A stretch of 64,000 nucleotides of DNA from Marsupella aquatica. Its lineage: Eukaryota; Plantae; Marchantiophyta. The stretch spans positions 3,782,480 to 3,846,479 of the forward strand of contig OZ316898.1 of the NCBI GenBank assembly GCA_973895155.1. The letters are read 5' to 3'. This document shows, piece after piece, positions 1 to 64,000 of the stretch (its first letter is position 1; each line of letters opens with the position of its first letter). A program made the translations under genes and the position numbers. Under the pieces are notes generated by a model. That model had not been told where the DNA came from. It did not search any database and was given only the letters and a program-made list of their open reading frames with translations.

Positions 1-894
1 TTGCTAAGCCCAATGCTAAGATGTTCAATGCGGGATTCAGTGCCCTACTCGCATTGGGAGGACCCTTATTTTGCATTCAAATAACCAATCATGAACATCA
101 CCTATGCTTCTTCTCTAAGGGCATGAGTTCAAGCAAATGAGTCTTGACCTAACTTTTGTATTTGGGGAAAATTTGAAGTCTAACTATATAATCACAAGTG
201 AAAGCTACTCTTCAGGGCCGATTATCTAGAGTGCGATCTGTAGACCTTGACTCTTGGGGCTTATTAATATTGGTTGTGAGACGAAATAAGGATTCAGTTT
301 CTCGTACAATAAATCACTATATAATACTCAATCCTACCTACTTCTGGGCATCATCAGCTTATAAAAGCATATTTGGGTGGGAATCAATCAATCTCAGCCA
401 TTTGATATAAATTAAGACCATTTTCCCTTACATTTGGATCAGATCCTAAATTGGCCTTCCCATTTGCCTATTGCCTATTGCCTACAGCCTCCCTCCCAGG
501 ACTCTATGGCAGCCCTTGCCCATGCTACCATGCCCAGCCTGGCCCACATTGGCTACATGCACCTAAGCTCCCCTCCCTTTTCCCATATATTTTGATTATT
601 ATTTTTATTTTATTGACATCTTCTTCTCTTTTAAAAGAACTAAGGACAAGTGGCCCAATTACTTTCAAGGCAACAAAAGGGAACCCAGTATTCTTTTTCT
701 TTTTTAGAGGGCAATGAAGGCGTTTCTGTTTTCTTGGGGGTAGGTTTTCTTCTAATGACCGGGAATTGTTTAATTTCATCCTAGAAAGATAGGGTGTCAG
801 GGTTGGTTATTGTTTATTCACCTTGGCCTTCCCACCTTGCTTTGTTTTGGAGGGTGGGGGATGTTGTATTTATTTTCTTTCAATTGAGTATGGG

Positions 895-1252
895 TGTCAT
901 GCCGAGGGACAGTGCCTCTTATGCACATCGGCATGTCCCTCGCATGCCCGCTAGGTATGTAGTTAGGGCTAGTGTACAACCTGAGTTAGCGACATGTTCT
1001 TATAGCAAATGCCAGGCGTTCTTGAAGCAAACGCGCTTGTTAGTGTGATGCCAGGACTTTGTTTACTTAGGGCATGTCTTTCTTTGTGGGTTTTCAGTTC
1101 TTCTTGAATCGCTGTCGACAGAGCTCAGACAGTGCTTGTCGGTTCCGCACACGGGATTCACAGAGTGATTCGTTAGATGCTCCCGGCCGATCTTGGCATC
1201 CCGCCGGTTTTCGATTCGATTTCAGTACACTTGTTTCTATCACGCCTTTTAT
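895..1252 (+). repeat. Split direct repeat A1 (358 bp)
   Basis: Matches 10461-10818 with 6 substitutions by manual alignment. Confidence 0.95.
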
Positions 1253-1789
1253 TCAAGAAGAACTGCTGAGATAGCGGTGAGGAGAAGAAGATTGCTCGTG
1301 ACGATTTTGACAATTTCTGGTGAAGCCATTGCAATTTCTTCGACGGAAATCGGAGGGACGAGTTGAAATTATGGGTTCAATATGGTGTTATGTGTATACT
1401 TAACATAAGTATACACATAACGCTCCTGTTGGAGCCCGACTTTTGCTTTCCGGTTGCATCTGGGGACCCTTTGCTGCTTTCGACTATGGCTGCCGGTTGC
1501 TGACTGCCACAACCTTTTTCGGGCCATATTCGGTGTTTTCCGGTCGCAGCGCGACCACCTTCCCTTTGCCTTACATTTTCACGACCCTTTGGGGTCCCGT
1601 TCTTTCTTTTCTCACCGGCCGTTGTTTCATTTCGCCTCCCCTCGCAGCTACCGTCGTGAGGTGCCTCCCAGTCCTGCCTGTGTATACACATGCGGGGCTC
1701 ATCATTGCCCTTGGGTCGCGCATAGGGCCACGCGCCCTCCCTTCGGCGTTTTTCTTCCTCCCGCGCCCGTTGCCAGCATCTCGGCCAGC

Positions 1790-2250
1790 ATTTAATTAAG
1801 CGCGAGGAGGGGGAGCCGACCAGGAGCACAAGCACAAGGAGAGGGCACGAGGCCCTATGAAGATTTAAAGAGGGAGGGGGAGTTAACGTCAACCCCCTTC
1901 GGGAGTCCTTCTGCCACTCTGCCAGGGCCCATTTCAGCATTAAAGAGGAGGGAGGGGGAGCCGAGCACCAGCCACAGAGGGGAGGGGGAAGCGAAAGGAG
2001 GGCACGAAGCCCTATGAGGAATTAAAAGAGGGGGAGAGAGGGAGTACATTTGACTCCCTCCTCTCGGGAGTCACAATCCTGCCAGGCACGAGGCCCTAGG
2101 CAGGATTAAACCAGGGGAGGGGACTCAGGGGAGTTCAATTTGAACTCCCTCACACGGGAGTGCTTTGTCAGGGGCGAGCACAAGGGCACGAGGCCCTATG
2201 GAACATTAGAGGAGGGGGAAGGTGCGCAAAGCCCTATGTAGGGCTCGAGC
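1790..2250 (+). repeat. Degenerate purine-rich tandem units with short hairpins in the element's 5' leader
   Basis: GGCACGA(G/A)GCCCTA followed by TTAAA-like and G/A-rich runs occurs near 1843, 2000, 2085 and 2184. Hairpins include GGGAGT-acatttg-ACTCCC (~2040-2058) and GGGAGTTCAA-t-TTGAACTCCC (2129-2149). Confidence 0.7.
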
Positions 2251-2882
2251 ACTTAAAGGCCCGTTTTTCTTTTCCCTCGCCTCGCCTTGGGTCTCGTCTT
2301 TTCCTTTCGCCCTTGCCAAAGCCGTTTTTCTTCTATTTCTTTTTCTGTTCCTCCATGGTCGCTCGTCCGCTGCGCAACGATTGCAGAGTCTTTCGACTCA
2401 CATGAGGGCATGTGCATAGGGCACCGCGGCCGGTCCCCACTATGACCATTTTTCTGCCAACGCCCTGCCCCCATGTGTATACACTTAATCGGGGCCCTTT
2501 TCTTTTAGTTTTTGGCCTTCTTGCTCCTTCGCCGTGCGACAACCGTCCCACCTACTTTTGCATACCTTTGCTGCCAGTTTCCGGGTCCACAAGGGGCCCA
2601 AGGTATACACGTAAAGGGGGCCCTCCTTTCACGTTCTAGGGGCCCGTTTTCCCTTATTCTTTGCTTCACCTATGTATACACATAGGTAAGTGCAACAAGG
2701 GAAACTTTGGTGGTTTTAATGGTCCTTTTTCTCCGGTGACGGTTTCTCCGTGTTTACACATTCTACATATTTCTGTCTTGCATCGTTTGTTTCCTTTGTC
2801 GGTTACATTTCCTAGCCTTGGGGTTGCCACACCTTTTTCTTGTCAGTTTCTTTCCCATTGGCACCCCGGGTGAGCATGCAGC

Positions 2883-4441
2883 ATGTCCGCAAAGGAGCCG
2901 AGTCGTAGCAGCTCATCGCCACTGACACCCAGGTACCACTTGCGGAGTGATCCACGGCCGTTGGTGCCAATTTCATTGGAGTCTCGGCAATTTTGATGAC
3001 GTCCGTAGATAGCAGCAGCACCCACACCACGCAATCCTCCTGCTACATTTGGCGGTCGCTTCACCACTACTCCGAAGCCTACTATCACTTCATTGCCATT
3101 TACCCCTTCTACATCAGTGGTTGTTCCTGCTTCACCGACATACAGCATGGATGCCAGCCACTCATCTGGCCGCATTGAGCGCTTCAGCGGGCGGCCAGGC
3201 ACTGTCTCTTTACGTGAGTTCAAATCCACTTTCTACACTGTCGTTTACGAATTGGAGTTGAAGTATGGCAGCAATTTCACAAATGCTTTTGCATTTAAGC
3301 AGCTAGCCAGGTATTGCACCATGAGGCTTTGGATATGTATGAGCAGCATTCTCAATGGCTGCTTGCTGTCACACAGTTGCCTAACCCTACCTATGCCAGT
3401 GCAATTGTGGCAGCCTCACAATTGGCCTTACAAAATGCCATTGCAGCCCATGCTGCTGCTCCTGCCACTTCCCCTCCTACTCCAGTTCCTACCACTGCGC
3501 CAGTTACTCCCACTGTCTTGGCACAGGCTACATCAGGCATTTCTCCCACCATTGATTCTCCTGCCTTTGCTGATCCAGTGGCTGAGTTTTTCCAGGTTCT
3601 TGAATTGGAATTCCCAATCAAGAGTGCTGACAAAATCATGCAGTTGGCCACCTTTGTGAGGCAGCGCGATGAAACCTTGAAGATGATGTATCGTCGGGTT
3701 CTCAAGCTGAAGGAGGACACCCAGAGCATCACTGACCTGGAAGCTGCTCACCGCTATCTTCGCGCATTGGAGGGCACACCAGCTCTCCATTGGCAAGTGT
3801 TGCAGCAAGTATTCTCAGAGTTTGGAGACAGCTACACACTGCTCAATGTCTATGACACTGCTGAGAAACTTGAGTTGGCCCATGCACATTATGAGGCCAG
3901 TATTGCGCGTCCACCGCGATCCAGGTACCAGGCTGCTGCCCCTACAATGGCCACCCCTTCCCGTGTGCCACAGTATGCTTCCAAGACCAAACCAGCACAT
4001 GCTGCTTTCATGCTGCCATCTTGCAACTACTGTGGCAATCCTAATCACAAGGCTAATGAATGTGATATTGTTGTTGAGGACCTGTCTTGTGATTTTTGCG
4101 GGAAAGTGGGTCACTTGGAGGTAGTTTGTTTTGCCAAATTCCCAGAGAGGAAGCAGCTACGACAACAGGCCACTCATCCTGCTCCTGTTTCCACTCCCCC
4201 ACCAGCTAGGAGGGCTCCTACTACATCAGTTGCTCCTCCTTCCAGTGGCAAAGCACCCAGTGCCAACAAATTGCCCAAGCAACAACAGAAGCAACCAGCT
4301 CAGAAGGAGGCTCACAATGCCCAGGCAACTCAACTCCAGTCTCTGACTCATGAGGTTGAGTCCCTACGTGCCCAACTTGCCAACATCAAAGGCAAATCAC
4401 CTACCTCTGCTGGTCCTTCTCAACCGGCTAGGCACGTGTAA
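2883..4441 (+). other. Gag region with two CCHC zinc knuckles
   Basis: CNYCGNPNHKANEC and CDFCGKVGHLEVVC (CX2CX4HX4C) at ~4022-4130. A capsid-like ERFSG...FKS segment lies upstream. Confidence 0.85.
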
Positions 4442-5219
4442 CCCATCTCTGGCCCAGGCACCACTGACAGTTCAGCATCTCTACCCCGCTCTTTCTATGG
4501 CTTGTCATTTGATGCTCATATGGGTGAGTGTGTGTTGTCCTCTACTCCATAGCCTGGCCTTACAGCAGAATTTTCAGATTCATTCTGCCCTTCCTATTTT
4601 GCTTACCAGCAGGCCAGTGCTGCCTCCCGTATTGCTCCCACACGCCGCATTGTACAGGCTGATGGTCTTGTTGTCGGTCCTATGACTAGAGCCAGGGGAG
4701 CTCGGGCTATCATGCCCCAATCTTTTCAACCACTCACACTTGCTGAAGAGCGCACCTTGTTGGCGAGGGGGGAGGGAGCTGCAGCTACATCCATTCCACC
4801 ACCAGGTGCTGCTGACATTTCACAGGGAGTTGTTTCTCTTGAGCTGCTCGAGCATTTCACCTCCAGTATAGCATAAAGGATTCTTACAACTCCACTTTTC
4901 AGTTGCCATGATTTACAACTGGATGCTAGAGCTGTCATCAGAGCGCTAGAGGGTTCACTACATTCTTCATCAGCCCCTGTGACACCGGTTTTGGAGGTCC
5001 AATCTCATGTACATACTGGACCTTCTTCTTCCCCATTACATGTTTCCACTGGTTTGGCTGCCCCAGTACCGATTGCTGCTGATTGTGTGACCAGAGCTAC
5101 ACTTGATTCTGGTCATGCTGCTCCATCTTTCCTGGCTATGTTGTTGAGTGGAAAGACCGTGGATACTAACTCCCTTCACAAGGTACCTCATCATTTGCCG
5201 AGAGTGGTGCCTAGTGATA

Positions 5220-5605
5220 GGACTTCAGTTTCCACCACCATTGCCATTGTTGACAACAGGAATTCAGTGGTCCAGTTGGAGGGTCACACTCCTCAGGTGG
5301 TCATGCTAGACACAGGTGCTCAACCAGTGATATTGGGCATTCAGTTTGCCAAGAAGATGGGACTGTTGACTGATCATTTACAGCAATCCAGGTGGCACAT
5401 TCGGACTGCTAGTGGCACTGTGGAGGACGTGCTGGGTGAGAGTTCTACTTTACTCACTCTCACTTTTAATGGAGGTACAGATCAGGAATTGCATTTCCCA
5501 GTCAGATGTTTGGTTACCAATGCCACTACGTATGATGTGCTCATTGGCCAGGAGGCTTTGTTCCCACCAGGTTTTACCATTGACAATTGGCATGAGCATT
5601 CATAG
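5220..5605 (+). other. Retropepsin aspartic protease domain
   Basis: VMLDTGAQ active-site motif, IRTASG flap and YDVLIG motif. Confidence 0.88.
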
Positions 5606-5968
5606 TACAGAGATGATTGGCATACGAATGGCTCACACTTGGGCTACATTCCACTTGATTTGCATGGTGCCCATACACCTATGGCTCACCACTGTGTGTT
5701 GAAAGCAGTGCACGCAGCTACCTTTGTCAACCACCCATTGTAGGATTGGATTGAGGATGATGATGAGGTGGCTACTGCACATGCTTCTGCACGTATAGCA
5801 GCACTTTCCAGCAACGTGGATCATCAACCAGAGGTGGTACAACGGCTCCAAGCAGCCCATGGACCTTTGGTGGCTGCATTGCGCAAATTTGAGGATCTTG
5901 GGCAGCACAATGGCCAACCAATAGCCCCAATCTTGAGCGCACCAGTTACATGGACTCCTCCTTCAGAT

Positions 5969-6915
5969 GGCCTTACATTGCTTGAGCTTTTTGGTGGCAT
6001 TTCTATAGGCCTGGAAGCTCTCCTACAGTCTGGCATGGTGGTGAAGCAGTACATCTATGTGGATATTGATCCAGGTGCAAGGCAAGTGGCTGAATCCCGT
6101 TTGCTGGAATTTTCAGAGCGATTTCCCCAGCAGCTTCCACACAGTGCATGGAAGTCTGCATTTTCTTTCTTTCCTCCAGATATCCAACTTGTCCAGCACC
6201 GGCACTTAACCCTTCTTGGCTCCCTTGATTTGATCATAGCTGGTTGGGAATGCCAAGGGTTTTCAGCTGCTGGTCACGGTGCTGGACTGCATGATTCTCG
6301 TTCTGGCCTTTTCACAACATTGGTTCAGATTCTCACCTGGGCTCAATCCCTTTATCCTGCTGTTGGTTATATCATTGAGAATACTCCATCTCAGTTTGAC
6401 CAGCGTCCACAGGTCAAAGAGGATTTCAGTGTGGTCCAGCACTACTTGGGACCACCCCTTCTCATTGATGCAGTGCACTGTGGTTCTTATGCACATCGTC
6501 TTCGTAACTTTTGGACTAACCTTGCACCACCTTCCTTGCTGGAGTTAGCTCTTCACCACACATCCAGGGACACTACCCTCATAGTGGACCAGATTTTGGA
6601 TCCTGACAGTTCTTGCCAACCAGTTACACGGCAAGAGTCAACACCTTGGTATCCAACCAATACCATTGGACAACCCCGTGCTGCTTGGCCTACATTTGTA
6701 TCCTTTCCAGGTGCACATGCCTTTCAGGGTGATGGTCCTGGCCTGGTTTATCGACATTCTACCGGTACATGGGATGAACCTAGTCCTGAGGAGAGAGAAC
6801 GGGCTATGGGCTTCCAATCCGGTACTACAAGTCACACCAAGATCACCAGGCTGGCCAGGAATGCTTTACTTGGCAGGGTAATGGATCTTAATGCTCTCAC
6901 TTGGCTTCTGGTCAC
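5969..6915 (+). other. DNA (cytosine-5) methyltransferase domain inside pol, between protease and RT
   Basis: C5-MTase motifs in canonical order: I LLELFGGI, II YVDID, III DIQ, IV IIAGWECQGFS (Cys codon 6251-6253), V DSRSGLF, VI YIIENT, VIII HRLRNFWTN, IX EERERAMGF, X LLGRVMD. No stop codon in the domain. Confidence 0.9.
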
Positions 6916-7399
6916 TTGCATCCTTTTTCAGATGTACATTCATCCAGCATCTGGAGTTCTAGCTCTCCCACTCCATGGTGCTGCTACATGGCATCCGGAC
7001 CAGGTGCACTTACCTCTATTCAACACTCACCGCTTCAGTCCAAGTGTTGGGGGGGAGGAGGTCCCTTGTAACGTGGCTGACAGTATTTCTGAGTTTCATG
7101 GTGTGGACCAACTCAGATCAGCACGTACAACAGGCCTTGGAGAGGCCTCATCACCTTATCAGCAACATGTTAGCAGCTTGGATAGTGGAGAGGCTGGCAC
7201 TTCTGGCTCTTCAAGCATGAGTACATCAGGTCCTATTCCTAGTGTTGCCAACTACACATTCATCATGGGCAACCACCTGAGTAAAAGACAGAAGGACGAG
7301 CTGCTGAATTTGCTCCTCAAGCATGAGAACATGTTTGCTTTCTCTATGAAGGACTTGGGTAAGTGCAAGACTATGCAGTTCTCCATTGAGTTGGCTGAT

Positions 7400-8060
7400 G
7401 AAACACCTATCTTCAGGCGGAGGCACCGTTTGAGTAAGCATGAGTGGCAACTGGTGGATGAGAGGTGCCAAGAGCTCTATGAAGCTGGTCTTATTCAACC
7501 ATCTACATCAGATTTTGCAGCAGCTACAGTGATGCCAACAAAGAAGGATTCCAGTGGATTATGGACAGAGAAGCGCATGTGTGGGGACTACAGGCCACTG
7601 AACTTGGTCACACCCCAGGACAGGTACCCCATGCCACGGCCAGAGGAGCTATTTGACAGCATTGGAGACTCAGACATCTTCACTCTTGTGGATCTAAGGC
7701 AAGGCTTTAACCAGATTTTGCTGCTTGCAAAGGACCGCAAGAAAACAACTTTCCATGGCAGTAACCAACTATGGGAGTGGTTGGTGATGCCATTTGGCTT
7801 GAAGAATGCGCCCATATTCTTTCAAAGAGTCATGGACCAGGTTCTTCAAGGTGCTGAGTTTCTGAAATGCTACATTGATGATGTGTTGGTCCACAACAAA
7901 GGATTTGACCAGCATCTACTTGACCTTGAGGAGCTATTCATGAGGCTTAAGAAGGTGAACCTAAAGATACACCCCAAGAAGTGTGAATTTGCTGTCAGAT
8001 TAGTAGTATACCTTGGGCACCGCATTCTTCCAAATGGAACCATGGCTCACTGGGCCAAGG
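7400..8060 (+). other. Reverse transcriptase domain (Ty3/Gypsy type)
   Basis: KRMCGDYRPLN, DLRQGFNQI, MPFGLKNAP, YIDD (7871-7882) and YLGH motifs. Confidence 0.95.
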
Positions 8061-8289
8061 TGGTATCCATCTTGGAAATGCCCACTCCTACCGATGTTCA
8101 CACTTTGAGGAGTTTTATTGGGTTGTGCAATTACTACCGGATCTACATCAAAGATTTCAGCACCATTGCACACCCATTGTATGCTTTGTTGAAAAAGAAT
8201 GTGACTTGGACATGGAGTACAGATGCTGAGGCAGCATTTGCCACTTTGAAGGAGAAGCTCTCAGAATACCCGGTGCTGAGAAGACCTGA

Positions 8290-8670
8290 TTTCAGCAAGG
8301 TCTTTGTGCTACACACAGATTGGAGTGCCCTTGGGATTGGTGCCATTCTGGGCCAGCATGATGAGGAAGGTAAAGAGTACGTCATTGCCTATGCATCCAG
8401 GAGCAACAATCAGGTAGAGAGTCATTATTCTTCGTATGAGGGTGAATGCCTTGCTGTTGTGTGGGTTGTCATACATTACAGGCCCTACCTCTATGGGACC
8501 AGGTTTGTCCTCTACACCGACCACCAGCCCTTGAAGTGGTTGATGACCAATGACAAGCTTATTGGCAAGCTTGCTCGTTGGGCGCTCATACTCCAGGAGT
8601 ATGACTTTGAGGTAATTCATAGGCCTGGTGTGACACATCAGAATGCTGACACTATGTCCCGTAGCCCTTT
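8290..8670 (+). other. RNase H domain (Ty3/Gypsy type)
   Basis: FVLHTDWS..GIGAIL, IAYASR, YSSYEGE, YTDHQPL, ARWAL and NADTMSR motifs. Confidence 0.93.
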
Positions 8671-8959
8671 GATTACCTCTGATGATTCCTCAGATGCACG
8701 ACAGGATTTTGACCAGGTTTCCATCCTGCCTATATTTCATGCATCTACCTATCTTGCTTTGCTGCCATGCTACATTGTTGACCAACCTGTGGTGGACATA
8801 TTGGAGGACAGCGACACTCTGAGATTTCTGCAGCATGGCGAGTACCTCACCCATGTTACTGCTGCCCAGAGAGACCGAATTCAGCAAAGGTCCAAGCGCT
8901 ACTTGTGGAAGGGGGATCATCTTGTGCGCTGCCTGCTAGACAGGGAAGTGGTGGTTCCA

Positions 8960-9800
8960 CCCATTCATGAGAGGGTTGGCCTTATCCGTAAGGTACATTC
9001 TGAGCTTGGTCATTTTGGTGTTAAGAGGACTTATAGCCTCTTGGTCCCCCATTATCATTGGAGAGGCATGCATGGCCAGGTTTGAGATGTTATTGCCCGG
9101 TGTGAGCAGTGTGATAGGGTAAGGACTTCTTTCACATCTCGGCAACCCACACTTCATCCACTCCCTATTCAGGGCATGTTTTATCGTTGGTCATGTGATT
9201 TGGCTAGAGAATTACCCCTCACATCTCGGGGTAATCTCTACATCATGATCATGATAGAGCATTTCTCCAAGTGGATAGAACTTGTGGCATTGCCGGATAA
9301 GACCTCCCGTAGCACCAGCCAGGCATTCTTGCAACAAGTTCTCAGTCGCTTTGGAGCTTGTGCAGAATGTCTCACTGACCAGGGATCAGAGTTCAGAGGA
9401 GAGTTCCAGGAGCTGCTTGATCAGGCCCTCATTGATCATCGCCAAACGTCACGAGATCACCCACAAGCAGATGGCTTGGCAGAGCGCATGGTTCAGACAT
9501 GCAAGAAGGGTCTCCGGAAGATCTGCCTCACCAAAAACAAGGAGAATTGGGACCTGGCCTTACCCTACATTGCCATGGGGTATAGGATGTCCAGACATGC
9601 ATCACTGTCTAACTTTTCTCCCTACTTGTTGTTGTTTGGTCGTCACCCAGTTCCACCTTCTGCTATTGCTACTCACATGCTTCAGGTGGTGGACTTGGAT
9701 TCAGCTGTGACTTGGTCTGATGTGATCTCTGAGAGGGCTGCCCTATTCAGGAGGGTTATGCCCATGGCCATGGAGAATTTGGCCATTGCACAGCACAGGG
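8960..9800 (+). other. DDE integrase (HHCC zinc finger plus catalytic core), interrupted by TGA at 9083
   Basis: HSELGH...CEQC zinc finger. Catalytic triad in WSCD, LTDQGSEF and PQADGLAER. Confidence 0.92.
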
Positions 9801-10090
9801 ACACACTGCGTTATGCACACACACGAGGGGGCACTTTTCAGCCCAAGGTCAGGAAGTTTGATGTGGGAGATTTTGTGTACTTGCAGCGGCAAGCTAACGA
9901 CACCCTGGACACCTCTACCAGTCGTACTATTCTCAGGGTTAAAGCTATTCGACCGTCTGGAGTGCTAGAGTTACAAGGGGCAGATGGGCGCACAATTGCT
10001 GACAATGCCAAGAATTGCGCCCCTTGTCATCTGCCTAACCTGGATCCCACCATTGTGACTTCTACCTGGATTCCACCTGTGGACTACCCT

Positions 10091-10225
10091 TGCAAAGTGT
10101 GTTTGCGAATTGATGATGCTGACCAGATGCTGCTGTGTGACAATTGCAATGGAGGGTACCATCTTTTCTGCCTTCGGCCTGAACTTACCCAGGTGCCAGA
10201 AGGGTTATGGTTTTGCCCTTCCTGT
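10091..10225 (+). other. C-terminal PHD finger (C4HC3) fused to integrase
   Basis: CKVC-LRIDDADQMLL-CDNC-NGGY-H-LF-C-LRPELTQVPEGLWF-CPSC. Confidence 0.92.
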
Positions 10226-10282
10226 GCTCCACGTGCTACCTGAATTTTCTTCAGCCCTCCTTTTGGCTGTGGTCTGGGGGGG

Positions 10283-10458
10283 ATACAAAGGTTTACACCT
10301 CCACTACGTACATACCACTTCATTTGCTTTTTCTTGGCACTTGTGAATGTGATTGGACTTTTTCTATGCATGTTGGTTGCTAGCAGCTTGCACATATGCC
10401 TTGCCGGTGACTTGTATGTTTTTGATACACTATGGCTACGATACTATATGTCACGACA
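10283..10458 (+). repeat. Split direct repeat B1 (176 bp), preceded by a G7 tract (10276-10282)
   Basis: Matches 10819-10994 with 3 substitutions and ends in CACGACA. Confidence 0.95.
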
Positions 10459-10460
10459 GC

Positions 10461-10818
10461 TGTCATGCCGAGGGACAGTGCCTCTTATGCACATCGGCAT
10501 GTCCCTCGCATGCCCGCTAGGTATGTAGTTAGGGCTAGTGTACGACCTGAGTTAGCGACATGTTCTTATAGCAAATGCCAGGCGTTCTTGAAGCAAACGC
10601 GCTTGTTAGTGTGACGCCAGGACTTTGTTTACTTAGGGCATGTCTTTCTTTGTGGGTTTTCAGTTCTTCTTGAATCGCTGTCGACAGAGCTCAGACAGTG
10701 CTCGTCGGTTCCGTACACGGGATTCACACAGTGATTCGTTAGATGCTCCCGGCCGATCTTGGCATCCCGCCGGTTTTCGATTCAATTTCAGTACACTTGT
10801 TTCTATCACGCCTTTTAT
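10461..10818 (+). repeat. Split direct repeat A2
   Basis: Copy of 895-1252, starting TGTCATG and separated from B1 by only GC. Confidence 0.95.
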
Positions 10819-10994
10819 ATACAGAGGTTTACACCTCCACTACGTACATACCACTTCATTTGCTTTTTCTTGGCACTTGTGAATGTGATTGGACTTTTTT
10901 TATGCATGTTGGTTGCTAGCAGCTTGCACATATGCCTTGCCGGTGACTTGTATGTTTTCGATACACTATGGCTACGATACTATATGTCACGACA
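10819..10994 (+). repeat. Split direct repeat B2 (element 3' end)
   Basis: Copy of 10283-10458, followed by the TSD TGGG. Confidence 0.95.
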
Positions 10995-11139
10995 TGGGGT
11001 GGATTTCATCTAGCTAGGGCCAAAGGGCAGGGCAAGCAAGGAGGGTGCATTGGGGGCCTCATTTGTCTGATCCAATTCAACAGCTGGGCAGAAATCTTGG
11101 GCTCACCTTCATTTTGTTTCAACTCCTTTGTGGAATGAT

Positions 11140-11320
11140 CTCTTTTACGCAACAACATCTTCTACACAACTACCTCTTAATGCAACAACTTCTTTCACAT
11201 GGATGTTTTTTCCTCTACTAACAACATCTTTTGCACAATGATATCTTTTCCACACAAATATTTTGTGGAACTGCATCTTTTTGTGCACTGACAACTTTTG
11301 CCCAATGACATCTTTTACAT
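11140..11320 (+). repeat. Degenerate ACAACATCTTTT-type tandem repeat, resembling 63280-63620
   Basis: Recurrent caacatctt / gacatcttt / gcatcttt motifs. Confidence 0.45.
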
Positions 11321-13259
11321 GAAGGATATTGAGCTAGTGAACTACAGAAAAGAAAGTTGTCCCATTTGGTATCTAACCATACCCAATAAGCAAACCCGGG
11401 TTGGGTGGGAGACCTCCAATAATTATAAAGTTTTGTGCGCGAACCTTTATTGTCTCTACGGTACACTTCACTGAACTTTCAGCTTTGCTTGACCGTCACG
11501 ACACCAGAATTGGCAAACGTGTGCGCAGGTGGGCCAGGCGCTCCTAGCACGCTCCCAGAGTCCCACTACAGAGAATGCTACCCTAGTATCCTTTTGCCAG
11601 TGGGCTTGATCAAGCGCGTCGCATATTTGAGCCCCATATCACTGCAGCCCGAAGCTTCACTTCCATGACGGCTCTTTGGCCACTTTCCGCTTATATGCTT
11701 GAATCTTCCATATCCAGCCAGGCGATGGCACCAAAGGCGCCGCCTATTCAATATTGTTGAACACAATGTCCAGCATCCAGCTGGTTGTGAAGCGAGAAAG
11801 CCCTCCTCTCACAGGTTTGACAATGTCCTCTTTTTTACGCACATGGCAGTGCACGATTCTCCCAAGTGAGTGCCACATTCGTTAGCTATGTCTCTCCGAC
11901 AGTGGTGAATTGAGTCTATGACTATACCTGGTCCATGTCTCGTGGAAACCGAGCTGTCCCTGCTCAGATCACCGCTACTTGTCCTTCTAGCTACCTGACA
12001 TTTTAGGAGATTGTCGATCCTTTTGATTAGTTTGAGGTACGTACCAATTTCTGTTCAGACCGTTAAAAATTGAATAGTGGCCTCTGACTCTTCCTTGCAA
12101 CTAAATTGTGCAGTCCTTGTTCTTGCAAGCGAGACAAAATTTCGAGATCCGAATCCCAAAAATTCAACTCGGGAAGAGTCCCAGTCATCAGATGAGGGTG
12201 CATGAGGTGCAATAATTAGTCCCTTCCAATATCTTTTGGGACAATGGGAGACGTTGAGAGCAATTTCTTGCCGTTTTGGACTGATTGCACAATCCCGACT
12301 TAGACCCACACACATTTGAAAGCATGCACTTTCTCTTAAGACAGTTGATGGCAAATGTTTCCTGTAGAGTGAGTACTACTAATTGGATGCACAATGCTAT
12401 CTGGGATTTAGCCGAGCTGAATGGTTAAAAATATTCAAGCATATAAGCCGAAGGTGGTGATGCTCTTTGGCCTTACCTCATTTACGGTTCAGGGGAAATT
12501 CGAGCTATCGACTACCGGTAGTCGTATTGTCGGGCACCCGCACAGCTCAACTTAGCATTCCGCAGCTCGTCTGCATTGTGTGCGCTTTGCACGAATCGTC
12601 TCACCAGATTGAATGGGCGTCGGACCAGAACACTCCCTACTACCCTTTAACCCGAATACATCCAGGGTTTAGGGCTACAAAAACCTTCTCGAGTGAAGGT
12701 CCTTGCGACGTGTACACTGCCTGAGGATCGAGCTGCCCTGTCTTTAGTACAGTTCCTTAAAGTCGATGCTTGAGCTTTGTGACATTGGCGTCGAGGTCGA
12801 TGAATCGTTCGCATCAGTTGTTCCTGATGGTAAGTGATGGTAATTTTAAGGCTTGTGGATGCCATGGTCATCGATCAGAGCTTTGAAAACAACCTTTTCA
12901 AAAGCAAATGCTCAATAAGATTGAGGGAAACTGAGCGTCAGGCTCGTGGATTGGACCGACTAGACATTATCTCACCCACTGCACTTTACACTTTTCTTCG
13001 TCCTGAACAACCAGAAAATGGACACCACTCATAAAACGAGAAACTCAAGCTCCCATAATTATATCACAACATTGGAAAAGATGTACCTGCTTTCCTGAAT
13101 GCTCACAATCTGTATTTAACACTCTGGAGGATGATTTTCTTACTAAGGTAGCACCTTGATCAACAAATGCCCTTCATCTCGGCATCAACTTCAATAATGC
13201 CGGTTTCCAAATGGTTTTAAACCACAACTGCCCTTCAAAAGCTACGGGTTACCCATAGT

Positions 13260-13370
13260 TACCATTAAAAGTAGATTTTTCCTGAAATTGTGGAGCAAAC
13301 TGACATGCTAGAGGAGACCAGTGATTGAAATGTGGAAAAAGGGGGAGATCTTGGACACTTCCCCAGGTTT
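13260..13370 (+). repeat. Dispersed repeat fragment with an inverted copy at ~28700-28800
   Basis: TTTTTCCTGAAATTGTGGAG...CTAGAGGAGA...TCTTGGACACTTCCCC matches the reverse complement of 28700-28800. Confidence 0.6.
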
Positions 13371-15232
13371 TATAGGGCAAGTTGTGGAGGCTGAAAAATA
13401 GGCGTTGGAGAGAAAGGTCTCCGAAAATTTACAAATCTGTGTAGTCTGGAAATCAACCTCTGGTACCTGTCTGATCTTCAGGCAACACATGACCAATTCG
13501 AGGGTAGGAGGGTTGCCCACTCCTCTCGTTGGCACGTGCCTCCAGTTTGTCAGTGCTTGATTTCTGCACCAATCTTCTTCAGTTCCAAGGTGAATCCAGC
13601 AGCCAAAACTGTTCTCCCGAGTTTGCATCGATGCAAATAATGTACAGTACTGGCTTTCCACCTCGCTATCTATTCACCGGATTACTCTCATGTTATGTAA
13701 GGCTAGCTGTCACTGGGCATTGTCCCGTAGTCAAACAAAGCCGAATGAGGAGTATGGTCAGGCACTGACTACACAGTATATTGATTTTTGTTCCTGAGAA
13801 CATCGAAGTTCAAGCCACATGCTCCAGTTGAACCAAAGCTTCCTGCTGCTCGTTCTATCCTTGGTTGATTTCGTTCTCGTGCTGCAATCGATCCAAACTT
13901 ACAGCTTATTTACGTGCTACACGTTTTGGTAGCTAAACGTGGCTGGGTCTTGGAAGGAAAGCTGTTCCTGACATCCTTCATTCAATCGTTCATGCATTTT
14001 TTTCAGTTCATTACAAGACATCTGTTTGGCGATTGAAGTCAACGAAATCGTATCGAAGCGTATCAGCAGCAGCCATCATGCTCGCGACTTGCTTGAATCC
14101 TCGACATATAAAGGTGTCACTTGCTTGGGGGAATCTTACCCGGTAGAAAAAGAGTCCGTATTGAACATCACGTTTCACCAAGAACGCAAGAAAATGCACC
14201 CGAAGGATGGTTGGAAATAGTACGCTCCTTTTGACATTCCACCAAATCTATCTCCCCACACTTGCTTTTGGCGGATAAGAGCCGGGATTCACCATAACAT
14301 TTTACAAACACTCGATCGTTTCCGAATTTTCGGTTGTAAATAGAATCTATCTTCTAGTTTTCCTCCAAATCAATCTTACTTGCTTGGCCGATCGAATCTT
14401 GCCACTAGAGAAAGAGATTGGATTGACCTTGTTTGGCCGAACCTTTCCCTCTAGAAAAAGAACTCGGCTTGACCATCACGATTGACAAAGAACAGAGGAC
14501 GGATCGATATCCCAAACTCAGATAGACGGTGACATTTAGTAACGTAATGTCCTCTAGTTAGGGCATAATTGTGCTTTGTTGAGTGTATCGGACAATGTGC
14601 AGTGACATCCTTGTATGCCATGAGTGTATCTGATAATGGAAACCATACTTGCATAAATGCAATTCTCAAGAAAAGTTTTGGGTGCCGGATTATTCATATG
14701 TTATTGGAATTGAAGAAGATTGGAACAGAATTCCGAGCACCGAGGTAATCCTAGCACTGACTTACGTACTGTATTGGAATTGAAGAAGATTGGGAACAGA
14801 AGACCTGCACCTTAGTGGGGAATCGTCGTTGGTCATCTTTGCGAGCTTTATTTTAAAAACTTTCCGAAGTGCACAGATTTGTTATTATGATGAGACCTTT
14901 TGTTTCCGTGTCTATCCGTCAAGTCACCTTTTGAATTGACCTTTTGAATGGTTTGCCATGCTTCGTTATTTTATTGAGAGCTCTAGTTTCTCTCTATTAA
15001 GTACGAAGTATTGTGTAGTAGTTGAGTTACCTTATCTCTCGGGAGTCGATCGGACCCAATCCACTGTAGTCAAGACTCTGTTTGGGCTTGTATATCAGAT
15101 TGCCAAAGGCAGGAGACCCAATAACGGGAAGAAACAAGGGGACAACCACGGAGGACCAAAGAACCAAGAGCCAATTTGACCTTGTGGCCCGGGCATGATT
15201 GCAAGGCTAATATTATGTATTGCGATTCCTTC

Positions 15233-15265
15233 CAGCCTTCAGCCTTCAGCCTTCAGCCTTCAGCC
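15233..15265. repeat. (CAGCCTT)n heptamer repeat
   Basis: About 4.7 exact copies. Confidence 0.9.
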
Positions 15266-15767
15266 ATCTTCGTTCGTCGATCTGCCTTAATACCGACGGG
15301 ATGTATTCCTCCAAAGGTCTGTTGGGGGCGTTGTGTTCCGACCCCCATTCAATTTGGTGAGGCGAGTCGTGCCAGGAGTTGGGAATGTCGACGAGCTAGG
15401 CAATGCGCAGTTGAGCTCCCTGCGCGCCCAACAATATGGCTCGTCGACATCTTCCGCCTGACTTGAGGTGAGGCCAAAGAGCATTGATCAGCACTGTCTT
15501 TCCGCTCAAATGGTTGGATTATTTTCAATTCAGTCTATAGCCCAGGATGGACTTGCTTAACTTCTGGATCTTTGTTCTCATGGTGAGTCTTTTGCAAGAT
15601 CTGATGTGCTGTTGCTGTGTAAACGTTGTCATCGTTTCCCTCTGCCAGGTCCAAACTGTGGCTATCTTAAAATCCAAAAGCTGCTTTAGTGTGAACTCAC
15701 AGAAATTGGTGCCGTACCTATCATAAACTTAATGACCGAAAGAATGAATCGTCTCTCAAAATACCAG

Positions 15768-16520
15768 GCTGCTAGTAGGACAAGTAGTAGCGGTGATCAC
15801 CGGAGACGCAATGGTATCGGAGCAGGGAGAGCTCGGCTGTTCACCAGGCGTGGAGCCCGTGTAGTCATAGCTGACATTCAAGACTCTCTAGGAGAGAAGG
15901 TAGCTAACGAATGCGGCCCCCAGGCACAGTGTGTGCATTGCGATGTGCGAAAAGAAGAGGACATTGGGAAAACCTGGAAGACGGCCTTAATTCTCGCTAG
16001 ACAACAAGTTCGACATAGGTGTTCAACAATGCTGGAACAGGGGGCACATTTTCTACCATCGGTGAGCTGAACATGGAGAAATTCGATACCGTCATGGAAC
16101 TGAATCTTCGTGCTGCGGTAATAGGAGTCAAACTTGCTGTCCGCTTGATGAAGCCCGCTGGCAAGGGTAGCACTCTGTGTACCTGAAGCATTTTGAGCGT
16201 GCTAGGAGGAGTTGGCCCATCTCCTTCCAAGAATTTCGGAATTTGCAGTCGTGGGTCCGGTCAAGCAAGCTGGTGCAGAGCTGAAAGACCACGGAATTAG
16301 AGTCAATGCCTGCTGCGGTTCTAACTCCAAGCATGTGGAAAACAATCCAAGCCACTAGGAAGGAGCTTGGCCTAGAAATCCTGGACAAGATGAAGGAGGC
16401 ATTCTCGAAACGGGTGCTATGATTCTCAACAACCACACCTTAGGCGTAGGGGACATTGCCAACGCTGCTTTCTATCTGGTTTCAGACATGGGAGCGGACA
16501 CAACTTGTTAGTGGATGTGC
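15768..16520 (+). pseudogene. Short-chain dehydrogenase/reductase pseudogene (ABA2/secoisolariciresinol-dehydrogenase-like)
   Basis: VAVITG..NGIG, GARVVIADIQD, HCDV, VFNNAG, FDTVMELNLR and ELKDHGIRVNA are spread over several frames, with stops and a damaged YxxxK region. Confidence 0.8.
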
Positions 16521-19500
16521 GCTTCAAAATTTCAGGATGTCCTGGAGGCCAGCCACACATCAAGGATCTATCAATTGCTCACCAGAGCTCTTGAAGATTG
16601 CGCTACAAAAGTACTCTTGGTGGACAGGCTGCAGATCTTGAAGCTCACTTCTTGTTACAGCTCCAGGCACACGAGTAGGAAATCAATTTGTGTCCCCGCT
16701 TTTTCAATCAGGGCTTCTCCATACTCTCTCCTACTCACAACTTAGGACAAACAAAAGTTTCAATCTCTGACAGATTTCTTGCTTTCTTGCATAGTTTAAG
16801 TCCCTTAGCTGATATAGACAGAGAGTTGCAATTCACCGAGAGGCACTTGCTCTCAGTACCAAATTACATGAGGGACATCTTATGAAATGACTTCATTCTT
16901 TCAGTAAGATGCAATCCTCCGAGTATTCTTTTGTTATTCAAGTGAATGTCAATATTGACAATTAGTCATTCATTCCTCAATGCTACCCCTCAATGGATGC
17001 TTTAGGGTCAAGTAGCATTTGAAAGAAAACTTGAGATGCTTGGACCAATTGTACTTTAGGGATTCATTTATACTTAGTGCTGGGTGACACCTTGCAATAA
17101 CACAACTCACTCCCTATTTGCACTAAATTTTTGCAAATGTTTTCAGCTCTGTATGGCTGACAATGGCACATTGAAAAACTATTGCAAATACAAATATGGA
17201 GAGAACAATTTTTTTCTGTTCACCTTACTTTTTCATGTAAAAGACCTATCCTTAAACTCATAACTTTGTATGCACCAGTGCTTGTTTTGAAAAGCTTGAA
17301 AAACTTTTCACTTGGTCGCCAGTTGCCAAACAAGTTTCCATGCAGATCTTTTGTTTTTGTGCTGCTTTTGTCATGTCGTGCCACTTTTTGTCAAGAAAGA
17401 GTCACCAGTCGTGCCTGGTTTGGTAGGTTTACCAAGAGGTTCAATTGTTGTCCAAAGATACATTAAAGGGACACCAAAGAAGCACAAATACATGGATAGG
17501 TTTTAATTTTTGAAACATTTTTGTCCAATTACATCACCGTGCAAGGATAATTAGCACAAGTACCCAAAAAGAATACGAGATTGATGCAGAGTACAAGAAC
17601 AACATATTTAATCCATGCTTCGAATCTATAATTTCAGCCGCACAGTTGCTTGGTGCAGTGTCCCCACACACTATGGTATTCTGGATTTTGACATTCTGTA
17701 GCAGGTACACAAGTGGAAAACCCATACATCATTCAAATTCAATGTTGAGCCTTTGGCTTGGAAAGTAAGCCAACCTTAGGATGCAACATTAGGTTGTGTT
17801 TTCCTCTCGGGCTGGAGTTTGTTTTCTTGATGATGTGGTTGTTGCAGATCAGGAGGGAGCCACTTTGTGATTGCCACACATGTACCTGGCCATGCAGCAG
17901 CCAAGGCTGCCTGGCTCAAGGAGGAGGCCTATGTTGTTCGTTTTTGCTCTAGAGGTCTTTGGTGCACTGCACCATACCTTTGACCAGTGCATGACCTCTA
18001 GAGCAAAAACCTTCTCAAAAGCGAAGCGCCCTTTCGAAAGCAATTAGTGGTCAGTGTGAATTTTGGGTGTAAACGTTCTCTCAACTAGTGTTACCTCATC
18101 AAGTTTGCCACTAACTTACTAAAACGGACAAACTATATTATATTTCAAACTGCCAAAAACAGGGGACGCCCAACTGGAGACATGATCCCTCAGGTAAAAG
18201 ACCCAATCAAGGGGGGGGGGGGGACCACCAAGGGGCCAAGAAAAACAAGAAAACTAAATAAAATACAAAAACTACAAAAAAAACTGGGGGTGCCATGAGA
18301 GTCAAACTTTCCTCAAGTCAGCTGCATTTAAAGATGAGACCAACCGAAGCTTGCTTAAGTTTTGGCTCTTTAGGTGTGATGTCAGCATGACATTCTTCAA
18401 CCCTCTCTCATTCTTAATTTCTGATTTGGCTCAGCTCTAGAAGTATGTAATAAGGGGGTTGTGAAAGGAGATGTAATACAAATTCTTCCGACTATGAGCC
18501 ATAAGAAGTAAGCTCAAACCGTCCAATTAGCTTGTGGGTCCAGGTCACCATATTAATTAGTAAAAATATTCCTGACAAAGTAAGTGGAACTTGACTCATT
18601 ATTACAAAACCAACTAAGAGATAGGGAGAGCTCAGTCTATGGAGACTCAATATGACCCACTAGGTATTGTATAATGCCAGCAAACAGGATTTTTGTTAGG
18701 GAGGAGAGTTTTGTTAGCAAGACACTAGTTATTCTAAATCTCTTTTGCTTTCCCTGCCTTTTCTATCTTTTTGTGTTTTTCAAAGACTCCATATGGAAGA
18801 GGAGTCCCCAAAATGGATGTTACCAACCAGGTTGTTGGTAGCTAGGCAGTTGGATAAAGAAAAATATGGGTCATGCAAGGAAAGTTTTTGCTCGTGCAAG
18901 GATTTTTTTTACTGTTCCTCGCACCCTACAATGACCCCCCACTACCCACAGGCTTAGAATTCAGTAGAACTTTCTTGTATGTTCCATTGGACGCAATCTC
19001 CACTGCGGTGAGCCACATGTCTCTTGTGTGTTGCACATGTGCATGCTGTCTTTGAGTTGAGGTGGTTTGCTCAAGGTACCCATGCCTTCCATCTACTACT
19101 CCTACTTTTCCTTGCAATTGAGTGACCATCTTTCACATACACAACATTCACACACTTACAGTAAATACAACACTTTTGTTGTGATATCCCTTATTGCAAT
19201 GCATGGGAAGGAGTTTGTAGCGCATCAATAGGGGTTTGGCTCTTCCCATCAAATTGTAGATTGTGTGTGCATGTCTCACCGTAGTTCGAGCAGGTGTGGT
19301 GCGTTGTAATGTAAAGGTTGGGACACCGATGTCCTCACGAAGGATGGAGATCTTCACTGGTGTGTGAGAGTTGACTTCACACCATTCTGTCCAGGTCCAT
19401 GACCCAGAAGCTGGCCTTCGGAGATTGGTGGGAGAGAGTTTCGTTGGACTCCGAATTGCTGTTTTAAACGGTGCTGTCACGAAATTGCTTTCGAGAGACA

Positions 19501-19705
19501 GCTGAAGGGTTTTGCAGTTTCAGGGGTGGGTTTTGGTTGTTTGGATTCTCTTTTTATGAACTGAGAATCGACTAGTCCGGGGAAGAAAGGGGCAGGACTT
19601 CTTTCGAGAATCCTCCCATGCTCTTTTCTTCCTTGGGAACCAAGCGTGTGAGGGAGAGTTTAGCTTTCTCTCAGGGCGGCAGAGAGTGTGTAGGAGGGAG
19701 GAAGG

Positions 19706-21844
19706 ATGGGCGACGAGGATGGCAAGAAGAAGGGGTGGATATGGAGGCTGCCCACTATAGAATCCACTGACTGGGGCAAGCTGGGCCCGGCGTTTGGTTA
19801 TGGCATCGGGTGTGGTGTAGGTGTTGGTGCTGGCCTTGTCGGAGGTTCTCTCTCCCCGTCTCTCACCCCTTTGATATTAGAATGGAATGTCCAGTGAGGG
19901 CACTGTTTTTGCAGTCCATTTGGTCCGCCTTGCTTGCTACCCCTGGGGCACTGTCTGTGCATAATTGGCCCTACATGCCCTACTTGGTAACCGTGGACAT
20001 TGATTTCATTCTCTCTCTGTCGCTCTAAAATTCTGCGGCTTGCCAAACCTAAAGTGGTAGTATTTCGAAGGACGGAGATAGGAGTTCTATCGGAAAACTG
20101 ATGCAGCCAGGGGGGAAACTGAATCTTAGAAACCATTCAATAATTCTTACCTTTCCTCTGTGTTTTCTGTGTCAGACTGTCATTCTCTATGAGGCTGCCT
20201 TCTGCTTTGTTTGTATGCCCTTTTGGAATCCTCTGTACTTTCGTGGTCCCATAGCTTGATTCGGTTTCAAACGCCATCCATTGACCCAATCTCTCGTCTT
20301 TGTAAATATCTTGTGTCATGGCTGGTCTCTCCTGTGGGTTTTAAATGTCATAGGTTCAGTTTGTCCTTGGGGTAGAACGCAATTGTATGCGTGAGAATTT
20401 GACTTCCAATGACTACCAATACATCCTCGTAATCTCTCCGGGCATTATCATACAAAGATCTTATGCCCCGGTTGGATTTTCATGATCACATGAATTTTTG
20501 AGCCTCATCTTGGTGATTCCTTCCATATTCTGTCTCTCCCTGGCTTCGTTTCGTGTGTTTAACCATGTCTATGGTGTTGTGGTGGGAGTTTGTTGGATCA
20601 CAAAGCTGTAAGCAAAGATGGTCAGGTGTCCGACCTAAGAAAATTAGAGATTGTAGTAAGAATGATGGAAGCCACGCTGAACGTTTTGGGATGCAGGTGC
20701 TGGGCTGGGTGTGGGATTTCCAGGGTTGCAGTTCGGTGCTGGATTTGGTGCGGGCTGTGGAGTAGGTGTTGGTTTTGGCTATGGTCTGGGAAAGGGGCGA
20801 GCCTCCGATCAGAATCGCCGATATAGCAACATTAGAAGGCCATCACCAGAAAAAAAAAACAATGGGTATGTCTCATTGAAGCTGTTGAGACGGAAAAGCC
20901 GGAATTTTTCTTGATACCAGAGTTCTCACCATGTTTAATCGAAGCTTCGTAGACTTCAAATGTGCTCGGAAAACCGCAATATGGCTTTCAATTCTATTTT
21001 CGAAGAATAATAGCGAATTCGCACCTCGCACAAACTCCTAAGCCTTATATGTCGGTTTCAAGTCTCTCGATATTTAGGGGAGTGGCAAGGATGTGCAGGA
21101 TGGACAGAGTCGTACTGGCTGTTTAGCAAAGTACAGATTTTTTTAATGCTGAAAGGGGGCTGTCTCTCGGGATACGGTTGTCAAATTCTTCCGTATGTCC
21201 ATAGGTTCTAACATTCTGTCGTCCTTTCTTTGATGTAACATCTCTTATTGGATCCGTCAGGGCTACTATTGGAATTAATTACTGAGTCCATTCCTCGCTC
21301 TTGTCCACATGGTTGCTTTGTAACAAGGAGGGTTTTCTTTAGTACAGGGTTGGGTATCGTCGCCGAAGAAGTTCTGACGCTCGTTATCCTCCCCACTTTG
21401 TACGTTGCATCCTTAATCAGATAGCCTAGAGTTTGGTGGGATTTTCAACTGAATCCATTTCCAACCTCGCTTGCAATCCTCTTGGGTGCCTTGCCGTTAG
21501 TTATCTTAACCTATCATTGTTCTTCAGCTCCAACAACGGGGCATGTCATTGGTGACGGTAGCCTGAGATAAAGGATGCTAATCAGGAGTTGACGAAAACG
21601 TTCTACTCTACCTTCAGAATCGTCTATCTCACACATTATTTATTGGTGTTGGATGGTGGCGAGTAGGAATTAATGTTTGTCATCAACTTGCGTTGCCATT
21701 GTCAGATGTGTAAAATTTATTTCCATGAAACTTCTGTGCAGGGAAATTGTTGGTGAGATTGGAGGCATAATCAATGATGTTGCCGGAGGGATAAAAAGAG
21801 CTTTTGAAGCTTTGGAACGGGAAGCTGAGAGGAGGCGAAGATGA
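19706..21844 (+). CDS. Conserved plant glycine-rich protein (At4g10330-like), 136 aa, 3 exons
   Basis: Exons 19706-19844, 20697-20865 and 21742-21844 have GT-AG boundaries and join in frame: WRLP...GKLGPAFGYGIGCGVG...GAGCGVGVGFGYGLGKG...YSNI...EAERRRR*. Confidence 0.8.
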
Positions 21845-23096
21845 GAAAGCTAGATTTTCAATTTTTGATTCTGTAGTTTGGCTCAGATTTTCATATCTTT
21901 ACGAGACAGCTATTGTGTGACAGTGTTTGTACTCCCTCACGTGTAATTATGCTACTCCGTGGCTCTATTATCCATATTTGTGCAGTTAGACAGAAACTTC
22001 TCGGAGAACACTTTGATGGAGTCATCGTCGGAGACTCTTCATCTGTGAGAAAATGGAAAAAATTGGGGATATTCTTCGCGGTCGTCATTCGGCTCTGAAA
22101 TTAGATGAATTCGTTGGCCTTCTCTATGGTACTTGTTTGAATGGAGTACTTTGTAAGGAGCCATATTCGTAGTGGTTAATTGAAGGGCAGAAATTACATG
22201 AATTTATCGTGTGCAACGTCGAAGTATTTCTCTGCGCTTTGCCATCAAATTGGAATTGCCAGCTCAAGTAACTAGAGCTTCGGGAGACTAACAACTACTT
22301 CGCAGATTGAATGGAAAAAAACAGCCCTGGCGTACATATCAAACTTTTTGACGATGTAAGGAAGGATATTCACAACTGTCAAGGCGGCACTCAAGAAGGT
22401 TCAGCAAGTGAAAAGACATTGCAGCATATTGTTGACACGGTGTGAGTTCGTTCGATTGTTGTAGTCGTGCATTTAATGAATATAAGCGTTAAAATGAGCA
22501 AGATTTGCCCTAGACCCAGCAGCTGGTCTATCATTTGTCCACTCCTGGAGAAGCATAAGCTTGCTTAGGGATAGGTGACAATTCGATAACGGTAAGTACA
22601 GTGAAGTATTGCTTCACGGCTGCTTAGATCTATACTAGTCACTTTTATTTATTGTACATGAGTGAGAAGGACTGAACTAGATGAATTGGTTGTCTGTGAA
22701 TTCGATCCATCTGCTGGAGTGCACTATTAGACTTCTAACGAAAATGCAACAGAATACTAATTTTGAGGAATGATTTTCCTGAACTGACCGTGTGACTGAT
22801 CATCTGTGTCGTCTGTGTCTCAGACCTTTGAAGGTCTTCTTAACCTTGCTTGACATTTTCTGAATTGCCACTTTGAGCTATTTCATCCAAGAAGGCCTAG
22901 TATATTTCTCCCACCTTGTGAAGCCTGTTTTTTCTTCCTATTTTGTAGTGTGTACGAGTTATCGTGAAGAATCGCAGGTCTTGTCCTCTCGTCCTTCTAG
23001 TGCTCGAGTTTACAAGTAGTGAAGCATGAGCAGCCACCGTTCACAAGCAGTCAACAAGTCTTCCTTCAATCAATACAACCGAAAACTTCATCTGGT

Positions 23097-23596
23097 TCAA
23101 TCGTTGTCAAGTTTGCCAGTGATGTGATCCTGAGAGCTGACCTTGGTCGCATCCTGTAGAAGGAACGACAGACAAATGCCGTTGGTGTCAAGAACATGAT
23201 TTCTCAGATGACATTTCTATGGCTCTGAGTAGCACAGCTCCAAGTCTTGGTAGCTACAGAATGGAATAAAAAACATACTTAGAATAGAAATGGAGTCAAA
23301 TTGCTTTCATAACATTAGTAGTAGTAACAATATTTGTAAGATGAGTTGCTGACCATAAGTCTTCTGGACTTGCTCTGGGAGTCCGACACTACAATTCGAG
23401 GCTTCTGTCCGAGGTGCGGGTCTCTACCCGCTCCATGATTGTAGTATACTTGCTTAGCAAAGTAGGCAGAGCCTTGATTGGACACTCTTGGAATAGCCAT
23501 AAAGACGATTGTGAGGAGAACAAATGAGATCAACAGAAACAGACTGTGTCTTCTGTAGATCCCACTAGGTAGTTGCCTGGGTTTGTCCATCATCAA
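23097..23596 (-). CDS. Putative small secreted or membrane-anchored protein (~99 aa, 2 exons)
   Basis: Hydrophobic stretch LFLLISFVLLTIVFMAI. Proposed exons 23596-23354 and 23153-23097 (GT..AG, phase 0) give ...SKSRRLM/DATKVSSQDHITGKLDND*. No family recognised. Confidence 0.4.
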
Positions 23597-26085
23597 CCAC
23601 AGCTGAAGTAGGCTCTTGTCTCAATTCCAATCTGCAAACACAAACGAAAATATGCTCAACTTCTCAACCCCCCTCGTCCGCTCTTTTGTTTTCGAAGGGT
23701 TACAATTCTGAATCGATGAATTCCTTTCACGAGATTGAAACGACTTTCGCAGAGCTGAGAACAAATCTAGTCGTGCGGGACGTAAGGGTTCCTGCCAGGT
23801 CTTGGAAGCCATACCCCATGCGAGCTTGCAGTACAACGCAAAATAGTTGAACAAAACTACTCGTGTCAGGTCGTCCACAGCCATAATATACAATGGAGAG
23901 TTGTCGTACAAGTGTCAGTCTGTCATTAGAATCCGACAGCGCGCTTCTATAATCGCATTTTGTATAGTCATCACTTACAGGATTGACCAAATATAATATA
24001 CGAGCTGTTCGTACATCAACTTCCTAAGTAGACGCGAACAAAGAATGTGCAGGGGTGTACTTAGAAGATCTAGGAACTGTTAAATGGTCAGTCGTCCGAC
24101 GACGAAGCCCTGCCGGTAATCACACATCAAAATGTGTAAATATAGTGATGTCGTACACAGCATATTTTGATGTGCAGACAAAGTAGGCTAACATGCCTAA
24201 CAAAGTAGGCAAACATGAGTAACGAACGCAGGAAACGCGCATTTAGTGGAATACCAAGAAACAATTGTTGCTGTGTTTACTTATCGTACTGTTGCCGATG
24301 CAGCAGCAACTGGCGACTGAAAGGTCCACCTCCAAAGATGCGAAGTGGCAGTCTGCAGAGCCAAACGCATGCCACGGACCGACTGTAAGCAGACGGGCAA
24401 GACGCAATTTTAACTGTCGGAGCCTTCAAAATTCAGTGAAGAAATTTATGGAAATGAAGCGCCTGAGCATTGTTTAAGAAACGACTCAGTCTCTGGACAT
24501 TCCTTTCCGTCGTCAACAGTGACCCACACGTCGAGGCAATAGTAACTATGGAAGAATTTGATGAGCACGACGAACTGACTCCAATACTAGAACTGCCATC
24601 AATGAACAAAGACTCCCACAAGTGAAATTCAAGACAGAATGCGTGGACAGAGCAATCAACACAGAAATCGGAAATCAGATCTTAAAGGGGAGAATGGAAA
24701 GAGGGCCAAATTGGGAGAGGAAACATCTCGTTGTCGAAACCAATTTCAGTGCTGCGACGAAACAGCCATGGACACAAGACACGGCACGACAAGAAACAGT
24801 TGCCAACAACCACCCAACCAACTCCCTGTCCGATGGGATTCCATATGAAGGCCAATTGATGGTGAGCAATCGAAGGAAGGCAAGGTAGGTAAGGTCAGGT
24901 TTAGGGTGCCAGGATAGTTCGCCTGCCTGTCGGTTCGCAATTGCAAAGCAAGAGCTAATGCTCTGTCTGTTCCTGCCCCCATCCCAATTGTCTCACTGTC
25001 AATTTGCCTGTCGGGCTTGTTACGTTGAGCAGAATACTCCCTATTACCTTCTTCTCTTCCTCTTTCCTCTTTCCTCTCTCCCTCATTCTTGTCTCCGTTT
25101 GCCTCTCTATATCGAAGATGCGGTGTCATCACAGAAAGCAGAAAACAACTTGGTTCGCATCGTCATCGGATCACAATGGGCACGAAATGCCAGTCGCAAC
25201 AACGACCTTTGATGAAATGTATGGGAACAACAAGAGGTCGTAAGAGGTTTCAATCGAACACCAATCGCAACCAGAGGCCCAGCCGACAACAGTAATCACC
25301 CCAAACACCAATTAAGACAACCGATTGACAACAAACACGACTAACCGTGATGATCGTTCTGCCTTTGCTCAGTACCGAAATTCAATTCCGGAATGGCCCT
25401 CACTCCGCTCGATCGCCCACCGCTTCTCGATACGAATGACTTGCGGACTGGATGGATTGTTGGTTGCTTTCGACCGTAATAATGCAGCCCGAGAACGAAA
25501 TTGGGAAATAGAATTGCGAACGATAGCTTCTCCCCGCGTATTCCGGGCTAGTGCCTATGTTCTTGGCTGTTGGCTCCCCGCCGCAATTCACGGAATCAGA
25601 ATTGCCTCTGCTCTCGTCTCTTTCTCTCTGGCTCCTCTTTCTGTTACTCTCTATTCGTGTCTAGCATTCTGTGTCGGCACATGGGTAATTTGCGCAACGC
25701 GAAGAGCACATAAAATCGAGATCCTTGGCTCTCGATGGACTAGTAGCGAGCGCACTAGACGTCAGCAATGGCGGTATGCCGGTAGTGGTCGTTGCTGTAC
25801 CGGTCTCCATTAAGAATTTCGCTTCACACCGTGTGTAAGGTAGAATTTCAATTCTCCATGTGTACGGTAACTTACAGAAAAGGTCACATTTCAACTCTCC
25901 ATAATGTCGGTGTGTGAGGGAAGTGAGGGAAGTGAGTGAATTTGTAAGGTAAAATACTAAAATGTCAAATCCGATGTGTTATGTAACTGCCTGAATGTGC
26001 AAGCTGGCATTTCGATTCTTGGTGTGTAAGGGGACTTCGTGAATGTGTAAGGTGTCTGCCTGAATGTGTTTATAAGCTAACATTT

Positions 26086-27611
26086 TTTTTTGGAGGTATA
26101 TGCTTAATCTACCCCTCCTGGATTGTTTCTTTCTTAATCAACCCCCTATTGTTCAGATCTGCCCCAATGGCCCCCTATGACAATTTCTTAGAGATAGTTC
26201 TTGGGAAGAGCACTATAGAGAGACTTTACCACAGTGCACTCTAATTTTCTATCATATGGGCCTGTGGTCTCGCCCGTGGTATGCCACAATTGTGTCAAGA
26301 TAAGATTTGGCCCACAATCCACTCATGATAAGATTGAATGACGCCGGATGCACTCGTGGGTACTTTTGTGTTTGAAGACAAAAATAGTATGGTCTTCAAA
26401 CATTTAGGGGTTAGTCTCCAGCGGGGTGTCCAATTGTCTGAAGTTTAAGGTAATAAAACTGGGCTGTTATCTCCATAATGTTCATATATAGTTGCTTTGT
26501 TGAGAATCTTTATCAGTGCATTCCACTAGAGATATCAATGTTTAGATATCCCTCACAGACAAATGCTTTGCTGGAATTGACACCAATTTGCTAAATCAGC
26601 ACACTTGCATTCAGAAATTATTAAATTTCCTCAATTTGTTTCCAATCTTTATACCGCAAGACCATTCTGACAGCCAAGAATCCAAACACTTGTAAAATTA
26701 TCCAAAATCCTTGACAGGTTTGCCCTTTTGAATTTGAGTTGCCTTTGCTTCCATTACGAGCAACTTAACTAAGACATATATTAAACAATACATATCAACA
26801 ACAATTGATGACAACATTAAATTCTTACACACTTTCTTATAGGCTTTCCCATTAGTTATTCTGAACACAAATCCTAAATCCATGTGCAATTGGTCTTGTT
26901 TTTGGGCACGCTCTATCTCGTGGTGATAATATGTCACATTAAAGAATGTCCACTTCACTAAAGAAAAGAGACTGAACTGAGCAATAACCCCCAATACGAT
27001 AGATTCCCCCAAACCTCATGACTGGCAGAAGTTATCGTGACACAATGTGAAACAATGAACATTTGGACCAAAGTATGCGAGGACAATTCAATAATGAACA
27101 TTTGAAAACATAACACATATTGTCTTCTCATCGTTTTTGAAATTCTCGATCGTCGCCGTCACGGCCCAGCCCGGCCGACCCTAAACCAAGCATTTGACGG
27201 TTTGGTCAAGTTGCTCGCACCCACGCGGGCACCCACAGACAGGTTCAGGTAGACTGCAATTGCAATACACGGCATGTCATGAACCAAAAACTATCAAAGG
27301 GGGTCGATTGGGTAACAGACAGACTTCGGGGGTCTATTAGGGCAGATCTGAACATAGGAGGTAGATTAAGTAGAAAACAGTCCAGAGGGGGTTGATTAAG
27401 CATATACCTCTTTTTTTTGCCTCAGAAAACCAAAAGAAATCCATTCATTCAGTCAGCATACAAAGTGGGGGGCCCCAAAAAAGGACACCAACCCAGGGGG
27501 ACCAAAGGTTGATGCACCGGGGCCGGTGAAGCGGGGACCAGGTAAGAAGCTGAGCCTCAGAAAAGGCAGCCAAACAAGAAATTTGGAAACCACAGTAGGA
27601 GCAGCACACAG
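26086..27611 (-). mobile_element. Short 5'-truncated non-LTR (LINE/SINE) tail with 13-bp TSD, hosting a MULE
   Basis: TAAGCTAACATTT occurs at 26073-26085 and 27612-27624. The left T-run would be a poly(A) tail on the minus strand. About 200 bp of body lies at 27420-27611. Confidence 0.65.
26093..27410. mobile_element. Non-autonomous Mutator-like element (MULE/MITE)
   Basis: Imperfect TIRs of ~70-85 bp beginning GAGGTATATGCTTAATC at both ends. 9-bp TSD TTTTTTTTG at 26084-26092 and 27411-27419. Confidence 0.88.
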
Positions 27612-30600
27612 TAAGCTAACATTTCAATTCTGTGTGTAAGGTGACTTCCTGAATGTGTAAGGAAGTATTTCAATTTCCCACATGCTGATGTGTAATGAGA
27701 TACAGATCACACTGCCAAAAAACCAGAAGGCATCCAACAGGGAGACACTATTTGACAGGCGAGAGACCCCAAAAAGGGGAGGCAACAACGGAAGTCTCTA
27801 GGAAGGCCAAATTGCCTAAAACCCTAGAGACCTTGGCAAAAAGCCACCCCTACAATGATTGGGAACAAAAACCTTATAGCCCACATTGGCAAACTGAAGT
27901 GTCCGGTAGAGCTCTGGGGTGAGTTGCATGGGCAGTCGCACACAATAATTTGACTAGAGATCCTACAACCAACTTCCTCACCCTTACAAAGAATAGTGAA
28001 TGCCTGAGCCCTTCGTCGTGCAACAGACACCCCCTGTAAGAGTATCAGCCCCAGGGATTCCGATTGGGGCCCAGGCCTGCCTCTAAGCCTATATCCGGAG
28101 CCACCTTGCTTTTTTTGGCTTGCATTTTAGTTGACATCATCTCAATATTGTTTGCAGGCCTTACTAGGTCCTAACTTGAAATGCAGACAACCAAATCTAC
28201 TTTTTGTTATGCAAGCTGCAATTTAATCACCTTTTCCTGGAGTTGCCAACACACATCTACACTTGCCAAAGTGCCACATTTTCAGGTCTGACAACATTTT
28301 CACATTCATTCCCTATGGTTGCAGTATTGCCATAACCTGCTTTGCTAAGGATTTGCATGCATTTGTGGGATATAAAGCCCTGGAAATTAGTTCAAGGACC
28401 CATGGGTTAGTGAGCTTAATGTTATTCAACTAGATGGAGCCATGAAAAGTTGCAGATTAGAGTAGTTTTGAAAATAAGGAAACGAGAGGACAAAGATGAA
28501 ATGAAGTAATTTGAATGAAGTGGGGTCTAAGTTAGTTAGGACACCTTCAATTTCATTGAAAACAACGAGGAGATTATTTATGGTAACAGTCCATACCAAA
28601 CCTTCCCTTGGTACATTTATGTCCATGTAGGGGTCCATGCAAAATGTTCCTCTGTTCATAGTAGTTGAAGAGCTTCTTAAATCACCATTGGCCATGTAAA
28701 AGGGGAAGTGTCCAAGACTTCTCCCTTTTTCACATTCTTCTCCTCTAGGGTGAAACTTTTCTCCACAATTTCAGGAAAAACTTACTAAAAATGGTGAAAC
28801 CTGGTGGATCCAGGTTTTGTGATGGACACTGGTGCTTTAAGTTCCTTTGGTATTCCACTGTCTACACTTGTTGAAGGGTCTTTTATATGCCCTTCTTATC
28901 CCCAATGTCCATAGTAGTTGAAGGGTTTCTTATGTTCTCTTAATATTCCTTTTCCATAGTAGCCAAAGGGTTCTTAAGTTACCTTGGATATTGTTACACT
29001 AGTTGAAGAGTTTCTTACTACCCATGGTTATTTCAAAATTTTGCCAGTTAAATTTTTGTTATCTGTTTGATAAATTTCCTGAATGTATACAGTAACATCT
29101 CAATTCACCATGTGAAAGGTAACTGCCTGAATGTGTCAGCTAATATTTCAATACTCCATGTGTAAGGTGACTGCCTGAATGTGAAAAGTAACATCTCAAT
29201 TATCCATGTGCGGGGTACTGCCTGAGCATGTACTAAGGTAACACGTTAATTCTCAATGTTTGTGTAAAGTGACTGCCGGAATGATTGTGCAAGTGTAAGG
29301 TAACCCCTCCTGGACCAATGAGTCAGTTCTTTCAACCTGAGGTATTTACAATTTGGGAGAATGACCCAAACTCAGGACTTTAACTAGCTTGACGTCATCA
29401 GCGAATTTTATTTTTGTATAGTTTGGATCTTATGTGTCCAGCTTTAATTAAGAATTATTCCGCATGAACCCCACTGATGGGGGGACCAAGCAGGCCAACG
29501 GCAGCAACCTCAAGAGGCAAAAAGAACAAGCAGCCAGATTAGAGAGTCTTGTGCATCGGATGATACCCTCTCTAATAGTAGGCCAGTATCGGGGCTTGCA
29601 CGTCACATCTCAAGGCGAACAGAGAAAAGCACGATCCGAAGTGGACCATATACAGTCTACTTAAGTCCTAGTAGGTTACTTAGCAATAGGTCAAATGGTG
29701 TCCAGCTAGTTTTAGTGGGTGAGATGGCAGAATGTCCTGGACAGCCTGTCAAGGGTATGCTTACCATTGAAAAATGCCCAGCATCAAAAGTTGTGCTTTC
29801 ATAATGAGGCCCTAAAAATACGTTGGACTTTACATAGTAGTTAAAAGTTCTGTCTAGAGTGCTGCCCTTGGGAAGCGGGGCTATATCCCCATCCCCAACC
29901 CCCCCCCCCCCCCCCACAATAATGTCCAGGGATAGAACTTTTCAGAGGGTAATTTTGTTTCTTTCCACGTTGATCGAGTTGTAGAGTGTAAATTTTAATA
30001 AACTTCTTTGAACAACTTACTAGTGTCTATTGCTTTACATGGGGCTCAAACTATCACTGTTTTTCAAAAGGCAAAGGTTGTCTACTCTGGACAAATATTT
30101 TGTGATCCTCCTGGTTTACTCCCAATTTACCAGTCTTTTCAGTTTGGTGATCAGTATGACTTTAGTTACCAACCTAGTTTTAGTTATGGACCCATGAAGT
30201 AGATTTTCAGGTTTTATATGGGGTATCTGATGCTTCTACTCACATACCATACATCGATACAATGGAACCAATTAGCATCGATGTTTGTAGTTATCTACAA
30301 TGAATCAATGTAATATCCCGCTCTTTGTCCAAGTACCACGAAGGAACTCCACTATGCACTATTTTTGGAACTATGTTTCTTAAAAGCATTACAGCATACG
30401 GAAGGAGGGTACTTGGTCTACAATTTGCCAGCACTTGTCCATCTGCTGAGACAGTACATATCAAAATTCAAATGATTAGAGTTTATCTATTGAAGAAATG
30501 CTTACCCTCATGGTTACCTGACCCTTAGTTTGTGGAGCAAGGAGAGCAACTATAGAATAAATCACAGCCATATTGCAAATCATGACGTGGATGCATCAAG

Positions 30601-33456
30601 GAGCCAATTTCCATCCACTTCTGGTAACTGATAATGCTAAAGGTCAAGTGTGCCAATAGATGGAAAATAAAATACCATCTTGAGCAACAGGATGTTAGTA
30701 TTGTGCAACAAAGAGTCAACTTTGTGCCTATATACCCTGGCCTAGCTGCAAGCCGAATGAGATCCTCATTTTATGCTTGTAGCCGGAGCGGGTGACAAAA
30801 ATGGTAGAGTCTTGGTTTATGTTTTGGCAACTCGGGCGGGAGCGGGCAGCAGCATCAGGGGCTGAAATGGGCAGTGTACAGGGCCCCAGGAAAATGGGGG
30901 AGCATTAACACGGGTAGATTTAATGCACACTCTACTGATCAGCAAACTCAAGAGCCTGGTAGAACTTGGGGGTGATCTGCATAAAAGATCACAAAGACAT
31001 TTGACTAGAGACCCTAAAACCAGAAGTATTTAGGACTTTTGCTGCAACGGTTCATAGACACTTTATGTACAAGTTCCTTTGTGTTTCTTTACTCTATAAG
31101 AGACAAGGATTCCAAATCAATTATCTAGTGTAGTGACTTGACCAAACGAATTGGCCTTCCGTGAATATTGAGCGATCTGAAACTGCTAGAGAAAAGGCAG
31201 AAAGGAAGTCTTAAAAGGAAAATTGAATGAATTCTTAAAAAAAGAAAGAAGGCACAGGTACGAAAACTGATGGAAAAGTTGGATTGAATGTCCACAGGAC
31301 GAATTTCCAGTCTTTATCCAGGTTTGATTGCGCACTCAGGGGACTGGAAAGACATGAAAGTCTACCTTAAAGTGTTAAAATCTTCAGAATTCGCTCTCTG
31401 CAAACCGGCCCCTCCAAAAGCTTGGCGTCTTTTGTAGGAAATATGTCGTAGCCTCAAGATTCCATCTGGAGCACCGACCCTACTAGGGAATTCCCCTCTG
31501 AACCAGATTGACAAGCGGGTGCGCCTCTGGCTCCGTCAGTGTGCTTTATGATGCAACGTGGGAGGAATTTAATCTGAAAAGTTCTGTCATTCGCTGTTTG
31601 CTATATCACCTTTGCAAAGCTTATGTGATCTGTTATCTATTTTAGCCAGAGTACGAACTCCTTGGGGATTGACAAGTGGTTATATGATTAGAATAGTGCT
31701 GACAAGATTTAACTCATATTCAGAAAAGAACTGCTTTGGACGTGTAGACGATCACCTTTCCAGATTGTTCACATAACTTTTCTCCTTAAAGTGGCGTCGT
31801 GGTATCTTGCAGAATGAAAAAGGAATAGGCTTGTTTGTGGTGTATTGTGTGAAATGAACCAACCTTGCATTTCAAGGACGGGACCATGTGTGACTTCCCG
31901 TGAAATAGTCGGGGCTTTCATGGAGGAGACTTTTGGCTTTGGTAGGGAGTTGCCTCTGTACCATCTACTACATGGAAGCTTACCCTTTCACTTTTGAAGT
32001 GATACTTCGATTTGGTAAAGAAGAATTCCCCAGAAGGTCTGGTCACTGCCACTTATTATTCCCTCGAGTCAGGCCAGCCACGACCTATGGCTTAGGTAGC
32101 TAGCTACATTAAGCCTTCAACCGAGATGTACCTGCACCCTTATTAGCCGTTCGTTCTGTAATGACAAGTCAGTAGCACCAGAAGGATGTTCCCTGCTGAA
32201 GATTCAACTAAGCGAACTCCACTCTCCTAAAACCCATGATTCGAACTTCCCTCAAATTATTAGATATACAGTTAATCAGATCCAGTTCTATGTTCCCGAT
32301 AAGCGGTCTTGAAATACGCATAGGTACACTCACCCGAAGTTCTTAAAGCACCGTTCGATGGCAATCGCTGCGCTCATCAGGAAAGGACTGTTCTATGTTC
32401 ATCTAAAAAGTCAATCGAAGTGAATAAATAACTAAATTGCTAGAAAGTTTAAAAAAAATGTTAATCAAAGACTAGCAGTGGAATCCAAACATGGTTGCTG
32501 CATTGGAGGTAAACTGACATCCTTGAGTAATTATAAAGACTGCTCGATGCTGTCGAGCAAGGCAGTTACAGACCCTATGCCTACGATTCAACAATTGAAA
32601 CAAATATGGACAGACAGATGTATTATCTGTTCGAGAAATATGATTGAGGGTAACATTTGCAATTAGTGTCTGGCCACGATTTGACAGGAATTTCAACAAC
32701 GCTGGCATCTTAATCTTGTGCTGAGAAAAATAGAAGCTCCACCGTAATCATATCCTGCGCTGCTTTTGTTCCACAAACTCTCCGTTCTACGGAGACTTTA
32801 AGAAAAAACCTCGTTAACTTTGTGCTAAAACCAATGTAGGATCACAACAACTATCCTTTGTCCGGTACTTCAGTTCCACGTATTTTCTGATGGAGTTTCT
32901 AGGACCAATTGACTGGAAAATTCTTGACGCTGCAACCTATAAATGGCTGACCCTGAATTTGGTGAACCTTGAGTGACAAAGCTCAAGACACTTCTTCCCT
33001 AAACTTATATCTGTCCGACTGGCAGCTCCAATAGTGCTTTCATGGAAGCCATTGGTGCCAGTCCAATCTATCAATTCAACTTATTCCCAAATAGTCCAAC
33101 GAGAATCAGCTGTAAGATTTGTCGTAAGTGCAAAAGAGAGAATAAGCCTTCTAAGTTACTCCCAAACGACAGACTCTCGTCTGAGGGAAGACGAGAAACA
33201 ATTTAACAGTGCACTAGGCTACTCCGTGCCTGTGCCATTTTTCAGATGTTTCTTCGGCCCTGTTGTCTTACAAGGACCCAAAACATGGTTGACGAGAAAC
33301 TCAAAAATTGCTCTGAAATAAAGCAGGTCAATGTGAGGCCATTTTCCCATCAAGCTGGGTGTACCAGATTATTGAGATGTACTAAGACCCAGTGTCCTTC
33401 GATAGGATTTCTTCTGCACACCGCTATCATTAACAGTTCCAGCGCCATGTTTAGAT

Positions 33457-36400
33457 CTAGACTCTGAGATCCACCGTGGAGAAGCCATTGCCCTTTGTGA
33501 CATTAAAACTGTTGCTAACATTCCTTCCCTGCACGTTAAGAGTATATTCTCCTTGGAACCCACGGAATGCAATTTGACCCTGTTGATCGGTCACACCCTG
33601 AAAACTGGTCAGCCACTCTTTCTTAAGAGCAATAAAGCGACGCCCGCATTCATTGACTCTCTTGTCCGAATCAACAAGATGAGAGTTTTTTCTGCACATC
33701 GAACCTTCCCAGAATCCCCACAGCATGAAACCCTCCACGGAAGGATGGGCATAAGCTTCTCGTAGAATCACCTCCAGATCATCTGCCCTCAAATATTCAT
33801 TGACAGATTCAACATCTACCTCGGTGAACCAGATTGGAAGCCCAAGTGTACTAAGCTCATTGAGAGCCTGTTCAATGATGGGTCCAATTGGGACGTTCAG
33901 ATGACCTTGAATACCAATTCCTCCAATTGGTGCACCATTGGACTGTAGGTCGCGAATATGCTCGATGTATTTCTGGGGTGAAGCGTTGGAGTCTTCCCCA
34001 TCCTCAACATGGTAGTCGTTAACAAAGAGAACGGCCTGTGGATCGAATTGATGTGCCAGTTGGAAAAGGTATGGCCAGAACTGAGGGCCCAACTTATCCT
34101 TGTAGAATGATCCATGAAGCATCTCATTATTCACGTCATAATGTTTGAACTGACCGTGGTATCGTGTCAGGAGGCCGCTGACCCTATCCTGCACAGCTTC
34201 TGCAAGTTTTTGGGCATCCAATTTCTTTAACCAATCCTGTACAGTATCCTCTGTTTCCCAAAGGATGCAATGACCTCGCATTAAAATCCCATTACGGTTG
34301 CAGAACTCCACCATTTCGTCGGCATCGTCATACTTCAATTTGCCTTGATTCGGTTCTGTCCATCCCCACTTGATCTCGTTGTCAAAAACTGCCCAGTTAA
34401 ATTGCTCAACAAAAAACTTTGTGTATCCCTTGTTGGCAAGATTCCATTGACTGATACAAGTTCCGAGAGGGAAGCTATTTTTTGTTTGTTGAATGGTAAC
34501 TGGTATGCCGGGACGAAGTGGACGGCCATTCGAGTCTTGGAGCCTGACAACTACATCACACTTACGAACCTACAAACAACAATGCCACATACATTTTCAG
34601 ATTTAAGGAGAGGCAAATAATTGATGAACCAGACAAGTCTGGTGCCAGTCCATGTACAAACACCTCAAACATGTGATTCTCACTCCAACATTTAAATCAG
34701 AGGTTCCTATTTTATGCATGCAATAGATCCTCGCTTCCTGTCATAAACATTTGTCCCTCAATCTCTCGTTTTATTACAGTTAAAGAATTCATTCTCCTCC
34801 CAAAGATGTTCAATTAATCTTATAACATACCTTGTCTGTTTTCTCCTTTAAATAAGGTACGCGTGCCAACCGGTCAACTGCAAATATATGGAGGCCTGCC
34901 ACCTTCATGTCTATACCTGGGGCAGGGCCTTGAAAGTAAACAATAACTTTTTCAGGCTTTTTTTCAAGCCGAAGAGAACCAGAAACCTCGGTCCAATCTG
35001 TACCTGCATACACCTCCCCGCCTTGCACCCACGCCCCATCCACACCTAAGGCAACATTAACTCTTTGGGGCGTCAGAATACCACGAGAACCGGGAGGGAG
35101 GGCTATTGCAACCCATGCAGTCACTTGGTATGTATTGAAGAGCTGAAGTTTCTCTGTGATTGTTTGTCCAGGACCTTCCCAAACCTGCGTCCGATTTGAT
35201 ACATAGAGAAACCTGCCGTGCAAGCCTGGTGCCGGAGAACCGATAAAAGATCTGACTGCATTTGCACCTAACATAAGAGGGCTGCCAGGCGAAATAGTCA
35301 AGCGACAATTTCCCATAGGATACCAGGCACCCAGCCCACCTTCCAAGTTGCTGTTGCCAATAACATTCACCCCAAACATTGGGTCCTGCATAGAAGAATT
35401 TGTTAATCTTATTTACTATTGCCACAAATACTACACTATACTAATGAAAAGATTTTGTGATCGATGCATCATTGACCAAATCCTGAGAGAAAAATTATTG
35501 TAAATGTTCAAAAATCAATCCAGGATAAAGGAAAGTTGGGCACCTTAAGTGCTGGTGGACCTGTAGGCCTGGCTCGAACTGGAATGAACATTGCAAAATT
35601 GTCTACCAAAAGATCAGTACCTCCCGGTGGACCTTCGAGGTAAACTGTAGCCAGCTTTGGTAGCTTATTCACAAGAAATTCTCCTTTCAGCTCCGTCCAG
35701 TGTGAATTAAATGCCTTTCCCCTAATAACAAGTAAATCTCAAATAGAATTAGTTTCCAAATTCATGACACCATCGGTGGAAAGATAAAGCCTAGTGTATT
35801 AAATACCCATGCAACTATAACCATTATTCGACGACACCGCAGTCCAAAATGTGAACAAGCAGATTGAGGTTGCTCTAACATTACTCGAGAGACGAGTCTA
35901 GCAGACAATTATTGGCTTTCAGGTATATATTTCCAGGTTATTGTGAAATCGTTATCGTGAAGTGAAAACTATGTCTCGCAATCTTTCCCTGAGTATCCCT
36001 GAAGGTGCACTATAGAAGGAGGGTTTGTAGTACTGGATGAGGGACTGTACGGAATGGACCTTACAATACGCAGGAGTCCTGCAAGAGGATTAGAAAAAAT
36101 TAACTACCAGTGATCACTTACTTTGCAAGAGTGATGTATTGATCCTTATTGTCCATTCCTTTCAGGTAGAGGGTGGCCAGCACATTTGCTTCAGCAACAT
36201 TCCCACGAATACGAATTTGACCTGTTACACTATAGAGCATACTCTCTTCTATACGTCCTGTGATTTCCTGTTCAATCCCCTGCCATCCCTCAGTCCTGTT
36301 TCCTGCAACTGCAAAGAATTTTCCTGTCGCAGGAAGAATTCTGCCATTATCTAGACTCTCACACACATATATGTTGCAGTTTTTTGCCCTCCATTCTCGC

Positions 36401-38494
36401 AAACCGTCTGTAAATCCTGAGTTTTGGACCAGGATTCGCGGATTACCACTCACTGTTAACTTTCCCTGTCACAAGACACAATTACAAAATTGATTAAGTA
36501 AGAGGAGAAGACGCTGACCACAACCTACGCTGCCATAATTCCCCTAAAAGGCTGTCTGGATTTTCACTCACCAGCAGGGTGTCTTGAAACAATCGGAGCA
36601 TCTAGGTGTTATATTTTTTGTTCAGTTTACTTAGAAAAGAAAGATAATTGATCAATCCACTTCAAGAACCATTGGTATAAACAATTTTCATGCATCAAAT
36701 GGGAATCTATGCAGCGAGGACGGCAAATATTGAGGACGTCACTAATTTTGAGAAAGGCAGCAAGGGAGTTATCTCTGGGAGTTTTGAAAAGTGTCAGTCA
36801 TCATGGAATATCTGAGACCAACCACATTCAAGTTTTGAACTAATTTGTGGCACAATTCTTCCTAACTTCCACTTACCTAACAAAATGAGAGTAGCTCGAA
36901 TTATGATTGCAACTTCCCTCTTTCATACTTCAGGCTTGGCGAGGCAATTATTCCATGTGGTATGACCGGTCACGGTGTGTCACTCAAATCACAGCTGGAT
37001 GAGACCAAATAACGCACCCAAGAAATCCAAGTTTGCTCACCTGATCATCCGAAATTTGAAGACGCTCAATTCCCTCAATACCCTGCCGGAAGAGGCGAAG
37101 GAGAACCATATCAGACATGCCTTTATTACTTACAGCAAAAATATTCCAAGAACACTCGTAAGGAACGACGGTCCTATGGCTCCCCGCAATGACAACACCA
37201 CGATGAACAGACCTGGCTCGAACTCTATCTCACAACGATGCAATGACAGCAAAGAGATCTACTAAGTAGGCCATCTCAAGACGTTAAATAGTTGTATCAT
37301 GGCCCGAATGATCTCAGAAACAAAATTCTACTAGTAACTCTGACCGAGAGATCTAACATTCAGAGTCGGGATAACTGACTAGGATTTCACGTCCTTAACA
37401 TATGAAGAACATATAACTCCTGGACGTATCGGACAAGATTCGCAAAAGCCTGAGAAATTGTTTCAGCAACTTGATGTGCTGTAAGCTTTTGATTCTCCCT
37501 TAAAACTGAGAGATTAGTCTTTTTGGGACTTAAGAGTTCTGTGCCCTTCCAATTCTTACGTTTATAGAGCGACCTAACGAATGATCATCAATTCAACAAG
37601 TTCAGACAAGACTTCATCCCAGTAGGAGGTAACACCTGCCAACATTCTCAACTGAAAACCGAAGCTGTGGAGATTAGAGCGAAACATACCGCTTGAGTCT
37701 GCGGCACTAAAGGAATTATAGCAACGCTGCTGACTAGAATATCAATCCCAGGGCTTGGGCCCTCGAAGTACAAAATTGCCTTGGCTGGCAGTTCATTGAG
37801 CCGAAGCTTCCCTGAAAACAAACTCCACTTTCCTTCTGTAACGGCCACGCTGCATAGATCAGCAGCTGATAATTAGCAAAGAGGCCCAAGACCCAGCTCA
37901 TAGAAATGGCAGAGAAGCTGCAAAGTCCGTAGACACGGCTTTCTCTTTGCCATACGCGATGAGCCATGTCACAGCAAAAGACTACAAGAACCCCTTACAA
38001 AAGTGGCTTCGACTCGAATGAGGGAGAAGGAATGAATGAAGGAAACAGTCTAACCTTCCTATCCAGATAAAATTTTCGCCTCCTGAAGCCTTCTCCGCCT
38101 TCAGGGTACAAATCACTTCTGCATCCTTTGCCTCGGCGCCAATCCCAACCCATGCTTCCACTCGATATTCCACGTCGATCTCCAGCCTGTCGCCGATCTC
38201 TTGAGCCAGCCCCTCCCATGTATTTTTTCGGCCATGGGCAATGCAATAGGTGGAACCACCGAAGGTGCCCAAGGAGAGACTGCAACCAAGCCCGAACCAG
38301 CCCTGTGTTCCATCGGCAAAAGTGGGATTGACCACAATGTTGAACGGCGGAGGAGCAGAATTCGAGTAAGCGGTCGTTTGGGCTGAGGCCTGCTGCGCAT
38401 GCTGTGCAGCAGTCCTCTCCGCTAGGCTCCCCATCATTGTCTTCTTCACCAGATCTTTGCCTTTGCGGCTCAAAGACCCCAACACTTTGCTCAT
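33457..38494 (-). CDS. GH10 endo-1,4-beta-xylanase with three N-terminal CBM22 (CBM_4_9) modules, ~929 aa, 6 exons
   Basis: Exons 38494-38055, 37849-37690, 36465-36122, 35721-35544, 35385-34831 and 34569-33457 are GT-AG and frame-consistent. Motifs MRGHCILW, YDVNNEM (acid/base) and WFTEVD (nucleophile). Confidence 0.92.
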
Positions 38495-40041
38495 TCTAAG
38501 AAATCTAAACGCAGGACAGTGACCGTCTCATCGCACACATCGCAGGCATCGACCGACGACAAGCGAGCTTCGATCTAAATGTCCTCTAGCTTCGTTCGTC
38601 TCCTCTTCAGAAGCCTTAAGCCAAGTGGCAAACCGAGTACTGTAACAGAAAACTTTGCACAGTACAGTTCTAGCTCAAATGACGGAAAGACGGATTGCTT
38701 CACTCGTCAGGAAGAAACAGAGTCCACTCTTCCGCACCTTCAGAAACCCATCAATTCATTTCTTGACTTCAAAGAAATGTGCTGTTCTCTGACACCGAAT
38801 GCTTCCATGATCAAGAGTGAGTTGGACACCCTGTTCTACTGCCTTGCAGTTGCAATGCTGTTTGCCTGTTTCTCTCCTCCTCCTGCGTAAAAAGTGCAGA
38901 TCTAACTCATAGCATTGATGGCAATCAAGCTAGCTCCTGATGCTTTGTTTTGTCCCGAATCCATCCTTGGCGTAATTATTGTATATTCGTTTTCATAAAT
39001 CGCCGAAAGTGCAGGATCGACAGTCACGATCTCCCAACTCAGAAGAATGCATCTCTACTTGCGGCAGCTACCATTGTGTGACAAGTGGAAGAGGACGTCT
39101 CCACTGTTGAAGGCTGTAGCTCCAAACATCGTCATGACCTCCATTGTGGGCAGCCCGATCGGATGGTGGTGGTTTGTCCAAAATCGTATTAGGACCTCCA
39201 AAGTGGCTCTAATTACTAACGTGTCTCAAATCTTGTGACCTAGGTTTCTAGAGTGATGTATCTATAATTCCAAGGCTCATCATGTATGTCAAATGATAAT
39301 CATGTATGTATTTTATATTTATATTTGTATTAAAAAATATTCAGTGCCCCACCATAACATATGTACATAGAGAAGAGTATATATTTTATCTATGATTATT
39401 AAAATGACTATATGCATAATGTTTTTTTATTATTCAAATAATGTGAATAAGGTATATATTTTGGTGATATTTTTATTGTTCTCCTCTCTATTCATGTTCA
39501 AAGAACAGGTAATCAGGGCTAGTCTAACTAATAACACACTATCCAAAGCTACTTCCTGGGCCTAATATTTAGAGTGAAGCATACAATCTAAGTGAGTGTG
39601 TAACTGAAAGTGAGGGTCCAGAGGTAACTCTAAGTGAGGGCATAACTGAAAGTGCAGGTGCAAACAAAAAACAGGGATGGGGGCAAAGATGAATAAGAAA
39701 TAAGGGGTAATTGTTTTTTTTCTTTCTGAAAGGTCGTTTGGTCTCCTCTCCTCATCTGTATTTATGATCAAGGAATATGTACTCAGGCTGGTTAAATTAT
39801 AGGCCTTCCCCCAAACCATATGTGGGTTACTAAGCCTCCAAGGGCTATTTACCACTCCATGAGGGCCAACCCGCCAGGCTACCCCCTAGAATTCAGTAAA
39901 TAGATAAATCTATTCTCTTTCTGATTGGCCCCTTTATCCCAACATGTTCTTTGCTCACAACCCTTCATACTTGTACTATTTTGCAAAGACTCAATGTTGT
40001 TTTCCCCTTTGATCTCCATAAAATTAGAGTACTCACTCCTT

Positions 40042-40043
<2 letters not shown>

Positions 40044-40091
<48 letters not shown>
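40044..40091. repeat. (AG)24 microsatellite
   Basis: Perfect dinucleotide run. Confidence 0.95.
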
Positions 40092-40094
<3 letters not shown>

Positions 40095-41059
40095 ACTTGA
40101 TTGTGATCTCTTTCCTTCTTCCCCCACGGGAAGAACAATGATCTTAAATTTGCTAAAAATTAATATCTTTAGTTTTTCTCTCATAGTCACTTTGCTCCAG
40201 TGAACAAATCATGGGGGAGTCTCAAAGCAATTAAATTGTGTACCCTATATAGATCTTTCTCAAATTAGTTTTATGCGTGAAAAACCAACTGATCTTGTCC
40301 TAAGGGCACAACTTACAGAAGAATTCACCACCTCTCCCTCTCGTCAAGCTGTTGTTGTCGTTAGTATGTAGAACATAACACACCTGGGCTCTTTTTTCAT
40401 TCAATAACTTGATATGTCCATGGATTTTGCAAATCCAAAACATGGGTTTTTTCTTTACAGCCAGTTGCAACACTAGCTACACTGGGAGCAGCAGCAATTT
40501 ACTAGCTACGGAATTGATGAGATGCAGATTGACATTCAAAGTAAAAATTCTACTTGAGTAAACAGAACATTTTGAAGGCCCCATACAGGTTTAGCAATCC
40601 ATCTAGGCATTTTTCAAACATTCGACTGTAACGTGGGGACAATCAGTTTACCACCGAAATAATTTCTGTGGAGGAAGTGTAACTCCAACAGCGAGAGCAG
40701 TTTTGAGCAGCAATGACGTTCGTAGCGCGACTCTCACGTGATCGACGTCTTACAGCCTCGAGCACAGAATTTGACGAAAAAACTATGTCTCGCAATCTTT
40801 CCCTGAGTAGATTGACTGCAGTTTGCAGTTAAAGCTTCAATCTCTAATAATGGTGAATGAAAAGGTTTAGGGTTTTGCAGAGTGGCCCTCAGATTACAGC
40901 GTTGGAGGTGAATTGCGAATCCCGGTGTTTTGTCCTTGTCTGTTCTGTGAATCTCGGTTCATTTGTAGTATGTAGAAATCATAGCAATTGACCTCAACGT
41001 TATTCTTCATAGCAATCAGCAGACAGATACTCTCTATTGCTGGTCCAACTGGGAATTGA

Positions 41060-42261
41060 CATTGTAGAATTCAAGCAGGTCGCAATGGGTGCGAAACTAA
41101 GGAGAGAATGCATCAGGTTGGCAGTTTTGGGGTTTAGGGTTCTTGTGCTCCGAGGTGTTGAGCAATAGCAGCTGCTGTGAAGGATACCATGGGTAGGAGA
41201 CAGCTGCTTAATGTAATTGTTGCCTGTCTCTCAGAAAATAAGTAGGTTTACATGAATCGTAGTCGTGCGACATTCTTAAATTAGTCGCGCATTGCTTTGT
41301 GAATCTATTATTCTTTTCCACGGTGGAAATGTGGTTATTGAGCGAAGATTGGGTTCTCCTAAAGCTAGCGATGGTGTGATGGTGGCATTTAAGGAAAGAA
41401 AAAAAACCGTTGGAGCTAGTTTGGTGAAGCAAGTTCCAAGTGCTACCAAACAACACTGCTGGAAATGGTGTGCAGCACTCGCTGTCATAAGTTTGCACAT
41501 TCCGATGGGATGTGTTCAGGAGCAACGTGCGTGACAGTACTTACGGGGGCAATTTTCTCAGAGGGCTACGGAAATCTGTAGCAGTGGGAATGAATGCCAT
41601 GGACTTTAGGCGTGGTGTCAATCTAGCAGTCGACGCTGTTGTTGCAAATATAAAACCCAGAGCAAAAATGATCAGTACATCGGAAGAGATTGCCCAAGTG
41701 AGTAGCTTTGACTTGATAAGTTTCTCCGTGTGTAATTGTTTAGACGCACCAGCTGTGCAGGTTTACTGAACCTGGTTTGATCTTAGGTTGGAAGAATTTC
41801 GGTCAATGGGGACCGAGAGATTGGGGACTTCATTGCTCGAGCGATGGAGACAGTTGCAAAAGAGGGACTTAACAGTGTATCTGTAAGTGGCTATAACCAA
41901 TTCTTAGTCATGCCAAACGAGAGTTTTCAGCTTCTTCCGTGGTCAGCTAGTTAGGGCCTTCTCCTTGGTGCTGGTACTTTATTCGTCATTCTTTGAACGT
42001 TTTGTGTGGATTTCATATTTTGCCTTGTATTGGATACGATGGACTACTGCTGCCTTTGCAATCTGGCATACGGAACATGCTCCTCCAACTTACACCTCAC
42101 TGAAATTCCCATCGTTCTTTCTTCTTTAAAGGACACATGAATGTGTGGTGTTGCAGGACGGAAAAAATCTTTACAACGAACTAGAAGTTTTGGAGGGCAT
42201 GAAGCTTAATCGAGGCTATATATCTCCTTACTTGATTACAGATGTTAAGTCCCCCAAACTG
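41060..42261 (+). pseudogene. 5' fragment of a mitochondrial chaperonin-60 (HSP60/CPN60) gene, degenerate, introns retained
   Basis: VLRGVEQ..AVK.TMG; NVVIE..GSPK..DGV.VA; VGASLVKQV; [19 protein letters not shown]...ISTSEEIAQ | VGRISVNGDREIG | [25 protein letters not shown]. Frameshifts and deletions are present and no downstream exons were found. Confidence 0.85.
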
Positions 42262-42486
42262 GTAAGTTTCAATGGCCTGGAGCATGATAGCTTCGGATTT
42301 AGGATCTGGAAAATTACATGTGTTGTTTAACTCTACTGATCGAGCTAAAGTGTGTTGTAACACTTCACCTGAAGTGGACAGATGCCTGCCTACACCATAC
42401 CACAGAATGCTGGATTCATCTCAAGATCTGATAGTGGGTAGTGGTGCTGACAGAGGAACCCCAGAGTACCTGAGTTTAATCATAAT

Positions 42487-44934
42487 ATGACAACGAAAGC
42501 ACTTTGGGTGGATGGCTGGTCAACTCCAGCATGGGTGAAGGCAAGACTCCAATTGATTACTCAAGGCAGAGGGAAAACTAGTGCTAGCTATGGCACCAGA
42601 GATTGGTCTCAGGACACTGCACAGGCGAATGGCAGTAGGCACATGAATTGTGCTGGTACTACGAGTGAAGCAATTGCTGTCTTGACGAATCGTCTACAAC
42701 GAGGCATTACTACAGACTCGCACACGTATGTTAAAGTTCTGCAAATGTGCTGGAAATATAAAGACTTTTTAGCGGCCAAGCAGGTTCACAAGTGTATCAT
42801 CAAGAGTGGAATTGAGAAGAATTCATATGTGGCGAACACCCTCCTGAATGTGTATATCAGATGCGGTGGGTTTTTGGATGCGCGTCGAGTTTTTGATGAA
42901 CTTGAGACGAAGAGTGTTCTTACCTGGAACATGATGATTACAGGATATGCTAAGAGTGGCCATGGTGAATCTGCTCTGGAACTTTTCAATTTGATGCGCC
43001 AAGAAGGTGCGCGGCCTAATGCAGTCACATATCTGGGCATCCTGAAGGCATGTGCCAGCCCATTAGCTCTAAAATGGGGAAAAGAAGTTCATGCGTGTAT
43101 GCGAAATGCTGGGTTTGAGTCAGATGTGCGTGTAGGGACTGCCCTCCTTCAGATGTATGCAAAGTGTGGGTGCATCACGGAGGCCAGGCGGGTTTTTGAA
43201 GAAATGGCTAATCGAAATCTCATCACTTGGAATGTGATGATTGGTGCGTATGCCGCAAGTGGCAATATGGATGATGCCCGGCTAATGTTTGACAGCATGA
43301 AAAAACGAGATCTATTCACATGGAATATAATGATTGGAGCATATGCAGCAAGTGGTCGTGGTGTGGAAGCATATCGATTGTTTCTCGAAATGAGACGGGA
43401 AGGGTTCGAACCAGATGCCATCACTTATATGAGCATCCTGAATGCATCTGCAAGCGAGGGGGCCTTAGAGTGGGTGAAAGAGGTTCATGGCCATTGTAAG
43501 AAAGCGGGACTGGATTTGGATTTGCGTGTGGGCAATGCACTTATCCACATGTATGCAAAGTGTGGGTGCATCACGGAGGCAAGGCGAGTCTTTGAGAAAT
43601 TGACTAATCGAGATTTCATCTCATGGAATGCCATGATTGGTGCGTATGCCGCAAGTGGCAATTTGGATGACGCCCGACTAATGTTTGACAGAATGGAAAA
43701 ATGCGATGTAATCACATGGAACATAATGATTGGAGCTTATGCAGAACGCGGTCGTGGTGTGGAAGCATATCAACTATTCCTCCAAATGAGACGAGAAGGC
43801 TTCCAACCAGATGCAATCACTTATATGAACATACTGAATGCATCTGCAAGTGCGGAGCCTTTAGAGTGGGTGAAAGAGGTTCATGACCACGCTAGCAAAG
43901 CGGGGCTGGAGTCAGATTTGCGTGTGGGCAATGCACTGATTCACATGTACGCAAAGACCGGCCGTATAGGTGACGCCCGACTGGTTTTTGACAGACTAGT
44001 GAAACGCAATGTATTCACGTGGACCACAATGATCGGTGGACTTGCACAACATGGTTGTGGTCGTGAAGCCCTGGAACTCTTTAGAAAAATGAATGCGGAC
44101 TTTGTGAAGCCCGACGGGACTACATTCGTGGCATTGTTATCAGCCTGTTGTCATGCAGGCCTTGTTGAAGATGGCCGTAGACTCTTTCTAGCTATGACGC
44201 AGGATTATGGCATCGAGCCAGATATTTTTCATTATACCTGCATGGTGGACCTTCTTGGGCGGGCTGGACACTTGGAGGAAGCAAAGCTCTTGATTAGTGA
44301 CATGCCAGTTGAACCGGGTGTAGTAACTTGGAAAGCCTTGCTTGGGGCTTGTAGAACTCACGGTAATGTGGAGTTGGGCGAACTTGCTGCTAAAGAGCTG
44401 TTTAAGTTGGAACCGAATAAGGACTCTACATATGTGCTCCTCTCCAACATCTATGCTGCAGCTGGCAAGTGGGAGAAGGCGTCATTGGTGCGCACTATGA
44501 TGCAAAAGGGAGGTGTTCGGAAGGAGCCAGGGCGTAGCTGGATTGAGGTTGATAACAAGATCCATGAATTTGTTGTAGGGGACACATCTCACCCAGAAGC
44601 GAAGGCGATATATACTGAGCTCAATAAATTGACTAAAAAACTCAAGGCTGAAGGCTACATGCCCGAAACCCAGATTGTATTGCGGAACATCGATGAGGGG
44701 GATAAAGAACTAGCTCTTTGTTCTCATAGTGAGAAGTTGGCTATTGCGTACGGACTGATGCGCATACCCGTGGGAAAACCAATTCGTGTGTATAAAAACC
44801 TTCGGGTGTGTTCAGATTGCCATACAGCAACCAAGTTTATCTCTAAGGTGACGGGACGCGAGATTATAGCCAGGGATGCAATTCGCTTTCACCATTTTAA
44901 GAATGGTTTGTGTTCTTGTGGTGATTACTGGTGA
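42487..44934 (+). CDS. PLS-class pentatricopeptide repeat protein with E and DYW deaminase domain (organellar C-to-U editing factor)
   Basis: 815-aa intronless ORF with P-L-S repeats, PGRSWIEV (PG box), HSEKLA...CSDCH and a C-terminal DYW. The start codon is uncertain. Confidence 0.95.
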   Translation: MTTKALWVDGWSTPAWVKARLQLITQGRGKTSASYGTRDWSQDTAQANGSRHMNCAGTTSEAIAVLTNRLQRGITTDSHTYVKVLQMCWKYKDFLAAKQVHKCIIKSGIEKNSYVANTLLNVYIRCGGFLDARRVFDELETKSVLTWNMMITGYAKSGHGESALELFNLMRQEGARPNAVTYLGILKACASPLALKWGKEVHACMRNAGFESDVRVGTALLQMYAKCGCITEARRVFEEMANRNLITWNVMIGAYAASGNMDDARLMFDSMKKRDLFTWNIMIGAYAASGRGVEAYRLFLEMRREGFEPDAITYMSILNASASEGALEWVKEVHGHCKKAGLDLDLRVGNALIHMYAKCGCITEARRVFEKLTNRDFISWNAMIGAYAASGNLDDARLMFDRMEKCDVITWNIMIGAYAERGRGVEAYQLFLQMRREGFQPDAITYMNILNASASAEPLEWVKEVHDHASKAGLESDLRVGNALIHMYAKTGRIGDARLVFDRLVKRNVFTWTTMIGGLAQHGCGREALELFRKMNADFVKPDGTTFVALLSACCHAGLVEDGRRLFLAMTQDYGIEPDIFHYTCMVDLLGRAGHLEEAKLLISDMPVEPGVVTWKALLGACRTHGNVELGELAAKELFKLEPNKDSTYVLLSNIYAAAGKWEKASLVRTMMQKGGVRKEPGRSWIEVDNKIHEFVVGDTSHPEAKAIYTELNKLTKKLKAEGYMPETQIVLRNIDEGDKELALCSHSEKLAIAYGLMRIPVGKPIRVYKNLRVCSDCHTATKFISKVTGREIIARDAIRFHHFKNGLCSCGDYW

Positions 44935-46532
44935 CCAGATTGAAAGCTGTGTTTCGCTGGCTGAAAAGTGACTCTAAAGCACTACTCACTGGCAGCCTAG
45001 ATACAGTCAGGTTTTCGTTCGTCGCTTGATCAAGGAGGGATTTTCAAGACGATTATATTGCAGCGATCGACTACGGCAGTTCTGTGACAGGAACTTTGAG
45101 ATTATACAATTTGGCGTTTTAACTAGTCCATACCAGGCTGAAAGATGGGTTCATCCATTCACCAATTTTGCGAGCAACGGGCATTAAAAGCCATCCGCAA
45201 TCCCTCAGGTACTCCCACTGAAACAATCGGGAAGAAAATATTTGGTCGCAGTGAGTGTTGCCAAACATTCAATTTCTAGGCTCACGGGATAACATATAAC
45301 TGAAAAGCTCTGTGAGTTGCTTCTTGACTGTCGAAATCACAGATATGCGAAATCAATCTCTTCGCTTGATACGTAAGGCTTGCTCATTCGAATGTTGTCG
45401 CTATCCAATTCGTTAACCAAGCCATTCATTTGCTTGCCAGGGTCTGCCTTCAGCTGCGTGTCTCAGGCTGATTTTTGCTTTCCAGTTTCGACAGTTGTGA
45501 AGGTGTAGTTTTAGTAACTTTCTTCTGACTCGACTTGGGAGCATTCGACCTATCTGCTAGCTTGTAGTTAGCTTTGACTCGTGTCATCTTCGTTGACGAC
45601 CCTCTTGAGATATAAACAATTAGAACAAACACAAGTTGTCAAGAGAGACTCCACCTGAACAAACAGTCAAAATCAGGTGAATGAAAACCTAACGACAGAA
45701 AATAAGAATGAAACTAAGAAGGCAGGCGCAGGGGCCACTGAGAAAAAACCTAGTGGCTCCTCGGGGAGAATCCAGAATGGTAATGCTCTCCAGAATGGTA
45801 ATGCTCTTGCCCGGAACGGAGACCAGGTGTGATGCCTAGCTATCACTAGGCCAATTAAGATGGTAGGTGGTATACACTAAAACACATTAATATAAGGAGA
45901 AAAAAGGGAAAACATAAACCATTAAGGATAACCATGGAACCCAAATTGAGATGGAAGTAAGGGTGCAATGGTCACTAGGAGGCACGATTAGGGTTAGGGC
46001 ATGCTAAGCACAATCGGCCGTAGATAATCAATGGGCGGCCAGATGAAGACAGCCAGGAGAGGGGTAAGGTCTGTTCACCGAGGGTGGCGGTTTATTTGCG
46101 AGCACTGATCAAGCAGAGGATTGTAGGAAGAAGCCAATGACTGCCAGCTGCTTTGGCAAACACTGTGGGCGGAAGCAAATACCAAGCATCGATACAAGGT
46201 CGGAATGAGCAACATCAACCAAACCTCACATTTTTGGGAATGCTTGTTCGAACGGACAATTGAGTACATTTAGACATATGAGGACGAGGAATCGGAGAGA
46301 GCAGCCTGAGAACGACAGGAGCTCGCTCGGCTGTGGGAACTTACTACAAAAGTCTGTCTTCCTTGGAGGAGAGCTCATCAAGGCTGAATTCTTGTGGTTA
46401 CCTACTGCTGACCAACTCGACGACCTTCTGTTCCAAAAGAACATAATAGTCGACATTCGGGAGGCCATCAACTGTTGCAACGACAAACATTGGAACTTGA
46501 AGGGTAGCACGGAGGCGTGAACGAAAGCAATA

Positions 46533-48400
46533 GTGTTGGGGGAATCGTCACGAGCGGCCGAAATGAAGAGGAAGGGGCCCAATAACGAAGAGGCCACCCT
46601 TGCCAAGAGAACGAGGTCAACGACATCTAGAAAGCCGGCCAAGCATGGGAGACGGAGGTTGGATGAGGTTGAGGAACTAGAGGTCGACCTCGTCAATGTC
46701 ATCCCTACAAGAGATGATACATGGAAAGGTTGGGCGACGGTCATACCACCGGCGGTGTAGTTATATTTTGCACGAGAAGAGTCCCAAAAATACCAAGGCT
46801 TCATGGCCGGATCCGGCTTGGAGACCTTCGTTAGATTACCGTGGCTGAAGCCAAAGGTGCCGGATTGCGATTTGTTAGAGTTTATGGGATCCTGGGATCA
46901 GGAATCAAATGCAACTAGGGTACATGGGAAGGCATTCTACCTCATTCCCAAAGTGATTGTTGAGGTATTTGGCTTGCCAATAGGCAATAAGACCAAGGTA
47001 GACACCCGAAAGAACTTGCCGGATAAGGAGTTTAGGTCGATTCTTGGGCCATCAACAAAGAATGGCTTCTATCGGAACACCTGCACCAACCCGCACATTG
47101 GAGAAATGATTGATTTCTTGCGAGTGACAATGCATTGCAATTTGGCAAGGCCGAAGATCAGCAAGGCACAGGTCTACTTGGCAGAAAGGCCAAACCCAAG
47201 TCGGGACTACACCAAGTACCTCCTCACCCAATTGAAGAAGATCTTGAAGGAGGAACAACAAGTGATAGGCCAAGGGAGCATGTCTCGGCTTGGTTATCAT
47301 ATGCCGTTGTTGCGCCTGTACGCCCGAAGTGAGTCCTTTGCACCAGTACTCTCCCTACAGGCAAGGGCACCAGAAGAGGAGTCGGAGCAGAGGCTGGCAG
47401 CAAGGAAGCCCAAACCGCCCGACAACCCCACAATAGAGTAGATATTCCGGCCGAGGCCAGAACCCATGCCGATGTAGCAACCAGCCATGTAGGACCTTCT
47501 GTAGATGCTACACAAGGAGAAGCCGACAGCTGCGGCACAAGCACCGGTACAAGGCATTGTTCAGAAGGCAGGCGCAAGAAGACCCACGAGAGCAGATCCC
47601 TTTGTCGGGGCCGTGGAGAGAAGGAGGCCAGAACACAAGCCAGGAGTGCGGGATGTACGTGGGAGACTCGAGTCCGAAACCTAAGGGAAAAGGGCCCAAG
47701 GTTCCCAGTTACAATGAAGAGAGGAAAAGGCGGGCGTGGGAGCCAAAGCATAGGCCAGACCCATGCACAGCTTCCAGCAAGAGGCCGCGTTTGCGGCTAG
47801 TTCAGACCTATAGGGGTGTTTATCAGTTGAAGGAGGAACTCGCAACCCTATCGATCAACTTTCAAGCCAACCTACGTAAGAAGGACGACATGCTCGATCA
47901 AACCTACGAGAAGATGAACAAGATGGTGTTGATGTTGTCCACCAGCTTAACACGGAGCTAAGAGCAACCCAAGAGGAGAGGGTGGCCTTTTGGAAGGAGT
48001 TGGACAAAAATCAGAAGAAGTTGGAGGAAGCTCGTGGGGAGTTGGACGAGACCGAGGAGGAGTTGGAGGACACCATGCAAAAGATGGAGAACTTGCAACA
48101 ATGGGCGGATAACCAAACGAAGCGTTGAAGAAACTAGCCGAGGAGTTGAAACGCCCGGCTACACCAAGTGGACCTCCGTGGCAACAACAAGGTTGCAAGC
48201 CGTAGTACTGGCCGAAGAACAAGCTGAGGCACCCTTACCCTTGCCGGAGGTAATAGGCAAGGGGAAGGCACCAATTGCCTGGGAGGGGAAGGAGAAAAGA
48301 AGCAAAAACCTTCTGGTTCAGGAGTCCACACGCTTCCTTTGGCCACCATAATTGAGGTAGAGAGCATGGCGTTGGCCTTGTGCGAGGTCACGACAGTTGA
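46533..48400 (+). mobile_element. Degenerate retrotransposon accessory-ORF-like remnant (plant-mobile-domain-like region plus coiled coil)
   Basis: In-frame pieces at 46533 and 46803 are split by TAG stops. GLETFVRLPW...FMGSWD...VHGKAFYL..KVIVEVFGLP is followed by a Pro/Glu-rich then coiled-coil region. No LTRs were resolved. Confidence 0.4.
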
Positions 48401-51400
48401 GTTGGCAGTCTTGGAAGCGGATTAGCTCAGTACAGCCATGACAGGGACGGACTTAAGGTTGCCAATTATCGATAGGCATCAACCGCAACCTTGGGAGGAG
48501 GAAACAACCCGCCTCGTAGGACGAGCGTCTTAGGAGGACCACTACGGCAATGAAGCTGAAGCCGGGCTTGCCAAAACAGAAGCTACAGCAGCAAACCCAC
48601 CACTTTTGCATGTCGGGGAGGTAGTAGAAGCCAAGGAGGAGCCCGAGGCCGGAGTGGGATCCGGTCATGCTGATGGCAAGTTGACCCAGCCGGGAGCAGG
48701 TAACTTGTCAGAGGACGGACCTTCGACATTAGTCGTAGAGTAAGGATTGAGGGCGTCCATTGGGGCCAACCACCACTGTCATGACGGTGGTGGAGGGCCG
48801 TTCCTTTTAGGAAGGGTGGGTGTGGAGAAAGGAGGCATGAGTGGGCAGAGCGGGCGCGGGCCTCCAAAATTAGGATTAGGATCAGGGCCAAGAGGCAAAC
48901 TTAGATGAGTGGATTGCGGATTACACTTGTGCTCTTGCCTTGCTATACATAGGTAGATTATAGTTAGATAGATTAGGCTTATGCAGCAAGAAAATAGGTA
49001 CATGTCGGGGATTTCACTTCCACAAAAATGGCATATCACGTGCGACAAAGGATAGGGTCATTTTATTGGTTCTAAGGGAAGACTTGAGAATTTTTGCAGA
49101 AGAATAATAGGGTCTTTTAAATTGAATTTTGAGACTTATAAAAAAATTAGAGTCTTTTTAATCCAATTTTTGGAATATTCCAACTTTATAGGGATTAAAA
49201 AATAATATTTTTTTCTTACATTTTAGGGGGTCCCAGGCCTAAAAATATCGCAGGTGATGGGGAGGTCTCCATATAGTGAGACCCTCGAGAGGTAGATATG
49301 TTGCCAGGATAAATACTTGTGTAGCAAGGAGCTCAGGGTTTTTTTCTTGGCAAGTTTTTGTGCATCAGCAAGGCTAGGATCAATTAGACAGTAGAGAAGC
49401 TATCGGTTAATTATGCAGTGACTCTTGTGTATATTCATGTTTTCTCATGCCTAAAAGTTGAATAGAGTTGGCCTTTCAGCTTAGTTCACAGATCTTGTGT
49501 ATGAGAAGTACTGTTTGTATGACAATTGTACGGAGTGGTGGACCTTGCCACCCAGCGCCCTCACCAATCCCAGCACCCATGCCTAAGTGCCTCTGGTGCC
49601 CAAATGCCTCCACTATATACCTCGAGCAAGCAACCTAGTGCCCCTTGCACCCCCAACGGCCCCTCCCATACAAATTTGCACTTGCTCTCCAACACGACCG
49701 CTACTCAATAGTCCTCATTGTCTGCACAAGCAACCAAGCGCCTTGGTAAGTAACCCTTCAGGATCTAGATCTCCCAAGTCTAGCATCCTAACTCAAGCTT
49801 AGCAGACATTGGTAAGTAGGTCAGCAATAGGTCCTCCCAATGCCATAAGCCAAAACTAGAACCAACGCCCACTGTTCGTCCAGAACAGGTCCTTTCTTGG
49901 GCGCAGCCCGAGTTCCCCTCGTACCTATCCATCACCAACTGACTGCCCTGCCCCCAGGACATGCTCATGGCCCAAATAGTGTAGCTTGTCCTAAAGCTTG
50001 TCCCGACATGTCAGGACCAGAATGACCCCGACTTTAGCAACTAACTCTCGGTTCTCACCCCACTGATGGTCTAGGAGCCAAGTGCCCTTAGAACTCAACC
50101 TCCATGCCTACTTGGCCTTGCCTCTCCAATGCTAGCTCCCTTGAGAGACTGAATGCGGCGTGGTTGCTGTTTCGACAGGATTTGGCAAGCAGGCGAGATA
50201 ACACCCACAAACCTCAAAAAACTATGGCATCCCAAGACCCATATGAGCTCAGGAGGATTTAGCCCTCCTTGAGAGATTTCCAATGCACCTAAGAAGTCCC
50301 CCAACGGACTTCTCGTTGGGAAGTTATCGCCGTTTCCGTTTGGCATTTTCCCGCAGCTTACAATTTCGGCTCGCCTTTAGCCCCCAGGGAAACACCACTT
50401 CCCTCATATATGCTTCTGGAGACCTGCCACCCCCGGACTAACTTTGGTTCTCAAACTTTTGGTCCCCAACCTGGACCCTATCTCGCATGTTTGGGCACTC
50501 CACCAACTGACAACGCCCATAACTTCCTAGTTAGGCGTCCGCAAGCGGAGTGCCTTAGCCCGTTGTGATTGGGCTGACCCAGTGCTCATGCCTAGGCCCT
50601 CAGATCTCATTGTTGCTTGGGGCCCCCGATCGGCCAAACCCGGATGAGGCCATAACTCGCGCCCCAAGCATCCATTGCCCATGGCGTCAACTCCATTGCC
50701 TTGGGCACAAGAGGAGCTCTCACTCAAACCCTCAAAACTCAAAGTCCGTCCGGGGGTCCGTATGGTCGACCTTGAGCCCGGCCCTTTTCCCCTTGACCCG
50801 ACCAACACTTAGTTAGTCTAAGTCCTTAGTGCGTGTCACCAGCTTGGCGCCTTGCCTTTGCTGGTGCCACATCTCATTGCCCACAAGTCTCCCCATGCTA
50901 AGTCCTCCCCGGATGGCCTATCCGAGCCTAGACCATATGGGAGCTCGGCGTCGGAGTCAGCGACGCCGGAGCTAAGTGTTAAGGTAATCGAGTTCCGCGA
51001 CTCACGGTATAACTTAGTCAGTATCAGTCATTTTTCTATTTGTGTGTCGCATCAACTTGTGTCAAGATTGCCCACATCAACTATAGGAGAGAACAGAAAT
51101 AAGTGAAATTGTAAGAAGCAGACTTAAAAGGTTGGATATGTCGAGCTGAGAGAAATCTTAGCAGCTACCCAAGCCAATTTGACATCATTTCGGGGGCGGA
51201 ATCCAAACATACCTGAAGGGTATACCAGAACATAAATCAATACACTATATTTATGATCTAACCAAGTGATTTGAACGTCACATGTCTTGTTTATGTTTTG
51301 GTTGTACGACTGACATAGATTTAACACTAGGTTGTGTTAGACCAACCAAACATTATTTGATGAGATAGTCGACGAGCAAAAGCATGCATTTGGGAGGCTG

Positions 51401-52864
51401 TCGTCTCCTGCATTGAATGTCTTAAGCCTTGAAAGTCTCCTGCCCTGTCATAGTCAAGAAGGCCCTAGATGTGTTACACACTTCTTTCCCTAGCATACCT
51501 TCCACTCTCATAAAAGACTCACCTTGGTGATGGAGATGTAGAGTCGACTACAGAAATTGTGGCAGATCTCAAGTCTTAAGAGTGGTATAGACATGAAGGA
51601 CCAACTTTGTTGTCTCGACCTCAGCAAACATGGAAAGTGCTCTCCAATGTGTGGTGATTATCAGCATTATCATCTGTGTATGTTTCCTAAAACCCATAGA
51701 ATGCTTTCAAGTCCATCATGTGTGGTAAAGGTATTTCTAGCAAACATATCATGGCTCTACTACAGTAGTCACAATAGTTGACAAACTTGCGGGTCTTCGG
51801 AGGAGCAAAGGAGAAAATTCTTCACCCTGGCAGAGTATAGGTTTGCGTCAAAATTCAATCAACCATGAAGATGTATTGGTCATTCGACTAGGTACAGACT
51901 CCATGTGTCCATATAGAAGACTCACTATGTCCATATAGAAGACTCACTAAGATATACAGCTCAGGTTAGGTTAGGAATCAAAGGTTCATGTTACAGCATT
52001 CATTGAATTATGATCACCAGTCTCGTCCTCTACATTTTTCCCCGGTGTGTACTTTGTGACCTAGGGGTCCTCCGAGGGGGTGGCAGTGGTACTGCGTGCC
52101 TCTGGTTTTTTTTTTTTCCCTCCCTTGCCTGCGTGCCCTGCTGGTCTTTGTTCTGGGTATTTTTTTCTGTCTCTTGGATTTGTATGTTTCTGTGCACTGC
52201 TGGTTTTAGCCGCGACGGCCTCTGAATACATTTGGTACACTATTGATCTCTATTTTTATCTTTTTTAATTTTGTCCCAGTCTCATTCTCTACTTTCCCGC
52301 GCGATCAATCCTGTGCTATCAATCTACCGTTCCCTTTCATGCCAGTTTCTGTAAATCGCAGGGAACGGAAAGAAACTTCTTGCCCAAGAAGTAGACACAA
52401 GAAGATCGCTTGACTAAATCAAACATTATGCCTAACGAATTCAACTTTGAAACAGCAGACAGATGCTCCATTTTATAGGCCTATTTGATGATACACTCTA
52501 TCAGCACCACTTCCCTTGCCCTTCAGAAAATCCAATAACATTCACAATACTTGGGAGAATCGTGGGAAGAGTTGGTGTGGCAGTCAAAATCAGCACACCG
52601 AATTGATGCACTAGTACAGATTTCTACTGTCTGGACAAAATCGTCCATATAGAGAGAGAGACGCAGTAATAAAACGAAATTTTGAGGGAAGAATCTCATA
52701 GCTGTTCCGTTGTGAGTGTACCCGAGATGGGCACACTCATAAAATACACTACCGAAACACTTTCTGGGTGGAGCGTCCCTCACATTGTATGCGTATGCAA
52801 GCTGAAACTCACGATGGGCTCTAATAATGTACACTTCGAAACAACGCTACAATCGAACGTAGAT

Positions 52865-55800
52865 TTAGATTGCCAAGTCCAATTGTAAAAATCCATCACC
52901 CTTCTCAACATCGAAGGTACTGAAAGCGCGTTCTCCTTCTCCCACTTTATCCACAGCGATGGTGTATTTACCATGATATCCACGAAACACTATTTCGCCA
53001 TTGCTATCAAGGTGACCTTCGAAGCTAGTGGTCCACTCTTTCTGTAGATCAATGAGACGCTGTCCGGCTACATTGATAGTACGGTCTGCATTTACTAGAC
53101 ATCCATTGTCTCTGGACATTGCACCCTCCATGAATCCCCACAGTAAGCTCCCCTGCACGGATGGATGTGCAAACGCCTCCCGAAGTACAACCTCGAGATC
53201 GTCTGCCCTTGCACTTTCATCAACAGAGGAGACGTCGATCTCCGTGAACCATATCGGAAGATCTAGTACGCTTAGCGTATCAAGAGACGAGGCGATGATG
53301 GATCCGATTGGCACTGTGAGATGGCCTTGAATGCCTATCGCTCCGACTTCGGCACCACTGTCTAGAAGAAATTTAACCATATCGACATACTTTTGAGGTG
53401 ACGTATTGCAATCATAATTATCTTCAACGTCGTATTCGTTGACAAATAAGATGGGCTTGGGATCCAGAGTATGGCACACTTTGAACAGATATGGCAAGAA
53501 GTCGCTTCCGAGCTTCTCCTCGTAGAAATCTCCGTGGAGCATCTCGTTGTTCACATCATAATGCTCAAATTGGCCTGTGTACCTGTTCATCACGTCACCG
53601 ACTCGGTCCTCAACGGCTGCGAGTAGCTCCATTCCATCCAACTCTTGCACCCAATCTGGCACTTGTTGGTCCACATCCCAGACCAGGCAATGGCCGCGCA
53701 TAGGGATACTGTTGCTGTTGCAGAATGCAACCATCTCATCAGCGTTTCTGTACCTCTCGTCTCCCTCATCTGGTTCTACCTGATCCCACTTCAATTCGTT
53801 CTCGAATACGGCCCAGTTGAAGTGTTTTAAGAAAAATTTCGTGTACCACTCATCCTCAAGACTGTCGTGATTAATGCACGACCCCAAAGGAAAGCTGTTC
53901 GCTGACTGTGTCACATTGATTTTCGTACCTGGAGGTAGGGAACAACCCTCAGAGTCTCGCAGCGTCACTATGACGTCTCGTTTGCGAATCTCCTCTGCTT
54001 GTTTCTGTAGTAGAGGTACTCTAGCCAACCGATCGACAGCAAATACGTGCAGCCCTGCCAGCTTGATATCAATTCCCTTCGCAGGGCCCTGAAGGTAAAC
54101 CTGAACTTGCTGTGGCGGCGTCTCAAGCCTAAATGAGCCTTGAATCTGAATCCAGTCTAACCCTACCTTCGCCTCACCCCCTTGCACCCATTCTCCATCA
54201 ACATCAAGGCACACGTCCACCTCACAAGTTCCAAAAGGCAGGCTCGTGGCGACCCACGCAAAAATTTGATAAACTTGGAAAAGTTGCACCTCATCTGTGA
54301 TGTCTTGACATGGTCCCATGAAACTGTCGGTGCGATTTGAGCAATAGACATACTTCCCACTTAAGATTGGCTCGTCGGAGTTCACTAAGGAGTTCCTCAC
54401 AGCGTCACTCACAGTCGTGGGGCCTCCAGATTGAATGCTTAAGTTGCAATCTCCCATGGGATACCAGTACTCTAGCCCACTTACAAAATCACTGTTCTTA
54501 ACAATATTCACTTCAAAGTAGTCGTCCTGCAGCGAAGTGAAAATCATCCGGTTAGAAATGGTCCAGTAATGAGAACCCGAGCTTCACTTACGAGAAAGCT
54601 GGTGCAGCAAGAAGGTTCAACTTGAGCAGTCCAGCAGAAATTTAATTATGGCCAATTATTGATGGTGAGAATTTGGCAATGGAGCAGGGTCAGAGTGTGG
54701 ACTATTCTGCACGACGACAACTACGGACATGGAGCACTGAAGCATTGGAGGCTCATGGAGACTTCGAAGAGAGACACAAAGACACGAAAACCTCGGTGCG
54801 TCCTCAACATCAATTAACATGTGATGTGAACATAAGCTCACGTCACTACAAGAAGACCTTAGACTAAGTTTCGATCCACATTTAGCACCACTCAACCAGT
54901 CAAGAGTGTTTAGTGTTGCTGAATCAGAAAAACGCAGAGTTTTCAGGCAAGTTGCCTGCTGCCAGCGTTTGAAATTTCCCAAATCGAAACGGAGCGCTAA
55001 CATTTATGCAAGTTCAGGTCCAAAAACAAAAGACTCCGAAGCAGCCCAATATATTAGAATAGCATGGAATGGGAAAGGAGTTATAAAAACTGCCTCGCTG
55101 GAGCAGACGGCAGAGATAGAAGAGGAAGCTAGACAAGAAACAGCAACAGACGGAGGCAAAGAGTATGATAGAAAAGAAGGAGAAATATCATGACTGTCAA
55201 ATTCGGAGGGGTAGTAGATAATTGGAAAGCAAGATCGAAGCATTTGTGCCTCCTAGGGATGAAAGAGACGGCGGGGAGGGGGTGAAAACGCGCAATCAAA
55301 TATGAGGCACGTATTTGGAGTTGAGAGACTAGAACAATGCGAAGAAGTCTGAATCCAAACGAAGAAATAAGGAGAACGATAAGGGAAAGAGCAAGTCACA
55401 ATGTGCCAAGAGTCAATAAGTTCCAGACGATCTAAAACAAGTCGTACTGCATTCGCTGGAGGTAATTTGGAATCGTCACGGGAGCACGTAGGACAGGGAG
55501 ACAGAGCATGAGCGCAGAATACGGGAGAGAACTCGAACGTGGCAGAGAGGGCTGAGGTGATAGGGGATGAAGGGAGAGATTTTCAGTTAGATCGGTCTCA
55601 TTCAACACGGGATTTCATCGCTCTGGGGGAATTAGAAAGTGGAAACGACAGAATCTAATATCCTTGGTGGCTATGGCGATCGGAGATAATCAAGCTGAGA
55701 CAATCTAATAGCCTTGGTGGAGGTTTGGAGGGGACCATCGTTTACTGTTACGAACACCTCCATTGACTGAAGAAAGATATTAAGAAATTGAAGTGAAGAG

Positions 55801-57568
55801 AAGAAAGCGAACTGCTGGAAGAGATTGAGACCAAATGAGTACCCCCAGATAGCAGAAATGAAGGAAAGGGATATTGACTGCACAGGACCTGCAAGATAAG
55901 GAAGGTTAACAACTTATTGGAAGAAGTACAAGACTGAGGTAGAGCGGCAGCCAGTAAACGACAGATCCCTGTATCGGCCTAAAAGAGAGCTTCAAACTAA
56001 TTCATGTACATTTAAGTCTTGAGCGATTTCGGCTTGATACCCCGGTCACCCTCGTAATTCTACAAGAGGGCCAATTCGATAATAGATTCAATTTAAACTA
56101 AAGACGAGAGGCTCATTGTTATGTTCAAGGAATCAAATTGTCTTCTCTGCAGGGAATTTTGGTAGCACTCGAACGCTAAAACGAATTTTCGTTAGGAACC
56201 AAATGAATCACAGCAGATTGACTCTTGACTCAATTTTGAAATTGCCCGCTTGCGAGTTGGGATTTTCCTCGATTTAGTAAGTCTGCGCCTACAGCAACAG
56301 AAAGAATAAGTCCATTTGAGCTTCAGAATGAACAGTGAGTGAACGTACACGAAGACGGCTGGCCACTTCGTTGCTCAGCCTAGTGTCCGCGATCGGAAAC
56401 TGATTAAGTTGGTTCTCGATGTCCACACTGCGCTTCGTTGTCGAAGTCCGGACGACGGCAACGCTGCTGACCAGGATATCGAAACCCCCATCCGGACCAT
56501 CGATGTACAGAGTCGCATCGCATGGCAGGTCACTGCCTTGAAGAGTTCCAGTCAGTAGACACCACTGTCCCTTTTTCACTTCTATGCTGCAAATCACATC
56601 AGAAGAAATTACGATTCAGTTCTGAAAAACACTACCACCTGGGGATTTGGACTTGGCAGAAACTTAGGCAATCTTATGTAGGCAGAAGATTTGGACACTA
56701 CATAAAAGTCAATTTCGGGGCGTCAACGGTTGAAATTGGACGTGAATGATAGGACATCGTTACCAATTCTTGTATAATTTGGGCTTGGACATGAAACGAG
56801 CTATACTTGGGAAGTCTTCACCAGACTTGGAAAATTAAATTACACAGCAAAATTAGCTTCGGAAACCTTCAGAAGCAGAATGAGGCATGAACGAAGGAAT
56901 GAATGCATGCAATTGATTCACAGGACCCGAAATGGGCCATAGAACCAACAACGAACTAAATTTCAACGATGCATGAGTACGAGTCGGACACCGCATGAGG
57001 AGGGTAGAAACCGCACAGTAGGGGAAAATCAAAGAGCAATAATGGATGAGACCGATTTGACAAGCGCAATGCAGAGGGGAAAGACATTGTAACGTAATTC
57101 AAGGAACCTGCTTATCAGGACGGATTCCTCGCCACCACCATCTCTAGTCGCCTTCACGGTGGCGTGGACCAGTGCCTGCTCCTGCTCGGCGCCCTGACTG
57201 CTACTGCGAATCCCCACCCACGCTTCCACTCGGTACGAGACCCCGGCTTCCAGCCTCTTTCCAATCTCTTGGGCGAGACCGTGGCGCTTTTCGCTGCGCC
57301 CATGAGCAACGCAATAGTAGCTCGACGCGTCGTCGTCGATACTTCCCACAGACAGCGAGCATTCCTCTCCAAACCAGCCTCTCGTCCCATCCGAGAACCT
57401 AGGGTTGATGATGATATTGTACTGCAACTCGGCATCAGGAATGTCGTCCCCCGCTTGCTTCAAGGTAATGTATCCTTGGCCGGGGTTCAGCCACCTCGTA
57501 TCCACAAAATTCCCGAGCCATCGCAGTCCTTCTACCGCTATGTCCAAGCAAATCTCCGTGCAGCACAT
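52865..57568 (-). CDS. Second GH10 endo-1,4-beta-xylanase, two CBM22 modules, ~786 aa, 3 exons
   Basis: Exons 57568-57108, 56586-56349 and 54526-52865 are GT-AG and in frame. Motifs MRGHCLVW, YDVNNEM and WFTEID. The start codon and the exon-2 donor are less certain. Confidence 0.88.
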
Positions 57569-59509
57569 TTCAAACTACTCGAATGAATTCTCAGCCTTTG
57601 ACTGTCTGACTGACTGACTGACTGAGAAATCTCTCTGTTCGAGGTGCGAAATCGATCGATTCTCTGGTAACAAGAATGATGCTGGACTAAGTTTTCTCCA
57701 GCTGCTCGAGAATTCGTTTGCCTCTGTTGCATTGAGTTTTTGTACCGAATGCCTTCACGTGGATTCCTCTCGGATTTCGACGACAATAACTTCTTCCTTC
57801 TGCTCTAAAAACTGTTCTTCGAGTTTCGATCTACTTTTCGATTTGAGCATCGTGGACTACTGTGCCTTAACTCACGGATTATTACTATTCAATCCTTTCC
57901 GTGTAAAGCTTCTTGACCGATCACCTTTGTGACGAGCAAAAGGACAGCTTCTCTCCAACTTTTGAGCAACGAGTGAGAAACGATGATTAAGCAAATTCTT
58001 CTTCATAATTACTACTTTCAATAATTCAATTCTAGGACTTTGACAGTTCATATGATCTTACTTTAAATTTTACGTTTATGTAGAACTTTATTACTCGGAC
58101 AAATACTACATCCAGCAAAATTTAACGGTTAGGGGACTTGATTGACCGAATTTTTTCCTCATATGAAACCCAATTTGGTTCTCCTTAATCAATTGGAACC
58201 GAATTTTGATGCTGCTATACGGTAACCACATAAAATTTTGATGCTATATGGTATTCACTTTTCAGATTTTGTCTTGTTCTTATTTTTGGTTTTGTAGGTT
58301 TATTTCAATGTGCCTTAACAAGTGCATTTTTGTAGTATGTAGGTTTTGAAATAATTCTGGGACCCCTTCAATTTTCTGTTTGCTATCGTAGAGTGTTTCT
58401 TTTGGCACCCAGCTTAGCTACGAAAACAATCCCTTTCAATGACTTTGTACCACTTGAGAGAAGTTGTTTTTCTTCTCATGAGTGAGAACAACCATTCTGA
58501 GCTCTTAGGGAGGAATCTAAAGGCAATCTACATGTACCATGACAATCCATGGTCAAGGACTCTACGCACTCAGGGAAGAATCTAAAGCCAACCTCATAGT
58601 TTCTCGTGGAACCTGGTTGAAATGTGACGACTCTACAATAATAGTGAAAGAGTGTAACCTCGTTGATTTGTTACTGATCTATCATGATGATGAAAGAGTG
58701 ACTAGGACTCAGAATTTGCCTATTCAGCAGGTAATATTCAAATGATGAGAAGGAAACAAGAGTACTTTTTGACTTCCTGAGGAATCCTATTATGAGCATT
58801 CAAATGATGAGCTTAGTTAAATATATTGAAAATCATTCATGAGTCTCAAGGGACAGGATTTTGGACATGTGTCTCTAACACGTGAAATCCCTGTCCACGC
58901 CTGGACTGCCACGTTTCAGCAAGATAGCTGTAAGCCCCGCTGTCAGCCCAGAGTGAGGGTGGAGGGCGTAGAGACAAGACTACAAGGGTGTCTCCTTGGG
59001 CCCACGATCACTGTGCGCATTTAGCTGACCATGAAGTGGAGCTTTATCGATGGCTTTACAAAGCTTTCAGGGCACTTGTGATTTTTTTTACCAAAACAAA
59101 AGGGGCTCCACATCAATGCATATGAGCTTATTTTGTAAGGTTTTTAATTTTAGCCAGTGTGGCGAATGTGAGTTCTAAGGGAGGAGATCCAGGAATATTA
59201 TTTTCCTAGATTACATCCTGACCATCAGATATCCTTAGATTTAAGAAAGACCTTTAGATTCTTGTAAAAGCCAAAAGCTGTTTCCACTCACTATGTGGTC
59301 CAGATCTAATGGTTGAGAGAGTAAAAATAAGCAATGCACCGGCCACCACATTCTGGGCACCCACCCTTACTAAATGGAGTAAGATATATGGTCCATGTGA
59401 GTGACTGTTACTATTCAACTACCAGGCTACAATTGTCATCAAGTTGTGGCAGAATGATGTTCCTCCAGATTGCCTTGGCGAAAGTGGCTGCTCAAGTGAC
59501 AGCATAGGG

Positions 59510-60030
59510 ATATATATCACAGCCCCAAGGGCAAAAAATGCCGAACCGGGAGACATGATCCCAAAGGCAAAACAACCCAATGAAGAGAAGGAAAAGAGGG
59601 GAAAGGGCCCCAAGAAAAATAAGCCACGGGGACCCAAGCAAAAGCCAACAAAAACCAGACAAAAAAGATCAGAGACCAAAAAACGGTGGACACAATTCAG
59701 GACGGGATTGGAGCCGGCCACATGCGCGGCCACAAAACCCGGAGGAGGCCAGGGGGGCACAAGGTCACTCCCGGCAAGTGACCTCCCAACGGTGAGGCGC
59801 ACCAGCCAGCATTAATGCCTCCCACCCTGCGGGAAGGCCCTCCAAGAAAGGGGGGCGCACACATGCGCTCCCCCACCCAGACCCCTCCGCCTCCTTCCGC
59901 CTCCCACTGCCTCCGCCATGCTCGAACCTTGGCCCACCTCCGAGCCTCCTTCTGCCTCCAATTCGTCATATCTTGTAAACTTCCCTAAGAACATTCCCTT
60001 GGGTCGTTGGGAATGCCTGGCCAGGGCCTA
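59510..60030 (-). mobile_element. Probable L1-like LINE 3' end fragment
   Basis: Frameshifted C-terminus-like peptide (...RAWRRQWEAEGGGGVW...) followed by a T-rich 3'UTR-like tract on the minus strand. No TSD found. Confidence 0.35.
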
Positions 60031-60914
60031 ATTTGGTGCTCAGTTCAAGGCAAACATAATTTGGATACCCACCAGACCTATGTATTCTTCTAGAATGGGA
60101 TCAGTGTTATTTACTCAAGGTCTAGGGTTACGACATGTAACCATAGTTAGGCTAACCGTAGTTAGAGATGTGATTATGTTAACTAGGATGCACACTAGAT
60201 GCCAAGCGTTGTTGCTTGGATAAGTGAAACTAAGGCTCATTGTTATGAAGCCACTTGAGAGATGAGGAGAGCTTACACTGTGGAGACTTGGTATGGTCAA
60301 CGGGTTTAGAGTTTAGTAAAGTTCTCTTGTGTGTCCCGTGGACGTGGCCTCAAGGAGGTGAACCACGTATCTCTTGTGTTGATTGTTGAACTAAGACGTC
60401 ATTCGCAACGACCATACAACCATGACTTATTCCATGCACACGTAGTCGACACAATCTCTACGTGGTTCACCTCTTCTCCAAGGCTACGTCCACACAAACA
60501 CTCAAGCTTTACTTCAAGAGTAAACGAACACACATGCTCTCCCTCTTCCTCAAGTTGCTCCGTTACAAAAATGAGTAAGCACCACTCACCAGCGGCTTAC
60601 ACTAGCCCATATACAAGGTCACACACGACTAACCTAACCTCAGCTAAGACCCTAACTGTGGTTAGCCTAAGTGCCGTAACCTTTGAGTCACAAGACTAAG
60701 AGCAATCCTTAACATTGACTACTTGCATGTTGGATGTGTCATGTGCTTACCATTGTGAATGTCATCTATGCTCAACAATCGGGGCCTGCCAGATTTTTCC
60801 TCCCACCTGCCAGTTCTGGCGAGTTGAATCACATAACAATACCCAGGTCGACATATTTACCTAAAGCACTGGACAGAGACGTTTGCACCATTGCAAGACA
60901 GGCGGACGGTCTTC

Positions 60915-61130
60915 AAAGCACCTAAAATGATGAAAGTTGTGGTAGACTGTAACAATCAAGTGCAAGACTGTGCATTGTCACAAATGCAATTTTATGCGTG
61001 TGAGACACCGTCGAACGCAAAAACTCCATGTTACAAAAGCATGATCGACATTTCCCACTGTTTTTTAGAATACTGTGCACCCAACAACTTTGATATCATG
61101 GCAGACACAGGCAAAGCCAAGTCAATGCCT
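60915..61130 (+). mobile_element. Highly degenerate Ty1/Copia RNase H remnant
   Basis: VDCNNQ ... MIDISHCFL ... MADT resemble Copia CDNQ ... HIDIxYHF ... ADIxTK motifs. Confidence 0.35.
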
Positions 61131-63279
61131 TCCCAATACGTACTGAAAGGGCAATTGGTGGGACAGGTCTCCTCAATTCTAGAGGGTTGTCTCAACAATG
61201 TGAGACCAGATGACTGAGACACCTGTCGAATCATAAGTGTTCCCATGTGAGAGAGTGTGGCAGTGGGAGGATGGGGATGCGAGAGAAACCACCAAAAGGG
61301 CATTCTAGGGAAGGGAATCCAAGGAAGGGAATCCCCAATTGTTGGTTATAACAGAGTGAAGGGTTGTTCCGCTTGTGTACCATTCACAAGGGGGACCGCT
61401 AGTTTTAGGGTTGAGTACAAGTTGGCTTTCCATATTAATAGGAGCACATTCTGTACATACCATTGCATTCAGGCTTGCATCAAGATTTGTATGCATTCGG
61501 GCTTCATCGCTTGGTTCTGGCAGTGTATTTGGGTGACTTGCAAATTTAGCCAACGATCGCCAAGACAATCACTCATTTTTTTGGTCAATGGCTCCTCAAA
61601 CTCGATAGGCTGCAGCCACTGCGACAAAGGATGTTTGCAAGTCACTTCTTGTTTGAAGGGGAAGATGGTGCCATTATCATTTGATAATGATAATGATACT
61701 ACATCTGGATGGGAGATTGTTAAGCACTGTCTCAACAATAAGTGGACAACAGCCACCAAGTGAAAAGCCAGTTCATGATGAGGCGCCTTGTGACCAGCCA
61801 GTTAATAATGAGGAAGGACGTGCACAGCCAGCTCCTTGGCCAGCTCATGGAGAGGGTTCACTTCTAGCAGATGGTCGGGCTTTGTGGATGGATTTTTGGC
61901 ACCCAATGACAGAAGGGACTCTATGTGCAAAAGTGAAATAGCCAGAGAGTCAGAGAGCTCCAGAGGCAGAGGAGAAGGAAAGAGAGAAGGAAGCTCGAGG
62001 GGGTCAACACGGTAGTGATGGCAGCGTACGTGGGTGATTGCATGTTCTTTGACAGTTATTGTTGGTAGCAACACTCCGACTAGCTCCAGTTCAAGTTCAA
62101 CACTGTTATGCAGCTTCTAGGCATAGAGCATATAGATGCATTATAGGGATGGAGTTGGTTGTGGACAATCTTCCAGTGCTTCTAAGGTTTTTCATTTTGC
62201 AATACTTGTAGCTCAAATTTTGCCTCAATGCAAGCAAAAATGCATTTTAAAACTTAGTTACCAAATCAGCTTACATGATAAAGGGGATAGGGACGAGTTT
62301 TAAATGAGCAGGCCATGCTTGCATTCAACCTCAACTCAATGGGACAACTTATGTTTGAGCAGACTGTGTTCAGATTTTGAAGCATTTTGTAAATAAAAAG
62401 ACTGGAATGGTGGAATTCAATTTATATACTTTGTTCCAGTACATTTGAGGGCGTTCGGTTTGACTTGTTTGTCAATCTTCCTTGTTGCCTACATATTAAA
62501 ATGTATGCCCCTGCCCTTTTAAATACCACAAATGTACCACCAGATCATTTCTCAACATGAAATGACTCTCATTTGTCTTCAATTACCAGGGTTGCATTCA
62601 AGTATCCCCTTTGTCATGAACAGGCAGTCGTCTAGGGGGCGGTCTAGGGCAGATAGGAGCTTGCCAAGAATTTTACTCCTGCAGATGGGGCATCTGTGGA
62701 ACCGTTTGTTGGTTGACGTATCTGCAAAGGACACGAGGTACAATTAACTCGTTGCGCCACTGTTTGAAGTGGTCGGTCATTCAAAATTTATAGTTTTCTG
62801 TGGCAAGTGAGATAACTCAAATATGCATAGCAAAGATAAGCTAAGAGGACAAATAAAAATAAAACCAGGGCACAAAATGAAGGGAGAAGAATCCTTCTTG
62901 ACATTCCTCATCAATTTAGCAACTACAGTACTTACTTTTGATGTCCTCATTGTACTTGCAAGTACACTCTTTATCCCATCCCTCCCTAGCCATTGTCTTA
63001 TTTGTATTGACCCCTAGCCATTGTCTTATTTGCATTGACCCTTGCCTCAATGTACTCCTCATGTGCATGCAATGCAAGGACTAAGGAGAGTGTACACACC
63101 CACTCCCCCTGTTACTCATATAGAATCTTTTTATGAAAACAAATATACTTGGAAAAATTAAATATCTATTTGGATGAGAGAACAAGCTAGGGGTTGGGGG
63201 CCAAACTACTCTTGGGTGGGTGAGAGGGTTTAGGATATTTGACAACATTCTCCCACAATAAAGGATTGCGTCATTTTTT

Positions 63280-63620
63280 GGGCAACATAACATCTTTGCT
63301 CTTAATTACATTTTTTTTGACAATATCTTGGGTGACACAACATCTTTTTCTTTGCGACATCTTGGGTGCCATGACATTTTTTTTCTTAACAACATCTTGG
63401 TCGACACTGTAACATCTTTATCTTAACAACATCTTGGGCAATACAACATTTTTATCTTAACAGCATCTGACTTGGGGCCACACAACATCTTTTCTTTAAG
63501 GACATCTTGGGTGACATGACATATTTTTTCTTGACAACATCTTGGGCAAAACAACATTTTTTTTCTTAATGGCATCTTGGGTGACACATGACATCTTTTT
63601 TTCAAGTCATCTTGTGCAAG
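63280..63620. repeat. Minisatellite, ~33-bp degenerate unit (ACAACATCTTGGG(T/C)(G/A)ACACAACATCTTTTTT)
   Basis: Roughly ten CATCTTGGG-type units alternate with T-runs. Confidence 0.85.
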
Positions 63621-64000
63621 GCATGGGTATTGATGTAGTCCCACACTAATAAAACAGGAGGGTTGAGTAATCATATCCAGGCATTTTAACTATAGGACGC
63701 AAATTGATGTGATTGAGAGGAGGGGTAAAATCTAGGGTCTCGGAGAAACCCTTTGGGACATCTCAATGTTATAGTTTCATTTGAGCCATAGCATCAGACT
63801 GCAAAGATGCATTTTTAACAGTTTCAAGAAACATGATTAATTCATTTTTTGGACTGAAAATTGCCAGAAGCATGTCTTGGAAAACCCATCATTTGTATCA
63901 GATCAATTTTTACTATGTCCCAAATACTCTTCCTAGGCCAAACTTTAATAAAAGACATGCTCTCAACACTTATCATGTTACATCCAAGAACAAAGATTTA

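Follow-up and report, generated by a model that had tools for sequence, protein, structure and literature searches.

An inactivated Gypsy-type retrotransposon with a predicted DNMT3-like methyltransferase and a PHD finger in a bryophyte genome, probably of a leafy liverwort

The window (the whole 64,000-nucleotide stretch of DNA analysed here) contains a single inactivated Ty3/Gypsy-type insertion of the 'Gypsy-DNMT3' kind, located in a bryophyte genome that is probably that of a leafy liverwort. This kind has been published before: its representative KnitGypsy-Dnmt3 was described from Klebsormidium nitens (de Mendoza et al. 2018, PMC5890265) and later named 'streptophyte Gypsy-DNMT3'. The methyltransferase and the PHD finger of the element are conserved and under selection in the polyproteins of a large family. 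We assign a probability of about 0.7 to the overall explanation that this is a dead insertion whose functional relatives use the DNMT3-like enzyme to methylate new DNA and the PHD finger to tether the integrase.

The element occupies positions 895-10994, and both coordinates, proposed earlier from the sequence alone, coincide exactly with its termini. The domain order is Gag(2xCCHC)-PR-DNMT3-like C5 methyltransferase-RT-RNase H-IN-PHD, and the coding parts share the window frame of 3299. The sequence-only reading had described one reading frame running through all of these domains; the order and the common frame stand, but the frame is not open, being interrupted by six in-frame stops (4439, 4550, 4874, 5603, 5741 and 9083), and the gag start sits in a different frame, with a frameshift near 3305-3315. 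Because of the six stops and the frameshift, the window copy is unable to make the polyprotein. An embryophyte host had also been proposed, and the flanking PPR-DYW reading frame agrees: along its whole length it shares 65-70% identity with proteins of Calypogeia fissa and 51-60% with those of mosses, which points to a bryophyte, most likely a leafy liverwort. The features are, from left to right:

891..894: target-site duplication TGGG, left copy (right copy 10995-10998)
895..1252, + strand: repeat A1, 358 bp, beginning TGTCATGCC; left element terminus, 98.3% identical to 10461-10818
1253..3092, + strand: long non-coding leader, sharing no coding similarity with relatives upstream of about 2930
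3093..4438, + strand: Gag with two CCHC zinc knuckles (4022-4063, 4088-4129), ending at the in-frame TAA 4439; tblastn matches to relatives L001, L002 and L003
4877..5602, + strand: aspartic protease, LDTGA at 5306-5320 (PF13975, E 4.3e-8), with in-frame stops 4874 and 5603 on either side and additional ones around the region at 4550 and 5741
5900..6940, + strand: predicted DNMT3-like C5 cytosine methyltransferase domain (PF00145; sequence, profile and fold matches to DNMT3A/B/C)
7250..8698, + strand: RT (YIDD 7871-7888) and RNase H (PF00078 4.5e-26, PF17917 1.1e-36, PF17919 2.2e-31)
8900..10000, + strand: integrase, H2C2 zinc domain followed by the DDE core (PF17921, PF00665), with core motifs TDQGSEF 9374-9394 and DGLAER 9470-9487; the zinc domain is broken by the in-frame TGA 9083, a codon that is also a stop in L001
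10091..10225, + strand: C-terminal PHD finger, C4HC3 (PF00628, E 4.6e-12)
10241-10243: polyprotein stop TGA
10276..10282, + strand: G run just 5' of B1, polypurine-tract-like, with counterparts at this place in L001 and L003
10283..10458, + strand: repeat B1, 176 bp, ending CACGACA; 98.3% identical to 10819-10994
10459..10460, + strand: two-base spacer GC from the B1 end to the A2 start, forming with its flanks the 10-bp palindrome GACAGCTGTC
10461..10818, + strand: repeat A2, pairing with A1 (six differences, five of them transitions)
10819..10994, + strand: repeat B2, ending CACGACA; right element terminus

The terminal repeats are not two plain LTRs but split direct repeats in the order A1...B1-GC-A2-B2, with ends TGTC...GACA and a 4-bp target duplication. 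The same layout is found in L001, L003 and six metagenome loci (L022, L031, L063, L074, L079, L083), and the spacer measures exactly two bases in every relative examined (GC, AC, GT, AT, TC). Target duplications of 4 bp are perfect in seven of nine complete copies, including six relatives (L001, which is identical to L012, L003, L022, L063, L079 and L083), while two older copies match at three of four bases; such a footprint is what a DDE integrase, the enzyme predicted here, would be expected to leave. The inner B1-NN-A2 is the end-to-end junction of the two termini of the element. Opening a two-LTR circle (LTR = B-NN-A) at the palindrome would yield the order of the genomic copy, and this suggests a replication intermediate that is circular or contains the junction. 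This replication model is speculative, since the window element shows no recognisable tRNA-type primer binding site. The motif TCAAGAAGAACTG directly follows A1 in both the window copy and the Marchantia copy, and the leader includes a 35-bp near-perfect palindrome at 1387-1421.

Profile, sequence and predicted fold together identify the domain between protease and RT as a DNMT3-like C5 methyltransferase. The PF00145 search suggested by the sequence-only reading returned a match of 26.6 bits (E 5e-6), above the cut-off of 22 though limited to the motif IV region. Among solved structures, DNMT3A/B/C are the best sequence matches (8e-7), and a family profile compared with solved proteins ranks DNMT3A/B/C (about 1e-21) ahead of DRM (1e-13 to 1e-9), bacterial enzymes (1e-8 to 1e-7) and DNMT2 (about 5e-7 or weaker). 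The AlphaFold (AF2) model of the domain has a pLDDT of 95.2, and its top 50 Foldseek matches are all DNMT3A/B/C catalytic domains (TM 0.85, rmsd 2.6 A). Of the motifs proposed earlier, the following occur in canonical, non-permuted order: I (LFGGIS, 5987-6004), IV (GWECQGFS, 6242-6265, catalytic Cys codon 6251-6253), VI (IIENTP, 6371-6388), VIII (HRLRNFW, 6494-6514), IX (EERERAMGF, 6788-6814) and X (LLGRVMD, 6866-6886). Two of the catalytic motifs, however, depart from consensus in the window's clade, with ECQ for PCQ in motif IV and ENT for ENV in motif VI. The animal DNMT3A/B catalytic domain, the best match by every measure and with the same I to X order, is only about 20% identical and differs from the window's clade in these two motifs and in its shorter VIII-IX region; the PWWP and ADD domains are absent from the window element.

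A polyprotein search gave 45 matches, among them four M. polymorpha PF00145 proteins, a fifth partial match from this species, and Closterium. The Marchantia relatives are already present in the reference annotation as hypothetical proteins, and the implied uniqueness of the land-plant case thus does not hold. The window's domain order is repeated in L001, L002, L003, L008 and L009 and in 31 metagenome loci spanning PR to PHD; 472 clusters were found at E<=1e-30. Two architectures are apparent: PR-DNMT-RT in streptophytes (window copy, Marchantia, Closterium) and RH-DNMT-IN in chlorophytes. The two separate a single time on the DNMT tree (1 change, support 99), and the RT tree shows this split too (support 98 and 86), in a family comparison made without green-lineage host DNMT3 or DRM as outgroup; they are two sister lineages of one family. 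Between L001 and L002, dN/dS is 0.10 for the DNMT domain, 0.056 for RT-RH, 0.057 for IN and 0.03 for PHD, against 0.32 for the linker, placing the methyltransferase under purifying selection. The Marchantia copy appears intact, but 79 of 80 metagenome relatives have stops within the DNMT domain, and since the window copy is dead as well, no working copy of its clade has been seen.

The window element and KnitGypsy-Dnmt3 have in common a non-rearranged DNMT3-type domain in Pol, Gypsy domain content and the A-coding-B-A-B repeats known from DIRS elements. [quoted passage not shown] The window element differs in its liverwort host, with relatives in Marchantia, Closterium and chlorophytes, in its ECQ motif, in the C-terminal PHD finger, a domain absent from the text of PMC5890265, and in the documented 4-bp target duplications and two-base end-to-end junction of its family. 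The Symbiodinium element SymbioDIRS-Dnmt3, the only retrotransposon DNMT demonstrated to methylate CG de novo in yeast (PMC5890265), also combines a DNMT3-type domain in Pol with A-coding-B-A-B repeats, but it encodes a tyrosine recombinase and a DIRS-type RT, whereas the window element has a DDE integrase, Gypsy-type RT-RNase H and target duplications. Ngaro/PAT-like DIRS elements show the same A1-internal-B1-A2-B2 architecture, again with a tyrosine recombinase; the window element has a DDE integrase, TG...CA ends and 4-bp duplications. We found no paper reporting that this kind extends to land plants and chlorophytes, that it has a PHD finger or that its catalytic motif can read ECQ.

The protease of functional copies would release the DNMT3-like enzyme, which may then methylate the newly made DNA of the element, or the insertion and its surroundings; under this proposal, a new copy would therefore arrive in the genome with host-like cytosine methylation. 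The PHD finger, correctly recognised in the sequence-only reading, has its closest solved counterparts in WSTF, CHD4, KDM5, BAZ2A/B, ATXR5, UHRF1 and AIRE, and by sequence resembles readers of the unmodified H3 tail (H3K4me0). It stands where chromoviruses, also Ty3/Gypsy elements, carry at the integrase C-terminus a chromodomain that directs integration into marked chromatin. Because of this likeness and location, we infer that it may tether the integrase to H3K4-unmethylated, non-promoter chromatin. A PHD finger is cited for a Chlamydomonas LTR retrotransposon (Perez-Alegre 2005), and PHD fingers are described as a known accessory domain of green-algal transposons; the window element differs from these and from chromoviruses in joining a PHD reader, without a chromodomain, to a DNA methyltransferase. 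If the proposal is true, insertions would be low in damage and quickly quiescent, and copy number self-limited.

It is possible, though unlikely, that the domain is selected but no longer methylates DNA, perhaps instead binding DNA or RNA, acting as an RNA m5C module or having a structural role in the particle, without self-methylation. The altered Pro-Cys dipeptide and ENV motif of the window's clade fit such a loss, and about half of the family carries Glu before the catalytic Cys (130 E vs 109 P), a position that switches 13 times on the tree; the Marchantia element is of the PCQ type. The Klebsormidium domain also failed to methylate DNA in yeast (PMC5890265); human DNMT3B failed there too, which makes the negative inconclusive, as its authors call it. 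Against the loss, Cys118, Glu160 (motif VI) and Arg200 (motif VIII) are invariant across 46 relatives, and the motif IX/X residues vary little or not at all; the predicted fold is a complete DNMT3 fold with the SAM-binding motif I, and dN/dS is low (about 0.1). Rather improbable is an independent gain of the domain by the liverwort and chlorophyte family, with its likeness to KnitGypsy-Dnmt3 convergent. The two were compared by description, and it is shared features only that point to kinship; no K. nitens protein is among the named matches, repeated capture of methyltransferases by retrotransposons is documented, and the domain occupies two different positions inside the family itself. The three unusual traits in common, and the same single split on the DNMT and RT trees of the family, nevertheless argue for a common origin.

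That the methyltransferase was captured just once at the window locus, or is a nested piece of a host gene or a chimera of the assembly there, has only the weak, partial Pfam match in its favour. This reading is refuted by purifying selection and by the conserved position of the domain: copies in other genomes, from Marchantia polymorpha and Closterium to numerous metagenome contigs, carry it at the same place and in the same frame, at 37-75% identity; in addition, the domain has no introns and the target duplications border the whole unit. A domesticated gene of retrotransposon origin serving the host is highly improbable. Its domains would be conserved, as observed, and the Marchantia copies are annotated as genes, but the window copy combines six stops and a frameshift with terminal repeats and a target duplication, and its relatives are multi-copy and mostly decayed. 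The repeats of the Marchantia copy are 99-100% identical, which is typical of a recent insertion. A kind previously known from a green alga is now found in liverworts, and this apparently intact copy offers a place to test its purpose.

The element at window positions 895-10994 is an ordinary dead insertion of a Gypsy-type retrotransposon, which encodes a DNMT3-like C5 methyltransferase and a PHD finger. Self-comparison reveals two pairs of direct repeats, A and B, and the layout is therefore one of split repeats and not of two LTRs:

891-894 and 10995-10998, TGGG, bordering the element on both sides
895-1252, repeat A1, 358 bp, 98.3% identical to A2 at 10461-10818
3299-10240, single frame with Gag (two CCHC knuckles), aspartic protease (LDTGA), C5 methyltransferase, RT (YIDD), RNase H, H2C2 and DDE integrase, and C4HC3 PHD finger (10091-10225), in that order
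10283-10458, repeat B1, 176 bp, 98.3% identical to B2 at 10819-10994

The repeats follow the order A1, internal region, B1, the two bases GC, A2 and B2, and the two identical LTRs that flank the internal region of a Ty3/Gypsy element are absent. The Pol domains occur in Ty3/Gypsy order (PF00078, PF17917, PF17919, PF17921, PF00665), with the extra DNMT domain inserted between the protease and RT. The ends are likewise of the TG...CA form (TGTC...GACA; left terminus TGTCATGCC, right terminus CACGACA) and carry a short target-site duplication, TGGG. The sequence-only reading had described a Gypsy-type element with Gag-PR-MTase-RT-RNaseH-IN-PHD in one frame. The analysis upholds the class, by the PR-RT-RNaseH-IN order, as well as the full set of domains and their succession, but the frame is not open: it is broken by six stops (4439, 4550, 4874, 5603, 5741 and 9083), and a frameshift near 3305-3315 puts the 5' part of gag out of it. 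The pieces of the polyprotein were accordingly searched separately, with X placed at the stops in scripts. No second copy of the element is found within the 64-kb window.

The repeat copies differ at 9 of 534 positions; eight of the differences are transitions, five of these at CpG. The CpG observed/expected ratio is 0.26 in the coding part (3299-10240), with TpG (1.42) and CpA (1.61) both in excess, and reaches 0.74 in the leader (1253-3000), 0.88-0.97 in the repeats, 0.61 in the flanking 53 kb and 0.74 in the intact Marchantia copy. Since the repeats have diverged by only 1.7%, the depletion of the coding part must predate the insertion. The stop at 9083-9085 is a TGA in the integrase zinc domain, and L001, a JGI metagenome relative, has a TGA in that codon too (L001:13019-13021; ~75% nucleotide identity, different genomes); the codon is a sense codon in L002, an ENA relative, and in L003, the Marchantia polymorpha chromosome 4 copy. 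The shared TGA is either a recurrent mutation of one site or something shared.

The A1...B1-NN-A2-B2 layout is also present in L001, in L003 and in six metagenome copies (L022, L031, L063, L074, L079 and L083); three further relatives (L004, L008 and L009) lie on contigs too short to show termini. When the conserved TGTC...GACA is used to set the element ends, seven of the nine independent complete copies have a perfect 4-bp duplication, each with a chance probability of 1 in 256, and three of the four bases match in the other two, older copies.

Perfect 4-bp duplications bordering complete copies
Window: TGGG
L001: GGTC
L003: GGTT
L022: CCAA
L063: TTTT
L079: ATAA
L083: CCTA

The inner B1-A2 junction always consists of the right end, exactly two bases and the left end, and in the window and Marchantia copies it contains the palindrome GACAGCTGTC. 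A G-run stands directly before B1 in each of three copies inspected. No tRNA-type (TGG-type) primer binding site was recognised 3' of A1, where a motif shared with the Marchantia copy does follow; scans of the window detected no Rfam family and no tRNA gene. If the LTR is taken as B-NN-A, the genomic arrangement A-internal-B-NN-A-B would be a circular permutation of a two-LTR circle opened at the junction palindrome. DIRS and Ngaro elements encode a tyrosine recombinase; the window element has a PF00665 DDE integrase, 4-bp duplications and no recombinase domain. How split direct repeats arise in an element inserted by an integrase is itself a puzzle of replication. The 5' leader also holds a 35-bp near-perfect palindrome (1387-1421, ~135 bp past A1), perhaps involved in priming or packaging.

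The sequence-only reading proposed a PF00145 search, and the family is found above the cut-off in the window element (26.6 bits), with the match confined to the motif IV region. The best solved relative of the window domain alone is DNMT3A (E 8e-7). With a four-sequence family profile the E-values are ~1e-21 for DNMT3A/B/C, 1e-13 to 1e-9 for plant DRM, 1e-8 to 1e-7 for HaeIII and HhaI, and ~5e-7 or weaker for DNMT2; neither DNMT1 nor any chromomethylase (CMT) is among its matches. AlphaFold models the domain at a pLDDT of 95.2 from a 46-sequence alignment, and at 55 from four sequences only. All of the best 50 Foldseek matches of the model in the PDB are catalytic domains of DNMT3A/B/C (TM 0.85 by target, rmsd 2.6 A, ~20% identity). 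Motifs I, IV, VI, VIII, IX and X occur in canonical order, as had been read, and the DRM-type permutation is absent. By its sequence and predicted fold, the domain is of DNMT3 type, with canonical motif order and DNMT3 as the closest class.

Two catalytic motifs depart from the consensus. Across 46 relatives the catalytic Cys, the motif VI Glu and one motif VIII Arg are invariant, and residues of motifs IX and X nearly so. The window, L001 and L002 read GWECQ and IIENTP, that is, ECQ in motif IV and ENT in motif VI in place of PCQ and ENV; the canonical PCQ and ENV are found in Marchantia L003 and in L004. Among 273 family domains the residue before the Cys is Glu in 130 and Pro in 109, with 13 switches on the tree, which indicates that Glu is a recurrent and tolerated state and not a decay of the window copy. 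Between the window and L001 or L002, synonymous sites of the DNMT domain are saturated (pN 0.17-0.19, pS ~0.73), and usable dN/dS values therefore come from L001 versus L002 only; these show the DNMT domain to be under purifying selection.

Nei-Gojobori dN/dS, L001 versus L002
DNMT: 0.10
RT-RNase H: 0.056
IN: 0.057
PHD: 0.03
Linker: 0.32

A first protein search yielded 45 polyproteins with a DNMT domain. The closest, at 72-73% identity, are from metagenome contigs; a group at ~43% identity includes M. polymorpha Mp_4g09160, MARPO_0063s0090, MARPO_0204s0011 and MARPO_0020s0163, followed by Closterium NIES-53/54. In a profile search, 17,004 of 1.84 billion cluster representatives matched at E<=1e-3 and 472 at the stricter E<=1e-30. 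The best 150 are anything from short fragments with one domain to polyproteins as long as 3,456 residues, and no host enzyme stood out among them. A scan of JGI metagenomes added 80 loci, which are 58-75% identical and confined to a few samples.

Principal relatives of the window element
L001: JGI metagenome 3300027860, also bears a PPR-DYW gene
L002: ENA
L003: M. polymorpha chromosome 4, AP019869.1, repeats 99-100% identical
L010-L089: JGI contigs Ga0209611, Ga0116227, Ga0116229, Ga0116231, Ga0209208 and others, dozens of window-clade copies on plant-like contigs

A one-off capture of the methyltransferase, which the sequence-only reading had allowed for, is rejected: by tblastn the order Gag-PR-DNMT-RT-RH-IN-PHD is kept in L001, L002 and L003, with the DNMT domain in the same place and, between L001 and L002, a dN/dS of 0.10, and the same domain set is present in 31 of 31 JGI loci that span PR to PHD. 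An assembly chimera and a domesticated gene were considered as further readings of the window element and rejected as well. Stops interrupt the 347-codon DNMT domain in 79 of the 80 JGI loci (1-12 each), and frameshifts are also frequent. Judged from these contigs, the window's clade is abundant, with high copy number, and heavily decayed in the sampled bryophyte hosts. The viral contig scan gave a sole match, L005 (IMGVR_UViG_3300044799_000109):3462-3617, which over 56 residues shares 48% identity with motifs IV-VI of the family profile; it was set aside as a partial match, probably to an unrelated viral C5 methyltransferase.

A TAG followed by CAA CAA, CAG TTA or CAA CTA closes ORF1 (Gag-PR-DNMT) of the Marchantia-type relatives (L003:13835-13837, L008:4459-4461 and L009:4969-4971), and RT-RH-IN-PHD goes on in the same frame. 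This context is the tobamovirus-like leaky UAG-CAR-YYA, and about 18 type II proteins (defined below) stop 75-125 residues past the DNMT domain. These sequences suggest programmed readthrough, and the methyltransferase would then be part of the abundant Gag product. No stop is present at this place in the window's clade.

Two architectures are present in the family. In type I the methyltransferase lies between RNase H and integrase (RT-RH-DNMT-IN-PHD), and in type II between the protease and RT. The named hosts of type I are all chlorophytes (Monoraphidium, Haematococcus, Chromochloris, Hariotina, Enallax and Tetradesmus), with complete ORFs from transcriptomes in Enallax and Tetradesmus; type II comprises the window, Marchantia and Closterium. 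Domain mapping assigned about 108 of the first 191 family proteins to type I and 39 to type II; after a later search (n=282) the counts were 196 and 42, with 44 without a type call. On the DNMT tree, which is unrooted because no green-lineage host DNMT3 or DRM is among the 150 listed representatives, the types need a single change, and the type II set has a support of 99. On the RT tree, rooted with one long-branch outgroup, a neighbouring chromodomain-PHD Gypsy, type I is set apart by one branch (support 98) and type II by a second (support 86). The matching split implies that the enzyme travelled with the RT in two sister lineages, and one capture followed by one relocation would be the simpler reading of the two trees. 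At the Haematococcus lacustris locus (L006) the type I element is nested with another, and the repeats gave no clear layout; a further Gypsy element beside it (L006:3539-6923, minus strand) has an integrase with both a chromodomain and a PHD finger.

The PHD finger of the window element is closest to those of WSTF, CHD4, KDM5, BAZ2A/B, ATXR5, UHRF1 and AIRE (E 1e-16 to 1e-8), most of which read the unmodified H3 tail. It fills the C-terminus of the integrase, the place of the chromodomain in chromoviruses, and no chromodomain match is found in the window element. From its resemblance to H3-tail readers, the finger would tether integration to H3K4-unmethylated chromatin. Transposons, those of green algae especially, are known to carry PHD fingers as accessory domains; for the Chlamyvir clade the literature found did not bear out a PHD finger.

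The element belongs to a known kind, the streptophyte 'Gypsy-DNMT3', known from Klebsormidium nitens (PMC5890265) and so cited in papers of 2025-2026. The likeness to the K. nitens elements is one of described traits, and no K. nitens sequences are among the matches of the protein and profile searches. Both KnitGypsy-Dnmt3 and the window element have Gypsy content, a non-permuted DNMT3-type domain in Pol and A-coding-B-A-B repeats (PMC5890265, Fig. [quoted passage not shown] The earlier claim of novelty for land plants is thereby reduced, as the kind was already published from K. nitens and M. polymorpha proteins are among the relatives. Our literature search found no paper on land-plant copies, including the apparently intact Marchantia one, on the chlorophyte sister lineage, on the ECQ state of motif IV, or on the PHD finger, the 4-bp duplications or the two-base junction of Gypsy-DNMT3 elements. 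The family is much larger and older than reported, with hundreds of 50%-identity clusters from chlorophytes to liverworts and two domain orders.

Why a transposon carries an enzyme that normally silences transposons has been a standing question since 2018. In a yeast test two Symbiodinium DIRS DNMT3 domains methylated CG, and the Klebsormidium domain gave no methylation, a result called inconclusive by its authors (PMC5890265). We put at roughly one in five the probability that functional family members, such as the apparently intact Marchantia chromosome 4 copy, are self-contained writer and reader modules. In such a module the newly made DNA of the element would be methylated by its own active DNMT3-like enzyme, including the variant with Glu-Cys for Pro-Cys in the catalytic loop, and the PHD finger, as a reader of H3K4me0, would steer the integrase. 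Replication through an end-to-end-junction intermediate would yield split direct repeats flanked by 4-bp duplications, a route not described, if true, for integrase-encoding retrotransposons. The hosts described so far are only Symbiodinium and Klebsormidium, both hard to manipulate. An apparently intact young copy in M. polymorpha, a genetically tractable model, makes the function of a transposon-borne DNMT testable: methylation of new cDNA, the limiting or helping of transposition and the ligand of the PHD finger. The interest of the window element lies mainly in these Marchantia relatives and in the unexplained combination of integrase and split repeats.

The embryophyte host proposed from the flanking genes is corroborated by an intronless PPR-DYW ORF (42487-44934), whose full-length identity is 65-70% with proteins of Calypogeia fissa; moss proteins reach 51-60%. 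RNA-editing factors of the DYW type are characteristic of land plants, and Marchantia is not known to have them. Judged from these proteins, the host is a bryophyte and most likely a leafy liverwort; an exact search with four proteins of the window gave no match in the protein collection. Scanned as single ORFs, pieces with GH10 xylanase and CBM_4_9 domains are found on the minus strand at 33457-35391, 37982-38494 and 52865-54547, and suggest a tandem array of two or three GH10 genes with introns. An inverted repeat of ~165 bp (11812-11973 and 15813-15976, 75% identity, 3.8 kb apart) lies a short way downstream of the element and possibly marks the ends of another transposon.
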